Origin: a virus | Taxonomy: Duplodnaviria; Heunggongvirae; Uroviricota; Caudoviricetes | IMG/VR virus record: IMGVR_UViG_3300008111_001118 | Strand: one strand, 5' to 3' | Length of the DNA stretch: 64,000 nucleotides | Part shown: one piece after another, positions 1 to 64,000 of the stretch | Position numbering within the stretch: the first letter of the stretch is position 1 | How the letters are laid out: every line of letters begins with the position of its first letter | The notes under the pieces: model-generated | The model's database searches: none | The model's input: the letters and a program-made list of their open reading frames with translations, nothing else | What the model was told of the DNA's origin: nothing | Program-made: the position numbers and the translations under genes

Positions 1-1850
1 TTTTGCAGTGTAGAGAATGCACTAAAGTATACAGAGTCAGTATCACCGTAAATTATTGCCTTACCGACATGATCGTATTCGCCAGTGATAATTTCATTTA
101 CTTTACTAGCCATGTGCTTGGCAATCTGTCTACCAGTTAGTGTAGTGCTTTGTCCAATGCGTTTGTCGAAAAACCTGCAACCTGGATTAAGAATAGCACC
201 ATACAAACTGTTAAGGTTAATCTTCTTAACCAACTGACGCTTGTCCCAGAACGAAATTTCAGTTTCGTTTCCTGCATCCTTTGCTTTTTTAAGCATTGCC
301 TGTAGTTCTTTACGTTCTTTGTACCAACGTGCCAGTAGTCCGGGAATAACAGATTCGAACTCATGTGTAAAGATAGTACCGTTAGCACTGATCATCCAAG
401 GCATGTTGCTGTCAAACATTAGTTTATAAAGTTCAGCACCGCTTAACACGTCAGTACGACCATCTTCCCAATCAACTGTGATGGTCTTGTCTCTGCGTTG
501 TTCCATTACCCAAGTGTATTCAAATGTGCCAAACAGGCCTTCCCACGCTGCGGCAAATGATTTTTTATGCAGTGTCATCTGCTCGTGGATATATTGATCA
601 GTGTATTCTGGGCGTAACTGTCCAACAATACTTTCTGGAGCCATGTTTAATGCTCTAATTACTGAAGGATACAGACTGTTCAAGTCCATACTTCCAACCC
701 ACTGATGCAATCCTTTTTTGGGATATGCAACATATGCACCTGCTGCTTGTGTGTTGCCGCCGTGGTCACGTCTATTCGGAACCTGCATACCTCTACGGTG
801 TGCTTCGTTGATAATTGCTTGTTCTGTAACAGCAACCGCACCCATAATAGTTTGCAACAGAACAGTGTTGTCGTGAGCAATCTCATTTGCTAGATCAATA
901 AAGCGTAGTTTTTTGTCTAGTTTATCAAGTAGTGCAACGTCCTGTCTGTTATATTCTATAAAGGTTCTAAAGTCGTTATTGTAAAGTTGATCTAGTGTGC
1001 CTTCGTATTGTGTCTTGCGTTCATCTAGTTCGTACTCGCCAATTGCATCAAGTCTATAACTATGACGTTCTTCGTAAGTGTACTTACGATACAATTCTAG
1101 AGAGTCAATATGTACACGACCTACAAAGTCAAATGTCTCAGAAGTCTTGCCGTACTTTTCGTATTCGCGCTTCTTGGGATATTGATCCCATAAGCAAAAA
1201 CGTCTAGTATCGTTTTTACTCAACACTCTAGCAACTCTATTGACAGTGTACGGAACGTCATATCCTTCACTGTTCCAACCACTTAGAATATCTGCATCTT
1301 GTATCAAGTCAAGAAATGTATCCAACATGTCTGCTTCTTTTTCAAAAAGAATACAGTTCTCGCCCCACTCTACACAATGTTCACGGGCTTGCTCCATTGT
1401 TAGTGTCTTTGGTGGAACTGCTAGTGTTATAAGTGCATCCACCCACTGTAAACAAACAGTGATTGCAGTAATTGGCATAAACGGATCGCTAGTAGGAGCA
1501 AATCCACGTTCTGGATCAAAGTCGGTCTCGATATCCCAAAATGCTACGTTTAGTTTAGGAGCATCTTGATTTTCGTAGTTTTCACTTAGACACTGAAAGA
1601 TAGGATTAATATCGCTTTCAAACAGATTCTTATTTTTATTAATTGCTAATTCTTTTCTGTAGTCTTTGGTATTTTTACAAACAATGCGACTTAGCGGATC
1701 GCCATATACACTTTTATACTTTCCTTTAGGATCTTCGTAATAGAAAGTATACTTTACTGGATACTCTTGTTGTATTCGTTTTCCGTCTTTACGTTCAATA
1801 ACTCTAATAATATCAGAGTCTCTGTCAAACATTGCGTCGACATATGGCAT
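1..1850 (-). CDS. DNA polymerase, family B (T4 gp43-like); N-terminal ~617 codons, gene runs off the left edge of the window
   Basis: Manual translation from the ATG at 1848-1850 (SD AAGGAG upstream) gives MPYVDAMFDRD... and contains FWDIETD (exo I), DLNSLYPS (pol motif A) and YGDTDS (pol motif C). Not in the ORF track because the stop lies outside the window. Confidence 0.9.
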   Translation of the reverse strand, partial: MPYVDAMFDRDSDIIRVIERKDGKRIQQEYPVKYTFYYEDPKGKYKSVYGDPLSRIVCKNTKDYRKELAINKNKNLFESDINPIFQCLSENYENQDAPKLNVAFWDIETDFDPERGFAPTSDPFMPITAITVCLQWVDALITLAVPPKTLTMEQAREHCVEWGENCILFEKEADMLDTFLDLIQDADILSGWNSEGYDVPYTVNRVARVLSKNDTRRFCLWDQYPKKREYEKYGKTSETFDFVGRVHIDSLELYRKYTYEERHSYRLDAIGEYELDERKTQYEGTLDQLYNNDFRTFIEYNRQDVALLDKLDKKLRFIDLANEIAHDNTVLLQTIMGAVAVTEQAIINEAHRRGMQVPNRRDHGGNTQAAGAYVAYPKKGLHQWVGSMDLNSLYPSVIRALNMAPESIVGQLRPEYTDQYIHEQMTLHKKSFAAAWEGLFGTFEYTWVMEQRRDKTITVDWEDGRTDVLSGAELYKLMFDSNMPWMISANGTIFTHEFESVIPGLLARWYKERKELQAMLKKAKDAGNETEISFWDKRQLVKKINLNSLYGAILNPGCRFFDKRIGQSTTLTGRQIAKHMASKVNEIITGEYDHVGKAIIYGDTDSVYFSAFSTLQ

Positions 1851-1917
1851 TCATTTCTCCTTGTTGCTTCTTGGCCAACTAACCATCTACTTGCTCTTAA
1901 GTGAGCGACTCTATTCA

Positions 1918-2178
1918 TTACTTATTGTGTTTTAACATGTACAGTGTAATTTTAGGATCATCTACTACTAGTAAATCGCTTGGGTATTTCCTATCAGGCC
2001 ATGATCGTCCTACTGCTACAACATTAATCATTTTAGGATTAACTTTTTTAACTACTGCTATTTTAAGCCTGCTATGGTCGGGGTACACCACAGTGTCCCC
2101 GACATTAATGCTGTTTCCTAAAATATCTTTATGTATTATTTCCTCAGTCATCTTTATCATAACCGAGAGTAGCAACAA
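1918..2178 (-). CDS. hypothetical protein (86 aa)
   Basis: ORF in the minus-strand operon immediately downstream of the polymerase gene. Confidence 0.4.
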   Translation of the reverse strand: MLLLSVMIKMTEEIIHKDILGNSINVGDTVVYPDHSRLKIAVVKKVNPKMINVVAVGRSWPDRKYPSDLLVVDDPKITLYMLKHNK

Positions 2179-2458
2179 TAGTTTCGAGATCTTCGAATTC
2201 GTCTGTGTGACGTGTCCAATCTCTTTTCATTGCAACTTTGATTGCTTTGTTAATCAAACTTGGTTTGACATTAAGTTCTTCTGCAACACTTTTAATAGTG
2301 TCTTTTAAGCCACCTTGCAAGTCGGCAATTTCTTGTAGGACGCTAACACCTTCCTTAACAAGACGATCCAATTTTGCTTTTTCTTCAGGCCCGTAGACTC
2401 TGTCACTCATGTAATACTCCTTTTTTAAAACTTTAACAATAAATTGCTTGTTTGTCAA
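2144..2458 (-). CDS. hypothetical protein (104 aa)
   Basis: ORF, tight operon spacing; no recognisable motifs. Confidence 0.45.
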   Translation of the reverse strand: MTNKQFIVKVLKKEYYMSDRVYGPEEKAKLDRLVKEGVSVLQEIADLQGGLKDTIKSVAEELNVKPSLINKAIKVAMKRDWTRHTDEFEDLETIVATLGYDKDD

Positions 2459-2462
2459 CAGG

Positions 2463-3059
2463 TTATTTTACAAATGCACCTATTCTTCCGTGTACATCTG
2501 GATATTCTTTATAGGTATATCCTTCGGGAGGCTCTGTGCTTTCGCCCTCCCACACTGGTATAAAATGAACAATATTGTTTTCAAAATCTTGATTATGTCT
2601 AAAATGAACTTCTATTAGTTTGCCGCCAATGTATTCGCAGTTAATCCATTCATACTTTTCTACAAACGGTTTTAGTACATTAGGTAATCTTATTCTGTCA
2701 GCAACACGAACCCAATGTTCCCAACGTGTAAATGTTGTGTCAGGTTTATGTCCTTCTACTGCTAAAACTTGTTTTCCTTGATAGTAGTCTATACTTAGAT
2801 GTCTACCTTCAAACCATTCACACCAAAAATGTCCTACAGGTAAGTGAGTGGTATCACGTTCTAGATAAACTTTTTGTGTACCTAGTCCTAACCCTTGCAT
2901 ATTAACACAAGGCCGTACAATATAATGGCCCGGTAAAGTTACATCTAAACCTACCGGGCCGCAATTATAATCGAGTTTTTTTGAAAGTATAAGTTTATCT
3001 AGAACCCACATATCGTCCGGATCAATTGTTTTCCAAACTAGATTTTCTGCGTATTCCAT
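2463..3059 (-). CDS. hypothetical protein (198 aa)
   Basis: ORF; Trp/His-rich; no recognised motif. Confidence 0.5.
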   Translation of the reverse strand: MEYAENLVWKTIDPDDMWVLDKLILSKKLDYNCGPVGLDVTLPGHYIVRPCVNMQGLGLGTQKVYLERDTTHLPVGHFWCEWFEGRHLSIDYYQGKQVLAVEGHKPDTTFTRWEHWVRVADRIRLPNVLKPFVEKYEWINCEYIGGKLIEVHFRHNQDFENNIVHFIPVWEGESTEPPEGYTYKEYPDVHGRIGAFVK

Positions 3060-3061
3060 TT

Positions 3062-3787
3062 TTACTTTTTAACGTGTTCGGGTTTACCTTTGTGCTTGGT
3101 TTTAGCATAGTCTTTTGCGTCTGCTTTGCTCATGCCTTTAGCAGCCTTTGCTACTTCTTTACTAGCAGGCTTTTCGCCCGATTTTGCAGCGTAAACCATG
3201 CCCATAAACTTTTGTTGTGCTTTTGACTTGGCTTTTTCCAGCAACGACTTGTATGCTGTTGCTTCTGATTCTTTCATTTTTAAAGTTTTTGATTCAGCAG
3301 TAATAGGACTCATTACTTTTTCATCATACTCTAGTGCATGATATACACTGCCGATATAGTCTGCTGCTTTGGTAATCTTGCTTTGCTGCCAACCTTCGAG
3401 GCCTTCTGCTTCACTGATGTTTTTTAGCAATTCGTGTAGTTTAATTGCATACTTTGCAATTTTATAAAGTTCAGCACGAGCCATTTGTACTTCGTGATCT
3501 TGTTCTGCTGCACCAGCAAGTTCAGCAAGACCTTCAATTAGTTTAGATTCTGCCATAGCAGGCTGTCCGGCCTTGTTTGCTCTTGCTACAAGACCCTTGA
3601 TAATTTCTGGAGACATTCCAGTTTTTTGTGAAAGTTCTGCCATGTTCTTAGCACCAAACGGTGTGCCAAAGTTTTCCAAATGATCTGCTAGTCTTGCCAT
3701 TGCGTTAGCAATCATATCGTTTGGTTCTTTTACTGCTAGTTGTTGCAGTTTACGGCCTAGTGCAGCATACTTCATATTTGGTTCCAT
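3062..3787 (-). CDS. hypothetical Lys-rich protein (241 aa), probably a late/virion protein
   Basis: ORF preceded on the minus strand by CGATAAATA (T4-late-promoter-like, plus-strand 3811-3819); C-terminal K/A-rich tail. Confidence 0.5.
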   Translation of the reverse strand: MEPNMKYAALGRKLQQLAVKEPNDMIANAMARLADHLENFGTPFGAKNMAELSQKTGMSPEIIKGLVARANKAGQPAMAESKLIEGLAELAGAAEQDHEVQMARAELYKIAKYAIKLHELLKNISEAEGLEGWQQSKITKAADYIGSVYHALEYDEKVMSPITAESKTLKMKESEATAYKSLLEKAKSKAQQKFMGMVYAAKSGEKPASKEVAKAAKGMSKADAKDYAKTKHKGKPEHVKK

Positions 3788-3813
3788 TGGTATCTCCGAG
3801 ATCTTTTATATAT

Positions 3814-4650
3814 TTATCGTTTAATTGTTTTACCGCCGAACAAACTTACATCTTTCATATCCAATGCGTTGTCAGTTGGCTTTTGCATTTTTACTTTTGT
3901 TTTACTGTTTGCAACAGTTGCTACACCGCCTGCACTAGTACCGCCTGCTGTAGCAGTTTCGGCAATTTCTTCAGTAAATTTCTTAGTAATTTTAATATCG
4001 TCACGTCCAAAGGCAGTTACAAATGCTTGGAATTCTTTTGGACCCATAACAAATTCGTTTGCGTTTGGTTTAAAGTATTGCATCACACGATCGTTTCTAC
4101 GTAGTGTGCTCATTAGTCTCGGACTGGTAACTGTAAAGTGTCTTGTAATCTTCTTTGCTGCTGGTTCAACTCGTGCGTCGGCACTACCCCATGATCCATC
4201 TGATCCTTTTTTCTTACCTTTTACAGTAATCTTATTGTCAACTTTGTCAGACTTTTCTTTTTCTTTATATTCTACTTTTACTTTACCATTACTGGCTTTT
4301 TCAATCTGTCCAAGAAATTCGCCAAAATACGAAAATCTGTTAGCCAGTCCTGGAGCATCGATGGATATTGTTACACCACGTGCTGCTGTAAATGTTTTGT
4401 CGGCAAGCATTTTTTTAATTGCATTAACCAAATCTTCCTTGCTTTTAAGATTGTAAAACTTCCATTTAGCATCGGCAAATTTTAAATCTGCTGCACTTGG
4501 AACAAAACCTGCATAACCTACCAAGTATGGGTTGTCATCACCACCACCTGCTGCGGCAATTGGCTTCTTAATGCCAAATCTCATAAAGATATTGCCGGCT
4601 GTTTTTTCTTTTTCTACTCTGTCTAGTTCTACAATCTGATTAACTTGCAT
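3814..4650 (-). CDS. hypothetical protein (278 aa)
   Basis: ORF; Lys-rich central region. Confidence 0.5.
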   Translation of the reverse strand: MQVNQIVELDRVEKEKTAGNIFMRFGIKKPIAAAGGGDDNPYLVGYAGFVPSAADLKFADAKWKFYNLKSKEDLVNAIKKMLADKTFTAARGVTISIDAPGLANRFSYFGEFLGQIEKASNGKVKVEYKEKEKSDKVDNKITVKGKKKGSDGSWGSADARVEPAAKKITRHFTVTSPRLMSTLRRNDRVMQYFKPNANEFVMGPKEFQAFVTAFGRDDIKITKKFTEEIAETATAGGTSAGGVATVANSKTKVKMQKPTDNALDMKDVSLFGGKTIKR

Positions 4651-4816
4651 TGTTATCCACCTACTAATTTACCGCGCAATGGGTGTTTTTGTGTTGGTCC
4701 CATAGTGGGATGTACTTTTTTAGGCATAGGATCGGATCCTTTTGCTTGGTCTGGTTTTTTCTTTTCGCGACCAACATCTACATTAAGTAAAGCAGTTTCT
4801 GTTATTTCAAAAACTT

Positions 4817-5122
4817 TCATTTTGCTTTCCTTAGACCTGCAATTTTTGCATTGATACCGTACTGTGCTAGTATTTGTTGTTTTGCTTCTTGAACATTACG
4901 TGCAGATACTTGAACAGGGATCCATTGACTATAGAACTTCTGTTGCACTTGTACGTTTGCAACAAAAATGGAAAACACCTGTGTATCTTTTAATTCACGT
5001 ATTAGCATATTAATATTTATTCCAATCAAACGGTTTACGTTTTTTAGGAATTTCTTCAACTGCATGACCGCCCTGCATTGCTGCCCATTCACGTAAACTA
5101 TATTTAGGCTCAACGGATTCAT
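4817..5122 (-). CDS. hypothetical small protein (true start probably an internal Met)
   Basis: ORF overlaps the 3' end of the 5010-6956 gene by about 110 nt; likely shorter in reality. Confidence 0.25.
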   Translation of the reverse strand: MNPLSLNIVYVNGQQCRAVMQLKKFLKNVNRLIGININMLIRELKDTQVFSIFVANVQVQQKFYSQWIPVQVSARNVQEAKQQILAQYGINAKIAGLRKAK

Positions 5123-6956
5123 TTGGGTTACTAGTCCAAAATGCCTTCCCTTGACTAGTTTGACTGGTACTAGGTTTAATATCGTTGCCCATACTTTTCA
5201 CAAATTTGTACATTGCAGTAGCTATTCCGTTGCGTTGATATTCATCATTAACACGCAAATTGCCGGCTACCAAATATGGATCAGCCTTTTTAAATCGTTT
5301 AAACAAACCAGAAGGTTCATCGTTTCCTATAACGATAAATCTCACATATCCAATAGACTTATTATCTATAAATGCTTCAACTTTTATTTGCGGAATCATA
5401 TTACTAGGATAATGATTTGCAACTATTTTTACTTTGCCTATCTTAGTATCAACTACAGTTTCTTTATGAAAGTCTTTGTTTAATAATTCAGGATTTATGC
5501 TTTCAAAAAGTCCTATGTTAAACAAAACATTTGTGTTAGATTCATTTAGTTTAAAGAACGGACCTTGGATGATACTTTTGCTTTTTTCTTTTACTAATCC
5601 TCTATTGAGATTTTTCTTAAATTCATCTGTGATGTGTCTATTTCGCAGTCCTTGACTAAAGAACAAGTGCGTTTCTACAGGATTGTTCCCGAACACCTTT
5701 GCTATTGCTGCCATGCGATTTCTGCCTTCATGCCCTACTACTCTAGCAGGCATAGAAAAATCACCATTTTCCCACGATTCTGGTATTTCTATTCTAAGGA
5801 AAGGACTGCCGATAGTGCCGCCTTGTTCGAGATGTTGGGCTATTTTTTCAGAAGGTTCACCGTCTAATGGTGCTGCTAGATCTATAAAATGCTTAGGAGT
5901 CATAGTCACACGCAAACCTAAATAATCGACTTCTTGGTTGTTAGGAACAGCACCCCATCCATTTTTATTGTCAATTATATCTACATTGGTATTGACACCT
6001 TTTACAATACGATCGTCTTCTTTAAAAAACTCATTTTCTCTTATTGTAAGACGACCTTGCTTTGTTAAAAATTCTTGATATTTTGGATCAGAGTGTTTCA
6101 TTACAAAATTTATAGAACTATCTTTGTTAAAATCGTTGAACGTATAAAAATTGGTACTTGGCCCAATAAACTGATATTCGTCGAAAGTTTTGTGATAAAT
6201 TACAGAATCAATTCTTCTAAAAAATAATCCTCGGCCGTATCTAGATTGAGAAAATTTGTCAACTACGTAATATCGTTTTTCTATTTTAACAATATCGTTT
6301 ATTTCAATATCTTCTCGCCAGTTTTCTGTATTTTCTTTGACTTGTTTCTTACTCTTGCTGTCTTCATAAACTGGATTGTTATTGTTTAACTTTGATTCTT
6401 TATAGTACGGATTTTTTGGATCAGTGTCTCCGGTAACATCTGGCCACCAATCTAACTCGAAACGTTTTCCATCAGCAAACATCTTCTTCATTGACTTGAT
6501 GCGCTTTTCATATTCGGCTTTCGAAGGTTTAACATTGTTTTCAACAACGTCAAGCACATATTGTATAGTAACTGCATTGGCACTTAAACTTGCACATCTT
6601 GCACCCACTTCACCTTTTAGATGATCTATTAAAATACTTTCGCTGCTTTTTGCCAAGTCGTCGGAAAGATCATGCGGTACTCTCAAGTCAACATAGGAAT
6701 AAACATAATCGTAGTGTGGTAGTGGTGACGAGTGTAGAATGTATTCGTCCAACACTTCGATTCTTTTAAATCCGTCTTTGTTATACCAAATTGCTCGTTT
6801 ATGTGTTAATTCATCTGGATTTTTAAAAAACTTTACCAGTTGTTTTACATATCCGGCAGGTTCGTCATTTTTCCATTGAGATAAAACATTTAAAGATTCA
6901 GCAACTTTTTTTCCACGCTTATCGTTTACTTCAAACAGATCTTGTATTTTCATCAT
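5010..6956 (-). CDS. large hypothetical protein (648 aa) with T4-like capsid-targeting N-terminus (MMKIQDLFE) and C-terminal GNAT-like motif
   Basis: N-terminus resembles T4 internal-protein targeting peptides ending in (L/I)-x-E; C-terminal region has an acetyl-CoA-binding-like Q/R-x-x-G-x-A motif (YQRNGIATAMY). Confidence 0.5.
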   Translation of the reverse strand: MMKIQDLFEVNDKRGKKVAESLNVLSQWKNDEPAGYVKQLVKFFKNPDELTHKRAIWYNKDGFKRIEVLDEYILHSSPLPHYDYVYSYVDLRVPHDLSDDLAKSSESILIDHLKGEVGARCASLSANAVTIQYVLDVVENNVKPSKAEYEKRIKSMKKMFADGKRFELDWWPDVTGDTDPKNPYYKESKLNNNNPVYEDSKSKKQVKENTENWREDIEINDIVKIEKRYYVVDKFSQSRYGRGLFFRRIDSVIYHKTFDEYQFIGPSTNFYTFNDFNKDSSINFVMKHSDPKYQEFLTKQGRLTIRENEFFKEDDRIVKGVNTNVDIIDNKNGWGAVPNNQEVDYLGLRVTMTPKHFIDLAAPLDGEPSEKIAQHLEQGGTIGSPFLRIEIPESWENGDFSMPARVVGHEGRNRMAAIAKVFGNNPVETHLFFSQGLRNRHITDEFKKNLNRGLVKEKSKSIIQGPFFKLNESNTNVLFNIGLFESINPELLNKDFHKETVVDTKIGKVKIVANHYPSNMIPQIKVEAFIDNKSIGYVRFIVIGNDEPSGLFKRFKKADPYLVAGNLRVNDEYQRNGIATAMYKFVKSMGNDIKPSTSQTSQGKAFWTSNPNESVEPKYSLREWAAMQGGHAVEEIPKKRKPFDWNKY

Positions 6957-7339
6957 ACACCATACTTGTTGCGTTTTGGTTTGGCAACTGGACTGTTTTT
7001 ATTTGTACTGTCCATTTCTTTACTTTTTGTATCGCCGTTGTTTAAATCTTTATAATTTAAACCAATTACTTTATAACTTTGTTTAAGCATTTCGGCTTCG
7101 ACTTCTGTGTACGGGTGTGCAGTTTTTTTCTTGCCTATCCAACTCATTGAATCCATATCTGGCGGAGTTTTTCCATCAGAACTTGCAAGGGCCATCATCA
7201 ATCTGTACTGTCCGTAGTCACTACCAAATGTTCCTAAATTCGGACCATCATCATATGTATGCAAACCTGCGGTTGACTCTTGTTCTCGTTTTGATAGTTT
7301 ACTTCCGGCGGCTTCACTGATTATATCATGTATTTTCAT
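6953..7339 (-). CDS. hypothetical protein (128 aa), paralog of 7341-7748; candidate internal head protein
   Basis: N-terminus MKIHDIISE; shares C-terminal ...SPVAKPKRNKYGV with the neighbouring ORF. Confidence 0.5.
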   Translation of the reverse strand: MKIHDIISEAAGSKLSKREQESTAGLHTYDDGPNLGTFGSDYGQYRLMMALASSDGKTPPDMDSMSWIGKKKTAHPYTEVEAEMLKQSYKVIGLNYKDLNNGDTKSKEMDSTNKNSPVAKPKRNKYGV

Positions 7340-7340
7340 G

Positions 7341-7748
7341 TTAAACTCCGTACTTGTTGCGTTTTGGTTTTGAAACCGGGCTTGACTTATTTACGTCCGT
7401 GGTTTCTGTGCTTTTACTACTGGTGATTTGCACTGGTGTAACACCCATCAATCTTGAGGCCAAAGTAACAATTTCTTCTTCTTCTTTGGTGTACGCAACC
7501 TGTGTTAAATTTTCTGCATATTCAGATTCTTGCTCAAAGTCGTCATTGGTTAAATGACCATCTGCCATTGCTTTTGCGGCTGCAACTGCAACACCGTATC
7601 TGTACTGCATGTAAGGATCTGTATTTCTAAGTTGCTTTTGTATAAAGGTAGCAGGCATAGGATCTGTAATTCTAGCAGGAAGTTTTCTAGACTTGCCAGT
7701 AAGTTTTGGTTCGCGCTGTTGTTCGTTAATAATGTCTCTAATTTTCAT
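7341..7748 (-). CDS. hypothetical protein (135 aa), paralog of 6953-7339; candidate internal head protein
   Basis: N-terminus MKIRDIINE; C-terminus ...SPVSKPKRNKYGV; internal blocks also align with the neighbour. Confidence 0.5.
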   Translation of the reverse strand: MKIRDIINEQQREPKLTGKSRKLPARITDPMPATFIQKQLRNTDPYMQYRYGVAVAAAKAMADGHLTNDDFEQESEYAENLTQVAYTKEEEEIVTLASRLMGVTPVQITSSKSTETTDVNKSSPVSKPKRNKYGV

Positions 7749-7969
7749 TTTTTCTTACGCCCTCTAAAACCCGGCTTTGTATTTAGCGCACCTGTCATGT
7801 GTGGAAGATTAAACCATAATTCAAACCATTCTTTATCACCAGGCTTGATATTTTTTTCTCGTTCTATACGACGTTTTTCTGTTCCGGTTACAGAGATGTT
7901 TTCGTTGTAAGGAGTATATCCTTTAAACTCATTTATGCCTGCAAGACGTTTTAGATCATCGATATTCAT
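7745..7969 (-). CDS. hypothetical basic protein (74 aa)
   Basis: ORF with 4-nt start/stop overlaps to both neighbours. Confidence 0.4.
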   Translation of the reverse strand: MNIDDLKRLAGINEFKGYTPYNENISVTGTEKRRIEREKNIKPGDKEWFELWFNLPHMTGALNTKPGFRGRKKK

Positions 7970-8771
7970 TTTTACCTTCTTGCTCTTTTTCTTTCCACCA
8001 ATTTAAAAAATTCATTGTTGGATTGCTTAGATACCAAGCAACATCTTTATATGTTTTAAATCTTGCTTGTAGCAATTCTTGTTTAATTTTTCCGTATTCT
8101 GGGTCACGCATTGCTCTTCTATCAGATGGTAAATTAATAAGTTCTTTTGATTTTTTACCGGCATACTTGCTTAAAAATTCTTGTAGGTTCAGCATATAGT
8201 AGAATGGTGTATCTACTATTACTTCGCCGTCCCATTCGCTTTGACTAGGAATACCTTGCTTATAACCTGCTAAGGCACGGTTAACTTCTTCACTAGCATC
8301 ATAGTCTGTTGGCCGCGATAAAGTCGTTCGCGCACCGCCTCCTAGATCTTTTGGTTTATATTTGTCATTGTAGCCTTCAAAACTTCCTAAGTCTAGTATC
8401 TCTGGGTTCCAATATGCTTTAAATTTACCACCCGGTATCATAATAAAGTTTGTGCCATGAAATCCTGATATATTATCGGGTGTAGTAACCAACGCTTGTG
8501 TAGGGTGTTGTACACCTAAACCGTTGAAGATTTTTTGTTGAAAGAAGCTACTATTGCCTTTTACACCTTTGCGTTCTCCGCCTTCGTTATTAACTTTTAT
8601 CATAAGATTTGTAGCGCCTCTGCTTCGAGATTCACCGCCCTCAAACATTCTATATAATATAGGAGTATTGCCTAGTTTATTACACATTTCAGCAGCAACT
8701 TTTACACGCTCAATAGCGTGATCTGTATCGTTAATAAATGTAACTTTTTCAGTAATCTCATTTACTTTCAT
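7956..8771 (-). CDS. hypothetical protein (271 aa), N-terminus MKVNEITE (capsid-targeting-like)
   Basis: ORF; no catalytic motif recognised. Confidence 0.45.
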   Translation of the reverse strand: MKVNEITEKVTFINDTDHAIERVKVAAEMCNKLGNTPILYRMFEGGESRSRGATNLMIKVNNEGGERKGVKGNSSFFQQKIFNGLGVQHPTQALVTTPDNISGFHGTNFIMIPGGKFKAYWNPEILDLGSFEGYNDKYKPKDLGGGARTTLSRPTDYDASEEVNRALAGYKQGIPSQSEWDGEVIVDTPFYYMLNLQEFLSKYAGKKSKELINLPSDRRAMRDPEYGKIKQELLQARFKTYKDVAWYLSNPTMNFLNWWKEKEQEGKNEYR

Positions 8772-9592
8772 TTCTTTTTAGCTCTTCCTGATTTCATATT
8801 GGCACACCAGTGGTACATCTTTCCACGTTCGCCGCCAGAATTCTTTGCACGTTTGCGTAATGCTGTTACACTGCCACTGCAACTAGCACCGGCACGTTTT
8901 ACTCTACCAGGACGGCTTTTGCCTTTTATTTTACCATCTGCAAAGTTTTCGTTATATGCTTTGTCGGCGGCTGCTTTTGCACTTGCACCATCTGGGTGGC
9001 GTGGATTAATACTAACAACATCACCATTCATAAGGTCGCTTACACTAGCACTCTTTCCTACTTTGTCCAACAGTTGATGCAGTTTATCATTTGGGTCGTA
9101 GCCATTGGTTTCATATCCCATTTTGCCACGTACTTCTGTTCTTTTGCCTGTGTTTTTATCTAAAATATGCAATATTAACATATTGGCACGTTTGTCACGT
9201 TCCAGTTGTAACAAATAATTTTTGCTATCAGCAACATTTTCGTTTATATCTACGTCGGCACTTTTAAAAAATTCTGGATATTTTTTGTTGAACATTCGCA
9301 TAATGATGCCGGCTTTTGTGTGTGCTTGGTTTTCTTCGGAACTACCAGTTTTGCCGCTGTCTTGATTTAGATCACCATCTAGCGATTGTTTAAAATGTAC
9401 AAGTTCGTGTGCAAACGTTCTTAGTATGTCAATAGGATGACGATCCTTAATACCTAGATATATAGCACGGTCATCGTTTACAAAACGTCCAAACGATGGA
9501 ATACATCTGTTGAGCAAGTTTAGGATTTGGTACACCTTGTGTAAATGAATCAAAGTCGCCTGTTGCTGCTGCCGCTCGCATTTTACTAGCAC
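8768..9592 (-). CDS. hypothetical protein with HExxH motif (possible Zn-metallopeptidase)
   Basis: FAHELVHF motif. The ORF as called overlaps the upstream gene by about 120 nt and there is no in-frame ATG/GTG after the upstream stop, so the start is uncertain. Confidence 0.3.
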   Translation of the reverse strand: MLVKCERQQQQATLIHLHKVYQILNLLNRCIPSFGRFVNDDRAIYLGIKDRHPIDILRTFAHELVHFKQSLDGDLNQDSGKTGSSEENQAHTKAGIIMRMFNKKYPEFFKSADVDINENVADSKNYLLQLERDKRANMLILHILDKNTGKRTEVRGKMGYETNGYDPNDKLHQLLDKVGKSASVSDLMNGDVVSINPRHPDGASAKAAADKAYNENFADGKIKGKSRPGRVKRAGASCSGSVTALRKRAKNSGGERGKMYHWCANMKSGRAKKK

Positions 9593-10049
9593 TCATGCCT
9601 TCTGCACCATCGGCGTCAGGATCTCTTTCGCCAGCACTTACAACTGTAATGCTATCAAACTGAAATGGTACTTTTCCGCTCTTGTCTGGTTTTCCATTGT
9701 AGGTGTCGAACAGTTTCTGAAAACCATCTACTCTGTCGCTGCCTGCAACAAACACAACATCAGTGTAACCTAAACTTTGAATATATTCTAGTGCAACAAC
9801 AGGTGTGTTAATGCCCTCACGACCGATTTCTATACCAGGAAAGAATGCCTTAGCAAACTTTAATTTTGTACCAAAGTCAAGTGGATCTTTTTTTTTATCT
9901 TGACTGTGACTTAAAAAAAGAAAATGATCGCCGGGTATGCTTTTGATTTTATCAACTAATTTAGCATGACCGATAGTTGGAGGATTCATTCTGCCAAATG
10001 CGAGAACTGCAACTTTACTACTTTGTTCAAACAGTTCTCTCAGTAGCAT
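9471..10049 (-). CDS. nucleotidyltransferase, cytidylyltransferase-like (HxGH family; NMN/NaMN adenylyltransferase-like)
   Basis: AVLAFGRMNPPTIGH matches the GxFxPxHxGH signature of the (H/T)IGH nucleotidyltransferase superfamily. Confidence 0.45.
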   Translation of the reverse strand: MLLRELFEQSSKVAVLAFGRMNPPTIGHAKLVDKIKSIPGDHFLFLSHSQDKKKDPLDFGTKLKFAKAFFPGIEIGREGINTPVVALEYIQSLGYTDVVFVAGSDRVDGFQKLFDTYNGKPDKSGKVPFQFDSITVVSAGERDPDADGAEGMSASKMRAAAATGDFDSFTQGVPNPKLAQQMYSIVWTFCKR

Positions 10050-10384
10050 TAGTATTCTCCTTTTTTAAAGTTCTCAACTTCTGCTTCTAAAATTCTATTG
10101 ATAATTTCAATTTTATCGTTATCGGCCAACAAGTCTTCCGGACGCTTTTTAATATTAAACTTTTTAACATACTTTTTAACAGCCGCATCAATAATCGGGA
10201 TCATTTCTTTCTTAGAAAACTTACCACCGTTCTTAACTGCTTCTTGTACATTTAACATCATAGGATACATATGTCTTCTATAAAATGCAGGATCGTTACG
10301 CATAAAGACCATAAGGTCTTCGACCAAATCCCACGGAAGATTTTCGTTCATATCCATATTTGAAAAATCTGTTACTTTTACCAT
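10049..10384 (-). CDS. hypothetical protein (111 aa)
   Basis: ORF. Confidence 0.4.
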   Translation of the reverse strand: MVKVTDFSNMDMNENLPWDLVEDLMVFMRNDPAFYRRHMYPMMLNVQEAVKNGGKFSKKEMIPIIDAAVKKYVKKFNIKKRPEDLLADNDKIEIINRILEAEVENFKKGEY

Positions 10385-10941
10385 TTTCTACACGACCAAT
10401 ATCTTGCTTTTGTTCTAGGACCTGGGTTATCACAATTGTGTCTTGCTCTAAAACTACGACGACGAGCAGGATTTGATTTTTTAATTTTCATATTCGGATC
10501 GCCAAAGTTTACCTTTTTAATATTTCCTGTACCTGGGTTCTTAACATAAACCTTGAACTTTTTAACATCGCCACGCATGGGCTTGCCAAGCGGTACTTTA
10601 CGTCCTTGATATTCTGCTTCATCTAGTACATCATCTTCGTTGAACCACATAACACCGTAGGCTTCGTAAAAGTCGTCGCCATCGTATGTTTCTTCTTCAA
10701 CTACGTCACCTTCGGTTGAGATCTCAATATCAAAGTCTTCGAATCCCTGTTCAAACATATAATTTGCTAAACGATTAGCATATTCGTCTGATTCTTCTTC
10801 ACTCAATTGTCGAGGCAACGGTATTTCGTAAACAGTAGTATCCTGACTGCTTTCATAAATTTCGTGACTGGGGAAAATACTTTCATCTAACTTTTTAGAT
10901 GTTTGTTGCTTTTCCATAATTATTCTTACAAAATGTTCCAT
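10378..10941 (-). CDS. hypothetical acidic protein (187 aa) with basic Cys-containing C-terminus
   Basis: ORF. Confidence 0.45.
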   Translation of the reverse strand: MEHFVRIIMEKQQTSKKLDESIFPSHEIYESSQDTTVYEIPLPRQLSEEESDEYANRLANYMFEQGFEDFDIEISTEGDVVEEETYDGDDFYEAYGVMWFNEDDVLDEAEYQGRKVPLGKPMRGDVKKFKVYVKNPGTGNIKKVNFGDPNMKIKKSNPARRRSFRARHNCDNPGPRTKARYWSCRKW

Positions 10942-10948
10942 GTTTACC

Positions 10949-11311
10949 TCAGTGATTTAGTGTGATGCTGTTTATACTACCTTGAGTCCAAGAAGCAGTT
11001 GCTCGTACCCAAACATAATTTCCTATAAAATTCTTAATAGTTGTACTGGTTGTTGACCCAACCGCAGTGTATTCTGTAGTGGGTACTGTAAACCAGTCTG
11101 TTTCTACAGGTGATACTGCTAGTGTTGCTTGCATCTTAACAGTACCTATAAACCCTGCTACTGAATATTGAACAGTATGGTAACCATCTGTTTTACCGTA
11201 ATAGCCGTCGGCCTTGTATTGTTCGCCGGTAACAGACTTGGTACCTGTACCGGAATATGCTTGATTTGATAAAATTGTTTCACTTGTAGACGACATATAA
11301 CTATTTATCAA
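10949..11311 (-). CDS. hypothetical Ser/Thr-rich beta-type protein (120 aa)
   Basis: ORF. Confidence 0.4.
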   Translation of the reverse strand: MINSYMSSTSETILSNQAYSGTGTKSVTGEQYKADGYYGKTDGYHTVQYSVAGFIGTVKMQATLAVSPVETDWFTVPTTEYTAVGSTTSTTIKNFIGNYVWVRATASWTQGSINSITLNH

Positions 11312-12011
11312 TGTTTGCTTTATAGATTAACTTATCTATTCTGGTGATATTATCACCAACAATCATTTGCACCAGCATTACTACATGTTCATTACGTACA
11401 TACATGTAAGTTCCTTGAATCCAGCGATATTCGTTTTCGTGATGATCTAATGCAACTTTGCCAATTGAAACATTTTTAGAATTTTTCTTAATCCAGTCGG
11501 CTAATATCTTACTGCCCGGTTTCTTTCCAAATGTCAATTTCCAAGGAAACTTTGGTTCTTGATTTACTAAGATAACATTTTGATTGTTGGTTAGAAAGTC
11601 AATTGCTGACTCAGAAGGTTCCCATATTTCGACGTTAACAGAAAGTTTTGATGATACTTTTTTTAATAAGTCGTGGTCGTTTGTGTAAATTATAAGTGTA
11701 CGACTTTCACAACGAATCATATATTCGCCGGCATTTTTTAAACACTTGTATATGTGATAGGCTTCATCAACTTCGTGTGAATGTATAACTGTGGCTTTAG
11801 AAAATCTATTTCTAAGAGTTAAAATTTCATTGGATTTATTACGCTGAACAAATTCTTTTAAACGTTGTTCAGCGTAAGACAATTTACCATTACGTTGTAA
11901 ATCTGTACGGAAAATACTTGTAAGTGTATTTGTAGTTTTTAACTTATACAAATATTTCCCGTAATGCAATCGCTTTGCTTCATGCAGTTTCAGATTGCTC
12001 ATGTGTTTCAA
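11301..12011 (-). CDS. hypothetical protein (236 aa)
   Basis: ORF. Confidence 0.45.
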   Translation of the reverse strand: MKHMSNLKLHEAKRLHYGKYLYKLKTTNTLTSIFRTDLQRNGKLSYAEQRLKEFVQRNKSNEILTLRNRFSKATVIHSHEVDEAYHIYKCLKNAGEYMIRCESRTLIIYTNDHDLLKKVSSKLSVNVEIWEPSESAIDFLTNNQNVILVNQEPKFPWKLTFGKKPGSKILADWIKKNSKNVSIGKVALDHHENEYRWIQGTYMYVRNEHVVMLVQMIVGDNITRIDKLIYKANIDK

Positions 12012-14229
12012 CTACTAATTTAATCTCGTTATCATTGATATCGATATGTACTTCGCCGCCATCTTTTAGGCTTCCAAACAACATAAGCCTTGAAAGAGGA
12101 CGTTTAATATCTTTGTCAATCACACGTTGTAGCGGTCTTGCACCCATTTTAGGATCAAAGCCTTTGTCAACCAAGTAATCCAGTGCTTCGTCACTAACCG
12201 TAATTTTAACATTCTTGTCTTTGACTTGATCCATGAGTTCTTTCAAGAACTTTCCTACAATTTTCATCATAACAGGCTTGCTAAGTTTTGAGAATGTAAT
12301 TACACCATCGAGACGATTTCTAAATTCCGGACTGAAGTACTTCTTTAGTTCGCCGTCTTCGTAATCTCTGTCAAGACTTTGACTAAAACCAATAGTATTT
12401 TTCTCTGCTTCTTTAGCACCAAGGTTAGTGGTTAGGATAAGAACGCAGTTACGAGCATCTGCTTCTTTGCCGTTGGACCCTGTGATTTTACCATTGTCCA
12501 TCAACTGTAGAAGCACTGCACTAACATCAGGATGTGCTTTTTCAATTTCGTCTAGCAACAGTACACAGTTAGGATTCTCTTGTAGTTTGATGATGAGTTG
12601 TCCTGCATCATCTTCAAATCCAACGTAGCCCGGAGGTGCACCGATAAACTTTGCAATACTGTGCTTTTCTTGGTATTCACTCATATCAAAACGAATTAGT
12701 TTAACACCAAGGTGATGTGCAAGTTGTTTTGCTGTTTCAGTTTTACCAGTACCTGTTGGCCCCATAAACACAAACGAACCGATTGGTTTGTTTTCAGGTT
12801 TAAGTCCTGCTTGAGCAACAAGAATTTTGTCAACAATACTTTCAATTGCACTGTCTTGACCATAAACACTTGATTTTAGATTTGTTTCTAGATTGACAAG
12901 ATTTTCTGTTTCGCGTTCGGCAATTTGATCTTCGGGAATCTTTACAAGTTTAGCAAGTTCGTACTGAATATTTTCAGCAGTTACAACCTTGTTGTCAACT
13001 TGATCCAGCACTTTGAATCTGCTACATGCAACGTCAATGAGATCGATTGCTTTATCAGGAAGTTTTTTATCTGCTTGATACTTGACTGAAAGTTTAACAG
13101 CGGCTTCGATTGCATCATCAGTGATTACTACACTATGATAATCCTCATAGTACTTGCGAATACCATCAAGAATTTTAACAGACATTTCTGGTGTAGGTTC
13201 ATCAACATTTACACGCTGGAAACGACGCATAAGTGCGCGATCTTTTTCAAAATACTTGCGATACTCTTCCCAAGTAGTGCTTGCAACAACCTTAACGTTG
13301 CCTTTTGATAGGGCAGGTTTGAGCATGTTTGCAAGATCGTTAGCACTGTTTCCACTGCCAGCGCCTGCACCACTGATCATGTGTGCTTCATCAATAAACA
13401 TAATGGTCTTGCCCTTTGTTTGTAGGGCTTGAAGAACAAGTTTAAAGCGTTCTTCAAAGTCGCCGCGGTACTTACTGCCGGCAAGCATACTACCAATGTC
13501 CAGTGCATAAACATTATAGTCTTGTAAAAACTTTGGTACTTGTTTGTTAACAATTTTCCAAGCAAGACCTTCTGCAATTGCAGTTTTACCTACACCAGGA
13601 TCGCCAACCATTAGTACGTTTGACTTGGTTCTACGTCCAAGTGCAAGAGCAACTTGTTCTACTTCTTCTTCACGTCCAATAACAGGATCAATCTTGTTTT
13701 TCTTTACTTCGCTGTTCAAGTCTGTGGTAAAGGAACGAAGTGCCTTGTTAGCAACGCCTTGATTTTCCTGTTGTTCTTCTTCGTCAACCATGCTATCAAA
13801 TTCAGTACTCATGTAAGTAACAAATTTGTCTTTTGAGATACCGGCTTGTTGTGTTACAAAGTATGCATACGAACGTTTTTCGTTTAGAATACTAACAAAT
13901 ACGTCACCAACGTCAATGTTATTACGTCCATTAAACAATACCTGTGTAAATGCTCTATTCAATACACGTTCAACAGTTTGTGTCTTTTTAGGCTTGTACC
14001 TTGTGCCTTCGATCTTAATCTCATCTAGTTTTGTCTTGAGATAGTTTTCAAGATTCTTTTTCATTAGTTCAGGGTCGGCACCAAACCCAATAATAACTTT
14101 TTCAAAGTGTTCTTCACACAGTATTGCATACAAAAGATGCTCAAGTGTAATGTACTCATGCTGTAGTTTTTTAGCATCGTTCATTGCTTTGTCAAAAACA
14201 ACTTGTAGTACTTGGCTAGGTTCAACCAT
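11980..14229 (-). CDS. clpA: ClpA-like AAA+ unfoldase (Clp N-domain plus two AAA modules)
   Basis: Clp_N-like EYITLEHLLYAIL; Walker A GDPGVGKT (D1) and GPTGTGKT (D2); the segment KNTIGFSQSL...FSPEFRNRLDGVITF aligns with the E. coli ClpA ClpP-docking IGL/IGF loop region. Confidence 0.85.
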   Translation of the reverse strand: MVEPSQVLQVVFDKAMNDAKKLQHEYITLEHLLYAILCEEHFEKVIIGFGADPELMKKNLENYLKTKLDEIKIEGTRYKPKKTQTVERVLNRAFTQVLFNGRNNIDVGDVFVSILNEKRSYAYFVTQQAGISKDKFVTYMSTEFDSMVDEEEQQENQGVANKALRSFTTDLNSEVKKNKIDPVIGREEEVEQVALALGRRTKSNVLMVGDPGVGKTAIAEGLAWKIVNKQVPKFLQDYNVYALDIGSMLAGSKYRGDFEERFKLVLQALQTKGKTIMFIDEAHMISGAGAGSGNSANDLANMLKPALSKGNVKVVASTTWEEYRKYFEKDRALMRRFQRVNVDEPTPEMSVKILDGIRKYYEDYHSVVITDDAIEAAVKLSVKYQADKKLPDKAIDLIDVACSRFKVLDQVDNKVVTAENIQYELAKLVKIPEDQIAERETENLVNLETNLKSSVYGQDSAIESIVDKILVAQAGLKPENKPIGSFVFMGPTGTGKTETAKQLAHHLGVKLIRFDMSEYQEKHSIAKFIGAPPGYVGFEDDAGQLIIKLQENPNCVLLLDEIEKAHPDVSAVLLQLMDNGKITGSNGKEADARNCVLILTTNLGAKEAEKNTIGFSQSLDRDYEDGELKKYFSPEFRNRLDGVITFSKLSKPVMMKIVGKFLKELMDQVKDKNVKITVSDEALDYLVDKGFDPKMGARPLQRVIDKDIKRPLSRLMLFGSLKDGGEVHIDINDNEIKLVVETHEQSETA

Positions 14230-14740
14230 TTTTAATCCTTTTGATTCTGCGCTTTTCGGCCATTTTATATTTTAGTTTACTAACTCTGTCGATGTACTGA
14301 ATACCATGTAAATGATCGTATTCATGTAAGAATATACGTGCATCTATATCATCAAACTTTGTTTCTACATGTATAACATTTTTAAAGTCACTTGTCAAGG
14401 TATCAAATTCAACAATGCAACTAATTGGACGTTTTACTTTTAAAAACAGCCCAGGATGACTTAAACAGCCTTCGGGTCCTTCTTCAGTTTCTTTGCTTAA
14501 TCCTTTAATAACAGGATTCATCACAACAGTTATCTCACCGTATTGTCTATTTAACACAGGTTTCATAACAAAAATCTGATACGGTACTCCTACTTGATTA
14601 GCACTTAACCCTAGACCGCCTTCTTTAACCACAAGGTCGATCATATCTAATGCAATCGGTGCAGGATGCAGTTGATTAAACGGCCAAGTTTGCGTTGGCG
14701 TTTCTAGCATAACATTAGGTGCTAGTATTAATTGCATCAT
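14222..14740 (-). CDS. def: peptide deformylase
   Basis: [18 protein letters not shown] and HEYDHLHG motifs. Confidence 0.85.
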
Positions 14741-15521
14741 TTATAACTTTTATCCTTTCGATTATGATATCGTCTGATATCTTTGGAACAAAACCTTTTA
14801 CTGTTAGATAAAGATGGCCAGTTATTCCTTTAGCAGGGTCTATTAAACCGTATCCTGCAATAGAAAAAACAGTTCCAGGTTGAGTTCCTTTAGGTATTTT
14901 AACATTTATTTCGTTGCCAGTCAATGACTTAATAACAACGCTTGTTCCTAAAATAAGATCAAAAACACTAACTTCTTTTGTGCATTTTAGATTCTTACCA
15001 TCTCTTTCAAACACTGAATGTTTCTTTACTCTAACAAGAACAATTAAATCACCTCTAGGTATTGAAGCGATACTGTTGTCGCCTAGACCTTTAAAACGTA
15101 TGGCTTCGCCGTCTTGTATACCAGCATGTATTTTAATTGTAGCAATAGTACTTTGTCCATTAAACAAATTGTAATTTGCAATTAAATCTTTGCCAGTAAC
15201 TACTTCTTCTAAGTCTAGCGTAATTGCTATTTTAATATCTCGATTTTTTCTAACATTAGGATATCCACGCATAGTTCCAAAGAATGCATTTAATATGTCA
15301 TCCATGTTTGTTGAATTGAAGTTGTATTCCTGTTTAGGTTGATCATACTCTGCACGTTTTGTAGTATCTTTTAACGTTTCGTATGCTTCGTTTATTTCAG
15401 CAAAACGTATGGTATCACCACCCCTGTCAGGATGGTGTTCCATTGCTAATTTTCTATATGCTTTTTTTATTTCATCTTGTGTAGCAGTTTTTGAAACACC
15501 AAGTACTTTATAATAATCCAT
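14715..15521 (-). CDS. J-domain (DnaJ-like) co-chaperone
   Basis: N-terminal DYYKVLGV...HPDRGGD J-domain containing the HPD tripeptide. Confidence 0.7.
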
Positions 15522-15555
15522 TGCTTATTATATATCGTCTATACGTATAGCGATA

Positions 15556-16035
15556 TTAGTTAAATGGATTTAATCTTTGCAATGCTGTTTCTTGTTGTTG
15601 TGTAGCGTTTGTTGCCTGTTCTGTTGCTGCCGCAATTTCTGCATTTGCAGCCTCTAAAGCACTATTACTATCTTTGTAATAGCCTTCGTATGCAATTATA
15701 ATTGCCTGTTGCTGTTGAATAAATGCTCTTAAATCACTAAGGTTAAGGGCAAGTGCTTCATAGCCCTCATCAGTTAGTGCAAAGAACACAACAGGTTTTC
15801 CTTTTGCTTTTAATTTTTCAATTTGTGCTTGAAAGTTTTCTGGTGTTACTACATACCACTCAACATTTCTAGTTTGTACTCTATCAACTCCGGGCAAAAC
15901 CAGTTCTGGTTTTTCAACTGGTTTTGCCGATATTTGTATAGGTTGTGGTTTTGGAGCACCACAGGCACTAACGACGAATAAGATCGTCGTAAAGCCAAGG
16001 ACATTCACTATTGAACGAACGTGCATCTTTTGCAT
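15556..16035 (-). CDS. outer-membrane lipoprotein, o-spanin-like
   Basis: Signal peptide with lipobox (LFVVSAC|G), Pro-rich linker; overlaps the 3' end of the upstream i-spanin-like gene. Confidence 0.5.
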   Translation of the reverse strand: MQKMHVRSIVNVLGFTTILFVVSACGAPKPQPIQISAKPVEKPELVLPGVDRVQTRNVEWYVVTPENFQAQIEKLKAKGKPVVFFALTDEGYEALALNLSDLRAFIQQQQAIIIAYEGYYKDSNSALEAANAEIAAATEQATNATQQQETALQRLNPFN

Positions 16036-16534
16036 TCCTTTCTTCTTCTGTTAATTCTGCCCCACTTAGTAGTTCGAAACATCTTCCTACTTTATTGCTT
16101 GCCCCGTTAATAATGCGTTCGACCAATGCAGGTTTTTCGTTGCCCAATACACCCAAGTCATGTTTAGCCAATCTGTTTGACAGTTCTCTATTTTGTTCTC
16201 GAATGGCTTGAAACTCTCGGTTGATACGAGTTATTTCTGCATTAGCCTTAGCAAAATCTTGTTGTAGTACATTTATAGTTTCTTCATTGGTTTGTACTGC
16301 TATTTCTAACTTAGCATTATTTTCAGTTAACGTAGCAATTCTAGACTGACTGTCTTTGTAATACCAAGCAAAAGCCCCTGCCATTGCTAGCATCAAGACT
16401 CCCATCATTGCCATACCTTTTAATCCTAACATAGACGGTACTCCAATTTTAAAACCACTGGTTAGCCTAGTAACTTTGACAATGTCTTTGGCCCGGCCAC
16501 TCCATCGGCTGTTAAGCCATTCTTTGTCTGCCAT
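15968..16534 (-). CDS. i-spanin-like protein (TM segment plus coiled coil)
   Basis: Hydrophobic segment MAMMGVLMLAMAGAFAWYY followed by a long heptad/coiled-coil region; position between endolysin and lipoprotein. Confidence 0.5.
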   Translation of the reverse strand: MADKEWLNSRWSGRAKDIVKVTRLTSGFKIGVPSMLGLKGMAMMGVLMLAMAGAFAWYYKDSQSRIATLTENNAKLEIAVQTNEETINVLQQDFAKANAEITRINREFQAIREQNRELSNRLAKHDLGVLGNEKPALVERIINGASNKVGRCFELLSGAELTEEERNAKDARSFNSECPWLYDDLIRR

Positions 16535-17397
16535 GCTTTTAATGCTGACTCTGTTCCAGGGCCAAATGAGCCGTCTGCTGTAACTCCAAGTGCTTTTTGC
16601 AATTTTGCTACTGAAGGGCCGCTTGATCCTTTTTTCAATGTTTCTGTAACGCTGGCTGATGCACCACCAGTACCACTTGATACGGAACTGGCTGATGGTG
16701 TAAAATTTCCACCAAGTACTTTCAATGCTTCTTCAAAACGTTCTTTACGATCAGCAAGGCCGATGTCACCACCGTTGATGATTTTTGTCATCTTAACAAT
16801 GTCTTTGGTGTCAGCAACTGCATTTAGTTTCTTTGCGTTCCAGAACCAGCAAGCACTCTCGATAGCACCTTTTTCAGTTGCAACATAATCAGCAGCCTGT
16901 TCTGCTGTCATGTTAACACTTTTACCAAAGTTGGTATAGTTCTCACGGCCAGTAAGTTGCTTTAGACCACGACCACGGAATCTCCATCCGTCGCCTTCTT
17001 TTACGTTGCCCATCTTGGAAGTTCTGAACTCGTCCATGTAAACATAGTTAGCAATCATCTCTGGGTTTTTAGCATACTCTTTTGCGTTACGCTTGCCTGG
17101 ACCAAAATAGCGAGGGAATATTTTTAACAGAGTTTCTTCTCTATAATTCAAATTCTCTTCGAGCATCTTGAAGTTACCTGACTCGTGAGCACACTGAGCC
17201 ATAAATCCTGCAACACGCTCGATTGTGTTAATTTCGTACTTAGGAAATATCTCTATCATTGCGGCATGCCACTTTTCGGCATCCGGATTTCCTTTTAAAA
17301 TTTGTTTTACTTGTTCAACTGTAAATTTGAACTTTAAGTCTTCTGCGCCCATAGTAAATTCCTTTCTTGACACTCGCGACATTGGCAGTTGTCGCAC
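16462..17397 (-). CDS. endolysin: glycoside hydrolase family 19-like catalytic domain plus C-terminal peptidoglycan-binding domain
   Basis: FMAQCAHESGNF...E catalytic region typical of GH19 lysozymes; C-terminal LQKALGVTADGSFGPGTESALKAWQ...GLTADGVAGPKT PG_binding_1 repeat. Confidence 0.7.
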   Translation of the reverse strand: MRQLPMSRVSRKEFTMGAEDLKFKFTVEQVKQILKGNPDAEKWHAAMIEIFPKYEINTIERVAGFMAQCAHESGNFKMLEENLNYREETLLKIFPRYFGPGKRNAKEYAKNPEMIANYVYMDEFRTSKMGNVKEGDGWRFRGRGLKQLTGRENYTNFGKSVNMTAEQAADYVATEKGAIESACWFWNAKKLNAVADTKDIVKMTKIINGGDIGLADRKERFEEALKVLGGNFTPSASSVSSGTGGASASVTETLKKGSSGPSVAKLQKALGVTADGSFGPGTESALKAWQTKNGLTADGVAGPKTLSKLLG

Positions 17398-17512
17398 ACT
17401 TTCATTTGACCAAATAGTCTTAGACTATCGCTGTCTCTATAATCTTCCCACAAACTAATGCCACAATGTGCAGATCTTCCGCAATTATTGCAACGCTTAT
17501 CGATAGATTCCA

Positions 17513-18232
17513 TTAAATTCTTTCTAAAACTAATGTATGTCCAGCATTTTCGAAGGTTAGTATAGTATTACCATATTTTGTAACATTGTAATCGCCTACG
17601 TATTTTGTAAGAAAAAGTATCTCTGCATAATCGTTAATATTTATTTTTTCTTTAATACTTTCGTTAACTTGCACGGTATTTCCGAAATCCTTAACTTTAA
17701 ATCCAATAGGATCTGCAAACACTTTTTTAATAATTAATTCTTCATCTTCGGTTAACTCGATAGAATCCAAGTAACTTTTGTTAAAGAAATTTTTAAAGTT
17801 GTTCATATTAGATTCTGTAACTGTTTGATTGTACGAATCTGTATCCAGTGGTATTTCTGCTGCTAGGTTTTCAACAGTCAACGGCTGACTGCGAAATCCT
17901 CTGTAGTATCTAAATTTCCAATTTTTCTTAGCAGTTAGTTTTGTAATACCATCCATTAGTTCCATGATTTGTTCTGGAACACTGTTGTCTCTTTCGATTT
18001 CAACAAACACACGATACATACCGTCTTCTAGTTCACCTGGCGAAACATCTGCATCCAGTACAAAACTATAACCTTTTTCGATAAAGTCAGATAAATCTCT
18101 AGCAGGTTGTTCTTCGTTTACAGTGAAACTTACAACAACGATATCTTCGTCGCTGCCCATTTTACTTTTATAAGAATCGATTTCAATGATTCTGTAGACT
18201 AAATCTACCAAATCGCCTTCTTTAAGTCCCAT
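17513..18232 (-). CDS. hypothetical protein (239 aa)
   Basis: ORF. Confidence 0.45.
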   Translation of the reverse strand: MGLKEGDLVDLVYRIIEIDSYKSKMGSDEDIVVVSFTVNEEQPARDLSDFIEKGYSFVLDADVSPGELEDGMYRVFVEIERDNSVPEQIMELMDGITKLTAKKNWKFRYYRGFRSQPLTVENLAAEIPLDTDSYNQTVTESNMNNFKNFFNKSYLDSIELTEDEELIIKKVFADPIGFKVKDFGNTVQVNESIKEKININDYAEILFLTKYVGDYNVTKYGNTILTFENAGHTLVLERI

Positions 18233-18771
18233 TATATTCCAACCTCTCCTGCTGGTGCGATCTGATCTTGTGCTTCTGGCGGAGTATCCTGTGCCATTGC
18301 AGTTTGCTCAGGATTTTCTTGCGCCATATCCTCAACTTCCGAATCTTCTATCTCTGTATTATACATATCAGACAATAGTTTTTTTGGCATACGTATTTCT
18401 ACAATCCATATTGGATGTCTTTCGAGTTTGCCTTTTTTAGTACCAGGACGAAAATCGTCAGGATCCATTACAGTTCTTGGTTTAATGATGTAAGATTTCT
18501 GATAAAATACTTTGCAGTCGTAATCTAGGAGACGCTTGCCACCCATTGGATCTGGCATTTGATCAGCAGACCAAAAGAATTTTGCACTAACCCAGTGACG
18601 ATCAATAATAGGACCTTCAGCTAACTCGCCATCTTCCCAATTTTTGTAAACATATAGATCGAGTTCGTCTAATACACGCTCAAAGTCTTTTAACACATTG
18701 AAGGCAGTATTGCTTTCGTACATGCTTTCGATGTTTTTAATTACATCTATGGAATCAAGAATGTTTGCCAT
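18232..18771 (-). CDS. hypothetical acidic protein (179 aa)
   Basis: ORF. Confidence 0.45.
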   Translation of the reverse strand: MANILDSIDVIKNIESMYESNTAFNVLKDFERVLDELDLYVYKNWEDGELAEGPIIDRHWVSAKFFWSADQMPDPMGGKRLLDYDCKVFYQKSYIIKPRTVMDPDDFRPGTKKGKLERHPIWIVEIRMPKKLLSDMYNTEIEDSEVEDMAQENPEQTAMAQDTPPEAQDQIAPAGEVGI

Positions 18772-18923
18772 TGTATTTCCTATTCTTTTCTATACTTATT
18801 TAGTCGTTTTGCTGTTCAATATGCGCGGTTTTCTTTATGCCTCAAAGGTTAAATAAGTGTGCAGGGGAGGAAGTTTCCTGCAAAGGAAACTAACCCTGTG
18901 TTCCAAATCCATAGGAGGACTTA

Positions 18924-19658
18924 ATGGGTAAAGCTAGAGCCGCTAAGAGGCAAGCAAACTTTTCAACTAACAACACCAATAATGTTGTTAAATTTAACAA
19001 TTTCCTTCCAAAAAAGAATCGTACAGTAGATATACTTCCACGAAATAAAAGCCAAGAAAACTACGTGTTAACACTGTTGGATCCGGGTAAAGACATAGTC
19101 TTTGGTATTGGTCCAGCGGGAACCGGTAAGACTATGTTAGCCTGCCAGGTGGCCGTAAAGAAGTTTTTAGAAGGTGAAGTAGATCGCATTGTTGTAACTC
19201 GTCCTGCTGTCAGTGCAGACGAGGATCTAGGATTCTTACCAGGTACGCTAGAAGAAAAAATGGCACCGTGGACTAGACCTATCTTCGACGTTTTTAGAGA
19301 GTATTTTTATGCTAACGAAATCGAAGGTATGATTCAGGAAGGTGTTATTGAAATATCACCTCTTGCATACATGCGTGGTAGAACATTTAAAGATGCTTAT
19401 ATCATTGCAGACGAAATGCAAAACGCAACACCAAATCAAATGAAAATGTTACTAACACGAATTGGTAACAATAGTAAGATGGTTGTTACAGGTGATTTGG
19501 CCCAAGCAGACCGACTTAAAGATAATGGACTTATTGACTTTATAGGTCATTTAAAAGACACCGAGACTAGACGTATCGAAGTATGTGAATTTGCCTACAA
19601 AGATATTGAGCGACATCAAGCCGTTAAAGAAGTTCTTAGAGTTTACGGAGACGAATAA
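18924..19658 (+). CDS. phoH: PhoH-like P-loop ATPase
   Basis: GPAGTGKT Walker A and PhoH-type architecture; AGGAGG RBS; plus-strand gene followed by a hairpin terminator. Confidence 0.85.
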   Translation: MGKARAAKRQANFSTNNTNNVVKFNNFLPKKNRTVDILPRNKSQENYVLTLLDPGKDIVFGIGPAGTGKTMLACQVAVKKFLEGEVDRIVVTRPAVSADEDLGFLPGTLEEKMAPWTRPIFDVFREYFYANEIEGMIQEGVIEISPLAYMRGRTFKDAYIIADEMQNATPNQMKMLLTRIGNNSKMVVTGDLAQADRLKDNGLIDFIGHLKDTETRRIEVCEFAYKDIERHQAVKEVLRVYGDE

Positions 19659-19660
19659 TA

Positions 19661-19690
19661 GTAAAGGGCCTTAACGGGCCCTTTACTTTT
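19661..19690. terminator. bidirectional rho-independent terminator between convergent phoH and a minus-strand gene
   Basis: GTAAAGGGCC-ttaacg-GGCCCTTTAC perfect 10-bp stem followed by TTTT. Confidence 0.6.
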
Positions 19691-19961
19691 AATAAGATAT
19701 TCTCTTTCCACTCGTCGGTGGAATTGTATTTGGTTTTGGATTTTTTATAAGCCAAATTAAATATTCATTTTTATTTAATATAGATTTCCAATAAAGTGTC
19801 TTGATTGGAGGTTTTCCGTTTTCGTCATAGTGAGTTTGAATCTCATAAAACTCGTCAAGCCAAACCCATTTTCCTCTGGTTGTTTTTATCGGAAGATACG
19901 CATATTTTTTAACAACTGTTTCTCTAGGACTGGGTTGATAACCCATGTTAACGCCCATCAT
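19689..19961 (-). CDS. hypothetical protein (90 aa)
   Basis: ORF. Confidence 0.4.
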   Translation of the reverse strand: MMGVNMGYQPSPRETVVKKYAYLPIKTTRGKWVWLDEFYEIQTHYDENGKPPIKTLYWKSILNKNEYLIWLIKNPKPNTIPPTSGKRISY

Positions 19962-20824
19962 ACTGCCATGGGTGCCTTGATAGTATCATGATAACGATAA
20001 TCTACAAGAACATAATCACTGGCTTTTGTTTTGACTAACTCATCAAGTGTTGTAAAGTATGGCATCTTTAGTCCTGGGCCGGAATATATTTGTCGTGACA
20101 GTTGTTCTTCTACCGCATCGACGTGATTTTGATAGATGTGACAGTCACCGCCAGTCCAAACAAAGTCACCAACCTTGAGTTCCAGCAATTGGGCAAACAT
20201 ATGTGTAAGCAAACTGTAACTAGCAATATTAAACGGCACACCTAAGAACATATCAGCACTGCGTTGATAAAGTTGACAACTTAGTTCGCCATCTTGTACA
20301 TGAAATTGAAAAAGTGCATGACAAGGAGGAAGTGCCATAACATCAATCATGTCTGCGTTCCACGCACTTACAATATGACGTCTACTATCAGGATCGTTGT
20401 GCAGGTTTTCTAAAACATTTGCAATTTGATCTACAAATCCTAGTTTAGCATCCCAACTACGCCATTGGTGGCCGTATACTGGCCCAAGTTCTTTAACAGT
20501 ATCGTTGTTTTTGTATCCAAGATTTCGACCTTGTTTGTCTGCATTGGCAGTCCAAATAGTTGTTTTATCTACTAGTTCTTCACGCGGTTTTTCATAGTGA
20601 ATTTCAGCAAGTCTACGTTCGTCGGTACTGCCTTCTAGGAACCATAGCAGTTCGCTAACTACGCTACGCCAGGCAAGTTTCTTTGTAGTTACTGCTGGAA
20701 AACTATCTCGCAAATCAAAACGCATTTGATAACCAAACACGCCTCGAGTACCTACTCCAGTGCGGTCATCACGATCCTTGCCGTGGTTCATAATATATTC
20801 TAGAGCATCATGATATTGCTTCAT
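19958..20824 (-). CDS. thyA: thymidylate synthase (ThyA type), uninterrupted (no intron)
   Basis: RTGVGT, LPPCHALFQFHV and QLYQRSADMFLGVPFNIASY signatures. Confidence 0.9.
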   Translation of the reverse strand: MKQYHDALEYIMNHGKDRDDRTGVGTRGVFGYQMRFDLRDSFPAVTTKKLAWRSVVSELLWFLEGSTDERRLAEIHYEKPREELVDKTTIWTANADKQGRNLGYKNNDTVKELGPVYGHQWRSWDAKLGFVDQIANVLENLHNDPDSRRHIVSAWNADMIDVMALPPCHALFQFHVQDGELSCQLYQRSADMFLGVPFNIASYSLLTHMFAQLLELKVGDFVWTGGDCHIYQNHVDAVEEQLSRQIYSGPGLKMPYFTTLDELVKTKASDYVLVDYRYHDTIKAPMAV

Positions 20825-21302
20825 CGTTTTTCCTTCTATACTTTTCAGTAGTTAGTTTGCCGTCAAAGTAATGCTCATAAAATTCAAATTTTGTCAAGAC
20901 TAAATCTTTGGATAAAAAGGTATCACAATTATATGTACCTTCAATTCGACTTAGCCAAATTTCGTCAATGATGTCTATGCAACTTTCAAATAGTTGAGCA
21001 CCACCGATGATCCATTTGGACTTGTCTGACATGTGAGGCAATACTTGTGTTATAGCGTTTATGTTCATAACAGCATCTGCACCTGGAAAATGAGACAAAT
21101 CATTTGTGGAACATACTATGTTATTTCTTTTTGGCAACGGCTTAACTGGTAAACTTTCCCAAGTTTTTCTACCCATTACCACAGTACTTTCACTGGTACA
21201 GTTTTTAAACCACTTTAAGTCGTCACTGTTATGCGGCCACGGAAGACTGTTGTTTTTACCAATGCCCCAGTTGTCATCACAGGCAAATATTGCGTATATC
21301 AT
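20808..21302 (-). CDS. folA: dihydrofolate reductase
   Basis: N-terminal IYAIFACDDNWGIGKNNSLPW DHFR signature; adjacent to thyA. Confidence 0.8.
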   Translation of the reverse strand: MIYAIFACDDNWGIGKNNSLPWPHNSDDLKWFKNCTSESTVVMGRKTWESLPVKPLPKRNNIVCSTNDLSHFPGADAVMNINAITQVLPHMSDKSKWIIGGAQLFESCIDIIDEIWLSRIEGTYNCDTFLSKDLVLTKFEFYEHYFDGKLTTEKYRRKNDEAIS

Positions 21303-21303
21303 G

Positions 21304-21552
21304 TTATCCTCTAATCCTACGCATCATATCTCGATTTTCTTCTTCGACTTTCTCTTTGGCATCACGCCACATATCTCTTACTAGCCAACCTACAACAGGA
21401 ATAATAAAAGTAACACCAAAAAACAAAAGTCCCGCAAAATCACTGTAATTGTGCTTCAAATACTGTGCACCTCCTGTTACAAAAAGAATATACACTACAA
21501 ACCCAACGGGCCATGCAATATTTTTTAAAAAGTGTTTCCAAACTCTATTCAT
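21304..21552 (-). CDS. small membrane protein (82 aa)
   Basis: Two hydrophobic segments. Confidence 0.4.
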   Translation of the reverse strand: MNRVWKHFLKNIAWPVGFVVYILFVTGGAQYLKHNYSDFAGLLFFGVTFIIPVVGWLVRDMWRDAKEKVEEENRDMMRRIRG

Positions 21553-21553
21553 T

Positions 21554-22468
21554 TCAAAGTCTTCCTAGCCTAATAAGTGTTGCTGCCAAGTTAATTTCTG
21601 GATCCACAACCAGCGTATGATCCACAAGCCCTTGTTTGATAATAAGGATTGCTGACTCTTGCTTTTCGTTGTCTCCAAACAACGAAATATTGTCATACAA
21701 CCACCGATAAACATCTTCCATTTCTTCAGCACGAATTGTTCCGCAAAGTAGTTTACGTGCTTCAAAGATCTTACCTTCTTTGAACAAGTCAACCATTTGT
21801 ATTTTCCAATCGGCTTGTCCGGAATCGCCCTGACTTGCAGAGATTAACGATCCTGCTGTGCTGTTTTGTTGTACCATATTGATACATTTACGCAAGTCAG
21901 GATAAGTTGCTTTTACATAAGTATCAAGTACATCTAAATCAAATGTAATGTCTTCGCTAAGAAGAATTTCTGCAACTCTAGCAGTAAACTCAACTTGATC
22001 GGTTTTTGCAATATGGAAACTCTGACAACGACTGTGGATCGCTGGAATTACTTTGTTAGGATAGTTACAGGTTAGAATAAATCTTACTGTATTATGGTAT
22101 TCTTCCATAATACCACGCAATGCAGCCTGTGCGTTGATTGACAAATAGTCTGCTTCGTCTAGTAGAATTACTTTAAAATCACCAAATGGAATCATCTGTG
22201 AAAAGCCAGTAATTCTATTACGCATTTCGTCTACGCCAGTTTGACGACTGCCGTTTACTTCTAGAATGTCCAGTGGATTAACTTTTAATTCGTTAAGTAA
22301 TAGTTTTGCGAGTGTAGTTTTACCAATGCCTGCATTACCACTAAACAGCAAATGAGGAATACTTCTTTCATTGATCCACTGCAATACTTGCGATCGTTGT
22401 GTTTCATCTCGAAACACATAACCATCAACTGTGTTTGGCCTGTATTTTTCTACCCAAAGTTCTTTCAT
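21554..22468 (-). CDS. clamp-loader ATPase subunit (RFC small subunit / T4 gp44-like)
   Basis: WVEKYRP N-terminal RFC box, Walker A GNAGIGKT, DEAD-like LLDEAD, SRC motif (SRCQSF). Confidence 0.85.
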   Translation of the reverse strand: MKELWVEKYRPNTVDGYVFRDETQRSQVLQWINERSIPHLLFSGNAGIGKTTLAKLLLNELKVNPLDILEVNGSRQTGVDEMRNRITGFSQMIPFGDFKVILLDEADYLSINAQAALRGIMEEYHNTVRFILTCNYPNKVIPAIHSRCQSFHIAKTDQVEFTARVAEILLSEDITFDLDVLDTYVKATYPDLRKCINMVQQNSTAGSLISASQGDSGQADWKIQMVDLFKEGKIFEARKLLCGTIRAEEMEDVYRWLYDNISLFGDNEKQESAILIIKQGLVDHTLVVDPEINLAATLIRLGRL

Positions 22469-22710
22469 TGTTCTAGCCTTTTTAATTTATTTTCAAGTTC
22501 TTCAATATAGTCTGCAATCTTCCAATCAATCGAGTCCATACATTTAAATTTATATTCTTCGCCCGCACGATTACGCAGAAAACGAACCATCGGACTTGGA
22601 TCGATCATAGGAGTAAGTTCGGCATACACTTTGTCTACAACATCGTGTTCGTTTTCTTCTTCAAACCCATGTGTATTATGCGGTGAACTCATTTTATTAA
22701 ATTGCTCCAT
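22465..22710 (-). CDS. hypothetical protein (81 aa)
   Basis: ORF directly downstream of the clamp-loader gene. Confidence 0.4.
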   Translation of the reverse strand: MEQFNKMSSPHNTHGFEEENEHDVVDKVYAELTPMIDPSPMVRFLRNRAGEEYKFKCMDSIDWKIADYIEELENKLKRLEQ

Positions 22711-23039
22711 ATAGATAGTTTTTTACGCTTAACAATTACTCTAGCATCCAATTCTTCGTTTGTCAAGAGTCCGTGTTCTACCATCAGTTCTAACATGCAT
22801 AGAACATCACCTGCTTCTTCAATCAGTGAGTCTCTATACTTGTCTCCGTATATTTCTTCAATTGTAGTATACTTTCGCATGATTTTCATGCATACTTGCG
22901 TAAGTTCGCTAGATTCCTCTGCGGTGATTGCCATAAGTTGCTGTACAGCATTAAGTGGTGACTCTAGTTCTTCGTTACTTACCATGTTTTTGTCTTTTTC
23001 TAAAATCGCAATAATCCACAGTCCAGAGAGAGTACACAA
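22689..23039 (-). CDS. small MazG-like NTP pyrophosphohydrolase domain protein (start probably internal Met MVSNEE)
   Basis: EESSEL ... EEAGDVLCML resembles the MazG EExxE / E-x-GD-x-L motifs. Confidence 0.4.
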   Translation of the reverse strand: MCTLSGLWIIAILEKDKNMVSNEELESPLNAVQQLMAITAEESSELTQVCMKIMRKYTTIEEIYGDKYRDSLIEEAGDVLCMLELMVEHGLLTNEELDARVIVKRKKLSIWSNLIK

Positions 23040-23483
23040 ATCCTGCTAGTAGACCGTTTAAAATGTTTATCCAAACGTTATCACCAGTTATGCTGGCTAT
23101 ACTAAAAGCAAGCATCAAATCTGCTGCAAGAATAGCAACTGCCCAATCATACCAACGTATTATTCTTAACTCCTGTGGTCATTTAATCTTCTACTGCTTT
23201 GTATATGTGTTTTGATGAATACAAACGTGCAGGACCAAACATAAGTTCTACCTTTTTAATAGCATCTTCTGGAGAATTTGCCCTTACTAAATCTATATGT
23301 TTTTGTCCTAAAATCACGTGAAAGTATATCATTTCGACAGTGCTTTACGCAGTTCTGATCCTTCGAAGTTTTTCATATCTGTATAGTGTTTAAGAACAGT
23401 ATTGTCAGGATCAAGGCGTTTGATTTCACGAGCAAAACGTTCAATCATATCATAGTCCAATTGAGTTTTAATGTGTTTACCCA

Positions 23484-24020
23484 TTATTTTGTCCATCCGT
23501 GATGTTTGAAGATAATTTGTACACTCTTGGCTTGGAAGTAAGCGTCAGCAAGAGCGTTGTGTAGATTGGTTTGCATGTCTTTGCGAGGATCCTTGGGCAT
23601 ACGTTTGGTAATTGTACGAGCGTCTGAAATTTGCCAAAACTGCCACGGAATAGGTTTACCTATGCTGCGATACATGTCTTCTAGCATTGTAATATCGAAG
23701 CCATATCCTTGACCCCAAATTTCGTCAACACCGACTGCCCACTTGTTAAGTTGACGCAGTGCTTCTTCTACTGTAACTGCACCAGTCTGATCAAATGCTT
23801 CTTCCATAACGGCAGGATCTTGTTGACTCCACCATTCAATGGTTTTATCACTGCTGGTACGACCAAGACGGTCTTGATCGTCTACTAGAATCTTAAAGTA
23901 AAGTTCGTCGTAGGGTTCGTCGTTGGTAAGTGGATTAAATTTAACTGCACCAAATGAAAGCACTGTTGCAGTTGGAATGACATCTAATGTCTCTAGGTCG
24001 ATCATGCCATGTACGGCCAT
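23484..24020 (-). CDS. 3'-5' exonuclease, DEDDh family (T4 DexA-like)
   Basis: IDLETLD (exo I) ... HNALADA (exo III with His) motifs. Confidence 0.6.
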   Translation of the reverse strand: MAVHGMIDLETLDVIPTATVLSFGAVKFNPLTNDEPYDELYFKILVDDQDRLGRTSSDKTIEWWSQQDPAVMEEAFDQTGAVTVEEALRQLNKWAVGVDEIWGQGYGFDITMLEDMYRSIGKPIPWQFWQISDARTITKRMPKDPRKDMQTNLHNALADAYFQAKSVQIIFKHHGWTK

Positions 24021-24082
24021 AAAAAAAACTCCTTGTTACTCTTATGCATACTAGCACAAAAATAACAAGGAGTCAATGTTTT
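24021..24082. terminator. long inverted repeat (possible bidirectional terminator or processing hairpin)
   Basis: AACTCCTTGTTA ... TAACAAGGAGT 11-bp IR flanked by an A-run and a T-run. Confidence 0.3.
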
Positions 24083-24382
24083 TTATGGGCGTGATGGCCA
24101 AAGACCATTTACACAAATAATGTAGTGTAGTCCTTTAGAAGGACTTTCTAGTTTTGGCAATGCAAAAGTAGTTATTCCATCGCCGCCAAAAGTACATCCT
24201 AGCAATGCAAAGAGGGCTTGATACTGAGAAATATTTAGTATTCTACCGTCACAGGCCATGAAGCCTTCTGGGTCATAGTTAAATGCAACAAGTTTAATTG
24301 CTCCAATAAATTCTTCCATGTTTTTTCCTTTATAAAATTTACAAATCGCCGACTTTGCGATTCTCACTATATTGTACATCAA
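24083..24382 (-). CDS. stand-alone phage tail-collar domain protein (99 aa)
   Basis: FNYDPEGFMACDGRILNISQYQALFALLGCTFGGDGITTFALPKL matches the tail-collar fibre domain consensus. Confidence 0.5.
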   Translation of the reverse strand: MMYNIVRIAKSAICKFYKGKNMEEFIGAIKLVAFNYDPEGFMACDGRILNISQYQALFALLGCTFGGDGITTFALPKLESPSKGLHYIICVNGLWPSRP

Positions 24383-24743
24383 ATTGTCCGCCTGGGTAAC
24401 GTGCTTCTAGTTTGCGAACGTTTTCAGCAATCACTTCATTTGGATCAATACCAATTGCTCTACAAGCATTAACCCAATACCAAGCAATGTCTCCGAGTTC
24501 GCGTTTCATATGAAAAACTGTTTCGTCGTTCATTGGCTTGCCTTGAAACACACATTTCTTAACAATTTCGGCAAATTCGCCACCTTCTGCTGCTATACCA
24601 GTACTACCAGTCATTAGCAATGCAATATTAACTACTTCGTTTAGTTCGCGAAGCCTAACAATCATGGCTTCGAGATCATTTGAAGGACCGCTTGTGACTT
24701 CTGCAACAAAATCACGATATTTATTTAGGTCGACTTGTGTCAA
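24339..24743 (-). CDS. mazG: MazG-type nucleoside triphosphate pyrophosphohydrolase
   Basis: AEGGEFAE and ELGDIAWYWV motifs; size typical of phage MazG. Confidence 0.6.
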   Translation of the reverse strand: MTQVDLNKYRDFVAEVTSGPSNDLEAMIVRLRELNEVVNIALLMTGSTGIAAEGGEFAEIVKKCVFQGKPMNDETVFHMKRELGDIAWYWVNACRAIGIDPNEVIAENVRKLEARYPGGQFDVQYSENRKVGDL

Positions 24744-24752
24744 ATTTTCCTC

Positions 24753-25157
24753 TTATCTGTTAATAAAATTTTCTGGGCGTATATCCACGCCTGCACCGTT
24801 TTCGTACTCTTTACCAAATATTACATCGTTGGGCTTTTCTTTGCTCCAACCAACAATACTAGTAGTTTCGATCATTCTTAGTTCTTTGCTACCAGTGCCG
24901 TCATCTACGTCAAACGCTCTAGTCCAACGTCCGTGTTCAACTAGAACCCAATCTCCAACTTGATAATCTTCGTTGTTTTCAGGCCCTTTAGCATGAACTC
25001 GACCCCAGCGTGGGTAAATTCCACGTGTAGTGCCGTCATCATCTTTGATAATCAATCCGCTCTTGGTTTTTTGTTCTCCAAAAAACATATCAGTTACAAT
25101 AACATGATCCTTAATAGGAGTCAATTTACCTTTAATTGTATTGATATTTAAAACCAT
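24753..25157 (-). CDS. GroES / T4 gp31-like co-chaperonin
   Basis: N-terminal LTPIKDHVIV...KSGLII mobile-loop/beta-barrel signature of the Cpn10 family. Confidence 0.55.
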   Translation of the reverse strand: MVLNINTIKGKLTPIKDHVIVTDMFFGEQKTKSGLIIKDDDGTTRGIYPRWGRVHAKGPENNEDYQVGDWVLVEHGRWTRAFDVDDGTGSKELRMIETTSIVGWSKEKPNDVIFGKEYENGAGVDIRPENFINR

Positions 25158-25160
25158 AAG

Positions 25161-25526
25161 TTATCCTTTTCGTGTTGTGGTTTTATTAGCAGTAGGAAGT
25201 TCTTTTTTAACAAAATTGCCATCAGTGTCTTCCTCCCAATCGGCTACTTCCGCCGCAGTTGTACCGGTAATATCTTCGTTTACTTTTTCATCTTGTCTCT
25301 TGACATTTTCTTCTTTGACGCCAGTAGACTTAGCATAATAATCTCGAAGAATATCTTCTTTTTTTCTAATTATTTTACCGCCAGGTCCTAACTCGTCTCC
25401 GCGAGCATTAACTCTAGCATTTCCTACTGCTGGAGTTAGTTCGTTTCTACTAATCAAGAGATCAAGATCAACGTTTTTACCGTTGGCCGTTCTATAAATT
25501 TTACGACCTTGTTGTTTCATTGTCAT
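25161..25526 (-). CDS. hypothetical protein (121 aa)
   Basis: ORF. Confidence 0.4.
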   Translation of the reverse strand: MTMKQQGRKIYRTANGKNVDLDLLISRNELTPAVGNARVNARGDELGPGGKIIRKKEDILRDYYAKSTGVKEENVKRQDEKVNEDITGTTAAEVADWEEDTDGNFVKKELPTANKTTTRKG

Positions 25527-25549
25527 GATAATCTCCTTACTTTATAACA

Positions 25550-27445
25550 TTACTTATGATCATTGTCAACCGATAGATTTCCATCTGATACAGTGCAACG
25601 CCAATAACTTGCTTTACGGTTCCAATGATATGCCTTATGATAAAAGGTTCTGTTATCAACAGGTTCTTTGTCCGCATGATCAATAACTAAATCATTGGAA
25701 CGTATTCCTAGCATACTTTCTGTTAAGTCTGCGTCTATATCATTGAGAATTATTGGATACTGCGCTGTATTGTTTTTGCACATTAGTATGTTTAAGAATA
25801 CAGATGGAAGTGCTGGTAACGATGGGTAATACTGCCGCATAAAAGCAACAAGATCATCAACTAACTTACGTGTGTTCTTGTGTAACACAACACTGGAAGC
25901 ACCTTTGTATTCCCAATAGATATCGTCTTCACCTAAAACCTTGCGACCCCAAAAACCTTGACTTTCGAATGTGTTTTTTAAATGAGAAAGTGTTTCTTGA
26001 TATTCACTATGTAAAATAGTATCGGGATTCTGCTTAATAAACTCCAATATATTTTCAAATACATCAGTTTCTTTGCAGCCAGTTTCTTTACAGATGTATT
26101 TTGTTAGATAATGTCCCCAACCATAATAATACATTAGGATAGAGATCCAACTAAACATATGCCCAGCAAGCATGGTTTCATAATCTACAGTTCTTGTGCT
26201 GCAAACAGCGTCAGTGTATTCAACAATATAGTCTTTTAAGTCCTTGGTACTTAGATAATATGTATCAAGAGGAACAGTTTTAGTTTTTATGCCCCAGCGT
26301 TGTTGATATTTAGGATCTCCCATTGTGGCATTATTGGTAATAACCAGTGGATGTATCATTAAGAAACTATCCTGCCCTAGGTCGATTAACTTTTGTATGC
26401 CTGTTTTAAGAGATTCGTAAGTTTCTTCAGGCATTGGCCATATAAGTTCGCTGTACGTTGGAATGTTTTCTTCTTTATAACGTTCTAAGTAATGCTTTAC
26501 TTCGTTTTCTTTTATATTAAAACGTTCACTGGCTTCAAGAGTAGGGTCGTTAAAACTTTGCATAGCAAACGTAACACCTTTGAATATGTCAACGCCGTTT
26601 GCTTTATTCATCATTGCTATTTCAAAGTTGCGATCGACATTGTTTTTAGCCCAAGTAGCATCCCACCAACGTGGATAACCGTACTTCTTTTTAGTGTCAA
26701 TAACATATTGTGTTATTTCAACGTCTCTTTCTAGTAATCCCCAATTGCTATCGCATACACTGACATATTCTATTCTATTGCGACCCATCCAGTCAATTTC
26801 TGCTTTGACACGATTTATATCAAACAGTGTTAGTTTATTCCAGTAACCGTCGCCGATATCACAGAACGCACAATGATAAGGACAGCCTCTTAGTGTTTCA
26901 AATGTGACTTGCCACATAGTATCTTCAGGATAATTGGCCATAATAGGTTCATAAAACCCTTCTAGTATAGGACTTGGTATGTCTGATATATCTAGAACTC
27001 TAGCAGCCATTTTTGGCATGTGAGTGCGAGTTTGCACATGAGGAATGTCGTTGTAGTTGTCCTCTCTTGCTAATATTTCTTTAAAGGCACGTTCTCCTTC
27101 TCCGTGAACTGCTAGATCAAACATAGGATATCGGTCAAAAAACTCAGGATCACGTTTGTGAATTTGTGGTCCGCCTACAACAATCTTACAATTGGGCCAT
27201 AATTTTTTAATTTCACGTGCCAGTGTTTGATTATATTCCCAATTCCATACGTAACTACTCATAGCAACCATCGAAGGATTGTCCATAGTTTTTACATAAT
27301 CAGTAGGAGGTATTTTTTCAATAAGTGTGTCTTTGAGATTCCAGTTTTCATTGCGAGCGTATAGCCATTGATAAGCAATTGCCAATGGTAAAAACTTATT
27401 AGGTCCGTAAGCATCAACAACTTGTACTAGATAAATGTTTTTCAT
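25550..27445 (-). CDS. radical SAM enzyme with N-terminal B12-binding-like domain (631 aa)
   Basis: CPYHCAFCD (CxxxCxxC) radical SAM cluster motif preceded by a KIVVGGPQ-type B12-binding-like domain. Confidence 0.7.
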   Translation of the reverse strand: MKNIYLVQVVDAYGPNKFLPLAIAYQWLYARNENWNLKDTLIEKIPPTDYVKTMDNPSMVAMSSYVWNWEYNQTLAREIKKLWPNCKIVVGGPQIHKRDPEFFDRYPMFDLAVHGEGERAFKEILAREDNYNDIPHVQTRTHMPKMAARVLDISDIPSPILEGFYEPIMANYPEDTMWQVTFETLRGCPYHCAFCDIGDGYWNKLTLFDINRVKAEIDWMGRNRIEYVSVCDSNWGLLERDVEITQYVIDTKKKYGYPRWWDATWAKNNVDRNFEIAMMNKANGVDIFKGVTFAMQSFNDPTLEASERFNIKENEVKHYLERYKEENIPTYSELIWPMPEETYESLKTGIQKLIDLGQDSFLMIHPLVITNNATMGDPKYQQRWGIKTKTVPLDTYYLSTKDLKDYIVEYTDAVCSTRTVDYETMLAGHMFSWISILMYYYGWGHYLTKYICKETGCKETDVFENILEFIKQNPDTILHSEYQETLSHLKNTFESQGFWGRKVLGEDDIYWEYKGASSVVLHKNTRKLVDDLVAFMRQYYPSLPALPSVFLNILMCKNNTAQYPIILNDIDADLTESMLGIRSNDLVIDHADKEPVDNRTFYHKAYHWNRKASYWRCTVSDGNLSVDNDHK

Positions 27446-27963
27446 CTTAAGAATTCACGCCAATCTAACTCGTACTTTATCGAATCAATCTTATGTATAC
27501 CAATAAGATAAAGAACGTAAGAAGCAACACTACTACCACGACCGACTCCCCAAACAATATTGTTTTCTCGCATAAAATCCACAAGATAGATCATGTACCT
27601 AAGTAGATTTTCTAAATCACGATCTAAGTAGGCAGATAATTCTTCTGCCATACGCTGAACTTGTACGTGATTGTCGCAGCGTTTATAAAGATATTCTAGT
27701 ACGTCTATATCTTTATAGTTATCTGGCATATACCAGTCTTTTTGACAAAGATTGTCAAATTCAGATTTATTCACGTCTAACGGTACATAGGCAGTTAACG
27801 TTGGCAACCCTAGTTCTTCCGATGCTTGATTAAATTTTTCTACATCGTCACTGGGATCGCAAAGTACAACATGACACATGTCCTGTCGACCCGAATATAT
27901 CATATCAATTAAGTCGCGATTACTGAATCGCGGAATACCGAGATTGTCTGTTTTCAAAAGCAT
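27442..27963 (-). CDS. hypothetical protein (173 aa), translationally coupled to the radical SAM gene
   Basis: ORF with 4-nt overlap. Confidence 0.45.
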   Translation of the reverse strand: MLLKTDNLGIPRFSNRDLIDMIYSGRQDMCHVVLCDPSDDVEKFNQASEELGLPTLTAYVPLDVNKSEFDNLCQKDWYMPDNYKDIDVLEYLYKRCDNHVQVQRMAEELSAYLDRDLENLLRYMIYLVDFMRENNIVWGVGRGSSVASYVLYLIGIHKIDSIKYELDWREFLR

Positions 27964-27971
27964 ACCTTATT

Positions 27972-28202
27972 TTAGTTGATTTTGATTAAATCGTCAAGAT
28001 CATCTTTGCCTTGTTCTTGCTGTTTACGTTTTGCAGCAACACGGCGTTCTTCTAAATCTAATTTATATGTATCCATCAACAAAATCATTTGTTGTCTCAC
28101 GGCGTCATTGTCAGTCATAAAGTATATAGAATTCAATCTCAACAACTTTTGCTCAATCTGAGACTCAGTTAGTTTCGATAAGTCTTCTGACATAGGGTGC
28201 AT
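27972..28202 (-). CDS. hypothetical coiled-coil protein (76 aa)
   Basis: ORF. Confidence 0.4.
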   Translation of the reverse strand: MHPMSEDLSKLTESQIEQKLLRLNSIYFMTDNDAVRQQMILLMDTYKLDLEERRVAAKRKQQEQGKDDLDDLIKIN

Positions 28203-28765
28203 TATGCAAACATTCCAAGATATCTTACAAATGCAGTTACGCCGCCGTCAAATGTACTAACTTCAATTAATTTTGGTTCAGTTGACGATGTTGCAGTAAG
28301 AGGGGATGGATAGCCAGTAGCATACTTAACAGTTCCGCCTTCTGATGTTAGTGTAACATTCCATACATTGTCGTCACTGTATAAGAACAGTCTCATAACC
28401 GAATAGTTTTCTGCGGCAAAGTCAGTGAATCTTAGTGTAACATCCGATTCTACTTTTATAACATGAACGTGTCCAGTTCCCCAAGAAATATCTACGTTTG
28501 TAGTACTGCTCAATCCAGTAGCATAAGTTTCATTGGTAAGTTGTGTGGTTGCTAATAATGCTGCTTCGATGATTTGATTTCCACCAAAGTTATTGTTTTG
28601 ATCTACTCTTGCAACACCGTCCTGCAGATCACCTATTTCATTTCTTGCTGTATTTAACGCAGTCTTGATAATATTAAAATTATCACGGAACCCCTGACTA
28701 TCGTTGTCAACCCCGGCTACTGGGAAGTTTTCATCTATTGTACTTGCTATAATTGTACTTGCCAT
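28202..28765 (-). CDS. fibre/baseplate-associated protein (187 aa) with weak similarity to the shared fibre N-domain
   Basis: AGVDNDSQGFRDNFNIIKTAL resembles the NDGTGDxLRxAFxKINxNF block of downstream fibre genes; preceded by a CGATAAATA late-promoter-like motif. Confidence 0.45.
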   Translation of the reverse strand: MASTIIASTIDENFPVAGVDNDSQGFRDNFNIIKTALNTARNEIGDLQDGVARVDQNNNFGGNQIIEAALLATTQLTNETYATGLSSTTNVDISWGTGHVHVIKVESDVTLRFTDFAAENYSVMRLFLYSDDNVWNVTLTSEGGTVKYATGYPSPLTATSSTEPKLIEVSTFDGGVTAFVRYLGMFA

Positions 28766-28798
28766 TTTAAATTCCTTAATTTGTAATATTTATCGTTG

Positions 28799-31700
28799 TT
28801 ATACGTTAAATTGATAATTTGCGAACAATATATACTGTTCTGTGCTGTTGCTGGTTGTTGCATCTATGATATATCTGTCAACTTCAAAGTTCAGTAAACT
28901 AAAGTCAAACCCAGAATTTGTGATATTATTTTTTATAGTGCTGCTGTAACCAGGCTTTGTATATACCAACGGTAATGCTAATACATAGTCGATTTCCGAT
29001 AAACTGCCATTTTGTGCAGTACGCATCCACAGTGGTAAAAAGTCTCTAGAACTTTCTCCAGTTTCTTTTATATTTGCTCTCATATTATCAATATTTGATA
29101 TGTATTTTTTAACATCGTTTTGCTGTGATGATTTTATTGCGTTACTGTCTGCTGTAATAGTGTTTGTAGTTGGTTTATATCTAAATCTCCACGGAGCACC
29201 GGCATCTCCCGAAGGCTGAACAATAGTAGCATTGAACACAATATTTGTACCATCTCTTGTTAGAACTCTCAGTGCGCCGTTTGCGTTGTAAATAACTTCA
29301 CTGCCGTCTCTTACAATAATAATCAAGTCCTCAGACACAAGTGGTATTGCAATTCCACCGTCTCTACCGCCAAGGTCTATAGTAATAGAACCATCACGTC
29401 CGCCAAATATGTCGTCTAATGGTTCGTACTTAACACTGTCTACTGTAATTTTTCCAGATCTATTTACAGTTTGGAAGAATTGTTTTGCTTTTCCAGACCT
29501 CGGTTTAGCCGGGTCTATTAGATCAACATATACAACTTCGTAGATTACTTCGTTGCTGCCTGGGTTTTTAGCAACCGCAGTTTTCAATTCTCCAAACAAG
29601 AAACGTTTCTTTTTGTGATTTTTTGCTGTTGCACTAACAAAAGTTGCAATATCGTTTGTTTCAATTCCTGCATATATCAACGCACGTAATTTTTTCTGTA
29701 TACCAAAATTAGAATCGCTGGGTCTGTAAACACTTCTAGGATCGAAAATCCGTGAGTCATTGATAAATTCGTCAAAAGATTGTTTTTGAGCAGGTATCAA
29801 AAATGGCTGAACAAAAATATTACTGTAAGTAAGATTGTCTTTGTCGTTTATTGATAGAGTAAATGTTCTAGAAACAGCACTAAATCCAAATCGATCTCTT
29901 GCCAATACTGTAAATGTATAGTCTCTGTCCAGTGAAGTAGTACTGCCGTCAAAAGTAGTAGTGCCGCCATCAAAGAAAGTAAGTCCAGGGTTTTCTACTG
30001 TGCCCGATATCGGAACTTTACCTACAATTTCTCCATCTAGTTTCAGTGTTAATCCTGGTGGCAATCTGCCTGAAACTAGATTATATTTCATATTTGCATC
30101 AGGGACTGTACTTTCTGCTTGAACAGACAGTGTGCTAATTCTGTTGGCCGGTAAAACACCAAGATTGCTGTCAGTGATCCATGTAATTGTACTGTCAATT
30201 TCTCCAAGCAGTTTCAGTGTAAATGTTTTGCTTTTTGATGCAGTATCGACTTCTGCACGTGGAAACGATTTACTAAATCCAGCACCAACATAGGTAGCCA
30301 AACTCAATTGTCTGCCAACGTCAAATGTTCTAGTCAGTGGTTGATCTAATAGTATTCTATCATTTAATCCAATTTGTGTTAGAACAATGGCAGTGCTATC
30401 GGAAGTATGAAATAGGCTATTAATGTAACTGGTATTTCTATTTTGTGCAGTTGCAGGAATAACCAATCTTATTTCAGTAATATTAGATCCGCCTGTTATA
30501 GTAACATAAGCAGGATTACCGTTGGAAGTTAACAGTTCATTTAATTTATTTGCAATTGTAGTAGTAACTGGTCCGGTTACACCTTCGTTAAGTTCGATAT
30601 ATGATGTAAGACTGTTGGTTGAAATTTTCCATTCAACATAAGGATAGATACTTCCGATTCTATAAACTTCGGAATCACTGAACTTTAAATTCTTTCCAGA
30701 GTAAAATAATTTATCCGACTCGCTGAGTGTAGTAACAAAGAAATAGTCTGTTCCTGTTGCAGTTTTTGTAACATTTAGTGGTGTTGCTGCTGGAGTAGGC
30801 TGCAATGTTTCAGTAAGAGTAATTGTGTCATACAATACGTTACTACCGTCAACACTTTCTACAGTATACGATCTTTGTTCTATAGCAATTTCTTTGCCCA
30901 CCAACGACTGCAAATCGTCTAAGCCATCGACGAGAGTTCTTGGTAGTTTTGCAACTCGGAATGTGCTTGTTCCAGAAAAGGCATCTTCGTAAAAACTAGC
31001 AAATACAGTAACCACACCTTGTTCTGCATTAAATCGTGTAGCAGTAATAGTAAACTTATATTCTTTGGTAATTGCTGGTTGGTATGGAACAATACCGGCA
31101 ATTTCTCCAGTTTCGGAATCTAGAGTCATACCTGGCGGCAGTTCGCTCTTAGAATTGTCGTCGTTAATAGTTTCTAAAAAGTAAAGTATATCGCCTTCGA
31201 CGTTTGTAGGATCTAATACGTCAAGGTATACTGTTATAAAATTGTTTGCTCTTCTAACACCCAGATCTGCTGGTGTTAACCATACCGGAGTTCTAAAGTA
31301 TGTAATGTCGGCTGTAAATACTCCATCGGCAGCCTTCATAATTGTGTTGTCTGCTCTTGTAAAGTCGTCGCCTACAACATAAATTTCAAATCGACGTTTT
31401 GCAAATGACACATTATCTGCAACTGTTACATAAAACTCGTATACTCTGTTTAATTTTTTAGGTGCTCTTGTAGGTATGTTATAGTCATAGCCTTTGGTGT
31501 CATAGTAGTATGTGTCTAAACCGTTATCACTTGGAATAGTATAATCAAAAGGATACTTTCCGTATTCTACAACGTCGTACCCTGCATTTAGTGCATTTAC
31601 ATCTAACGCTAAAAGTGGATCAACTACGCCAACAAGTCTGCCATCTCTTGTTAACTCAATGCCAGGTGGTAATTCACCTGCGCCGTCGGCAACAAAAAAT

Positions 31701-32377
31701 TCTAAGTTGTCGCCTGCTGGTAAGTCTGTATCAGTAGCAAGAAGTTGAAAATCAATAAAACTGCTGTCTAAAATAAACAGTACGTTATTTGGACCAACTG
31801 GTAGTCTGCCCTCAGGAGTTAACCACTGTGGATTATCCGGACCTTTGGTAACAATAGTAAATGTTCTATCTAATTCGCTTGATGACGTTTTTGCTCTAAT
31901 TACAAAAGTACTTTGTGTAGTTCTTGCAACTTCAAATAGAGTACCTACAATTGAGTTATTTTCTAGTCTTAGTCCTGCAGGCAATTCCCCGCTGATCACT
32001 TCAGTTGTTATATCAGAGGTTTCTTCTAGTGGAAGTGCAATATTAACAGTTGTTCTTTCTTCAAAATTACCTAGTTCTGTATTATTTGGTACTGTCCATC
32101 TTGGATAATTTTCAACTATTAATCTAAAAGTTCTATCTAGTACTCCGGCAGGTGTTTGTGCTCTTATTACAAAAGAAAAGTTTGTGTTGTAAACAACTGT
32201 AGGAGCAGTGCCTACTATTGCATTTCTTTCTATTGCTAGACCAGTTGGCAAACTACCACTTAAAAAAAAGGTATTGAGTTCTGGCATTTGCACTACCGGC
32301 AAAGGAATGTAAACTTCAGAATTTTCTGGTAATCTTCCTAGTTCTGTATTATTTGGTACTGTCCATTGTGGTAGCAT
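28799..32377 (-). CDS. large structural protein (1192 aa) with two tandem N-terminal Ig-like repeats
   Basis: Repeats PQWTVPNNTELGRLPEN... and PRWTVPNNTELGNFEER... of about 95 aa each; Thr/Ser/Asn-rich beta composition typical of fibre/baseplate proteins. Confidence 0.55.
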   Translation of the reverse strand: MLPQWTVPNNTELGRLPENSEVYIPLPVVQMPELNTFFLSGSLPTGLAIERNAIVGTAPTVVYNTNFSFVIRAQTPAGVLDRTFRLIVENYPRWTVPNNTELGNFEERTTVNIALPLEETSDITTEVISGELPAGLRLENNSIVGTLFEVARTTQSTFVIRAKTSSSELDRTFTIVTKGPDNPQWLTPEGRLPVGPNNVLFILDSSFIDFQLLATDTDLPAGDNLEFFVADGAGELPPGIELTRDGRLVGVVDPLLALDVNALNAGYDVVEYGKYPFDYTIPSDNGLDTYYYDTKGYDYNIPTRAPKKLNRVYEFYVTVADNVSFAKRRFEIYVVGDDFTRADNTIMKAADGVFTADITYFRTPVWLTPADLGVRRANNFITVYLDVLDPTNVEGDILYFLETINDDNSKSELPPGMTLDSETGEIAGIVPYQPAITKEYKFTITATRFNAEQGVVTVFASFYEDAFSGTSTFRVAKLPRTLVDGLDDLQSLVGKEIAIEQRSYTVESVDGSNVLYDTITLTETLQPTPAATPLNVTKTATGTDYFFVTTLSESDKLFYSGKNLKFSDSEVYRIGSIYPYVEWKISTNSLTSYIELNEGVTGPVTTTIANKLNELLTSNGNPAYVTITGGSNITEIRLVIPATAQNRNTSYINSLFHTSDSTAIVLTQIGLNDRILLDQPLTRTFDVGRQLSLATYVGAGFSKSFPRAEVDTASKSKTFTLKLLGEIDSTITWITDSNLGVLPANRISTLSVQAESTVPDANMKYNLVSGRLPPGLTLKLDGEIVGKVPISGTVENPGLTFFDGGTTTFDGSTTSLDRDYTFTVLARDRFGFSAVSRTFTLSINDKDNLTYSNIFVQPFLIPAQKQSFDEFINDSRIFDPRSVYRPSDSNFGIQKKLRALIYAGIETNDIATFVSATAKNHKKKRFLFGELKTAVAKNPGSNEVIYEVVYVDLIDPAKPRSGKAKQFFQTVNRSGKITVDSVKYEPLDDIFGGRDGSITIDLGGRDGGIAIPLVSEDLIIIVRDGSEVIYNANGALRVLTRDGTNIVFNATIVQPSGDAGAPWRFRYKPTTNTITADSNAIKSSQQNDVKKYISNIDNMRANIKETGESSRDFLPLWMRTAQNGSLSEIDYVLALPLVYTKPGYSSTIKNNITNSGFDFSLLNFEVDRYIIDATTSNSTEQYILFANYQFNV

Positions 32378-32386
32378 TTTTAGTCC

Positions 32387-33121
32387 TTATACAACTGTAC
32401 CTAGATCAACTGTTCCTGCTGTAGGTGAAACAAATGATCCAAAATCTACTCCAACTTGGTTGATTACCCAACTTAAAATACTGTTGCTAGTAATACTTGA
32501 AAATTCTCCAAAATCAAAACTCTCAATATAACGTCCTATAGAGTCGTAGTAATTTACTGTTTCGCTTCCTGTTTCTGAACTTTGTATATCAGTCAGTGTC
32601 ACTTTTGTTGCAACGACACTAGGTGTTACAATACTTTGTGTAGCAATATAATTAACATTTGTAATTTGTTTATTATTAGCATTAAGGTTTCCACCAAGTA
32701 CTGGTGTTGTTTCATTAACCAAGGCACCGTTGATTGTAATAGTTTTATTATTTTCGTTAATTCCTACAACAATTCCGCTGGCACCAAAGATATTGTAGTT
32801 TAAGCCAGGACCTGCAATCAAACTTCCAGCATCGCCTGTGATAATAAAGTTACCAGTAGGGGATATGGTATCAATAACAATAGTATTGTCAAGTTCTTGT
32901 AATGTTACACTGTTTCCAGCAACTAAACGTCTAAAATTTAAAACGTTGTCAACTGTGTTAGCGTACACTCTAGCACCAGCAGAACCTAAGTTTGCTGCAC
33001 TTTGAAATGCAATCAGTTCAATCTCTTGAAAGTTTTGATTTATCTTGATAAAGGCTTCTCGAAGATCATCACCTGTTCCGTCGTTAGCCGAGTTGCCCAC
33101 ATTGATATTTTGAATAGCCAT
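32387..33121 (-). CDS. tail-fibre-like protein (244 aa) with conserved N-terminal domain
   Basis: N-terminus MAIQNINVGNSANDGTGDDLREAFIKINQNF is shared with three other genes; late-promoter-like motif upstream. Confidence 0.55.
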   Translation of the reverse strand: MAIQNINVGNSANDGTGDDLREAFIKINQNFQEIELIAFQSAANLGSAGARVYANTVDNVLNFRRLVAGNSVTLQELDNTIVIDTISPTGNFIITGDAGSLIAGPGLNYNIFGASGIVVGINENNKTITINGALVNETTPVLGGNLNANNKQITNVNYIATQSIVTPSVVATKVTLTDIQSSETGSETVNYYDSIGRYIESFDFGEFSSITSNSILSWVINQVGVDFGSFVSPTAGTVDLGTVV

Positions 33122-33151
33122 TTTAATCCCCGTTTTAAGTATTTATCGATA

Positions 33152-34447
33152 TTACGGAGCCGCAGGAGGGTTGTACAAGTTAACCCATCCTGCTGTAGGT
33201 ACAAAACTAACATAGGACGCTATACCAACGTATACTTGAACTTGACTTGTAGTTTCATTGTAAATTATGTCACCCAATTGCGGGGTTAATGCATTTCTTT
33301 GTGTAGTAGTTAATACTGGCAACTGAAACACACCTGCAAATATGCTAACTCTACTTGTTGCAGTTCCTGGAGTAATATTAATACTACCAGCCGCGCCAAT
33401 AGTTACATTAGACTTTCCAGGAATACCTTGTAGATCACCGTAGTAAACTGTATTTTGAACATACGAATTACTAAAATATCTCGAGTCTGACCCTAGGTCA
33501 TAGACATTGGTTGTATCGGGTATGATACTGTTATAAAATGAAATTGCACTTTGACTTTTTATCTGTAGTGTGCTAGTGCCGCCGATGATCAATATTCCAG
33601 CGTTTGAATCAACAGTTATTGTTTCATTGGTGTCAAACAATAGATTTCCTGTACTTCTTAGTGATGTACCGGAAACTTGCCCATTTGCAGTCAACCCTCC
33701 TACTGTAATACTATTTGTAGTTGCGTTACTGCGATCTGTAATAGCATCTAGTGTATCTGCTTCGGCAGTTAGATAATTGTTTGGGTTAGTAAGACCGTTA
33801 TAAGGAGTATACCCTAGAGCATCTATAACATCTCCTGATGTTAAAGTAAAACTTGTTGTTGAAAATTGAATGCCATTTTCTGATCCATTAATTTGTAAAA
33901 ACTTACCAGCCTGACCTGAATAGGTGTTGGGTGTATCAGTTAAACCAGTTAATGAAAGTTCACTTATGTATCCTTCGGGGTTAAAATCATCGTAAGGAGT
34001 ATATCCTAGAGCATTAATAATATCGCTGCTAGATAGTACGGGCTTATTGTTTAAGTCGTTGTAATTTCCAGTTGTTGCAACAGTTGCTAGTACGGGCTTA
34101 TTGTTTAAGTCGTTATAATTTCCAGTTGTTGCAACATTAGCAAATGCAGGAACATTATTTAAATCGTCCCAGTCTACTAGTTCTAAGATGTTAGTATCGT
34201 TTATTCTAACCACACCTGTGACATTTAAGTTAGCGTTAGTAGAAATACTACCTGTAACAGTAACAGATCCACCTATAGTTGCGTTGCCCGATGTTTGAAC
34301 AGTTGCAGAACTTATACTGTTAATCACTGATAAACTAGTAACGCCTACTAATCCGTTGCCAGTTAAATTAAGATTATCTCCAGACGGCAATTCTTTAATT
34401 TGGTTACCCGAACTAGTGTCAACAATAAGTGGAAATCTATTTGCCAT
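33152..34447 (-). CDS. tail-fibre protein (431 aa) with internal tandem repeat
   Basis: N-terminus MANRFPLIVDTSSGNQIKELPSGDNLNLTGN; exact tandem repeat ATTGNYNDLNNKPVL x2; Gly/Thr/Ser/Asn-rich. Confidence 0.6.
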   Translation of the reverse strand: MANRFPLIVDTSSGNQIKELPSGDNLNLTGNGLVGVTSLSVINSISSATVQTSGNATIGGSVTVTGSISTNANLNVTGVVRINDTNILELVDWDDLNNVPAFANVATTGNYNDLNNKPVLATVATTGNYNDLNNKPVLSSSDIINALGYTPYDDFNPEGYISELSLTGLTDTPNTYSGQAGKFLQINGSENGIQFSTTSFTLTSGDVIDALGYTPYNGLTNPNNYLTAEADTLDAITDRSNATTNSITVGGLTANGQVSGTSLRSTGNLLFDTNETITVDSNAGILIIGGTSTLQIKSQSAISFYNSIIPDTTNVYDLGSDSRYFSNSYVQNTVYYGDLQGIPGKSNVTIGAAGSINITPGTATSRVSIFAGVFQLPVLTTTQRNALTPQLGDIIYNETTSQVQVYVGIASYVSFVPTAGWVNLYNPPAAP

Positions 34448-34479
34448 TTTTTATTCCTATTTTATGTATTTATCGTATC

Positions 34480-35343
34480 TTACCAAGTGTCGCCCGACCA
34501 AGCAACTCGTTTCCAAATGTTAGTGACACCGTCATGGTTTTGTGTGCAGTAGTACATATATGTACTGTCAAATGCTACTGATCCCACGTAATCATCGCTA
34601 ACACCTATACTTGTAGATGGCACCGCGGAAAGTATTCTTACATATTCCGTAATAAGAACAACGGTTTTACCACCGCTAGTATTTCCATCTCCGATTTGTA
34701 CTTGCGATATTCCATCTTGGGAAACTATAAAGTTTGTATAGACGTTGTTATTATCAACTTCCCCGACAATCTTACCTGCCACACCATCTACCAGTAGTGT
34801 GCTGTCGTCAGCGAATACACTACCAGTGACATCACCATCTAGTGAAGTTTGTGGTCCTGTATAGGCAGTAATCTGTACCGTGGCATCTGGAAATGTCAAC
34901 GCTCCTGCACTATCAAATTTCCAGATTCGACTTCCGCCGACATACGTAACTTCGATTCCGGCTCCGTAGCCATCCTCCACCCAAATGTAAGTACCGTCTG
35001 TACTTTGTAACTGAGCGAGCGGTGCTTGGATATCAATAATTTCGCCTGTAGGGTTAGTTATACCATTGGCATCAAAAACAATATTACCCAAACTGGGTAT
35101 AGTCGGTTTATTGGTTAAATCATTGTAACTGCCACTGAATGTGGAATATTGACTAAGACTAACGCTGTTGCCACCACTTATAGCTAATGTGTTTCCTACT
35201 AAAGTCAATGTTTGAGCATCAGTGTTTACTGCACGATCATACAATTCAGTAAAGTTGCTGTTGATCTTAGTAAAGGCTGTACGTAGCGGATCGCCATCGC
35301 CTTTGTTTGCACTCGACCCTATGTTAATGTTCTGCTTTGCCAT
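34480..35343 (-). CDS. tail-fibre-like protein (287 aa) with conserved N-terminal domain
   Basis: N-terminus MAKQNINIGSSANKGDGDPLRTAFTKINSNFTELY. Confidence 0.55.
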   Translation of the reverse strand: MAKQNINIGSSANKGDGDPLRTAFTKINSNFTELYDRAVNTDAQTLTLVGNTLAISGGNSVSLSQYSTFSGSYNDLTNKPTIPSLGNIVFDANGITNPTGEIIDIQAPLAQLQSTDGTYIWVEDGYGAGIEVTYVGGSRIWKFDSAGALTFPDATVQITAYTGPQTSLDGDVTGSVFADDSTLLVDGVAGKIVGEVDNNNVYTNFIVSQDGISQVQIGDGNTSGGKTVVLITEYVRILSAVPSTSIGVSDDYVGSVAFDSTYMYYCTQNHDGVTNIWKRVAWSGDTW

Positions 35344-38300
35344 TATACTCTTCCTACTACTACTTCAACAACGCCTCTAACATCGTCTAACTTGTTAGAA
35401 ACTGCTTTACCTATTACAGTACCAACACGAGGATCATTGTCAACTATGCCGTATCCTGGTATTGCACTTGTAACAATCAAGTCACCTTTTTGTACCTTGC
35501 CAAGAACCTTAACTGGTACACGCCCTTGCAGTGCAACCCCAGTTACAAAATCGCCTTCTAATGCACTGTTCATCAAGTGCGCTGGATTGGTTGTAACAAC
35601 ACCTGCTACACGTCGATCGCCCTTAACATTGGTTACAGTAACTTCTTGTTCGCCACCAAACACCAGTACAGTACCGGGTTCGTATGCTACGTCAGAAAGA
35701 TAGTTTTCTGCCAAGTCAGCATACAATGCTTCTGTAGCAGTACCGTTGAATGTTGTAGCATAAACAGTATTCCAACGTCTTGTACTTAGACCCAGCATCT
35801 GTCCGCTGTCTGTTGGACTGTTTAACCCAGGTATAATATTACCACCCATAGTAAGTATACCAGCAACAGTAACGTTATTAGGAAGACCTATAGTAACTGT
35901 TCCACCTGCTTGTGCTACTGTGGTTTCGTTTGCAGTTGCAGCAAATGTCAGTGTTCCTCCTAGAGCGATACTACTTGCTGTAGTGCCATCTGTTACAGAA
36001 ATGCTGCTGTTTGCAAGTTTGCTATTTGCAATTCCGCTTGTTAGTATTGATATCCATCCACTGCTAGCAGTAAATTCTGCACTGTTAAAACTAGCAAGAC
36101 CTCTATCGCCTTGTGTGATTCCAGTTGCGTTTGCTCTAGTTGTGGCAGCGTTCATACTCAATTTACTTTGAGCAATTGCTGCTGATGCACTTACATCAGC
36201 ATTAACAATAGATCCTGAGTTGTATTGTGCGCTTAATACACCTGCAGAATAAGTAAATGTAACGTCGCTAACCAACGGATCTGAAGAAAATGCTTCGTTG
36301 GTCCACTTGCTAGTAGATCCGTTATAAACTAAAATCTCAGCATTTGCAGGAGTTACAATTGCAACATCGTCTAGTTCTGACAATTCATCTTGTGCTGCTA
36401 GTAATCCATCAACATAATTTTTATTAACAGCATCTGTTCCAGCAGTCGGGGATCCTAGGTTAGTAATTTGATTACCACCCATACTTAGATTGCCAGTCAT
36501 AGTATCGCCGGCTTTTCTAATAGCGCCGCCGCCGATGATGTCTCCTAATAGTAGTGCATCACCGTCTCTGTCCCATCCTAAACGTTTGTTAATGTAACCT
36601 TCGACTGCGGTTTCAGTAGGTACACTATCGCCAGTTGCGTTAGTAAATGTAGTATCTGGTGAAAACTCGTTAACTCTAACACCACGTTTGAAACCAATAC
36701 CGTCGATGTTTGTTAGAACAAGTGCAGCGTTAAATGTAACACGACCGGTGCCTTGGTCAACTGTAAAGAATCTACCTACACGGAAGAAACCGTCTTGGTC
36801 AGTACTTGCAAAGAACACACGTCCTCTTACACGTTCTTGTACCTGTGCTTTGGTATTGAATCCGTTGCTATCCACTGCTTGTTCGTCAGTTACTGCGGCT
36901 TCAATTGGTGCACCGTAAATTCTATCAGGATAGTTAGAAGTGTTGTATCCACCAGTACCGATATCCAGGAAGTCATGACTTGTTGCACGAGTAGTACTGA
37001 TATTAACAGTGATATTGGCAGTTGCCCCAGTATCTAAACCTGCTTTGAGTGTGATATTGTCACCTATTGAACTGTCTGCTCTTACAGCAATACCTGTTCC
37101 AACATACGTAGGGTGAATACTGTACACATCAGTAAATGTAATAATACCTAGAGTATCACCGTTTAATCCAGATGTTCCGCTGGTATCAACAATTTCAGAA
37201 TAACCTGTAATTTCAAACTGTTTGCCGCCCCAAGTAAATACCATTCCTAGTATTCTTGTTTTATCAACAGTATCGAGTCTTGCAATTACAATATTAAGAT
37301 CTCCTACTGTTCTTCCAAGTGTAGTTCCACCTGTAGGAGCAGTTCCTATAGTGCTGCTAACTGTGTAGTTTACACCTAAGTTGTAACTGGCTCTATCATT
37401 GTCCACATTCAAGTCAATGTAAGAAAAGTTATCATCAACACCAACAACTGCCTGTGTACCAACAACCGGAATACCACTAACAATTGTATTTTCAAATGCA
37501 ATTGTTCTGTATGTATAAACTGGATACTCGTTAAATATAAAAGCAGTACTAGGTCTTGTTAGAACGTCTGAAGTGATTCCGTTTACATAGAAGTTTTGTT
37601 TTGCACGATAAACTGCCAACGTGCCAAACCCAGTAAGTTCTTGGATACCAGTGTCTGCGGTTGCAACACCACTGGTTAGATCAAGTCTCCATATTTTTGC
37701 ACGAATAGTACTTGTACTGTCGCACAATGAACTTACAAGGTTTGATGGAATTTCTAATCCTGTATCGGTAACGCTTACAACTTCGTAAGGTTGATACAAT
37801 CCAGTGGTATGAAGAATTTCAATTTCGCTGGCATTTAGCGGATAGTCGGTTAAGTCGTAAACATAAACAGCAACATCGTTTTCATTTGCAGTAAAGTTTC
37901 TATTTACAACTGTATATGGTGCAGTTCCTAGAGCAGTGCTGCCGCCTTCAACTATTTGATCACTAGCATTAAAACTACCACCGGTTATGTTTTCAATATA
38001 CAGTATGGTATTGCCGCCCACTACATCAAAAAATGCCAATTGACCTGTAACTGTTCCAGTTACTTGATCTTGCTTGATATTTTCGCCAGCAGTGAGCAAT
38101 GCACTTACATCGCCTGTTACTGTTACTTCTTGTTCAACTACATATATTTTTGCAGGCTGTACAAGAGGCTGTACAAGACTTGCTACTCTTGAAACTTCGT
38201 CAGGATCGCTGCCTTCTGCAACCATACCAAACGTACCGTAACTGTTGTTACCAGTTAGTGATCGTATCTGCGAACCGTTGCGTGAATAATAACCTGTGTG

Positions 38301-40931
38301 ACAATAATAAGTAAACACACTTACAAGTTCTGATAATGCGTTGTTTGTTGCAATTACACCATAACCTAAATCATTGATTTGTGTGTAGTCGTTTGCAAGC
38401 ATACTCTTGTTACCAGAACCCTGGAGAACAGTATCTATTTCCCCAAGAGCACTATCAACCATGTTGTCTAAACCAATGCCGTTGTTGCTGGTTTCATCAA
38501 GGATAAGTGTCGCTGTAGCAAGACCAGCACCGTCGTTGGGCACATAATTGGCAATTGCATTAACTTGATATCTTGCACCATTAATAAAGAACGAACACGG
38601 AGTTCTAGGTTTTCTAATACCAAGTCCACTTGTTGCAGGTGCTTCGATTTGTAGTGTAAAGTTGTCGTCTTTGTCTACAATAGTAATTGGCATGTTGTAA
38701 ACATAACCGTCAATAAACATACCACCGCGGAATGCCTTGCGATTCAAACTTCCGCTAAAACTAGTACAAGTTTGTGCATATGGTGATCTAGTTAAAATAC
38801 TACCAGTTGGATCCAACGCCATCATAAATCCACCATGACGTTGACCAGTAATATTACGTAACAGTGTGGCGTCGTTCATTAAGAAGACATCCATTTCGTT
38901 GTTGTTCTTTGGCGTACTATTTGGGTTACTTGGATCTGTTAGATAGTGATAACCATAATAACCAATTGTTGAACTGTCACTAGGATCAACATGCATATCG
39001 CCGCCTGTTGCAGTAGTTAACCCGTCGATTGTAGCATCTCTATAGAAATAAGTTCTAGCATGTATCGAAGTCGACACACCTGCTGCTGGACGAATAATCA
39101 CACGACGGAATTCATCACCCTTGATAGATACGTTTTCAGGAACACGTATTGGTAGTTGTTCATCGTAAATTCCAGATTCGACTCTGATTGCAATTTGATC
39201 TCTTTTTACAAAGTTTGCATATTCAAGTTCTTCATTGGCAACAAATTCTTTGGTGTCAACTAATTGAAGTTGCACAGTATCATATGTTGGTGCACCAACA
39301 GTATCGGCACCTCTTTGATAAGTTACAACCTGTCCAACTGCACCAGATGTTTTACCTCTAATTAACTTTCCTGGAATAATGTCGACATTTGGGTTAGCAA
39401 TACTTGGATTTCCTGACTGTGTGGTGTACTTGTCAGGACCACTGAATACAAAGATAGTATAATAGTTTGATGATTCAACTAAACTTGGGTCAGCAACTGC
39501 TGGGTTAATCATTGCAAGAACATCATCAAATCTGTTTGATGCTGCTGTATACCAAGGATTTGATATAGTTCCTAGTGCAGTTGCAATTTCAGCAAGCATT
39601 CTTGTTTTCGCTCTTTGTATTGCATATGCAGTTTCAGTATATTGACCTTGACTGCTAATTGCAAATTCAGCACTTGGATTCGAAAAGTATCTTAAACCTG
39701 CGTAGCGTGATAGATAATTATGTTTTATCAATCCTGTGCTTGCACCAATATCGAGTTTGATAGAATCTAAAATTAAACCTAGATCTCTGCGGCAAATAGA
39801 CTCTGTATAGATAAATGTAGGATATTCATCGGCAATATCAGCAATTACATCATCAATAATACCAGACTTTTCCAGTGCAATAGTATCGTAAACTGTTTCC
39901 TGATCGCCACTGATTGAATATCCAAACGGATTACCAGATGTGTCTGTAGCAACAATATACGAAGTTGGTTCATCTAAACCATCTGTGTATGTAATATCCA
40001 TAACATATGGTCCAAGGTCGACTGGCGATGCTTCTTGAATTCTTTCTGCTTTAGCACAAGCCGCAGCAATACTTGCAAATGAGTATGCTTCACTTCTGCC
40101 TTGTTTTCCGGGCGGGGTAGTTAATTGGTCATCACTGCCATTTTTAGTAACAAACAAATTAACAGTTGACGAATACGATGTACTGTCTACATAAAACTTT
40201 GTTGCTGCTTGGAGATCTGCGGTACTGTTTGGAGTACCAAAACCCTGGAATGGAAATGGATGGTCCGAAAGTGTTAGAGCACCGGTCATAGTGTCCCCAG
40301 ACTTCTTTACCACTTCTTGTACACGAGGTACTTGTGTACCACTTGCGCCTGCAGGAACATTTAATGCTCCGGTCATAGTATCGCCGGTAACATTTATATA
40401 TTTGTTATCTGCATATCCTTTGGTTATTACTAGATTTGCGGTAGTAATAGGATCTCCAGGATGTGCAGCGTTCCAGTCTGTTACAAGAGTGCCAATTGTG
40501 GCATCGTTTGTTAACAAGTTTTGTGTTGTATTATTATATGCTGCTACAGAACCTAATTGTAATGGATTGGTAGTTTCTGGTGACGGATCGTCTGCAAGTT
40601 TGGTATTAACTGCACGGACAACAAGTTTATTGTCAACAACGTTAAATGCTATGGTGTTGGCGGTATCCAACGGATTGTTTGTTCCTGCATCAGAAACTAA
40701 ATCATAAAAGTCAACTCCTGTGCCATCTTGTTTAACTAAAACAACTTTGCCTTCGTTACCCAAGTAGGTATCTGGTGTATCGTTTAGTGTTGTAAATCCA
40801 ATTTGACCACCTAGACCAAAAACTGCATAAAGTTCGCCGAAGTTTTCATTTACTTTGCGAAACGACTCACGAATACTGTCGCCTGTGCCGTCATTGCCCT
40901 CTACGCCGATATTGACTTCTTGTTTTGCCAT
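35343..40931 (-). CDS. giant fibre/structural protein (1862 aa) with conserved N-terminal domain
   Basis: N-terminus MAKQEVNIGVEGNDGTGDSIRESFRKVNENFGELY; very long Thr/Gly/Ser/Asn-rich beta-type sequence. Confidence 0.6.
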   Translation of the reverse strand: MAKQEVNIGVEGNDGTGDSIRESFRKVNENFGELYAVFGLGGQIGFTTLNDTPDTYLGNEGKVVLVKQDGTGVDFYDLVSDAGTNNPLDTANTIAFNVVDNKLVVRAVNTKLADDPSPETTNPLQLGSVAAYNNTTQNLLTNDATIGTLVTDWNAAHPGDPITTANLVITKGYADNKYINVTGDTMTGALNVPAGASGTQVPRVQEVVKKSGDTMTGALTLSDHPFPFQGFGTPNSTADLQAATKFYVDSTSYSSTVNLFVTKNGSDDQLTTPPGKQGRSEAYSFASIAAACAKAERIQEASPVDLGPYVMDITYTDGLDEPTSYIVATDTSGNPFGYSISGDQETVYDTIALEKSGIIDDVIADIADEYPTFIYTESICRRDLGLILDSIKLDIGASTGLIKHNYLSRYAGLRYFSNPSAEFAISSQGQYTETAYAIQRAKTRMLAEIATALGTISNPWYTAASNRFDDVLAMINPAVADPSLVESSNYYTIFVFSGPDKYTTQSGNPSIANPNVDIIPGKLIRGKTSGAVGQVVTYQRGADTVGAPTYDTVQLQLVDTKEFVANEELEYANFVKRDQIAIRVESGIYDEQLPIRVPENVSIKGDEFRRVIIRPAAGVSTSIHARTYFYRDATIDGLTTATGGDMHVDPSDSSTIGYYGYHYLTDPSNPNSTPKNNNEMDVFLMNDATLLRNITGQRHGGFMMALDPTGSILTRSPYAQTCTSFSGSLNRKAFRGGMFIDGYVYNMPITIVDKDDNFTLQIEAPATSGLGIRKPRTPCSFFINGARYQVNAIANYVPNDGAGLATATLILDETSNNGIGLDNMVDSALGEIDTVLQGSGNKSMLANDYTQINDLGYGVIATNNALSELVSVFTYYCHTGYYSRNGSQIRSLTGNNSYGTFGMVAEGSDPDEVSRVASLVQPLVQPAKIYVVEQEVTVTGDVSALLTAGENIKQDQVTGTVTGQLAFFDVVGGNTILYIENITGGSFNASDQIVEGGSTALGTAPYTVVNRNFTANENDVAVYVYDLTDYPLNASEIEILHTTGLYQPYEVVSVTDTGLEIPSNLVSSLCDSTSTIRAKIWRLDLTSGVATADTGIQELTGFGTLAVYRAKQNFYVNGITSDVLTRPSTAFIFNEYPVYTYRTIAFENTIVSGIPVVGTQAVVGVDDNFSYIDLNVDNDRASYNLGVNYTVSSTIGTAPTGGTTLGRTVGDLNIVIARLDTVDKTRILGMVFTWGGKQFEITGYSEIVDTSGTSGLNGDTLGIITFTDVYSIHPTYVGTGIAVRADSSIGDNITLKAGLDTGATANITVNISTTRATSHDFLDIGTGGYNTSNYPDRIYGAPIEAAVTDEQAVDSNGFNTKAQVQERVRGRVFFASTDQDGFFRVGRFFTVDQGTGRVTFNAALVLTNIDGIGFKRGVRVNEFSPDTTFTNATGDSVPTETAVEGYINKRLGWDRDGDALLLGDIIGGGAIRKAGDTMTGNLSMGGNQITNLGSPTAGTDAVNKNYVDGLLAAQDELSELDDVAIVTPANAEILVYNGSTSKWTNEAFSSDPLVSDVTFTYSAGVLSAQYNSGSIVNADVSASAAIAQSKLSMNAATTRANATGITQGDRGLASFNSAEFTASSGWISILTSGIANSKLANSSISVTDGTTASSIALGGTLTFAATANETTVAQAGGTVTIGLPNNVTVAGILTMGGNIIPGLNSPTDSGQMLGLSTRRWNTVYATTFNGTATEALYADLAENYLSDVAYEPGTVLVFGGEQEVTVTNVKGDRRVAGVVTTNPAHLMNSALEGDFVTGVALQGRVPVKVLGKVQKGDLIVTSAIPGYGIVDNDPRVGTVIGKAVSNKLDDVRGVVEVVVGRV

Positions 40932-40943
40932 ATTTCTACTCCA

Positions 40944-41309
40944 TTAAATAGCAGGTACTGCTAATTTATCCATATCAAAATTTACACTCACACCACAACC
41001 ACAACTGCTCTTGGCATTTGGATTGCGAATTTCAAAATTGCTGCCTACTAGACTGCGAATGTAATCTACTTCAGTTCCTATTAAAAACATAAGGCTGTGT
41101 GAGCCTACTACAAATCTACCAGCGTTATCTGTGTGTATAACAACGTCGTTGGGTTCTAGATCTGACGGATGTGCTACAGTTCCCCAATCATATTCAAACC
41201 CTGCACAGCCACCACCACGTAGATTCAAACTAATTGCATAGCAATTGTTTTCCTTGCATAGCATATCGATTTGTTTTTTAGCAGATTCTGTAAGAGTGCA
41301 AACTTCCAT
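40944..41309 (-). CDS. IscA/HesB-family A-type Fe-S cluster carrier
   Basis: GGGCAGFEY and C-terminal NPNAKSSCGCGVS align with the IscA SGCSGMAY / NPNVKDECGCGES Cys triad. Confidence 0.75.
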   Translation of the reverse strand: MEVCTLTESAKKQIDMLCKENNCYAISLNLRGGGCAGFEYDWGTVAHPSDLEPNDVVIHTDNAGRFVVGSHSLMFLIGTEVDYIRSLVGSNFEIRNPNAKSSCGCGVSVNFDMDKLAVPAI

Positions 41310-41325
41310 AACATTCCCTTTCTAA

Positions 41326-41333
41326 TATTTATA
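41326..41333 (-). promoter_or_regulatory. T4-type late promoter (TATAAATA on the minus strand) upstream of the IscA-like gene
   Basis: Plus-strand tatttata = minus-strand TATAAATA, about 20 nt upstream of the ATG. Confidence 0.5.
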
Positions 41334-41370
41334 GGTATTTTTTATAATCTTAATGTAACTAAATACATAT

Positions 41371-41658
41371 ATGTTTATCAAACAAAGCATAGTCGAAACC
41401 TCACACGTGAGAAAAAGCAAGTCCGGTGTTGAACATACCTACACACGCAAGAAAACTGTTGTTCACTTTAGATGTGATAACTGCGGTGAAGAATTCACAC
41501 GTGAAAGAGGATCTATGGATCCCAAGCGATTAAGCAATAATTATTTTCACGTATGTTCTGAGTGCGATATAAAAAAATTCGCCCAACGCAAGGGCGTTGA
41601 GCGTAAACGTGTATGGACATTAAATGCCAGTTCAGATTTGCCTATTAGCAAACTTTAA
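41371..41658 (+). CDS. small zinc-finger-like protein (95 aa; CxxC...CxxC)
   Basis: CDNCGEEF ... CSECD Cys pairs; one of only two plus-strand genes. Confidence 0.45.
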   Translation: MFIKQSIVETSHVRKSKSGVEHTYTRKKTVVHFRCDNCGEEFTRERGSMDPKRLSNNYFHVCSECDIKKFAQRKGVERKRVWTLNASSDLPISKL

Positions 41659-41981
41659 TCAGAACGTCTATTAAATGCTTGTATTGCTGTTTTGCGTTCG
41701 TTGCTTTCAATTCGTAGTTTACGTTCTAATGTGGCTAGTCTAGCATCTTGCTCTCTAACCTTCTGTTCAAGACTTTGAACATACTTTTGTGTAGGCACAC
41801 TACGTTCGACACCATCTTCGCCGAGTATAGAATAGTGGTCAGCGCCTTGTCCGCGCAAACCACCTAGTACACGATTGGTGTTTTTTGTTTCCTGTGACGG
41901 TCTGTTGCCGCCATACATGCGATTTAAATAACTCATACAGTATTTATTTTTTAGACTGTTCAAACAACTCAATAGAGGCAA
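41655..41981 (-). CDS. hypothetical protein (108 aa)
   Basis: ORF, convergent with the zinc-finger gene. Confidence 0.4.
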   Translation of the reverse strand: MPLLSCLNSLKNKYCMSYLNRMYGGNRPSQETKNTNRVLGGLRGQGADHYSILGEDGVERSVPTQKYVQSLEQKVREQDARLATLERKLRIESNERKTAIQAFNRRSD

Positions 41982-43014
41982 GATTTTTGCACTTTGCCTC
42001 TACCATAATGTCTGCCCACGTCCAATGACTCAATGCCCAATCATTACATGCTGTATTCCAACAATAATCACTGTGTGCTCTTAGTTTGGCTTTTTTGTAT
42101 CCACTTTCGAGCAGTGTTGCCATGTCTGGTCGTACACTTGTATCAAAATTCTGTAATACATCTTCACGGCTAATGCTATAATGCATAGCAGGACGTACAC
42201 CGCGCCAACTATCAACAATGCGTTCAATACGACTGTCATCGGGCTCGATGTATTCACCTGTCTTGACCCAATGGTGATGAATGTCCAGCACCAATGCTAC
42301 ATGATCAGCAAGTTCTAGGCTTGCGTCGAGTCCCCAGGAGTTTTCGTCGTTTTCGATAGTAATACAGTTTCTTGCCTCTGGAGACAGTCTTGGAAGTACG
42401 TCGATGATACCGGCTGGACCTTTTCTACCGGAGATGTGGACGTTACACTTGAAGTCTTGCCAACTCTTACCGTAGCCCATCCACCTGATGAGATTCGCAT
42501 GATATTCAAACTCCTCAATACTACGTTCTACAATTTCCGGATTCTCACTGGCCAACACAGTAAACTGACCAGGATGCATACTGACTCTTACATCCAATGC
42601 TCTAGCAGTTTCGCCAACCATTCCGTAGTGTTTTTCGCAGTATGCAACTACGTCTGGCTTGCCCCAAAAATAACTCCAACTGGCCTCAGTAGCACAAGGA
42701 AGTTGATTACTACCCAGTCGCACCATTCTAAGTTCAGGAGCCAAACTGCCTACATATTCCACTAGCCGTTTTGCTGCGTCAGCGTTATGTTCCATGATGT
42801 CCCAAAGACGTTGTTCAGCAACATCACGAGTTTGTCTGTTGAGCCATGCAACAGTTGTGCATTTTTCTGTTAAAGGACGTTGTAATTCTTCAAGCAATTT
42901 AGGCTTGAGTGTTTGATCCTCATGAAGATATTTACAAGCAAATCCTATACGTTTGTGCATTCTAGTTCCTCTCGCCAAACAATAATGTTGGCAGTATACT
43001 CTGTTACATTCCAA
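41944..43014 (-). CDS. uvdE: UV-damage endonuclease (UvdE/UvsE family)
   Basis: SMHPGQFTVLASENP, YHANLIRWMG, CNVHISG, IENDENSWG and LDIHHH blocks match conserved UvdE (B. subtilis YwjD / S. pombe UVDE) motifs. Confidence 0.75.
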   Translation of the reverse strand: MECNRVYCQHYCLARGTRMHKRIGFACKYLHEDQTLKPKLLEELQRPLTEKCTTVAWLNRQTRDVAEQRLWDIMEHNADAAKRLVEYVGSLAPELRMVRLGSNQLPCATEASWSYFWGKPDVVAYCEKHYGMVGETARALDVRVSMHPGQFTVLASENPEIVERSIEEFEYHANLIRWMGYGKSWQDFKCNVHISGRKGPAGIIDVLPRLSPEARNCITIENDENSWGLDASLELADHVALVLDIHHHWVKTGEYIEPDDSRIERIVDSWRGVRPAMHYSISREDVLQNFDTSVRPDMATLLESGYKKAKLRAHSDYCWNTACNDWALSHWTWADIMVEAKCKNLASIELFEQSKK

Positions 43015-43229
43015 TTGTTAGGATCGCCAAATTTTGAACGAGTTCTAATCAATACTTCATCTTTGGTCTCGCCGTACTCGTAGCCGAGGAACGTAAGACC
43101 TGCATATATCATGTATGTTCTTATCATGCTTTCACTATATGCGACTTCTCTAGTTTTGTCAATACCAATTTGATCTAGGCCAGTTATCAACGCAATCAGG
43201 TATGTTTGGTTCTCCGTGAAATACTGCAA
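42945..43229 (-). CDS. hypothetical protein (94 aa)
   Basis: ORF. Confidence 0.35.
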   Translation of the reverse strand: MQYFTENQTYLIALITGLDQIGIDKTREVAYSESMIRTYMIYAGLTFLGYEYGETKDEVLIRTRSKFGDPNNWNVTEYTANIIVWREELECTNV

Positions 43230-44046
43230 TATTTGTATTTTGTGAAATATTAGGAGTTCCGGATTTTGTAAAATTACGTTTACCGTTTACAAACCCTAAT
43301 TCTTTACGACCGCGCATTTCCCATTTATAACTTTGTATCCAATCGTCCGGCCAAAACACATGGTCTGTAATAGATTTAAACATCCAGTCTTGATCACCTT
43401 GATATCTTGCAACATTTCTTTGTGTATTTTGTTTGAATTCTTGATAAGCCGCGTTGTAATGTCCTATTTTAAATCTAAAAACACTACTGTTCATTCTGTC
43501 CCAGTTAGGACGTATTTGTCTATTAAAGTCTCTTATAATTACAAATGACTTTTCTGAACGATAAGCAAACAAATTATCAATGTTTCTAAAAACAATCAAG
43601 TCTAAATCTAAAAACAATGCTGTACCGTGTATGCCCAATTCATTGCTCAAAAACCAAGGCTTATACCACCAGCCACTAACTGGCAACACGGGCAACGGCA
43701 TTGTTTTAATATGACTATCTATACCTTTGGAATTTTCAGTATAACATACAAATTCGTAGTCTATTGTAAGATTACGTTTAACCATGTTGTAAAGTTTGTT
43801 TACGTATTCAGGTCCGTATTTGTTACCCCATTTTAAACAAACCACATAGTTCTTGTTTGTAGATTGTTTGTATGCTTCGAGATAGCCTCTTACATAATCG
43901 GTTCGCTCAACAGTAGAAAGGCCCTGTTTTTCTAGGGCCTTTCTTGCTTTTCTTTCACTTTTGGATTCAGTCCACTGTTTCATCAAACGACATCTTCTGT
44001 GTTGTGTAGGGTGTATAGATTGCACTGTTAGCACCGTGCTCTGCAC
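43159..44046 (-). CDS. putative nucleotide-sugar glycosyltransferase (DXD type)
   Basis: FLDLDLIVF DXD-like motif preceded by a hydrophobic beta-strand; overall pattern of GT-A sugar-transferase region. Confidence 0.4.
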   Translation of the reverse strand: MQSTVLTVQSIHPTQHRRCRLMKQWTESKSERKARKALEKQGLSTVERTDYVRGYLEAYKQSTNKNYVVCLKWGNKYGPEYVNKLYNMVKRNLTIDYEFVCYTENSKGIDSHIKTMPLPVLPVSGWWYKPWFLSNELGIHGTALFLDLDLIVFRNIDNLFAYRSEKSFVIIRDFNRQIRPNWDRMNSSVFRFKIGHYNAAYQEFKQNTQRNVARYQGDQDWMFKSITDHVFWPDDWIQSYKWEMRGRKELGFVNGKRNFTKSGTPNISQNTNIAVFHGEPNIPDCVDNWPRSNWY

Positions 44047-44533
44047 ATTCTACACTTTCACACCAGCAGCGTCCGTTGGTTTTTGCACGAACTAGTTCGT
44101 CAGCAAACTTCCACGCATGATATGCAAAACGTTCTGCACCTACACCGTCAAACACACGGATCTCTGCTAGATCCAATGCTTCAAGTTCACGGAACTTCTC
44201 AATATGAGGATCGTCGACATCCAGTGCTACTTTATGATCAAAGTTGTCTTCAAGCCATGCTTTAAGCGGTTTAAGTCCACCAAAGTCTACTGCCCAGTTT
44301 TTGTTGTCTAGTTCACTGCATCCAAATGTAAATTTAAACTGTAAACTATAACCATGCAGCAAATGGCAATGTGAATGATCTGCGTTAGGTTGACGGAACA
44401 CTGCACTCAAACCAATGTTGTGTCCGTATGTTTTTGTACTATAATATTTTCCCATAATTTTTCCTCGTTGGGTGAGGGGGCGGAATGTTTTAAGTGGGTC
44501 GATCCCTATATAGTCCACTGTATTACTTATCAT
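43967..44533 (-). CDS. queD: 6-pyruvoyl-tetrahydropterin synthase family enzyme (QueD-like)
   Basis: C-x5-HGH (SHCHLLHGY) zinc/catalytic motif and LEDNFDHKVALDVDDP block resembling the PTPS LDHKNLD region; start probably the internal Met (MGKYY). Confidence 0.55.
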   Translation of the reverse strand: MISNTVDYIGIDPLKTFRPLTQRGKIMGKYYSTKTYGHNIGLSAVFRQPNADHSHCHLLHGYSLQFKFTFGCSELDNKNWAVDFGGLKPLKAWLEDNFDHKVALDVDDPHIEKFRELEALDLAEIRVFDGVGAERFAYHAWKFADELVRAKTNGRCWCESVECAEHGANSAIYTPYTTQKMSFDETVD

Positions 44534-44840
44534 CGACTGATGTTAGTTGTTGAGAATCTAAAATAGCTCTACGCATGTCTTTGACTTCTTGAATAACTAT
44601 TTCGATTTCATTAGTTGACTTGGTTAACACTTTTGCAAGATATATGATGTTTTTCATTGTCCACCACCACCAAGTAATTGCAGTTACAATGTATAAACTC
44701 AATGCAATATAAAATAGAATCTGAAGTTCAACAACATCTAATCTATAAAATAATAGCAAAATTGCAGTCGAAACTATAGGAAGCATTACGGCTGCACGAT
44801 TCCACCAAATAATTTCTTTTTCAATTTTTTCTAAATCCAT
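44523..44840 (-). CDS. small membrane protein (105 aa)
   Basis: Two to three hydrophobic helices. Confidence 0.4.
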   Translation of the reverse strand: MDLEKIEKEIIWWNRAAVMLPIVSTAILLLFYRLDVVELQILFYIALSLYIVTAITWWWWTMKNIIYLAKVLTKSTNEIEIVIQEVKDMRRAILDSQQLTSVDDK

Positions 44841-44858
44841 TGTACAATATTTATTTTA

Positions 44859-45167
44859 CTACTGTTTCTCTAAATAGTCTACGTTTATTACACGTTCATA
44901 TACAAACGATCTCCAGCCGTTGGCATTAACGTCCCACACTGTAATAGTGCCAGGTTTGCCATCTTTTACACCCTTAGGATGATTTACTTCAGGAATGTGC
45001 AATAGATTTTTTGTACAGGTCATTACACGTTCGTCACCATCTAATTTTTTGAAGGTGACTACAACTGTGTTTTCTTGTAAAACTTCAACCAACTTTTCCT
45101 CTGTTGGAATATTTTTAATTTTTGCTATTGTATCTTTTACTATATTCGTCATAGAACATTTTTCCAA
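44859..45167 (-). CDS. hypothetical protein (102 aa)
   Basis: ORF. Confidence 0.4.
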   Translation of the reverse strand: MEKCSMTNIVKDTIAKIKNIPTEEKLVEVLQENTVVVTFKKLDGDERVMTCTKNLLHIPEVNHPKGVKDGKPGTITVWDVNANGWRSFVYERVINVDYLEKQ

Positions 45168-45723
45168 TTAACTTGTGTGTTTCGATTCCTGGGTGGCTTA
45201 GATCTCTAGCACTTTTGCAGTTACAAACTTCATAGTTATCTTCAAAATCAAGGTCAACAATTTCTATATTGTTTTCATAACAGATATGTTTTATTGCTAA
45301 CATATGCACTTGACGAAATTTATCAAGAGATTCATCGTTTAACAGATATTTTTTAATATTGTTAGAGTGGTCTGTCCACCATGCTACCGGTGTCCATATA
45401 GACTCAACAGTATTGTAAACTTCGTATCTTTCTTTTGAAGGTATAAACATAAAAATTCTTTTTACTTTCATACCTTCGTTTAAAAGTCCAGTTAAAGATC
45501 TATAGCACCCTCCTAAACTGCCACCAGGTATACCTGCATTATAAAATGGTTCAGAGAAGTGCTTTTTTAAATGATTGTACCAAACATCTTGTTCGTTAAC
45601 TCCAATTCCAAACGTATTACTACAACCTAACGCCAAATTGTAGTAATCATCGGAGAAGTCTGCGTCATTTCTAAAACCATACTTGTCAGTTTTATACATT
45701 ATATTCTTACCAGTCCATCCCAA
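45115..45723 (-). CDS. hypothetical protein (202 aa)
   Basis: ORF. Confidence 0.45.
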   Translation of the reverse strand: MGWTGKNIMYKTDKYGFRNDADFSDDYYNLALGCSNTFGIGVNEQDVWYNHLKKHFSEPFYNAGIPGGSLGGCYRSLTGLLNEGMKVKRIFMFIPSKERYEVYNTVESIWTPVAWWTDHSNNIKKYLLNDESLDKFRQVHMLAIKHICYENNIEIVDLDFEDNYEVCNCKSARDLSHPGIETHKLIGKMFYDEYSKRYNSKN

Positions 45724-45840
45724 CTTTTTTAAAAGTTCAGGGTTTAATTTTAAGTTTTTTTTTAAAATTTTCTCGTGAGTCGGACGGCAGCCAATCCGAC
45801 TCGAAATTTGTAGGTAATTTATTGTTAAAATTTGTATTCA

Positions 45841-46458
45841 TTATCTTTTTTCAACAACCTTATCGGCCAACCCATATTCTACTGCTTCTTCTGCTGATAG
45901 GAATGTGTCAAACTTCATGGTGTCGAACATGTCTCCGTAGGTCTTGCCTTTTGCATTGTGTTTTACATACAGTTCTGTAAGACGCTGGTTAATGCGTTGG
46001 CTCTCTTCAAAACTACGACGAGCATCTTCAAACTGTAGTTCTTGCACGTGAACACTACCGCGTGTTCCTGGTGTACCCGAACTTACACGGTGAATCATTG
46101 TACGTGATTGAGGCAATACATAACGCTTGCCTGCTGCACCTGCTTGTGCAAGAAAACTGCCCATGCTAGCGGCTTGACCCATAACAATAGTGCTAACGTC
46201 TGGTTTGATAAACTGCATGGTATCGTAGATAGCAAGACCAGCAGTAACCAGTCCGCCTGGGCTATTGATGTAAAGATTGATGTCTTTTTCAGCATCTACA
46301 CTTTCAAGAAACAGCATTTGTGCTACAACAAGATTGGCCATGTTGTCTTCAACTGGTCCGTTGAGCATGATAATGCGATCTTTAAGCAAACGGCTATAGA
46401 TGTCGTAAGAACGTTCGCCGCGTGATTCTTGTTCGATTACGATAGGTACTAGTGGCAT
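45841..46458 (-). CDS. clpP: ATP-dependent Clp protease proteolytic subunit ClpP
   Basis: Canonical ClpP sequence with active-site GQAASMGS (Ser), His and Asp in conserved positions; 205 aa. Confidence 0.9.
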
Positions 46459-46472
46459 TGTATTTCCTTTTA

Positions 46473-47660
46473 TTATAGTGCTTTTAGTAGAATAGTGTCT
46501 TCGTTGATACGTCCGCTGAGTTTAGTGTCAGTGGTTTTAATTTCGTCTAAGAAACGACGCAACTTGATCTTGCCTGCTGCCTTAAATTCTTTCAGTGTTT
46601 CTTCGGGCTTGCGAAGTGTCTTTTGCACACTTTTTTCTTCGTCGTAACCAATAAGAGCACTGCCCTTAACAGTCATTACGCTAGCATCTTCAGCAGCAAC
46701 ATACTTGCCAAGTTTGCGTGTCTTGATGTTGAATACCCAGATTTCTGCGGCTCCAATCAAGTCCAGCGGGTTAACACTTGCAAGTTGATACTTTTCGTCC
46801 ATTGCTTTGAATTTCAACTTAGCAACGATCTTGTCCTTGCTAGGTGCTTTCTTCACACGCGGCTTACGAGTTGCTTTACTGGTGTCAATAACCAGCATAC
46901 AAGCGCCTACAAGCGTCTCTAGTGCAGTTAGGTATGCTTGTGCATCTTTTTTACTAAGGTGGCTGTAGCCTTCGCGCAATTGCTGTGCCATATCCTTTTC
47001 ACGCTCGTCTTTGATCTTGGCAATGGTTTGCGGAGTAGGCAAGTTCTGAATCAAACGTACTTCTTCAAGTTCGCTTTGATAGTTAGACATGATCTTACGT
47101 GCATGAGCCTGCGTCACTTTATACTTTGCAAAGTGAGCAGTAAAGTCAAATCCTTTAGGATCAAAGGTTGTCTTATCCGTAACAAAACCTTCCAGCCACG
47201 CTTCGATGTCTTCCATTGCTTCTGCGGCTTGATCAGCAATACGTTCTTGAATTGTAGGCACAGGTGCAGAGGATTTAGCCGTCTTTTCTGCTGCACGATC
47301 CTTTTTAGCAACCTCTTTGCCTTCTTCGATAAGACCGTCAAGATAACGTTTAAAACCGTTAACATAATCTGTAGGAGGAGCAAGATTATTCAGCAGCCAG
47401 TGTGCAGTGATTGCCCAATGACTGTAATTAGCCGTCTTCCATTCTGGCAAACGGTTAATGTGTGCAGCATCAGTCTTAGGAAGAAATCTCTTCACGTATT
47501 CTTTGATCTTATTGCTCCATTCGCGGCTTTCAATTTCGTAATGAACGAAATGCTTTGCCTTCCAGAATGTGTCAGTTGGAGCAAGTGCAAAGCCACTAAG
47601 ACGACGAGTTGCACGAACAGTTGCTTTTTTCTTGGGTTTAAGAGCGGTAGTACGAGCCAT
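46473..47660 (-). CDS. hypothetical protein (395 aa) co-transcribed upstream of clpP
   Basis: ORF with a strong sigma70-like promoter upstream; Lys/Ala-rich with coiled-coil-like segments. Confidence 0.5.
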
Positions 47661-47683
47661 GTAGATCTCCTCTGTGTTTATAA

Positions 47684-47712
47684 AATATACGACACTATAC
47701 AGTAAATGTCAA
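47684..47712 (-). promoter_or_regulatory. sigma70-like promoter (TTGACA-N17-TATATT, minus strand)
   Basis: Read directly from the sequence upstream of the 46473-47660 gene. Confidence 0.55.
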
Positions 47713-47969
47713 CCGCCGTATTTAATCCTATAGAAGGTTTCATACTTGCCATCAAGTTCAAATCCTACTACATATGTAGTCATGAATGTTGCAGCATTGG
47801 CATAATTTTCTAACACTTTTACTTCCGTTGCGTGATCTGCTAGATACTTGAACCATTCCATGGTTCTGTATGCGTTGTCTAGTGTTTTGTCAAGTTCGAC
47901 ACTGTTTAATATTTGTCCACGCATACTCGAGCCGTGATAGCCTTCTACATCAAACGGCACTTTAATCAT
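47709..47969 (-). CDS. hypothetical protein (86 aa)
   Basis: ORF. Confidence 0.4.
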   Translation of the reverse strand: MIKVPFDVEGYHGSSMRGQILNSVELDKTLDNAYRTMEWFKYLADHATEVKVLENYANAATFMTTYVVGFELDGKYETFYRIKYGG

Positions 47970-48339
47970 ACTGACTATCTACTAATTTTAATAGCATTTG
48001 ATACCTTTCGTAAGCAATTTTTGCTGCGGGATTGTTGTTACGAATACGTAATTCTTTTTCGTGACCGTCAACAATCGATTTAGCATAACCAGAATAATGA
48101 TGAGTATCTCTCCAGTTTAGTTGTTCCTCCCAGTATTTTTCCATGCCAATCAGTGTTTCGAAGTCACGCTTGGGCATGTCAATTTGAACACTGGGTTCGT
48201 ATTCGAAGTCGAGATCAAACGGTTCGTAATTAGGGGTTAGAGAGTCCATGCTCATACGCTTGGGCACAGCATAGCGTCTATGCCCAGGTTGTACGTGAGC
48301 ACGGTACTTTTTCTTAAAATGTTCTACTTCATCTGTCAT
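47962..48339 (-). CDS. hypothetical protein (125 aa)
   Basis: ORF. Confidence 0.4.
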   Translation of the reverse strand: MTDEVEHFKKKYRAHVQPGHRRYAVPKRMSMDSLTPNYEPFDLDFEYEPSVQIDMPKRDFETLIGMEKYWEEQLNWRDTHHYSGYAKSIVDGHEKELRIRNNNPAAKIAYERYQMLLKLVDSQYD

Positions 48340-48601
48340 TAACTAATGTTCCGTATTTCATAGCAAATATGCTGCCGTATTTGGTGTTGTTAGGCACAAA
48401 GAAAACATTGTGGTAAGTTTCGTAAGAATCAACTGCACGGCCAAATTTATCCACTACTGGTACTTCTTCAAAGTAGAGTTTTTGTACTGCTTTACGAGCA
48501 AGTGCAGTGTCAATACCCAATACTGCGACGGCAGCAAATGGACTAGACTCCGGCGGAGGATGCCCAATATGTCCCATAATTCTACCAAGTTTGTAGATCA
48601 C
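48329..48601 (-). CDS. hypothetical protein (90 aa)
   Basis: ORF. Confidence 0.4.
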   Translation of the reverse strand: MIYKLGRIMGHIGHPPPESSPFAAVAVLGIDTALARKAVQKLYFEEVPVVDKFGRAVDSYETYHNVFFVPNNTKYGSIFAMKYGTLVNDR

Positions 48602-49923
48602 AGTTTTTCTCCAGGTGCAAATCCACGGAATGTTTTGAAACGTGGAAAACGTAGGCTGTAGGTGCCATCTTGATTCTGTGTTACTGCATCAGCCCTAACT
48701 TCCACAAGAGATCCAGCAAGACTATCACGGTCAGCCCAAAAAGCAATACGCTGCTCGTCTGTGAGACCGCTACCAACATTGACCCTAATATCTTTCCCGT
48801 CATCCTGCCCAGCGCATACCAAAGCCCCGAGTCTTCCTGTGTTTTTTCCTGTGCCTTCTTCATAGCCAACAATCTCCAGTGTTACTTCGATAAACGGTTT
48901 TGCTTTAAGCCAACTTGCACTGCGCTTGCACTCGTAAGGTGCATCAACGTCTTTGATCATCACACCTTCATACCCACCGTCTACAGCCGCCTTATTAAGT
49001 GCTACAAAGCGTAGGTAGCCTTCTGCGGTATCCAGGTCTACAGTTTCCCAACCCAGTGCTGTAACGTGCTGTAGCGTGTTTGCGTGGTCTTCAACCCAAT
49101 GACTGACCATTTCACTGCGAACACTTTGGTTAAAACTATAAACTTTGTTCTTAAAATTACCCAGCGGAATAATGTCAAACAAGTTCAACACTGCATCCTT
49201 TGCATCGACATCTTTCTTACGCTGCACTTGACGCATAAGATCTTGAAAACTAGCACTCATAATTTCGCCATCAAGTACCAACGGATACGGTGCAGGATGA
49301 TCTTTCAACACAGCACGAATTTCTTCAATGATGTGATCAAAGTTATGAAACTGTTTGCCATTACGACTAAACATTTCAATGCTTTTACCGTGTACATCAT
49401 TGATAACAACGAGCACACGAACGCCGTCTAGTTTAACTTCAATCTGTTTCTTGCCACGCATTTTATCTTCGTGGTTAGCACTGTCGTGAGCAAGTTGGCA
49501 TTCAAATACCGGCACTTGATACTCAGGGTGTTTTTTACACACTTTGTTAACAGTTTTTTCGCTCATGCCACAACGCAGGTCTTTGATAAGAATACGACGA
49601 TACCAATCATTCCACTGTCGCTGTGTAGCAACGTTCATTGCTAGTTCGATAGCATCACGTGCAGCATGACCTGTTAAGTTTCGATACTGCAAATCTTGGG
49701 CAAGTTTCAGGAAAACAGTCCACGGTAGCCCTTGGCCTGCATCCGCGTTTTTAAATGGCACCTGCTTGACACCGTATGTGATCAATGGGTCCAGTGCCAT
49801 TCTAACACCTTCAAAAAACTCGTCAAGACCTTCTGCAACTGCTGCCGCTAGAATTGCTTCTTTGTCCAGTCGGCTGTTGTGATTTTCAAGGTTGCGAATA
49901 ATCACGTCTGGTTGTGTACGCAT
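48598..49923 (-). CDS. ATP-dependent DNA ligase
   Basis: KLDGVR nucleotidyltransferase motif I (EVKLDGVRVLV) and overall size/motif order of ATP-dependent ligases. Confidence 0.8.
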   Translation of the reverse strand: MRTQPDVIIRNLENHNSRLDKEAILAAAVAEGLDEFFEGVRMALDPLITYGVKQVPFKNADAGQGLPWTVFLKLAQDLQYRNLTGHAARDAIELAMNVATQRQWNDWYRRILIKDLRCGMSEKTVNKVCKKHPEYQVPVFECQLAHDSANHEDKMRGKKQIEVKLDGVRVLVVINDVHGKSIEMFSRNGKQFHNFDHIIEEIRAVLKDHPAPYPLVLDGEIMSASFQDLMRQVQRKKDVDAKDAVLNLFDIIPLGNFKNKVYSFNQSVRSEMVSHWVEDHANTLQHVTALGWETVDLDTAEGYLRFVALNKAAVDGGYEGVMIKDVDAPYECKRSASWLKAKPFIEVTLEIVGYEEGTGKNTGRLGALVCAGQDDGKDIRVNVGSGLTDEQRIAFWADRDSLAGSLVEVRADAVTQNQDGTYSLRFPRFKTFRGFAPGEKL

Positions 49924-49945
49924 GGAAACTCCTTTGGTTAGTTTG

Positions 49946-49973
49946 ATTATAACTTAAACGATATTTTAGTCAA
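49946..49973 (-). promoter_or_regulatory. sigma70-like promoter (TTGACT-N16-TATAAT) for the ligase gene
   Basis: Read from the sequence; overlaps the 3' flank of the upstream terminator hairpin. Confidence 0.5.
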
Positions 49974-49976
49974 GAG

Positions 49977-50003
49977 AAAAGGCACCCTAGGGTGCCTTTT
50001 GTA
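49977..50003 (-). terminator. rho-independent terminator downstream of tRNA-Leu(TAA)
   Basis: AAAAGGCACCC-tag-GGGTGCCTTTT hairpin with U-tracts on both strands. Confidence 0.6.
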
Positions 50004-50013
50004 TCTGTTGCGT

Positions 50014-50097
50014 TGGTGCCCACTGCCGGACTCGAACCGGCACTCCAGAGGAAGCAAATTTTAAGTCTGCCGCGGCTACCAATTTCACCAAGCGGGC
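50014..50097 (-). tRNA. tRNA-Leu(TAA), class II
   Basis: Hand-folded: acceptor GCCCGCT/AGTGGGC, anticodon stem GCAGA/TTTGC with loop CTTAAAA, long variable arm, T-arm CCGG-TTCGAGT-CCGG, encoded CCA. Confidence 0.8.
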
Positions 50098-50100
50098 ATT

Positions 50101-50496
50101 TTATTTTTTATACTTATCACCGGTAACTTGACCGGCACTCATTATAATAACTGGAATACGTTTAATATTCATTTCACGAAATGCAAAGTAACGATGATGT
50201 CCATCAATTACTTGATAAGTGTTTTCTCGTGGAATTCTTCTTACTAGTATTGGAGGTATCTTGCTGATATCTCGTTTTATCTGTTTTTTAATACTGTTTA
50301 TATTTGCTCTAGCATCAACATCTTTAGTATCACCTTTACCGTCTCCTTCGAATCTAGATCGGATCTGATTCATAGGCATTACAACAACTCGGTTGTATTC
50401 GTTTTTAAAATCAGTTACATTGGCACCGACAGTACTGTCACCAGTTTCAGGATCAACGTCTTTGGTTATTTTTGCTACTACTTCAAATATTTTCAT
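50101..50496 (-). CDS. ParB-like nuclease domain protein (about 131 aa from the internal Met MKIFEV)
   Basis: DGHHRYFAF motif of the ParB/sulfiredoxin fold. The ORF as called (to 50553) would overlap tRNA-Leu(CAA), so the internal start is preferred. Confidence 0.5.
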   Translation of the reverse strand: MKIFEVVAKITKDVDPETGDSTVGANVTDFKNEYNRVVVMPMNQIRSRFEGDGKGDTKDVDARANINSIKKQIKRDISKIPPILVRRIPRENTYQVIDGHHRYFAFREMNIKRIPVIIMSAGQVTGDKYKK

Positions 50497-50512
50497 ATAG
50501 TATTTATTATTT

Positions 50513-50595
50513 GGTGCCCCAGGAGGGACTTGAACCCCCACGCCTTGCGGCAAAAGATTTTGAATCTTCCGTGGCTACCATTACACCACTAGGGC
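50513..50595 (-). tRNA. tRNA-Leu(CAA), class II
   Basis: Hand-folded: acceptor GCCCTAG/CTGGGGC, anticodon loop TTCAAAA, long variable arm, T-loop TTCAAGT, CCA encoded. Confidence 0.75.
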
Positions 50596-50820
50596 AAAGT
50601 GTTGTTTAAAGGTGGCATCAGCACTTGTCTAGTACAAATTTATCGGGCCCAGCTGCGTTCAAACAACTATGTGTCTGTTTTTACACCTACGTAAGGACTA
50701 GAATGTTTTTTATCCTTACTCCTTTAAACAATATAGTAATTAGCCTAGCAATAACCTATAGCATATCGCCGGGTCGCGGTCGACTCACTTCCCTTACACC
50801 CCCAAGGTGCAGGCTAAAAT

Positions 50821-50896
50821 TGGTTGCGGTGGGCAGGACTCGAACCTGCGATTTACTGGTTATGAGCCAGTCGAGATGCCGCTTCTCTACCCCGCA
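50821..50896 (-). tRNA. tRNA-Met/Ile2(CAT)
   Basis: D-stem GAGA/TCTC, anticodon stem ACTGG/CCAGT with loop CTCATAA, T-arm GCAGG-TTCGAGT-CCTGC; acceptor has one mismatch. Confidence 0.65.
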
Positions 50897-51397
50897 ATAA
50901 ACTTAACTAGTAGAACAGTCTCGGAAATGGAGTAGTCGCCTACAGCCAAATGGGTCTGTACTCGAAAACTGTTCAACTAGTTAAGTTAAAAGATATGCCA
51001 ATCCTCTTATCACTTTCCACAAACGGTACCGGTTTTTGAACTAACATATCGTTAAACTTAATTTTTGCATAGGCTGAGATTATGCCTTGCTGTAGGAGCC
51101 TTTGACCATTACCGTTAGCCTTGCGAGCCACGTTCTGTCGTTATCCACAAGAGCCTTTTACGGTCATCTTGTATCTCCCAGTGGTGCCTTTTTTGGAGAG
51201 TGGCGTTTCTCTCGTCGCACGTTGCTACTCGTCCTTCTATCCTTCGTCTGCCTTGCGAGCAGTTCACAGTCGCTAAACCGTTACGCTATCTTTCCGAACA
51301 ACTACATCAGCCTTGCGAGCATCCGTAGACCACATTCTCTTGCGAGTGTGGCATTAACCACCTTTCACAACGTACCGGGACAGTCTTTCGCTTTTGT

Positions 51398-51468
51398 TTA
51401 TCAAAGAAGGGATTGAACCTTCGCCGATTCCGTTCAATGGAATTGCTCTACCGCTGAGCTATTTGCGA
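51398..51468 (-). ncRNA. aberrant tRNA-like element (anticodon loop ATTGAAC = UGA anticodon, short variable arm, 2 mismatches in acceptor stem, no CCA)
   Basis: Good D-arm (GCTC-AGCGGTA-GAGC), perfect anticodon stem ATTCC/GGAAT, T-arm GAAGG-TTCAATC-CCTTC, but acceptor TCGCAAA vs TTTGATA pairs only 5/7. Confidence 0.4.
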
Positions 51469-52133
51469 ACCTACTTCGATGTGCTGTCCCAGTTGCTTCA
51501 CGTCTTGTTAGACGCAAAATACAACACACCGACTGTCTTTTGCCTTGCGGGCTACTCAACGTCTTTTTAAGTATCCGGGGCCTAACCCTTCCACTCTCAA
51601 GATGCTAACTTGCCTTTGCTTGCGGGCTCAGACTAGTTAACTACCTGTTAACTTTCAGCATTCGTTAGTTTGGCTGAACAGTGTTTGGGCGCCAACCCTC
51701 TTATCGCTCACCGACCGGCTCTGCGACTATCCTTTCGGACACTATTCCTAACTTACTGCCTACCGCCTTTCTACGGACGGGAGTTGCTTTCGGTACCCGA
51801 GTCAACTCTAGTTCAGGCTTGCTTAGATGGACCATTGCTGGCGCAAGTTTATAGGAAACCTTGCTTTGGGTGCATTACTGCACTTACCCTTACGTGGACG
51901 CTAAGCCGCCCATCTTACTGTGTTTACAACGATATATTGTTTATCTTATCGTCAGTCGATAGACATAGTGGTTAGCATTGCCATTTCAACTTATTGTCAG
52001 TAGCGTGTGGCCCTGTTGTTTCGCTAGGAACCACCCTAGTTACTTGACAGTGCTACTACCCAATATACCTGTGTAAACACAGTGTTTACCAAATTATCAA
52101 AGAGCGTGTAAACAACTTCTTGCTTACTTGTTT

Positions 52134-52162
52134 AATATAGTGCATGTTGCACCAAAGGTCAA
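52134..52162 (-). promoter_or_regulatory. sigma70-like promoter (TTGACC-N17-TATATT) firing leftward into the 1.3-kb ORF-free region
   Basis: Read from the sequence; copy 1 of a duplicated promoter-leader module (see 54979-55008). Confidence 0.55.
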
Positions 52163-52191
52163 CCACTTTTTTATCTTTTTTTATTTTTTTT

Positions 52192-52266
52192 TGGAGCGGG
52201 TAACGGGATTCGAACCCGTGACCTGGTGCTTGGCAAGCAGCCGCTCTACCCCTGAGCTACACCCGC
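52192..52266 (-). tRNA. tRNA-Gly(GCC)
   Basis: Acceptor GCGGGTG/TACCCGC, anticodon loop TTGCCAA, T-arm ACGGG-TTCGAAT-CCCGT, CCA encoded; one C-C mismatch in the anticodon stem. Confidence 0.7.
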
Positions 52267-52313
52267 ATTTTAAGTTTGTAGTGATTATTAAATTCACTAT
52301 GTAGACAATTTAA

Positions 52314-52389
52314 TGGTGCCGGTAGAGAGATTCGAACTCCCCACCTGATGATTACTAATCAACTGCTCTACCAAATGAGCTATACCGGC
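52314..52389 (-). tRNA. tRNA with anticodon loop TTAGTAA (AGT anticodon, nominally Thr; unusual A34)
   Basis: Perfect acceptor GCCGGTA/TACCGGC, D-arm GCTC-ATTTGGTA-GAGC, T-loop TTCGAAT, CCA encoded; one T-T mismatch in the anticodon stem. Confidence 0.6.
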
Positions 52390-53093
52390 AAATTATTATA
52401 AAATGGAATAACCACATTTTCAGCAAATGCTTCGTGTTGTTTTCCTGAAGGATGATCATCTCCCGGTGTAGGAAAGTCGTTGGGCATGTTATCTCTAGAC
52501 CATTCGTAGCAACCCTTAACTGGTACAAATCTTGTCCAGTCTACCATTTCTTTTAAATATTCTGTTTGCATAGTATTGACATTACTCTCATCAAATGTGC
52601 TTTGATTCATATTACTAAAAAAGTATTTTATATTATTTACTTTCAAGTAATTTTGCAATCTTAGAATATTTTCATAGGTTCTGATTAAATCAAATGTGTT
52701 GTTTGTATAAATCTTATAATGATTCGTTGAAAATCGACTAGGAAAACTTGCATTAATCAATACCCATTTGCCTGCAGGATCATTTTTTGGCCACGCTAGG
52801 TGACTGGCTTCGGATATGTTTGGCTTTGATAATTGATTTAATACAAATGAGTTTTCTACATAAAATGATGCTCTGTTGGCAGCACTCCACATAACCCCAA
52901 CTACTATATCTTTCGATTCTACATTGTTTTTGAATAAATCATTAACTTGATAAATTGCACGTCTAGCGATATGCTCATTTCCATTACTGCCCAATCCCAT
53001 TGGGTAATGGGCATATTTCATTTTTTTTGCAAAATGAAAGGGCCAAGTATGATTGTCGTATGTAAATGAGCATCCGCTTGATACAAAGTGCAT
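52380..53093 (-). CDS. hypothetical protein (237 aa) embedded in the tRNA array
   Basis: ORF flanked by tRNAs on both sides; no recognised motif. Confidence 0.5.
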   Translation of the reverse strand: MHFVSSGCSFTYDNHTWPFHFAKKMKYAHYPMGLGSNGNEHIARRAIYQVNDLFKNNVESKDIVVGVMWSAANRASFYVENSFVLNQLSKPNISEASHLAWPKNDPAGKWVLINASFPSRFSTNHYKIYTNNTFDLIRTYENILRLQNYLKVNNIKYFFSNMNQSTFDESNVNTMQTEYLKEMVDWTRFVPVKGCYEWSRDNMPNDFPTPGDDHPSGKQHEAFAENVVIPFYNNLPV

Positions 53094-53185
53094 ATTTTAT
53101 TTATCCCTCATATAGATCTTCGTAATCAATATCGTCATCGTCTTCTAACCAATCGGTATCGGACGAAGTTTGATCAACAGTTTAA

Positions 53186-53262
53186 TGGTCGGAGTGACAG
53201 GATTTGAACCCACGACATCTTGGTCCCAAACCAAGCGCTCTACCAAACTGAGCTACACTCCG
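53186..53262 (-). tRNA. tRNA-Pro(TGG)
   Basis: Acceptor CGGAGTG/CACTCCG, anticodon stem CTTGG/CCAAG with loop TTTGGGA, T-loop TTCAAAT, CCA. Confidence 0.8.
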
Positions 53263-53268
53263 ATATAC

Positions 53269-53344
53269 TGGCTGGGAAGGGTGGATTCGAACCACCAACC
53301 AACGGATTCAAAGTCCGGTACTCTACCAATTGAGCTACTTCCCA
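53269..53344 (-). tRNA. tRNA-Gln(TTG)
   Basis: U1:A72 acceptor TGGGAAG/CTTCCCA (typical of Gln), anticodon loop CTTTGAA, T-arm GGTGG-TTCGAAT-CCACC. Confidence 0.8.
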
Positions 53345-53350
53345 ACATTT

Positions 53351-53432
53351 TGGTGCGGATAGAGGGACTCGAACCCCCACGCTTACGCACTAGTTCCTAA
53401 GACTAGCGTGGCTACCATTACACCATATCCGC
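53351..53432 (-). tRNA. tRNA-Leu(TAG), class II
   Basis: Acceptor GCGGATA/TATCCGC, anticodon stem CTAGT/ACTAG with loop CTTAGGA, long variable arm. Confidence 0.8.
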
Positions 53433-53437
53433 ATTAA

Positions 53438-53513
53438 TGGTGCCCCCAGCAGGACTTGAACCCGCGACCCCCTGATTACAAATCAGGTGCTCTACCAGCT
53501 GAGCTATAAGGGC
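53438..53513 (-). tRNA. tRNA-Thr(TGT)
   Basis: Anticodon stem CCTGA/TCAGG with loop TTTGTAA, T-arm GCGGG-TTCAAGT-CCTGC, CCA. Confidence 0.8.
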
Positions 53514-53523
53514 AAAAACTTTT

Positions 53524-53597
53524 TGGAGCGGGTAACGAGATTCGAACTCGTGACAAGAGCTTGGAAGGCTCGCATGTTACCGCTACACCATACCCGC
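53524..53597 (-). tRNA. tRNA-Gly(TCC)
   Basis: Acceptor GCGGGTA/TACCCGC, anticodon loop CTTCCAA, T-loop TTCGAAT, CCA. Confidence 0.8.
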
Positions 53598-53604
53598 ATT
53601 ATAT

Positions 53605-53680
53605 TGGCGACCTGTACCGGGATCGAACCGGTGTTCTTCTGCGTGACAGGCAGACGTATTAACCACTTTACCAACAGGCC
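53605..53680 (-). tRNA. tRNA-Asp(GTC)
   Basis: Anticodon stem TCTGC/GCAGA with loop CTGTCAC, G73 discriminator, T-loop TTCGATC, CCA. Confidence 0.8.
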
Positions 53681-53870
53681 AAAAGCATCACACACGGCTT
53701 ACAAGTTCCGTCCCACCACTATGTGAAAGGTGTGATGCAACACTGTATACTACGCCGTTCCAAACCAACATCTAGTGTTGATATGCTATTTAAAGCCACG
53801 CACTGCTATTTCAAACAGTTACTCACGATGCTATGCTTACGCTACTAGGAGGTTCACAGTGTGTTTATTA

Positions 53871-53958
53871 TGGCGGAAGCGGTGAGATTCGAACTCACGG
53901 TACCTTGCGGTACGCTGGTTTTCAAGACCAGAGCCATCAACCACTCGGCCACACTTCC
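53871..53958 (-). tRNA. tRNA-Ser(TGA), class II
   Basis: Acceptor GGAAGTG/CGCTTCC, anticodon stem CTGGT/ACCAG with loop CTTGAAA, long variable arm, CCA. Confidence 0.8.
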
Positions 53959-53965
53959 GTATATT

Positions 53966-54041
53966 TGGCACAGGAGCAAGGACTTGAACCCTGGACATTC
54001 GGTTTTGGAGACCGACGCTCTACCAACTGAGCTACACCTGC
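53966..54041 (-). tRNA. tRNA-Trp(CCA)
   Basis: Anticodon stem TCGGT/ACCGA with loop CTCCAAA; acceptor with one mismatch and one G-U. Confidence 0.7.
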
Positions 54042-54047
54042 ATATAT

Positions 54048-54122
54048 TGGTGCGGAATGAGAGGGTCGAACTCCCGACAACCTCGGTGTAAACGAGGGGC
54101 TCTACCACTGAGCTAATTCCGC
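54048..54122 (-). tRNA. tRNA-Val(TAC)
   Basis: Acceptor GCGGAAT/ATTCCGC, anticodon stem CCTCG/CGAGG with loop TTTACAC, CCA. Confidence 0.8.
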
Positions 54123-54345
54123 ATATCACTGTTTACCGCGTGACTAGAAAACTTGCCATCAAAGCGGGATTTGTTAATTGCTTGTTAATCTCTGGGCTTC
54201 CCCGTTAATCTTCAAGTTCTTAACTGGTCTCGGACTGCAACTTTGATACCGTGTTTACTGATTGTGCAGTACTGTTCAAGTTAAACAACTTACACAATGT
54301 TCAACGCGGCTTTTCTAGCCCCTCGGAAAACAGTGATTATATTAA

Positions 54346-54421
54346 TGGTGGACCCTGCCGGGATCGAACCGGCGACATTATGCTTGCAAAGCATACGCTC
54401 TCCCAACTGAGCTAAGAGCCC
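54346..54421 (-). tRNA. tRNA-Ala(TGC)
   Basis: G3:U70 Ala identity pair present, anticodon stem TATGC/GCATA with loop TTTGCAA, CCA. Confidence 0.8.
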
Positions 54422-54427
54422 GTATAT

Positions 54428-54515
54428 TGGCGGAGCGTCTGGGAGTCGAACCCAGTCTACCCTTGCGGGTAGTGCAGATTAGCAATCTGGTGCCTTACCG
54501 TCCGGCCCACGCTCC
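54428..54515 (-). tRNA. tRNA-Ser(GCT), class II
   Basis: Acceptor GGAGCGT/ACGCTCC, anticodon loop TTGCTAA, long variable arm, CCA. Confidence 0.7.
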
Positions 54516-54522
54516 GTATATT

Positions 54523-54598
54523 TGGCTCCTCGTGCTGGGCTCGAACCAGCGACACTTTGATTAACAGTCAAATACTCTACCAACTGAGCTAACGAGGA
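54523..54598 (-). tRNA. tRNA-Asn(GTT)
   Basis: Acceptor TCCTCGT/ACGAGGA, anticodon stem TTTGA/TCAAA with loop CTGTTAA, CCA. Confidence 0.8.
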
Positions 54599-54978
54599 AC
54601 ACTAACTCTACTTACAGCTACACAGAAACTTAGCATAACGACCTCCGGACGGCCCTCTGCGAGTATATCTGTGTATGTGTAAATAAACTCTACTTACAAC
54701 TGCTAACGTGTAGGATTTGCACCTACAAGCGGACCGCCGTCCTATTTGCTACACCGCGTAGTTAAGCTGACTCGAACAGCACACCGCAACCCAACGGACC
54801 ACGGACTCGAACCGTGTTTACTTCTATTCATTAGCATGTGTAAGTAGAGTCATTCTCTACTTACCCCACAATTATCGACTTTCGTCTATGTAGGTGTTGT
54901 TTGAAGTTTCTAAACGAAACAAAACAACTGATCTAAATTTTCAAAGAGCGTGTAACTTGCGTTACTGTTTGTTTAGTT

Positions 54979-55008
54979 AACATAGCGTATATTTTTTACT
55001 GTGTCAAC
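54979..55008 (-). promoter_or_regulatory. sigma70-like promoter (TTGACA-N18-TATGTT) for the 13-tRNA operon and its structured leader
   Basis: Read from the sequence; copy 2 of the duplicated promoter-leader module; downstream leader shares UACACGCUCUUUGA with copy 1. Confidence 0.5.
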
Positions 55009-55119
55009 TGTTTTTTTCTTTTTTATTTTCGGAGCATCTAAACTGTTGTTCTTTGCGTCCTATGTATGTGTTATATAGTGTGTGCCTGTACTTGTCAACC
55101 GTCTTTTTGAACTACTAAT

Positions 55120-55152
55120 GAAAAAACCCTCCCAGTTTTGCTAGGAGGGTTT
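55120..55152 (-). terminator. strong bidirectional rho-independent terminator
   Basis: AAAAAACCCTCC-cagttttgcta-GGAGGGTTTT; on the minus strand the stem is followed by UUUUUU. Confidence 0.7.
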
Positions 55153-55329
55153 TGAAACTTTGCGAACTCGGTTTGTTCTTAGTCTCGTACCCCTCCAGAG
55201 CATAGGTCAACGCCTGGATTACTTGATCCGGCTGTCCATAACTGCACTGTTGTGGTCGAGAGTTTCATTGAACTTCTTTGTCCTTTGTTGTATTATATTT
55301 ATCTCTTTGAGACAAAAACTCAAATTTGG

Positions 55330-55713
55330 TTAACGCTTGTCTAGAGACTTTTGTACCAGTTGTTGATAGATAGCATGTAACACATCACTGTTGTCTTTGA
55401 TTTCATCTTTGTTTTGATAATCAACTAATTGGCGTTCTGCTAAGATATGTGTTGTATATTGGTACGGAAAACTTTTATCAGAATCTTCGCCCCAGTAACT
55501 GTGTTTATCTGCTTCGTTCAACAGGACATGTGCAGAAGCATAAATGCCGTCTTTACTGATGTCATATGCTATAGCAATATCACCAGTTGCTGATCCTGTT
55601 ATTTTTTTCTTTCTTCCTAAGACACCAATTGCAACACTTACGTTGTGCAGATTTTCTGACTCAACTGTGTTGTGGTCGTATGTAAAAGCGTAAAGTTTAA
55701 TATTTGCAGGCAT
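55330..55713 (-). CDS. hypothetical protein (127 aa)
   Basis: ORF. Confidence 0.45.
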   Translation of the reverse strand: MPANIKLYAFTYDHNTVESENLHNVSVAIGVLGRKKKITGSATGDIAIAYDISKDGIYASAHVLLNEADKHSYWGEDSDKSFPYQYTTHILAERQLVDYQNKDEIKDNSDVLHAIYQQLVQKSLDKR

Positions 55714-55768
55714 AGTGTTCCCCTTTAAACTACTTATCCAAGTAAGTCAACAATATTAATAAATTTGA

Positions 55769-56149
55769 TCAACTATAGTTGTAGTGGAAAGAACCAGTCC
55801 AATGAAATCCTGGAGGATTATCATTGCCTTCTGGATCAGTGAGTTTGTAAAGTACTTCTGGTACAAATTTTCCAGCACGGTCAAAAAACTCTACACGATC
55901 TAGTACCTCTGCGCCCATAGCATAATAGTCTCCAAAGTGTTCTTTGAACTCGTTAAGGGCACGTTCCTCCGGTGTGTTTTTAGTAGTTTTGTCAAATTGC
56001 CAACGCCCGTTTTCGTCAATATAACTCTTGTTTACATAGTCGTCCTGACGCGGGCTAGCACGAGTCACCATTGTCATTACAGTGCGACCTTCACCAGTAG
56101 CACCATAATCACAGAGTACGTATACGTTTGGATCTGTTTTTTCTTGCAT
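55769..56149 (-). CDS. hypothetical protein (126 aa)
   Basis: ORF. Confidence 0.45.
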   Translation of the reverse strand: MQEKTDPNVYVLCDYGATGEGRTVMTMVTRASPRQDDYVNKSYIDENGRWQFDKTTKNTPEERALNEFKEHFGDYYAMGAEVLDRVEFFDRAGKFVPEVLYKLTDPEGNDNPPGFHWTGSFHYNYS

Positions 56150-56150
56150 G

Positions 56151-56480
56151 TTATCCTCCAGTAGATGATCCTGTGCTTGGATTGTCGAAGTGTTGTACGC
56201 TGGTTAGTTTGGTTTTCCAATAGCCAAAGCCTGTGCCGGTTGTGCCATCGTCCCAGGTTTCTAGGGCATAGTAGTGTTCTAGCCAAACAGTGTGTCCGTC
56301 GTTTAGTTCAGTAGGACAAAATGCAAAGTACTTTACTACACGTCTGTCGCCTGTTTTTTGTTTGTCAGTTTTCCAACGCATCATCTTCATCCAATGTAAC
56401 CCATTTGGTTTCTTCATAGTAAGACATAAAGAAAGTATCGTTGTGATCAGGTTTTCCGTAAACCATAATCGCAGGGCCAT
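56151..56480 (-). CDS. hypothetical protein (109 aa)
   Basis: ORF; overlaps the next ORF, start uncertain. Confidence 0.35.
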   Translation of the reverse strand: MALRLWFTENLITTILSLCLTMKKPNGLHWMKMMRWKTDKQKTGDRRVVKYFAFCPTELNDGHTVWLEHYYALETWDDGTTGTGFGYWKTKLTSVQHFDNPSTGSSTGG

Positions 56481-56631
56481 CTGTATCTTCAGTAAGCCAG
56501 ATGTGATGGAAGATTAGGTCACTGGGCTGATCCAATTCTTCTGTTAGATGAGCAAGTTCTTGAGCGATCTTTTTACGCTGATTTTCTGTGAACTCAGGGT
56601 GTTCACTTTCCCATTCAATGTTGTGTGTCAT
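56365..56631 (-). CDS. hypothetical protein (88 aa)
   Basis: ORF. Confidence 0.35.
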   Translation of the reverse strand: MTHNIEWESEHPEFTENQRKKIAQELAHLTEELDQPSDLIFHHIWLTEDTDGPAIMVYGKPDHNDTFFMSYYEETKWVTLDEDDALEN

Positions 56632-56954
56632 TGTGAATTCTCTGCGGCTTCCATAATAAAGTCAATTGCATCGTTGATTACAAACTCGTTAAAGATGCCG
56701 TGATAGTTGTTCCAAATCTCAGCAGCAACCCAGTCCCATACTACAGCACCATCTTTCATGTAATGTGCTTGATTTTTACCAATAGTGCTGATAATCCAAA
56801 CTGCAAGACGGTGTACGTTTTCAAAATCACTCATTGATATTCTCCACAGTGTGTTCTCCAATTTCAATACGCACAATCTGATCAGGTGCATACCAAGTTT
56901 TATCAATTGTAATGCCTTTAGTAGCACGTTTGTCAAGCCACTCTCGAACGTCAT
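56628..56954 (-). CDS. hypothetical protein (108 aa)
   Basis: ORF. Confidence 0.35.
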   Translation of the reverse strand: MTFESGLTNVLLKALQLIKLGMHLIRLCVLKLENTLWRISMSDFENVHRLAVWIISTIGKNQAHYMKDGAVVWDWVAAEIWNNYHGIFNEFVINDAIDFIMEAAENSQ

Positions 56955-57156
56955 CTTCGAGATGAACTCGCATCATAAAATTGCCAAAACTCGCATCATC
57001 AAATTCGATAACGCGATTAAACGGCGTGTCCACGCCTTTGATGTAAATACGGAAGTTTTGTGTATAACGACGCAGTGGATCAGTTTCGTAACGTTTCTGA
57101 TCCTCAGTACGAGGATCCCACATCCATTTCAAAGTATCAAGCAGTTTCATCAGCAT
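56827..57156 (-). CDS. hypothetical protein (109 aa), first gene after a sigma70-like promoter
   Basis: TTGACA-N16-TATATT at 57175-57202 (minus) upstream. Confidence 0.4.
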   Translation of the reverse strand: MLMKLLDTLKWMWDPRTEDQKRYETDPLRRYTQNFRIYIKGVDTPFNRVIEFDDASFGNFMMRVHLEDDVREWLDKRATKGITIDKTWYAPDQIVRIEIGEHTVENINE

Positions 57157-57261
57157 TGCTCCTTGTATGTGTTTAATATACAGTATTTGTGTTAGTTGTC
57201 AATTAGATTAAAACGTGTAAGAACAAACATTTGCAATTTTGTTCTACAACCGGTCAAGAGA

Positions 57262-57288
57262 AAAGGGCCCTAAGGCCCTGATCTTTTT
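57262..57288 (-). terminator. rho-independent terminator (AGGGCC-ttag-GGCCCT plus U-run) fused to a TTGAC -35-like element
   Basis: Same GTCAAGAGAAAAGG-hairpin architecture as at 49966-50003. Confidence 0.5.
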
Positions 57289-58699
57289 ATTGCTTTACAG
57301 GAGTAGCAGCAACAGTTGGATCCACTTGCAGATCTTTGGCAGTCTTGATCATCAACATCTGCATAAAAGTATCTACAGTGCCCAGTGCATTACCTGCCGT
57401 TCCACCTTCGCCGCCAATCACAGTGGCAGGAACATTGATCTTGCTGGCAGCGTCTGCCCAAACTTTTTGTGCTTCTGTCCATGCAGCCAGTTTTTGTGCA
57501 AGAGCACCGTCAGCAAGTAGAATTGCTTCTTTGGCGTAGGCTTCAGCATCGGCAGCAACAGTTACGGCTTCGGCATCGATTCGCGCTCGGTCTAGATTGA
57601 TTGCAGCCGTTTGCTTGGCAATTTCTGCTTCTTCACGAACACGTTCTGCTTCAATCAGTGCCAATTTCTTGGTAGTTTCGGCATTAGTGGTCTTTTCAAT
57701 TTGCTCAACTTTTGCTTCTGCTTGACGCTTGGCAATATCAGTTTCACCTTGTTGGATAGCAAGCAAACGCTGTTCTTCCTGTTCAAGACGCTGTTCACGT
57801 GCTACAACTCGACGACTTGCTGCCTTCTTACGCTCGCCAATTTGACGTTCATATTCGTCATCAGGATCAATGTTTTCAAGAATAGCACTTGCTACAGTAA
57901 CACCAATTTCAGTAAAGTCGTGCGGTGTGCGAACATCATTACCAGCAGTGTCTGTAATTTTTTCCATCAACACTTTACGAACTTCAGTATCGCCTACGTC
58001 GCTGGTATCCTGTGCTACATCACTGTCACTAGCAGCAGCACGACTACGAATCACACCACCTGCTTGGTTAAGACTGATTTGACGAACTTGGGCACGACCT
58101 TTTTCAATTGCATCTTTGAATTCGCTCTTAAACTGGTCACGCTTACCGCCGCTGTAGTATTCTTCCATGGTAAACATGTTAGACACACTGTCAAGACTTG
58201 CAGTAACAGCAGGCTTTAGAGTAGTGTTAATCAGACGCTCGGGTGTACGGAAGGTACGTGCCATTTCAAGAAACTGTGCAGAGTCTTGCGGAATACCAAA
58301 GCGAGTAGTTTGAGTTACATCACCGGTCCAGTTGTCTGCTAGACGAACACGGTAGGGCTCTGCAATCGAACCTTGGAACACAGTGCCTGCATTTTCACCA
58401 GTTGCATCAAGAGTATGTGCTACAGTAATGTAATGCGGCCACGCAGTGCTAGTACCCCATCCTGCAAAATACCAACCGGTTTCGCAAGTTGAAGTTTCGT
58501 TACCAAAAATAGTTCGAGTGTGCTGGCAAAAACCAGCGTCGTTATAACCAACAGATCCGCCAAGGCTAAACACACCAGCCAAAGCAAACATTACAACAGA
58601 TCCAAGCGTTTTTACTTTGCGTAGCATAGGATCGACTGGAACAAACAGAACTGCAAAAGCACCAAGCAAGAACAGAACTCCAACAAAAATACCGAACAT
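57287..58699 (-). CDS. membrane protein (470 aa) with two N-terminal TM helices, SPFH/band-7-like region and long coiled coil
   Basis: Hydrophobic N-terminus, Ala/Glu/Gln-rich heptad region (REQRLEQEEQRLLAIQQ...); HflK/stomatin-like organisation. Confidence 0.4.
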   Translation of the reverse strand: MFGIFVGVLFLLGAFAVLFVPVDPMLRKVKTLGSVVMFALAGVFSLGGSVGYNDAGFCQHTRTIFGNETSTCETGWYFAGWGTSTAWPHYITVAHTLDATGENAGTVFQGSIAEPYRVRLADNWTGDVTQTTRFGIPQDSAQFLEMARTFRTPERLINTTLKPAVTASLDSVSNMFTMEEYYSGGKRDQFKSEFKDAIEKGRAQVRQISLNQAGGVIRSRAAASDSDVAQDTSDVGDTEVRKVLMEKITDTAGNDVRTPHDFTEIGVTVASAILENIDPDDEYERQIGERKKAASRRVVAREQRLEQEEQRLLAIQQGETDIAKRQAEAKVEQIEKTTNAETTKKLALIEAERVREEAEIAKQTAAINLDRARIDAEAVTVAADAEAYAKEAILLADGALAQKLAAWTEAQKVWADAASKINVPATVIGGEGGTAGNALGTVDTFMQMLMIKTAKDLQVDPTVAATPVKQ

Positions 58700-58735
58700 G
58701 TATATCTCCTTTTGTTACGGTGTCGTTTAAGTGTT

Positions 58736-58899
58736 TTATGTATACTTTAGTTTCTTCTTGAAGTCAAGAAGTTTTTGTTGATATTTGTCATAGTTGTCGA
58801 TATGATCTTGAACAGCATTTTCAACAACTCGGCAAACAACATAGATGCCACCAAACAGTGCAATGTTAGGCAACACATACCATAGAACGATTTCCAGCA
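58736..58899 (-). CDS. small membrane protein (54 aa; below the ORF-track cutoff)
   Basis: Manual translation MLEIVLWYVLPNIALFGGIYVVCRVV... with one TM helix. Confidence 0.3.
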
Positions 58900-58900
58900 T

Positions 58901-59449
58901 TTACTTAATCCTCAATTCTTCAATGTTAACGGGCGTGTAGTCAACGGCTTCTACACTCATATTGCGATATGGTCCTTCTGGACTAGGGTTTTGATGGATA
59001 TGTCCGTGGACATTAAGGAATGTCTTTTGAACTGTTCCTACATCACCTTCTGCAACAAAAACCCGTAAGTTGCTAGGATGAACAGGAACGTGTGTTAGTA
59101 GCAAGCCAAATTCAGAGAACATACGCCACATGTGAACTTTGGAGAAGAATCCGCCGCTGCTCAAATACTTGATGTCATCGTGATTGCCCACAATCAGCCG
59201 CTTTTGGCCATGCAGTTTAGGCCACAACTTTTGAAAGTATTCACGGTCGCCAAACATCACGTCACCCAAGTGATATACTTTGTCACCGGGTTTCACACGG
59301 CTGTTCCACTGTTCAACCATGTAGTCATCCATTTCCTTTACAGAGGAGAATCTAGCACCACGGACGAGTTTGCCAGTGGTGCTGTCTGTAAACGTTAGAA
59401 TATTTGCGTGATTGAAGTGTGTATCACTGATTACCCAAATATCACTCAT
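58901..59449 (-). CDS. calcineurin-like metallophosphoesterase (Ser/Thr phosphatase / phosphodiesterase family)
   Basis: ISDTHFNH, GDVMFGD, GNHD and HGHIH metal-binding motifs in canonical order. Confidence 0.7.
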   Translation of the reverse strand: MSDIWVISDTHFNHANILTFTDSTTGKLVRGARFSSVKEMDDYMVEQWNSRVKPGDKVYHLGDVMFGDREYFQKLWPKLHGQKRLIVGNHDDIKYLSSGGFFSKVHMWRMFSEFGLLLTHVPVHPSNLRVFVAEGDVGTVQKTFLNVHGHIHQNPSPEGPYRNMSVEAVDYTPVNIEELRIK

Positions 59450-59450
59450 G

Positions 59451-59939
59451 TTAATCTCCTTTTAGTTTGAACACACCAAGTACCAGTCTGCTTTCCGGTT
59501 GACGAATACCAGCACGAACTACCATTTCGTTGTTTTCGTTGTAGCGAATCAACCAGTTCAAGTAGTCAGTGCTCCACAGAGGAATGTTGGTAATACGCTG
59601 CAACATATCCTTAGGATAGTCATGCATTGCATATTGATCACCCAGATACTTTTTGTTCTTAAGATAAAAGAAAGTTTTTCTACGCTCAAAGTAATCTTTG
59701 GTAAGAGGCTTGAATGAGATCTCGTAATCTTTGCGAATGTCAGCAGGCAACTTTTTAATAGCACTCTCACGAATGATATAGTGCTTCTTGAGTTTGCCTT
59801 TGGCACGGCTTTTGAGATCACTCTTATGAGTCTGTTGCTGTTGATAGGTTAACATAGCAAACTCCTTTCTAATAAAATCTGCTTCTAGTTTCTCGTATTC
59901 TTCTTCTAGCATACTTTCGATATCTTTAAATGTCAACAT
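59451..59939 (-). CDS. hypothetical protein (162 aa)
   Basis: ORF. Confidence 0.45.
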   Translation of the reverse strand: MLTFKDIESMLEEEYEKLEADFIRKEFAMLTYQQQQTHKSDLKSRAKGKLKKHYIIRESAIKKLPADIRKDYEISFKPLTKDYFERRKTFFYLKNKKYLGDQYAMHDYPKDMLQRITNIPLWSTDYLNWLIRYNENNEMVVRAGIRQPESRLVLGVFKLKGD

Positions 59940-60612
59940 CTTTGTACTTTCCTTCTCGACTCCATTCGTCTAATACATCTGCAATTTCTAACATTGCTGC
60001 GGCTACTGCATGATTATCACCCCAATAACTGTAAACGTGAATGTTAATTCCCATAAGTATACCTCTCTATGATTCAACATACAACTCAATCACAGTTCTG
60101 TCAAGTCAGAACTTGCCTTAAATCCATTTTGAATTATTATAGTGTGATCAACGTAGTTGATCAGTTAAGTCTTTCGCAGGCTCAATCCTTAACATATTAT
60201 TCTTTTAGAGAGATTCTATCTAGATTTGGATTCACACTTAGCCTTCTTACAGGCTAAGGCAAGTAAGACTCTATCTGAGTTCTTTCATCACACTCATATT
60301 CAAAAACCTACTGTGTAAGGAAAAGGCGGTTGTGCTGTACCTTTTTACTTTGTGCTTAATTACAACGCGGATTCGCAAAACAATAATATGAGCAATTGTT
60401 TTGCTGTCTGTAGGTTCCAAACGTCAGGAGAGCCTACTCATTTTCTCCAGTCACGGAGACACGAATTACGGACTTACAAGGCGTGCGAGAACCACGCCAG
60501 GAACACCACCAGATCCAACCGCATCTGCGGGCTCAAGGTGACCTTACGGCTAAACTGTGCTGTATATAGCCTTTGCTTGCCTAGTTGTGCCTAATACTAA
60601 GACCGGACAATC

Positions 60613-60975
60613 TTAGTCGTTTCTTTTTGCCTTACAACGGTTGATGTATTCTTCTGCTTCATCTTTTGTATAGAACCAATGTTCTAGATGATGTTCGTCC
60701 TCGCCCGCCCACTCATCATAGATCTGTCCATCTGGATAGCGGAAATGGTATTCGGTGATACGATCTTCATCAAAACGAACATCGCCTTCTTCGATGTGTG
60801 TTACCTTGCCGCAATATTCGATAACGATGATGTTATATTCCCAATGATCTCGATCATACCGAAACCATTCAACACCATCAATTACAGTTTTGATTTTATT
60901 TTTTGTAAATGCATTGTTTTTTTCGTCGGCAATATAAACTTTATCGCCAAACTTTAAAGTGTTAAATTTGATCAT
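60613..60975 (-). CDS. hypothetical acidic protein (120 aa)
   Basis: ORF. Confidence 0.45.
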   Translation of the reverse strand: MIKFNTLKFGDKVYIADEKNNAFTKNKIKTVIDGVEWFRYDRDHWEYNIIVIEYCGKVTHIEEGDVRFDEDRITEYHFRYPDGQIYDEWAGEDEHHLEHWFYTKDEAEEYINRCKAKRND

Positions 60976-60986
60976 TTTAACTCCTA

Positions 60987-61400
60987 CTACTTTGTTTCCT
61001 TGGCAATCATTTTGTATCCGTTTCCTGTTGGATGTACACCGTCCTTGCTCATTGGATATGCCCTAGTATCTACGACACTGTCACCAAACTGTTTAGCAAT
61101 GACAAGTGCAGCATACCTAGATTCTTCGTTGTTTGCACTGAGAATCCAAATAACGTCACCCGAGATAAGTTCACGCAAGGCCAGCATTGGCCCATAGGAC
61201 TCTACGTAGCCATCATTGGAACCTAGACTAATAATGGTCTTTTTGGATTCAGTTAACACAAAATGTCTATACAAGCCGTTGGCATAATCCTCGGAATTGA
61301 TACCCGATTTAGCCTGCACAACACATTCTGGCCGCATCTGGCCGATGCCAACTGCAATACTATCGCCTAAAATCAAACATTCAATCATTGTTATCTCCAA
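60987..61400 (-). CDS. minimal SGNH/GDSL-type hydrolase (137 aa)
   Basis: Block I LILGDSIAVG, block III LGSNDG, block V DGVHPT. Confidence 0.55.
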   Translation of the reverse strand: MEITMIECLILGDSIAVGIGQMRPECVVQAKSGINSEDYANGLYRHFVLTESKKTIISLGSNDGYVESYGPMLALRELISGDVIWILSANNEESRYAALVIAKQFGDSVVDTRAYPMSKDGVHPTGNGYKMIAKETK

Positions 61401-61728
61401 TTAAATTAGACTCTTTGACCGTCTTAAATCGTTCATGATATTCTCGGTCATCAAACGTTTTCTTGTATTGCTCTGCACCAAGGTTGATCAAGTATTCAAC
61501 GTGAGCAAGATCACAGTTGGCAGAGGGTTCCTTCAAGTAAGCCAAGTTCCAGCCGTGCCGGTGAACGCAACGACCATAGTAGAGAGCATACCCGTCGCCA
61601 TGCAGTTCGATGGTGTATTGCGGTTCACAAGCACAAGGCTTCAACAGTGTTTCCCAGTCAGTCATAGCATTACTCCTAATACGATTCCAAAAGCAAACAC
61701 AAGACCTATAGCACTGATCACATACCAA
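61381..61728 (-). CDS. hypothetical Cys/His-rich protein (115 aa)
   Basis: ORF. Confidence 0.4.
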   Translation of the reverse strand: MVCDQCYRSCVCFWNRIRSNAMTDWETLLKPCACEPQYTIELHGDGYALYYGRCVHRHGWNLAYLKEPSANCDLAHVEYLINLGAEQYKKTFDDREYHERFKTVKESNLIGDNND

Positions 61729-61791
61729 AATGCTGGACCTAAAATCATACCAGCAGCATAGAAAACAAAGTAAGGAAACTCAATAATTTTT

Positions 61792-62214
61792 TTAATCATG
61801 GTCATAAGCCTTCAAAAAGTTTTCCATATACTTGCGAATGTTCTCTGCTCCTACGGGATTCATACTATGAACATGATATCCAAATCCCACAGGCAACCGT
61901 AGTTTGTTATCCATCACATGGTCACAAAACCATTTGGCAAAGGTGTAGCCAGTTTTCTCGCCTGTGTCTTTTTCGTAATGTTCGTCTGCCAAGTCATGGT
62001 CAAAACTGATCATAGTGGGCAAGCCATACTTTTCCACACACCAAACAGCATCATCCATGCTGCGGCAGATCACTACGTTTTTGTAAGGTCCGTAGTTGTA
62101 ACGCACATCACCGGGGAAGCGAATGTCATCTAAAAACAGTGTCCAGGTCATTTTACATTCCCATCCAAGCAGCACATTCATCCCAACGAACGTTGGTAGT
62201 GATTGACTTTTCAA
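61792..62214 (-). CDS. hypothetical protein (140 aa)
   Basis: ORF. Confidence 0.45.
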   Translation of the reverse strand: MKSQSLPTFVGMNVLLGWECKMTWTLFLDDIRFPGDVRYNYGPYKNVVICRSMDDAVWCVEKYGLPTMISFDHDLADEHYEKDTGEKTGYTFAKWFCDHVMDNKLRLPVGFGYHVHSMNPVGAENIRKYMENFLKAYDHD

Positions 62215-63307
62215 TGTGATCCAATATCATAGCACGACCGTCACGATCACCAAAACGACCAAACACATACACAGCCGCAAACGGATCGCGGTTCTTGATC
62301 GTAGGCATCCACTCCTGTGCATAACGCTTGCGATCAAGTCCTGACGCAACAACAGTGTTCCAGTAACGATCATACTTTTCCACAGTGTTGTGCAAACGTT
62401 CTGCAAATCTGCGTTCAAAGTCACGCACACGATCTGCCTGCACTTTAGGCAACATAGGAACAACATCATCAACTTCTTCGTTGAGGATCAAGTTCACAAT
62501 GTTACGATCAAACACAATACGATCCACAGTCTTGTGAATACGCACGTACCAGTCGTTCTTGATTTTGCACATGTGACCATCTGCAAAGCGGATGATGTCG
62601 CCTTCACGACCTTCTGCACCACGCTGACGAGCAATGTAGTCAACAAGATTGCCTGCTACACTACCATACTGCGTAACAGTGTTGAACGGACAAGAGATAT
62701 CCATTGCATATTCGCCAGTCAAGTTGTCACGAGTACCAAGATACACAAGGTCTGCTGCCTCATAAGCCAGCACAATCTGGTTAAATGGGCTTACCCACTC
62801 AAACAGCGGAGTTAATCCAAGATCAACCATAGTGCGAAGCCATTCCTTCAATCTGCGGTCCTGAGCAGCAAGCCACGCCTCGGCATCCATAGCAACCGAC
62901 GTCACTCCCATTTTGGTAGCCAGTCGCAGGTGCCCATCAACCAAGATCGGACGGATCATACTACCATCCATCTTTTCCATGATTACATGAGGCTGCGACA
63001 TGTCCACAGTATGAGTTTGAGTCTCTTCACGCTCGTTCACGTTGAAGAACTTGTGGAACGGACGGCTCATAAGAGCACCATCAGGACCAAAGATAAGACC
63101 ACGGCATTCACGACGAATCGCACCGCCCAAGTCGTCTGGGCCAGTCATGTCAAAGGTATCGGCCATAGCCACCACATAGTTGACCACAGTATAGCCTTCA
63201 CGTTCGGCTACGACAAATTCGTCACGGCCTTCTACGTGCGGCAGCACATCACTGATGTGACGGATCAGAGGAAAACGGTAGTTCATGATTTTATCCTTGT
63301 GTATCAC
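62153..63307 (-). CDS. rnlA: RNA ligase 1 (T4 RnlA-like; tRNA repair)
   Basis: ECRGLIF, RPFHKFFNVNE, lysine-adenylylation motif EKMDGSMI (KxDG), NQIVLAYE and KIKNDWYVRIH blocks align in order with T4 Rnl1. Confidence 0.8.
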   Translation of the reverse strand: MIHKDKIMNYRFPLIRHISDVLPHVEGRDEFVVAEREGYTVVNYVVAMADTFDMTGPDDLGGAIRRECRGLIFGPDGALMSRPFHKFFNVNEREETQTHTVDMSQPHVIMEKMDGSMIRPILVDGHLRLATKMGVTSVAMDAEAWLAAQDRRLKEWLRTMVDLGLTPLFEWVSPFNQIVLAYEAADLVYLGTRDNLTGEYAMDISCPFNTVTQYGSVAGNLVDYIARQRGAEGREGDIIRFADGHMCKIKNDWYVRIHKTVDRIVFDRNIVNLILNEEVDDVVPMLPKVQADRVRDFERRFAERLHNTVEKYDRYWNTVVASGLDRKRYAQEWMPTIKNRDPFAAVYVFGRFGDRDGRAMILDHIEKSITTNVRWDECAAWMGM

Positions 63308-63342
63308 CTACCCTAGTGTTATAGCACAAGGATAGGCAGTTG

Positions 63343-63861
63343 TCAATCACTGATTCTGTTGCCATACATGTCGTAGCAGCGAACAGCATCGAATCCTTCG
63401 TCAACAGTAGGGCGAACAAAACTATCCATCATTGATTCAATTACATGATCAGGAATAGTTTTGCCTGGACGGCTAGCCATACGGTGCTGCCAATCTTCCC
63501 ACTGGCTATCACCCGCTGGCAAGAGGATGCACTCGCACTCAACACGATAGCCAGCGTTACGCATACGATTAATGATCTTACGACGCTTGCCAACACCAAG
63601 GTTGGTCTGATCCCAGATGACATCCTTACGAAGAGTAACTATCGAGTTCAACTTCCGTTCGTTGAACTCCGTCGCAGCCTTAATGTTTAAAGAAAACGCC
63701 TCGTTATAAGTGATGCCGTTGTCTTCAGCAACCGTATCGATATACATATCGGTGCTGTAGATCCAAGTGTCTTCAGAGATCATTCTCTGAATGAGAGTGC
63801 TCTTACCGGTAGCGGGTAGACCGACCATCACAGTACAAGTAGGCATGTTTTCTCCAATCAA
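63343..63861 (-). CDS. polynucleotide 5'-kinase (T4 Pnk kinase domain only; no phosphatase domain)
   Basis: P-loop VMVGLPATGKST, VIWDQTNLGVGKRRKI and IPDHVIESM align with the T4 Pnk kinase domain; the protein ends after about 172 aa. Confidence 0.6.
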   Translation of the reverse strand: MIGENMPTCTVMVGLPATGKSTLIQRMISEDTWIYSTDMYIDTVAEDNGITYNEAFSLNIKAATEFNERKLNSIVTLRKDVIWDQTNLGVGKRRKIINRMRNAGYRVECECILLPAGDSQWEDWQHRMASRPGKTIPDHVIESMMDSFVRPTVDEGFDAVRCYDMYGNRISD

Positions 63862-63871
63862 TACTTAAAGT

Positions 63872-64000
63872 TTCCCATCGCTTCGTTATCTTTGAAACCA
63901 GCCATATATGCTTCGATTTCATCGGATGTCATGCGATCTTCAGGAACTAATTCGCTGGTTCCAGTGCCACCAACGTAGTAGTGAGGAACACATGGACGAC
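63872..64000 (-). CDS. C-terminal fragment of a gene extending beyond the right edge (function unknown)
   Basis: Manual translation ...VPHYYVGGTGTSELVPEDRMTSDEIEAYMAGFKDNEAMGNFKY* ending at the TGA (63869-63871). Confidence 0.4.

Follow-up and report, generated by a model that had tools for sequence, protein, structure and literature searches.

The locus described here very probably encodes a complete RNA heal-and-seal module of the T4 type, in which the end-healing enzyme is divided between separate genes. It lies at the right end of a 64,000-nucleotide stretch of DNA (the window) from a virus of the Caudoviricetes (IMG/VR record IMGVR_UViG_3300008111_001118), and comprises genes for a T4-type RNA ligase 1 (Rnl1), a stand-alone polynucleotide 5'-kinase, a small cREC protein, and a stand-alone HAD-type phosphatase (HAD_PNKP) situated just beyond the window edge. 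A preliminary description of this DNA had proposed a T4-style tRNA-repair system, which is supported by the set of Rnl1, kinase, and HAD genes, but had regarded it as rewired, with the phosphatase half of polynucleotide kinase (Pnk) missing; the apparent rewiring is an artefact of the window edge, the HAD_PNKP gene being located at the equivalent of positions 64357–64806.

Gene organization of the locus

The genes of the cluster are all co-directional on the minus strand, in the transcriptional order HAD_PNKP, a 63-aa ORF, a 69-aa ORF, the Pnk-type kinase, Rnl1, and cREC. The Rnl1 and kinase ORFs were found on the minus strand at the coordinates reported for them previously; by the direction of transcription, however, the kinase does not follow Rnl1 but comes first, directly upstream of it. 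No terminator-like sites were seen between HAD_PNKP and cREC, and sigma-70-like promoters (11/12 matches) are present upstream of this cluster. The partial gene at the right window edge (63858..64000, minus strand), comprising the C-terminal 46 codons and the stop of the 69-aa ORF, had been suggested as a source of the 3'-phosphatase; the ORF is complete in the identical contig L003 (9780–9989) and has no Pfam or PHROG match, and this candidate was discarded. The island of phage tRNA genes (50014..54598, minus strand) is present as described, with 18 genes by ARAGORN rather than 17, and the tRNAs that it encodes are possible repair substrates beside those of the host.

RNA ligase

The maximal ORF of Rnl1 spans positions 62153–63307 with a GTG start, but the ATG at 63286, which is preceded by AAGGA and called as the start also on public contigs, is the likely initiation codon, giving a protein of 377 aa (62153..63286, minus strand) that would act as the sealing enzyme. 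The protein matches the T4 Rnl1 structures 2C5U and 5TT6 in a phmmer search (E 6e-28, residues 66–340). Within its EKMDGSMI sequence, EKMDGS aligns with TKEDGS of T4 (K99), that is, motif I KxDG(S), and the blocks CRG, KFFNxNE, KxDGS, FEWV, EG, and KIKxDWY are all in register with 2C5U. Together with matches to PF09511 (E 8.6e-26, 91.6 bits, cutoff 28.3) and, over nearly the full length, to phrog_562 (E 2.6e-71), the comparison with 2C5U confirms the earlier assignment of a T4-like Rnl1 with a KxDG motif and further aligned blocks. Toward the C-terminus, the PF20819 domain is detected at residues 262–372 with E 5.4e-5 and 23.9 bits, just under the cutoff of 27, and the alignments to phrog_562 and TIGR02308 reach residues 372–373, the score for the latter (152.7) lying below the NCBIfam equivalog cutoff of 242.25. 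The all-helical C-terminal domain of the PF20819 type is the tRNA-specificity domain of the Rnl1 family. As read from these alignments, the catalytic motifs of the ligase are intact, and it is predicted to seal, in an ATP-dependent reaction, RNA ends bearing 3'-OH and 5'-PO4 groups.

Stand-alone kinase

The 172-aa P-loop kinase noted earlier is a P-loop kinase ORF indeed, but the length of 172 aa belongs to the maximal ORF (63343–63861), which opens with TTG; translation probably starts from the ATG at 63846, for a product of 167 aa (63343..63846, minus strand). The protein belongs to the AAA_33 family (PF13671, E 5e-17) and corresponds, as had been proposed, only to the N-terminal kinase domain of T4 Pnk, that is, to the kinase portion of a divided T4-type enzyme: pairwise BLASTP against T4 Pnk aligns residues 1–143 alone (E 4e-6, 25% identity), and the match to phrog_505, annotated as polynucleotide kinase, covers profile positions 1–142 of 295 (E 1.3e-11). 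In a profile–profile comparison (hhalign), the kinase family aligns with residues 3–173 of T4 Pnk (probability 97.4%, E 1.5e-11). A single-sequence phmmer search of the PDB retrieved no T4 Pnk entry at E <= 1, the top match being the kinase domain of mammalian PNKP (E 0.009); the relationship to T4 Pnk is visible at the pairwise or profile level only. The family profile matches the kinase domains of PNKP, PSTK, T4 Pnk (1LY1), and CthPnkp in the PDB, and is about equally close to the tRNA(Sec) kinase PSTK, mammalian PNKP, and T4 Pnk.

Conserved in the kinase are the P-loop, the catalytic Asp, and the RxxxR lid of T4-type Pnk: the residues include GLPATGKST with K15 and S16, D33 (D35 in T4), D79 (D85 in T4), R122, and R126. 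R38 of T4 Pnk, which contacts the 5'-terminal nucleotide, is essential in T4. The corresponding position of the kinase is I36, and Ile or Leu, never Arg, occupies it across 19 family members, so that substrate binding may differ from that of the T4 enzyme. Because the kinase ORF contains no phosphatase domain, healing of the 3'-end must be supplied by another polypeptide, as was recognized from the outset.

Phosphatase beyond the window edge

Among window ORFs of at least 40 aa, there is neither a match to the HAD_PNKP profile at E <= 10 nor a DxDGT motif. The HAD half of Pnk is therefore missing, as first stated, from the kinase ORF and from the window, but not from the adjoining DNA. Two public metagenome contigs (L003 and L004) overlap the window with 100% identity, over 10,658 and 9,814 bp, respectively, and extend past its right edge. 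In each of them, a stand-alone HAD_PNKP gene is located 510 nt upstream of the ATG of the kinase; a gene of this kind, which the preliminary description had named beforehand among the findings that would speak against its reading, is thus present. Encoding 149 aa on the minus strand (L003 9041–9490), it lies about 357 nt past the window edge and is the third gene upstream of the kinase. It was found on every contig examined that reaches far enough past the edge (L003, L004, L005, L006, L009, and L012). Since the gene itself lies off the window, we infer from the identical overlapping contigs that it is probably part of this phage's genome.

The encoded protein matches PF25109 (E 3e-31) and the phosphatase domain of T4 Pnk (5UJ0, E 1.8e-12; 1LTQ residues 162–300, E 1.6e-11). 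Equivalents are present for the T4 residues D165, D167, R176, S211/R213, D254, K258, and D277/D278; D6 and D8 correspond to D165 and D167, and the FDIDGT, HR, SGR, DDIVK, and DDR blocks align with T4. The protein looks catalytically competent on this comparison. It covers positions 163–294 of phrog_505, whereas the kinase covers 1–142, and the two genes accordingly account for both halves of a known enzyme, T4-type Pnk. Each of the two T4 domains has been solved as a structure on its own (kinase, 1LY1; phosphatase, 5UJ0), and the T4 phosphatase domain is sufficient for the conversion of RNA>p to RNA-OH (PMC3592404).

cREC protein and metallophosphoesterase

The gene adjoining Rnl1 on its downstream side, which the preliminary description did not include, encodes a protein of 119 aa (61792..62151, minus strand) with a cyclic-phosphate-processing receiver-like (cREC) domain, as identified by PF20274 (E 1.8e-20, 73.8 bits, cutoff 27) and phrog_1479 (E 7.6e-26). 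Its ATG lies 1 nt after the Rnl1 stop codon, and in L006, L019–L021, L028, L032, and Ochrobactrum phage OC the cREC gene overlaps or adjoins the HAD gene; cREC is translationally coupled to either the ligase or the phosphatase. The residues D8, D9, D51-H52-D53, T67, and H95-S96-x-N98 are invariant, the acidic D8, D9, and D51/D53 being so in 33 homologues. A search of the PDB with the cREC family profile gave no meaningful match by sequence. The best PDB matches of the AlphaFold model (pLDDT 82.9) are response-regulator receiver domains (E 2.8e-4, TM 0.45–0.55), and the protein is predicted from this model to adopt a divergent receiver-like fold. Among the annotated genes around cREC, there is no record of a histidine kinase. 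A homologue search with this one query yielded 836 clusters (90% identity), each of which is labelled hypothetical.

A calcineurin-like metallophosphoesterase (MPE) of 182 aa is encoded at 58901..59449 on the minus strand (PF00149, E 3e-8; phrog_547, E 1e-47). On reading its sequence, all five motifs of the family are found (DTH, GD, GNHD, the H of THV, and GHIH). Its closest solved structure, and only PDB relative by sequence, is 1XM7, the Aquifex protein aq_1665 of unknown function; a PDB search detected no sequence match to the CthPnkp phosphatase or to lambda phosphatase.

Conservation in relatives

Linkage of these genes was surveyed in 44 IMG/VR viral loci with an Rnl1 relative, within the flanks fetched. 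The kinase is present in 28 of them, HAD in 27, and cREC in 12, always on the Rnl1 strand and always as separate stop-to-stop ORFs, with no kinase–HAD fusion. Gene order is shuffled among the relatives while clustering is kept, and the linkage is conserved. It is confined to one clade, because the more divergent Rnl1 relatives (about 52% identity; L040–L046, L055, and L057) have no kinase, HAD, or cREC gene within 10 kb. The same split recurs in two cultured phages: in the unrelated Ochrobactrum phage vB_OspM_OC, the order is HAD–cREC–Rnl1–kinase–x–MPE, and in Roseobacter phage DSS3P8, stand-alone HAD and kinase genes flank Rnl1. Simple fission of a T4-type pseT gene is not favoured as the origin of the split, because the phosphatase-to-kinase order reverses that of T4 and varies among relatives. 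In L024, L027, L030, L031, L036, and Ochrobactrum phage OC, MPE homologues (phrog_547) are found among the kinase, HAD, and Rnl1 genes or next to them, and relatives that carry the MPE usually have HAD as well.

In the precomputed Pfam annotations covering the window and 10 kb upstream of the kinase, there is no sirtuin/SIR2, macro, Nudix, 2H, KptA, or RtcB partner; the search turned up only a MazG gene about 37 kb away and a WYL_2 protein.

Discussion

In the predicted pathway, cleavage of a tRNA by an anticodon nuclease of the host, or by some other metal-independent RNase, would leave 2',3'-cyclic-phosphate and 5'-OH ends. The stand-alone DxDxT phosphatase would then convert RNA>p to a 3'-OH end, like the C-terminal domain of T4 Pnk, possibly after the cyclic phosphate has been opened by cREC; the stand-alone kinase would phosphorylate the 5'-OH end, and Rnl1 would seal the break. 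Inferred in this scheme are the substrates, which may be tRNAs of the host or the 18 encoded by the phage, the part played by cREC, and that, if any, of the MPE.

The alternatives to this pathway concern mainly the source of the 3'-healing activity and the purpose of the cluster. According to one of them, which corresponds to the preliminary description, there is no Pnk-type HAD phosphatase, and the MPE heals 2',3'-cyclic-phosphate and 3'-phosphate ends in a system resembling the Clostridium thermocellum-type Pnkp. The complete set of metallophosphoesterase motifs would suit such a function, as would the location of phrog_547 homologues within the clusters of several relatives and Ochrobactrum phage OC, and calcineurin-like phosphoesterases are known as occasional members of such neighbourhoods (PMC9503650, PMC7824862). 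However, with a bona fide HAD_PNKP gene lying three genes upstream of the kinase, there is no gap for the MPE to fill; moreover, the MPE gene is unfused to the kinase and lies 2.7 kb and six ORFs from cREC in the window, its sole solved sequence relative is the uncharacterised Aquifex protein rather than CthPnkp or lambda phosphatase, and HAD usually accompanies it in relatives. We therefore consider this explanation very unlikely and have rejected the MPE as a required replacement phosphatase, HAD_PNKP being present, leaving it as a possible accessory end-processing enzyme, as suggested by gene neighbourhood only. Equally improbable in our estimation is the view that the locus does not repair tRNA at all, but that cREC, with the kinase or phosphoesterases, degrades immune signals derived from cyclic nucleotides or ADP-ribose, while Rnl1 serves mainly in tail-fibre attachment like T4 gp63. 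Such a view can draw on the annotation of phrog_562 as "RNA ligase and tail fiber protein attachment catalyst" and on the prediction that cREC processes cADPr derivatives also, but it sits poorly with the conservation of every catalytic motif of Rnl1 and with the absence of sirtuin, macro, Nudix, KptA, and 2H genes on record in the window and the 10 kb upstream of the kinase. Furthermore, the recurrent tight linkage of Rnl1 with a Pnk-type kinase and a Pnk-type HAD is a signature of end healing and sealing.

A third proposal is compatible with the split T4-type module and refines it: 3' healing would proceed in two steps, cREC opening RNA>p to a phosphomonoester that HAD then removes, with the MPE perhaps adding redundancy. 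The single nucleotide between the Rnl1 stop and the cREC start, the overlap or adjacency of cREC and HAD in the loci listed above, and the invariant acidic pocket in a receiver-like model all fit this scheme, and processing of cyclic phosphates is the published prediction for cREC (PMC7824862, PMC9503650). Nevertheless, since the T4 HAD domain alone takes RNA>p to RNA-OH (PMC3592404), cREC is not chemically required; it occurs in only 12 of the 44 related loci, and is predicted equally to act on ADP-ribose-1'',2''-cyclic phosphate or cyclic-nucleotide signals (PMC7824862, PMC9503650). On balance we hold the two-step scheme to be possible, although it falls short of being the expected one. Somewhat more doubtful still is the further speculation that the splitting of Pnk and the tight coupling of cREC to Rnl1 or HAD reflect a real change in 3'-end chemistry, with cREC being a novel RNA 2',3'-cyclic phosphodiesterase, independent of metal and based on a receiver fold, that passes the phosphomonoester to HAD or the MPE. 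If this were true, the chemistry of cREC could allow the phage to repair ends, or to counter nucleases, that are poorly handled by T4 Pnkp, and would represent the first enzymatic activity demonstrated for any member of the cREC family.

The split T4-type module favoured here is worth comparing with known repair systems. T4 Pnkp (pseT) and Rnl1 (gene 63) constitute the same enzyme set, namely a 5'-kinase of the P-loop type, a HAD 3'-phosphatase/cyclic phosphodiesterase with a DxDxT motif, and a ligase of the Rnl1 type, whose C-terminal domain is putative here; the set is complete in the present phage, and the catalytic residues of its enzymes align with those of T4. The differences are that the kinase (167 aa) and phosphatase (149 aa) are separate polypeptides instead of one bifunctional protein, that the phosphatase gene comes first and the kinase follows after two small ORFs, whereas in T4 the kinase is N-terminal and the phosphatase C-terminal, that the kinase lacks an equivalent of R38, and that a cREC gene is added. 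The kinase, phosphatase, and ligase genes are, moreover, all clustered, whereas pseT and gene 63 are not adjacent in T4. A free-standing kinase of about 170 aa has a precedent in the split Trl1 of Mucorales fungi, in which RNA 5'-OH kinases and ligases stand alone (PMC11571804), and the present kinase profile matches RazKIN (9D8A) at E 2.6e-9; the fungal system differs in serving eukaryotic tRNA splicing, in its 2H-type CPDase, which leaves a 2'-phosphate, in the GTP specificity of its kinase, and in its other class of ligase. The bacterial Pnkp of the C. thermocellum type, composed of kinase, calcineurin-like phosphoesterase, and ligase, has a kinase from the same clade of P-loop Pnk enzymes (4GP7, E 7e-4); here, the MPE in the vicinity is neither fused nor adjacent to the kinase, a HAD phosphatase is present, and there is no Hen1 partner.

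Phage neighbourhoods combining Rnl1, cREC, and a kinase, in part with a calcineurin-like protein, have been predicted to function in RNA repair (Iyer et al. 2021, PMC7824862; Iyer et al. 2022, PMC9503650), and the gene set of the present locus is the same. Compared with the type 2 neighbourhood of PMC9503650, which is centred on sirtuin and MazG, no sirtuin is on record here, MazG lies only at the distance given above, and a Pnk-type HAD phosphatase is included in the cluster. Rnl1, cREC, and kinase neighbourhoods having thus been described in comparative-genomics papers, the split heal-and-seal cluster is an ordinary variant that opens no long-standing question, would not surprise specialists in RNA repair, and is of modest interest. 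What it adds is that, in one clade of large environmental phages, the division of the two Pnk activities between separate genes, in a cluster with Rnl1, is a stable trait. The cREC protein belongs to a widespread family, for whose predicted action on cyclic phosphates the compact four-gene cluster would be a convenient test system.

The closest parallels among cultured phages are Ochrobactrum phage vB_OspM_OC (phiOC_p105–p110) and Roseobacter phage DSS3P8 (gp099, gp105, and gp106), both infecting alphaproteobacteria, which show the same split with Rnl1 flanked by both enzymes. Their stand-alone HAD proteins, annotated as polynucleotide kinase, are of 147–183 aa and their AAA-type kinases of 171–176 aa, and Ochrobactrum phage OC also shares cREC, annotated as response regulator, and the phrog_547 MPE; protein identity to the present phage is, however, only 34–44%, and gene order differs. 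A megablast search of positions 58700–64000 against 50,697 phage records returned no match, and the present phage appears to be without a close cultured relative. Known from metagenomes only, it encodes a clamp loader that is closest (59%) to that of the Pseudomonas jumbo phage PA5oct group.

Gene organization around the RNA ligase

At the 57–64 kb end of the window, where the minus strand is the transcribed strand, the C-terminus of a partial small ORF (64000-63858), continuing past the window edge, is followed by a P-loop kinase gene (63846-63343), a 56-nt spacer with a hairpin inside, the Rnl1 gene (63286-62153; 377 aa), a 119-aa gene (62151-61792) whose ATG lies 1 nt past the Rnl1 stop codon, several small ORFs, the metallophosphoesterase (MPE) gene (59449-58901) and a Band-7 protein gene, all on the minus strand. 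The kinase has 167 aa from an ATG preceded by GGAG, the 172 aa of the preliminary description being the maximal ORF from a TTG start, and the starts of the 167-aa kinase and 377-aa Rnl1 match gene calls on public contigs. A tRNA island with 18 tRNA genes occupies 50014-54598.

The sequence identifies Rnl1 securely, through a match to T4 Rnl1 structures (E 6e-28) in which the blocks CRG, KFFNxNE, KxDGS, FEWV, EG and KIKxDWY are all in register, and through matches to PF09511 (91.6 bits) and, over its full length, phrog_562 (E 2.6e-71). It is a divergent member, since its score lies under the NCBIfam equivalog cutoff and that of its C-terminal domain slightly under the Pfam threshold. Some related contigs carry Rnl1 in two ORFs (L051 10001-11951, L050 1108-3052 and L054 3-2021), of 196 aa with motifs I/III and 192 aa with motifs IV/V; the insert of ~0.8-0.9 kb, absent from the window, holds, on the reverse strand, an ORF of 221 aa whose N-terminus is GIY-YIG-like and which looks like a free-standing homing endonuclease interrupting the ligase gene.

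By Pfam search the kinase belongs to the AAA_33 P-loop proteins; pairwise, it aligns with no more of T4 Pnk than residues 1-143 (25% identity, E 4e-6), in agreement with the preliminary description of Rnl1 beside a kinase without the phosphatase half. That observation is correct within the window, since none of the window ORFs is HAD_PNKP-like or bears DxDGT. A profile of 19 family members reaches an hhalign probability of 97.4% against T4 Pnk, and in the PDB it matches kinase domains from PSTK, mammalian PNKP, a Mucorales stand-alone RNA kinase, T4 Pnk (1LY1), Capnocytophaga Pnkp1 and C. thermocellum Pnkp. Conserved residues are K15, S16, D33 (T4 D35), D79 (D85), R122 and R126; the T4 R38 position is Ile.

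A separate phosphatase gene beyond the window edge

The exact kinase and Rnl1 proteins were looked up in public assemblies, giving 20 and 23 contigs. L003 (JGI Ga0315909_10002133) and L004 (NCBI JAVQHP010074959) equal window 53343-64000 and 54187-64000, respectively, at 100% identity; identity to the window is 99.95% for L006 and 99.8% for L009. Every contig extending far enough has the order HAD_PNKP (149-153 aa), 63-aa ORF, 69-aa ORF, kinase, Rnl1 and the 119-aa gene, with the sole exception of L012, in which the 69-aa ORF is not called and the kinase is called at just 109 aa. The HAD_PNKP gene lies off the window at L003 9041-9490 (window-equivalent ~64357-64806, minus strand), and its protein matches PF25109 (E 3e-31) and the T4 Pnk phosphatase domain (E 1.8e-12 for 5UJ0, 1.6e-11 for 1LTQ residues 162-300), with the nucleophile/acid pair FDIDGT and the blocks HR, SGR, DDxVK and DDR aligned. 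Because the kinase covers positions 1-142 and the HAD protein positions 163-294 of the T4-Pnk-type profile phrog_505, the two together constitute a split Pnk.

The rewired heal-and-seal system devoid of a phosphatase, as previously proposed, is therefore an artefact of the window edge, HAD_PNKP being present on contigs identical to the window; a separate HAD-family Pnk phosphatase gene was one of the two findings named as refuting that proposal, which on its own terms is thus half refuted. Of the candidates suggested for the missing step, the partial edge gene is the 69-aa ORF and has no family match. The other, MPE, carries the full set of five MPE motifs; by sequence, the one relative it has with a solved structure is an uncharacterised Aquifex protein, and it has no sequence link to the phosphatase of C. 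thermocellum Pnkp. By itself, the T4 phosphatase domain turns RNA 2',3'-cyclic phosphate into RNA-OH (Das & Shuman, PMC3592404), so that the encoded chemistry is complete without MPE, which is not needed to explain the pathway; an accessory end-processing role is nevertheless plausible, since MPE recurs inside the cluster in relatives.

The locus most likely encodes the whole of a T4-type heal-and-seal module, in split form; the identities of its genes, their catalytic residues and their linkage are shown here. HAD would take off the 2',3'-cyclic or 3'-phosphate, possibly once the 119-aa protein has opened the ring, the kinase would phosphorylate the 5'-OH and Rnl1 would seal the break, the substrates presumably being host tRNAs or the phage's own.

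Just upstream of HAD, L003 7423-8507 encodes another metallophosphoesterase, of 216 aa (phrog_1649, E 8e-34), as well as a PTH2-like protein of 124 aa (phrog_1866; PF01981 peptidyl-tRNA hydrolase at 22.9 bits versus a cutoff of 23). Both accompany HAD in L024, L035 and L049 and may be further tRNA-related accessory genes.

The predicted cyclic-phosphate-processing receiver domain

The preliminary description correctly listed Rnl1 and the kinase and overlooked the 119-aa gene adjoining Rnl1, which encodes a cREC (PF20274, "cyclic-phosphate processing receiver domain", E 1.8e-20; also phrog_1479). Among 33 homologues, D8, D9, D51-H-D53, T67 and H95-S-x-N98 are invariant. The top PDB matches of its AlphaFold model (pLDDT 82.9, pTM 0.79) are response-regulator receiver domains, at modest TM-scores of 0.45-0.55; sequence profile search of the PDB found no solved relative. 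cREC was defined by the Aravind group, who predicted it to open 2',3'-cyclic phosphates or ADPr-cyclic phosphates, stated it to be experimentally uncharacterised, and noted its operonic links to RNA ligases, in a neighbourhood of T4-like tRNA ligase, cREC, nucleotide kinase, MazG and occasional calcineurin-like phosphoesterase (PMC7824862, PMC9503650). No later paper on cREC was found in the literature searched. The compact cluster offers a system for testing cREC biochemistry; its interest is otherwise low.

A second, divergent cREC, 36% identical to the first, occurs in L006 (2004-2360), L028 (7101-7457) and L032 (3025-3381), directly upstream of HAD and overlapping it; that of L006 adjoins alternative-oxidase (PF01786) and cytochrome c genes absent from L003 and L004. 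The Rnl1-cREC gap, 1 nt in the window, is 1.3-2.3 kb in close relatives (L015 6165-7511, L016 11131-12471, L017 11146-13247 and L023 11176-13439). A 137-aa ORF at window 60987-61400 (minus strand), with weak GDSL/SGNH-hydrolase similarity (E 0.0017, under threshold), is kept at 86-96% near cREC in L015, L017, L023, L028 and L032.

Conservation of the cluster

Scanning IMG/VR with Rnl1 yielded 44 loci (36-95% identity), in which kinase, HAD and cREC were sought with family HMMs and MPE with tblastn. The kinase (171-189 aa) is present in 28 loci, HAD (147-159 aa) in 27, and cREC and the phrog_547 MPE in 12 each, all on the Rnl1 strand; kinase and HAD never share one ORF in the 44. Order and spacing differ, as in L030 (MPE-HAD-kinase-Rnl1), L024 (kinase-MPE-Rnl1) and L019 (kinase ... 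cREC-HAD ... Rnl1), and the persistence of clustering despite such rearrangement speaks for functional coupling rather than inherited synteny alone. In L006, L019-L021, L028 and L032, cREC adjoins HAD or overlaps it. Rnl1 relatives at ~52% identity have no partners within 10 kb.

The split module is of an already catalogued kind. In PHROGs, HAD-only "polynucleotide kinases" have a family to themselves (phrog_415), and two cultured phages have the same split: Ochrobactrum phage vB_OspM_OC, with HAD (147 aa, annotated "polynucleotide kinase"), cREC ("response regulator"), Rnl1, kinase, a hypothetical gene and then the phrog_547 MPE, and Roseobacter phage DSS3P8, with gp099 (HAD), gp105 (Rnl1) and gp106 (AAA kinase).

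Genome context and regulatory sequences

For the clamp loader encoded in the window, the closest match (59%) is to the Pseudomonas jumbo phage PA5oct group, and related IMG/VR contigs reach 330-382 kb. Precomputed Pfam matches across the window include T4-like baseplate, ClpB/ClpP, DnaJ, ThyA, DHFR, PhoH, MazG and ATP-dependent DNA ligase, and none to sirtuin, macro, Nudix, 2H or KptA. Near ClpP, at ~44.8-45.1 kb (L058 9524-9817), lies the gene for a WYL_2 domain protein (PF10902) of 97 aa; the cited literature discusses WYL domains as sensing cyclic-phosphate or cyclic-nucleotide ligands.

No terminator-like site was found between HAD and cREC, and two near-consensus sigma-70-like promoters (TTGACA-N17/16-TATATT, 11/12 matches) lie upstream, at L003 8075-8115 and 8511-8538. 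The kinase-Rnl1 spacer forms a hairpin at 63287-63342 (minus strand; GCCUAUCCUUGUG...CAC.UAGGGUAGG) of -19.6 kcal/mol (z -2.35; 2/200 shuffles fold as well), and a second 10-nt arm, CACAAGGAUA, complementary to UAUCCUUGUG, overlaps the Rnl1 ribosome-binding site; this fold could serve in translational control or in RNA processing. A perfect palindrome of 14 bp with a T-run after it (ACCTACACTAGCAG...GTGTAGGT) overlaps the promoter at L003 8075-8115; its CCTAC/GTAGG theme is seen again in the kinase-Rnl1 spacer, which may indicate that a regulatory element is repeated.
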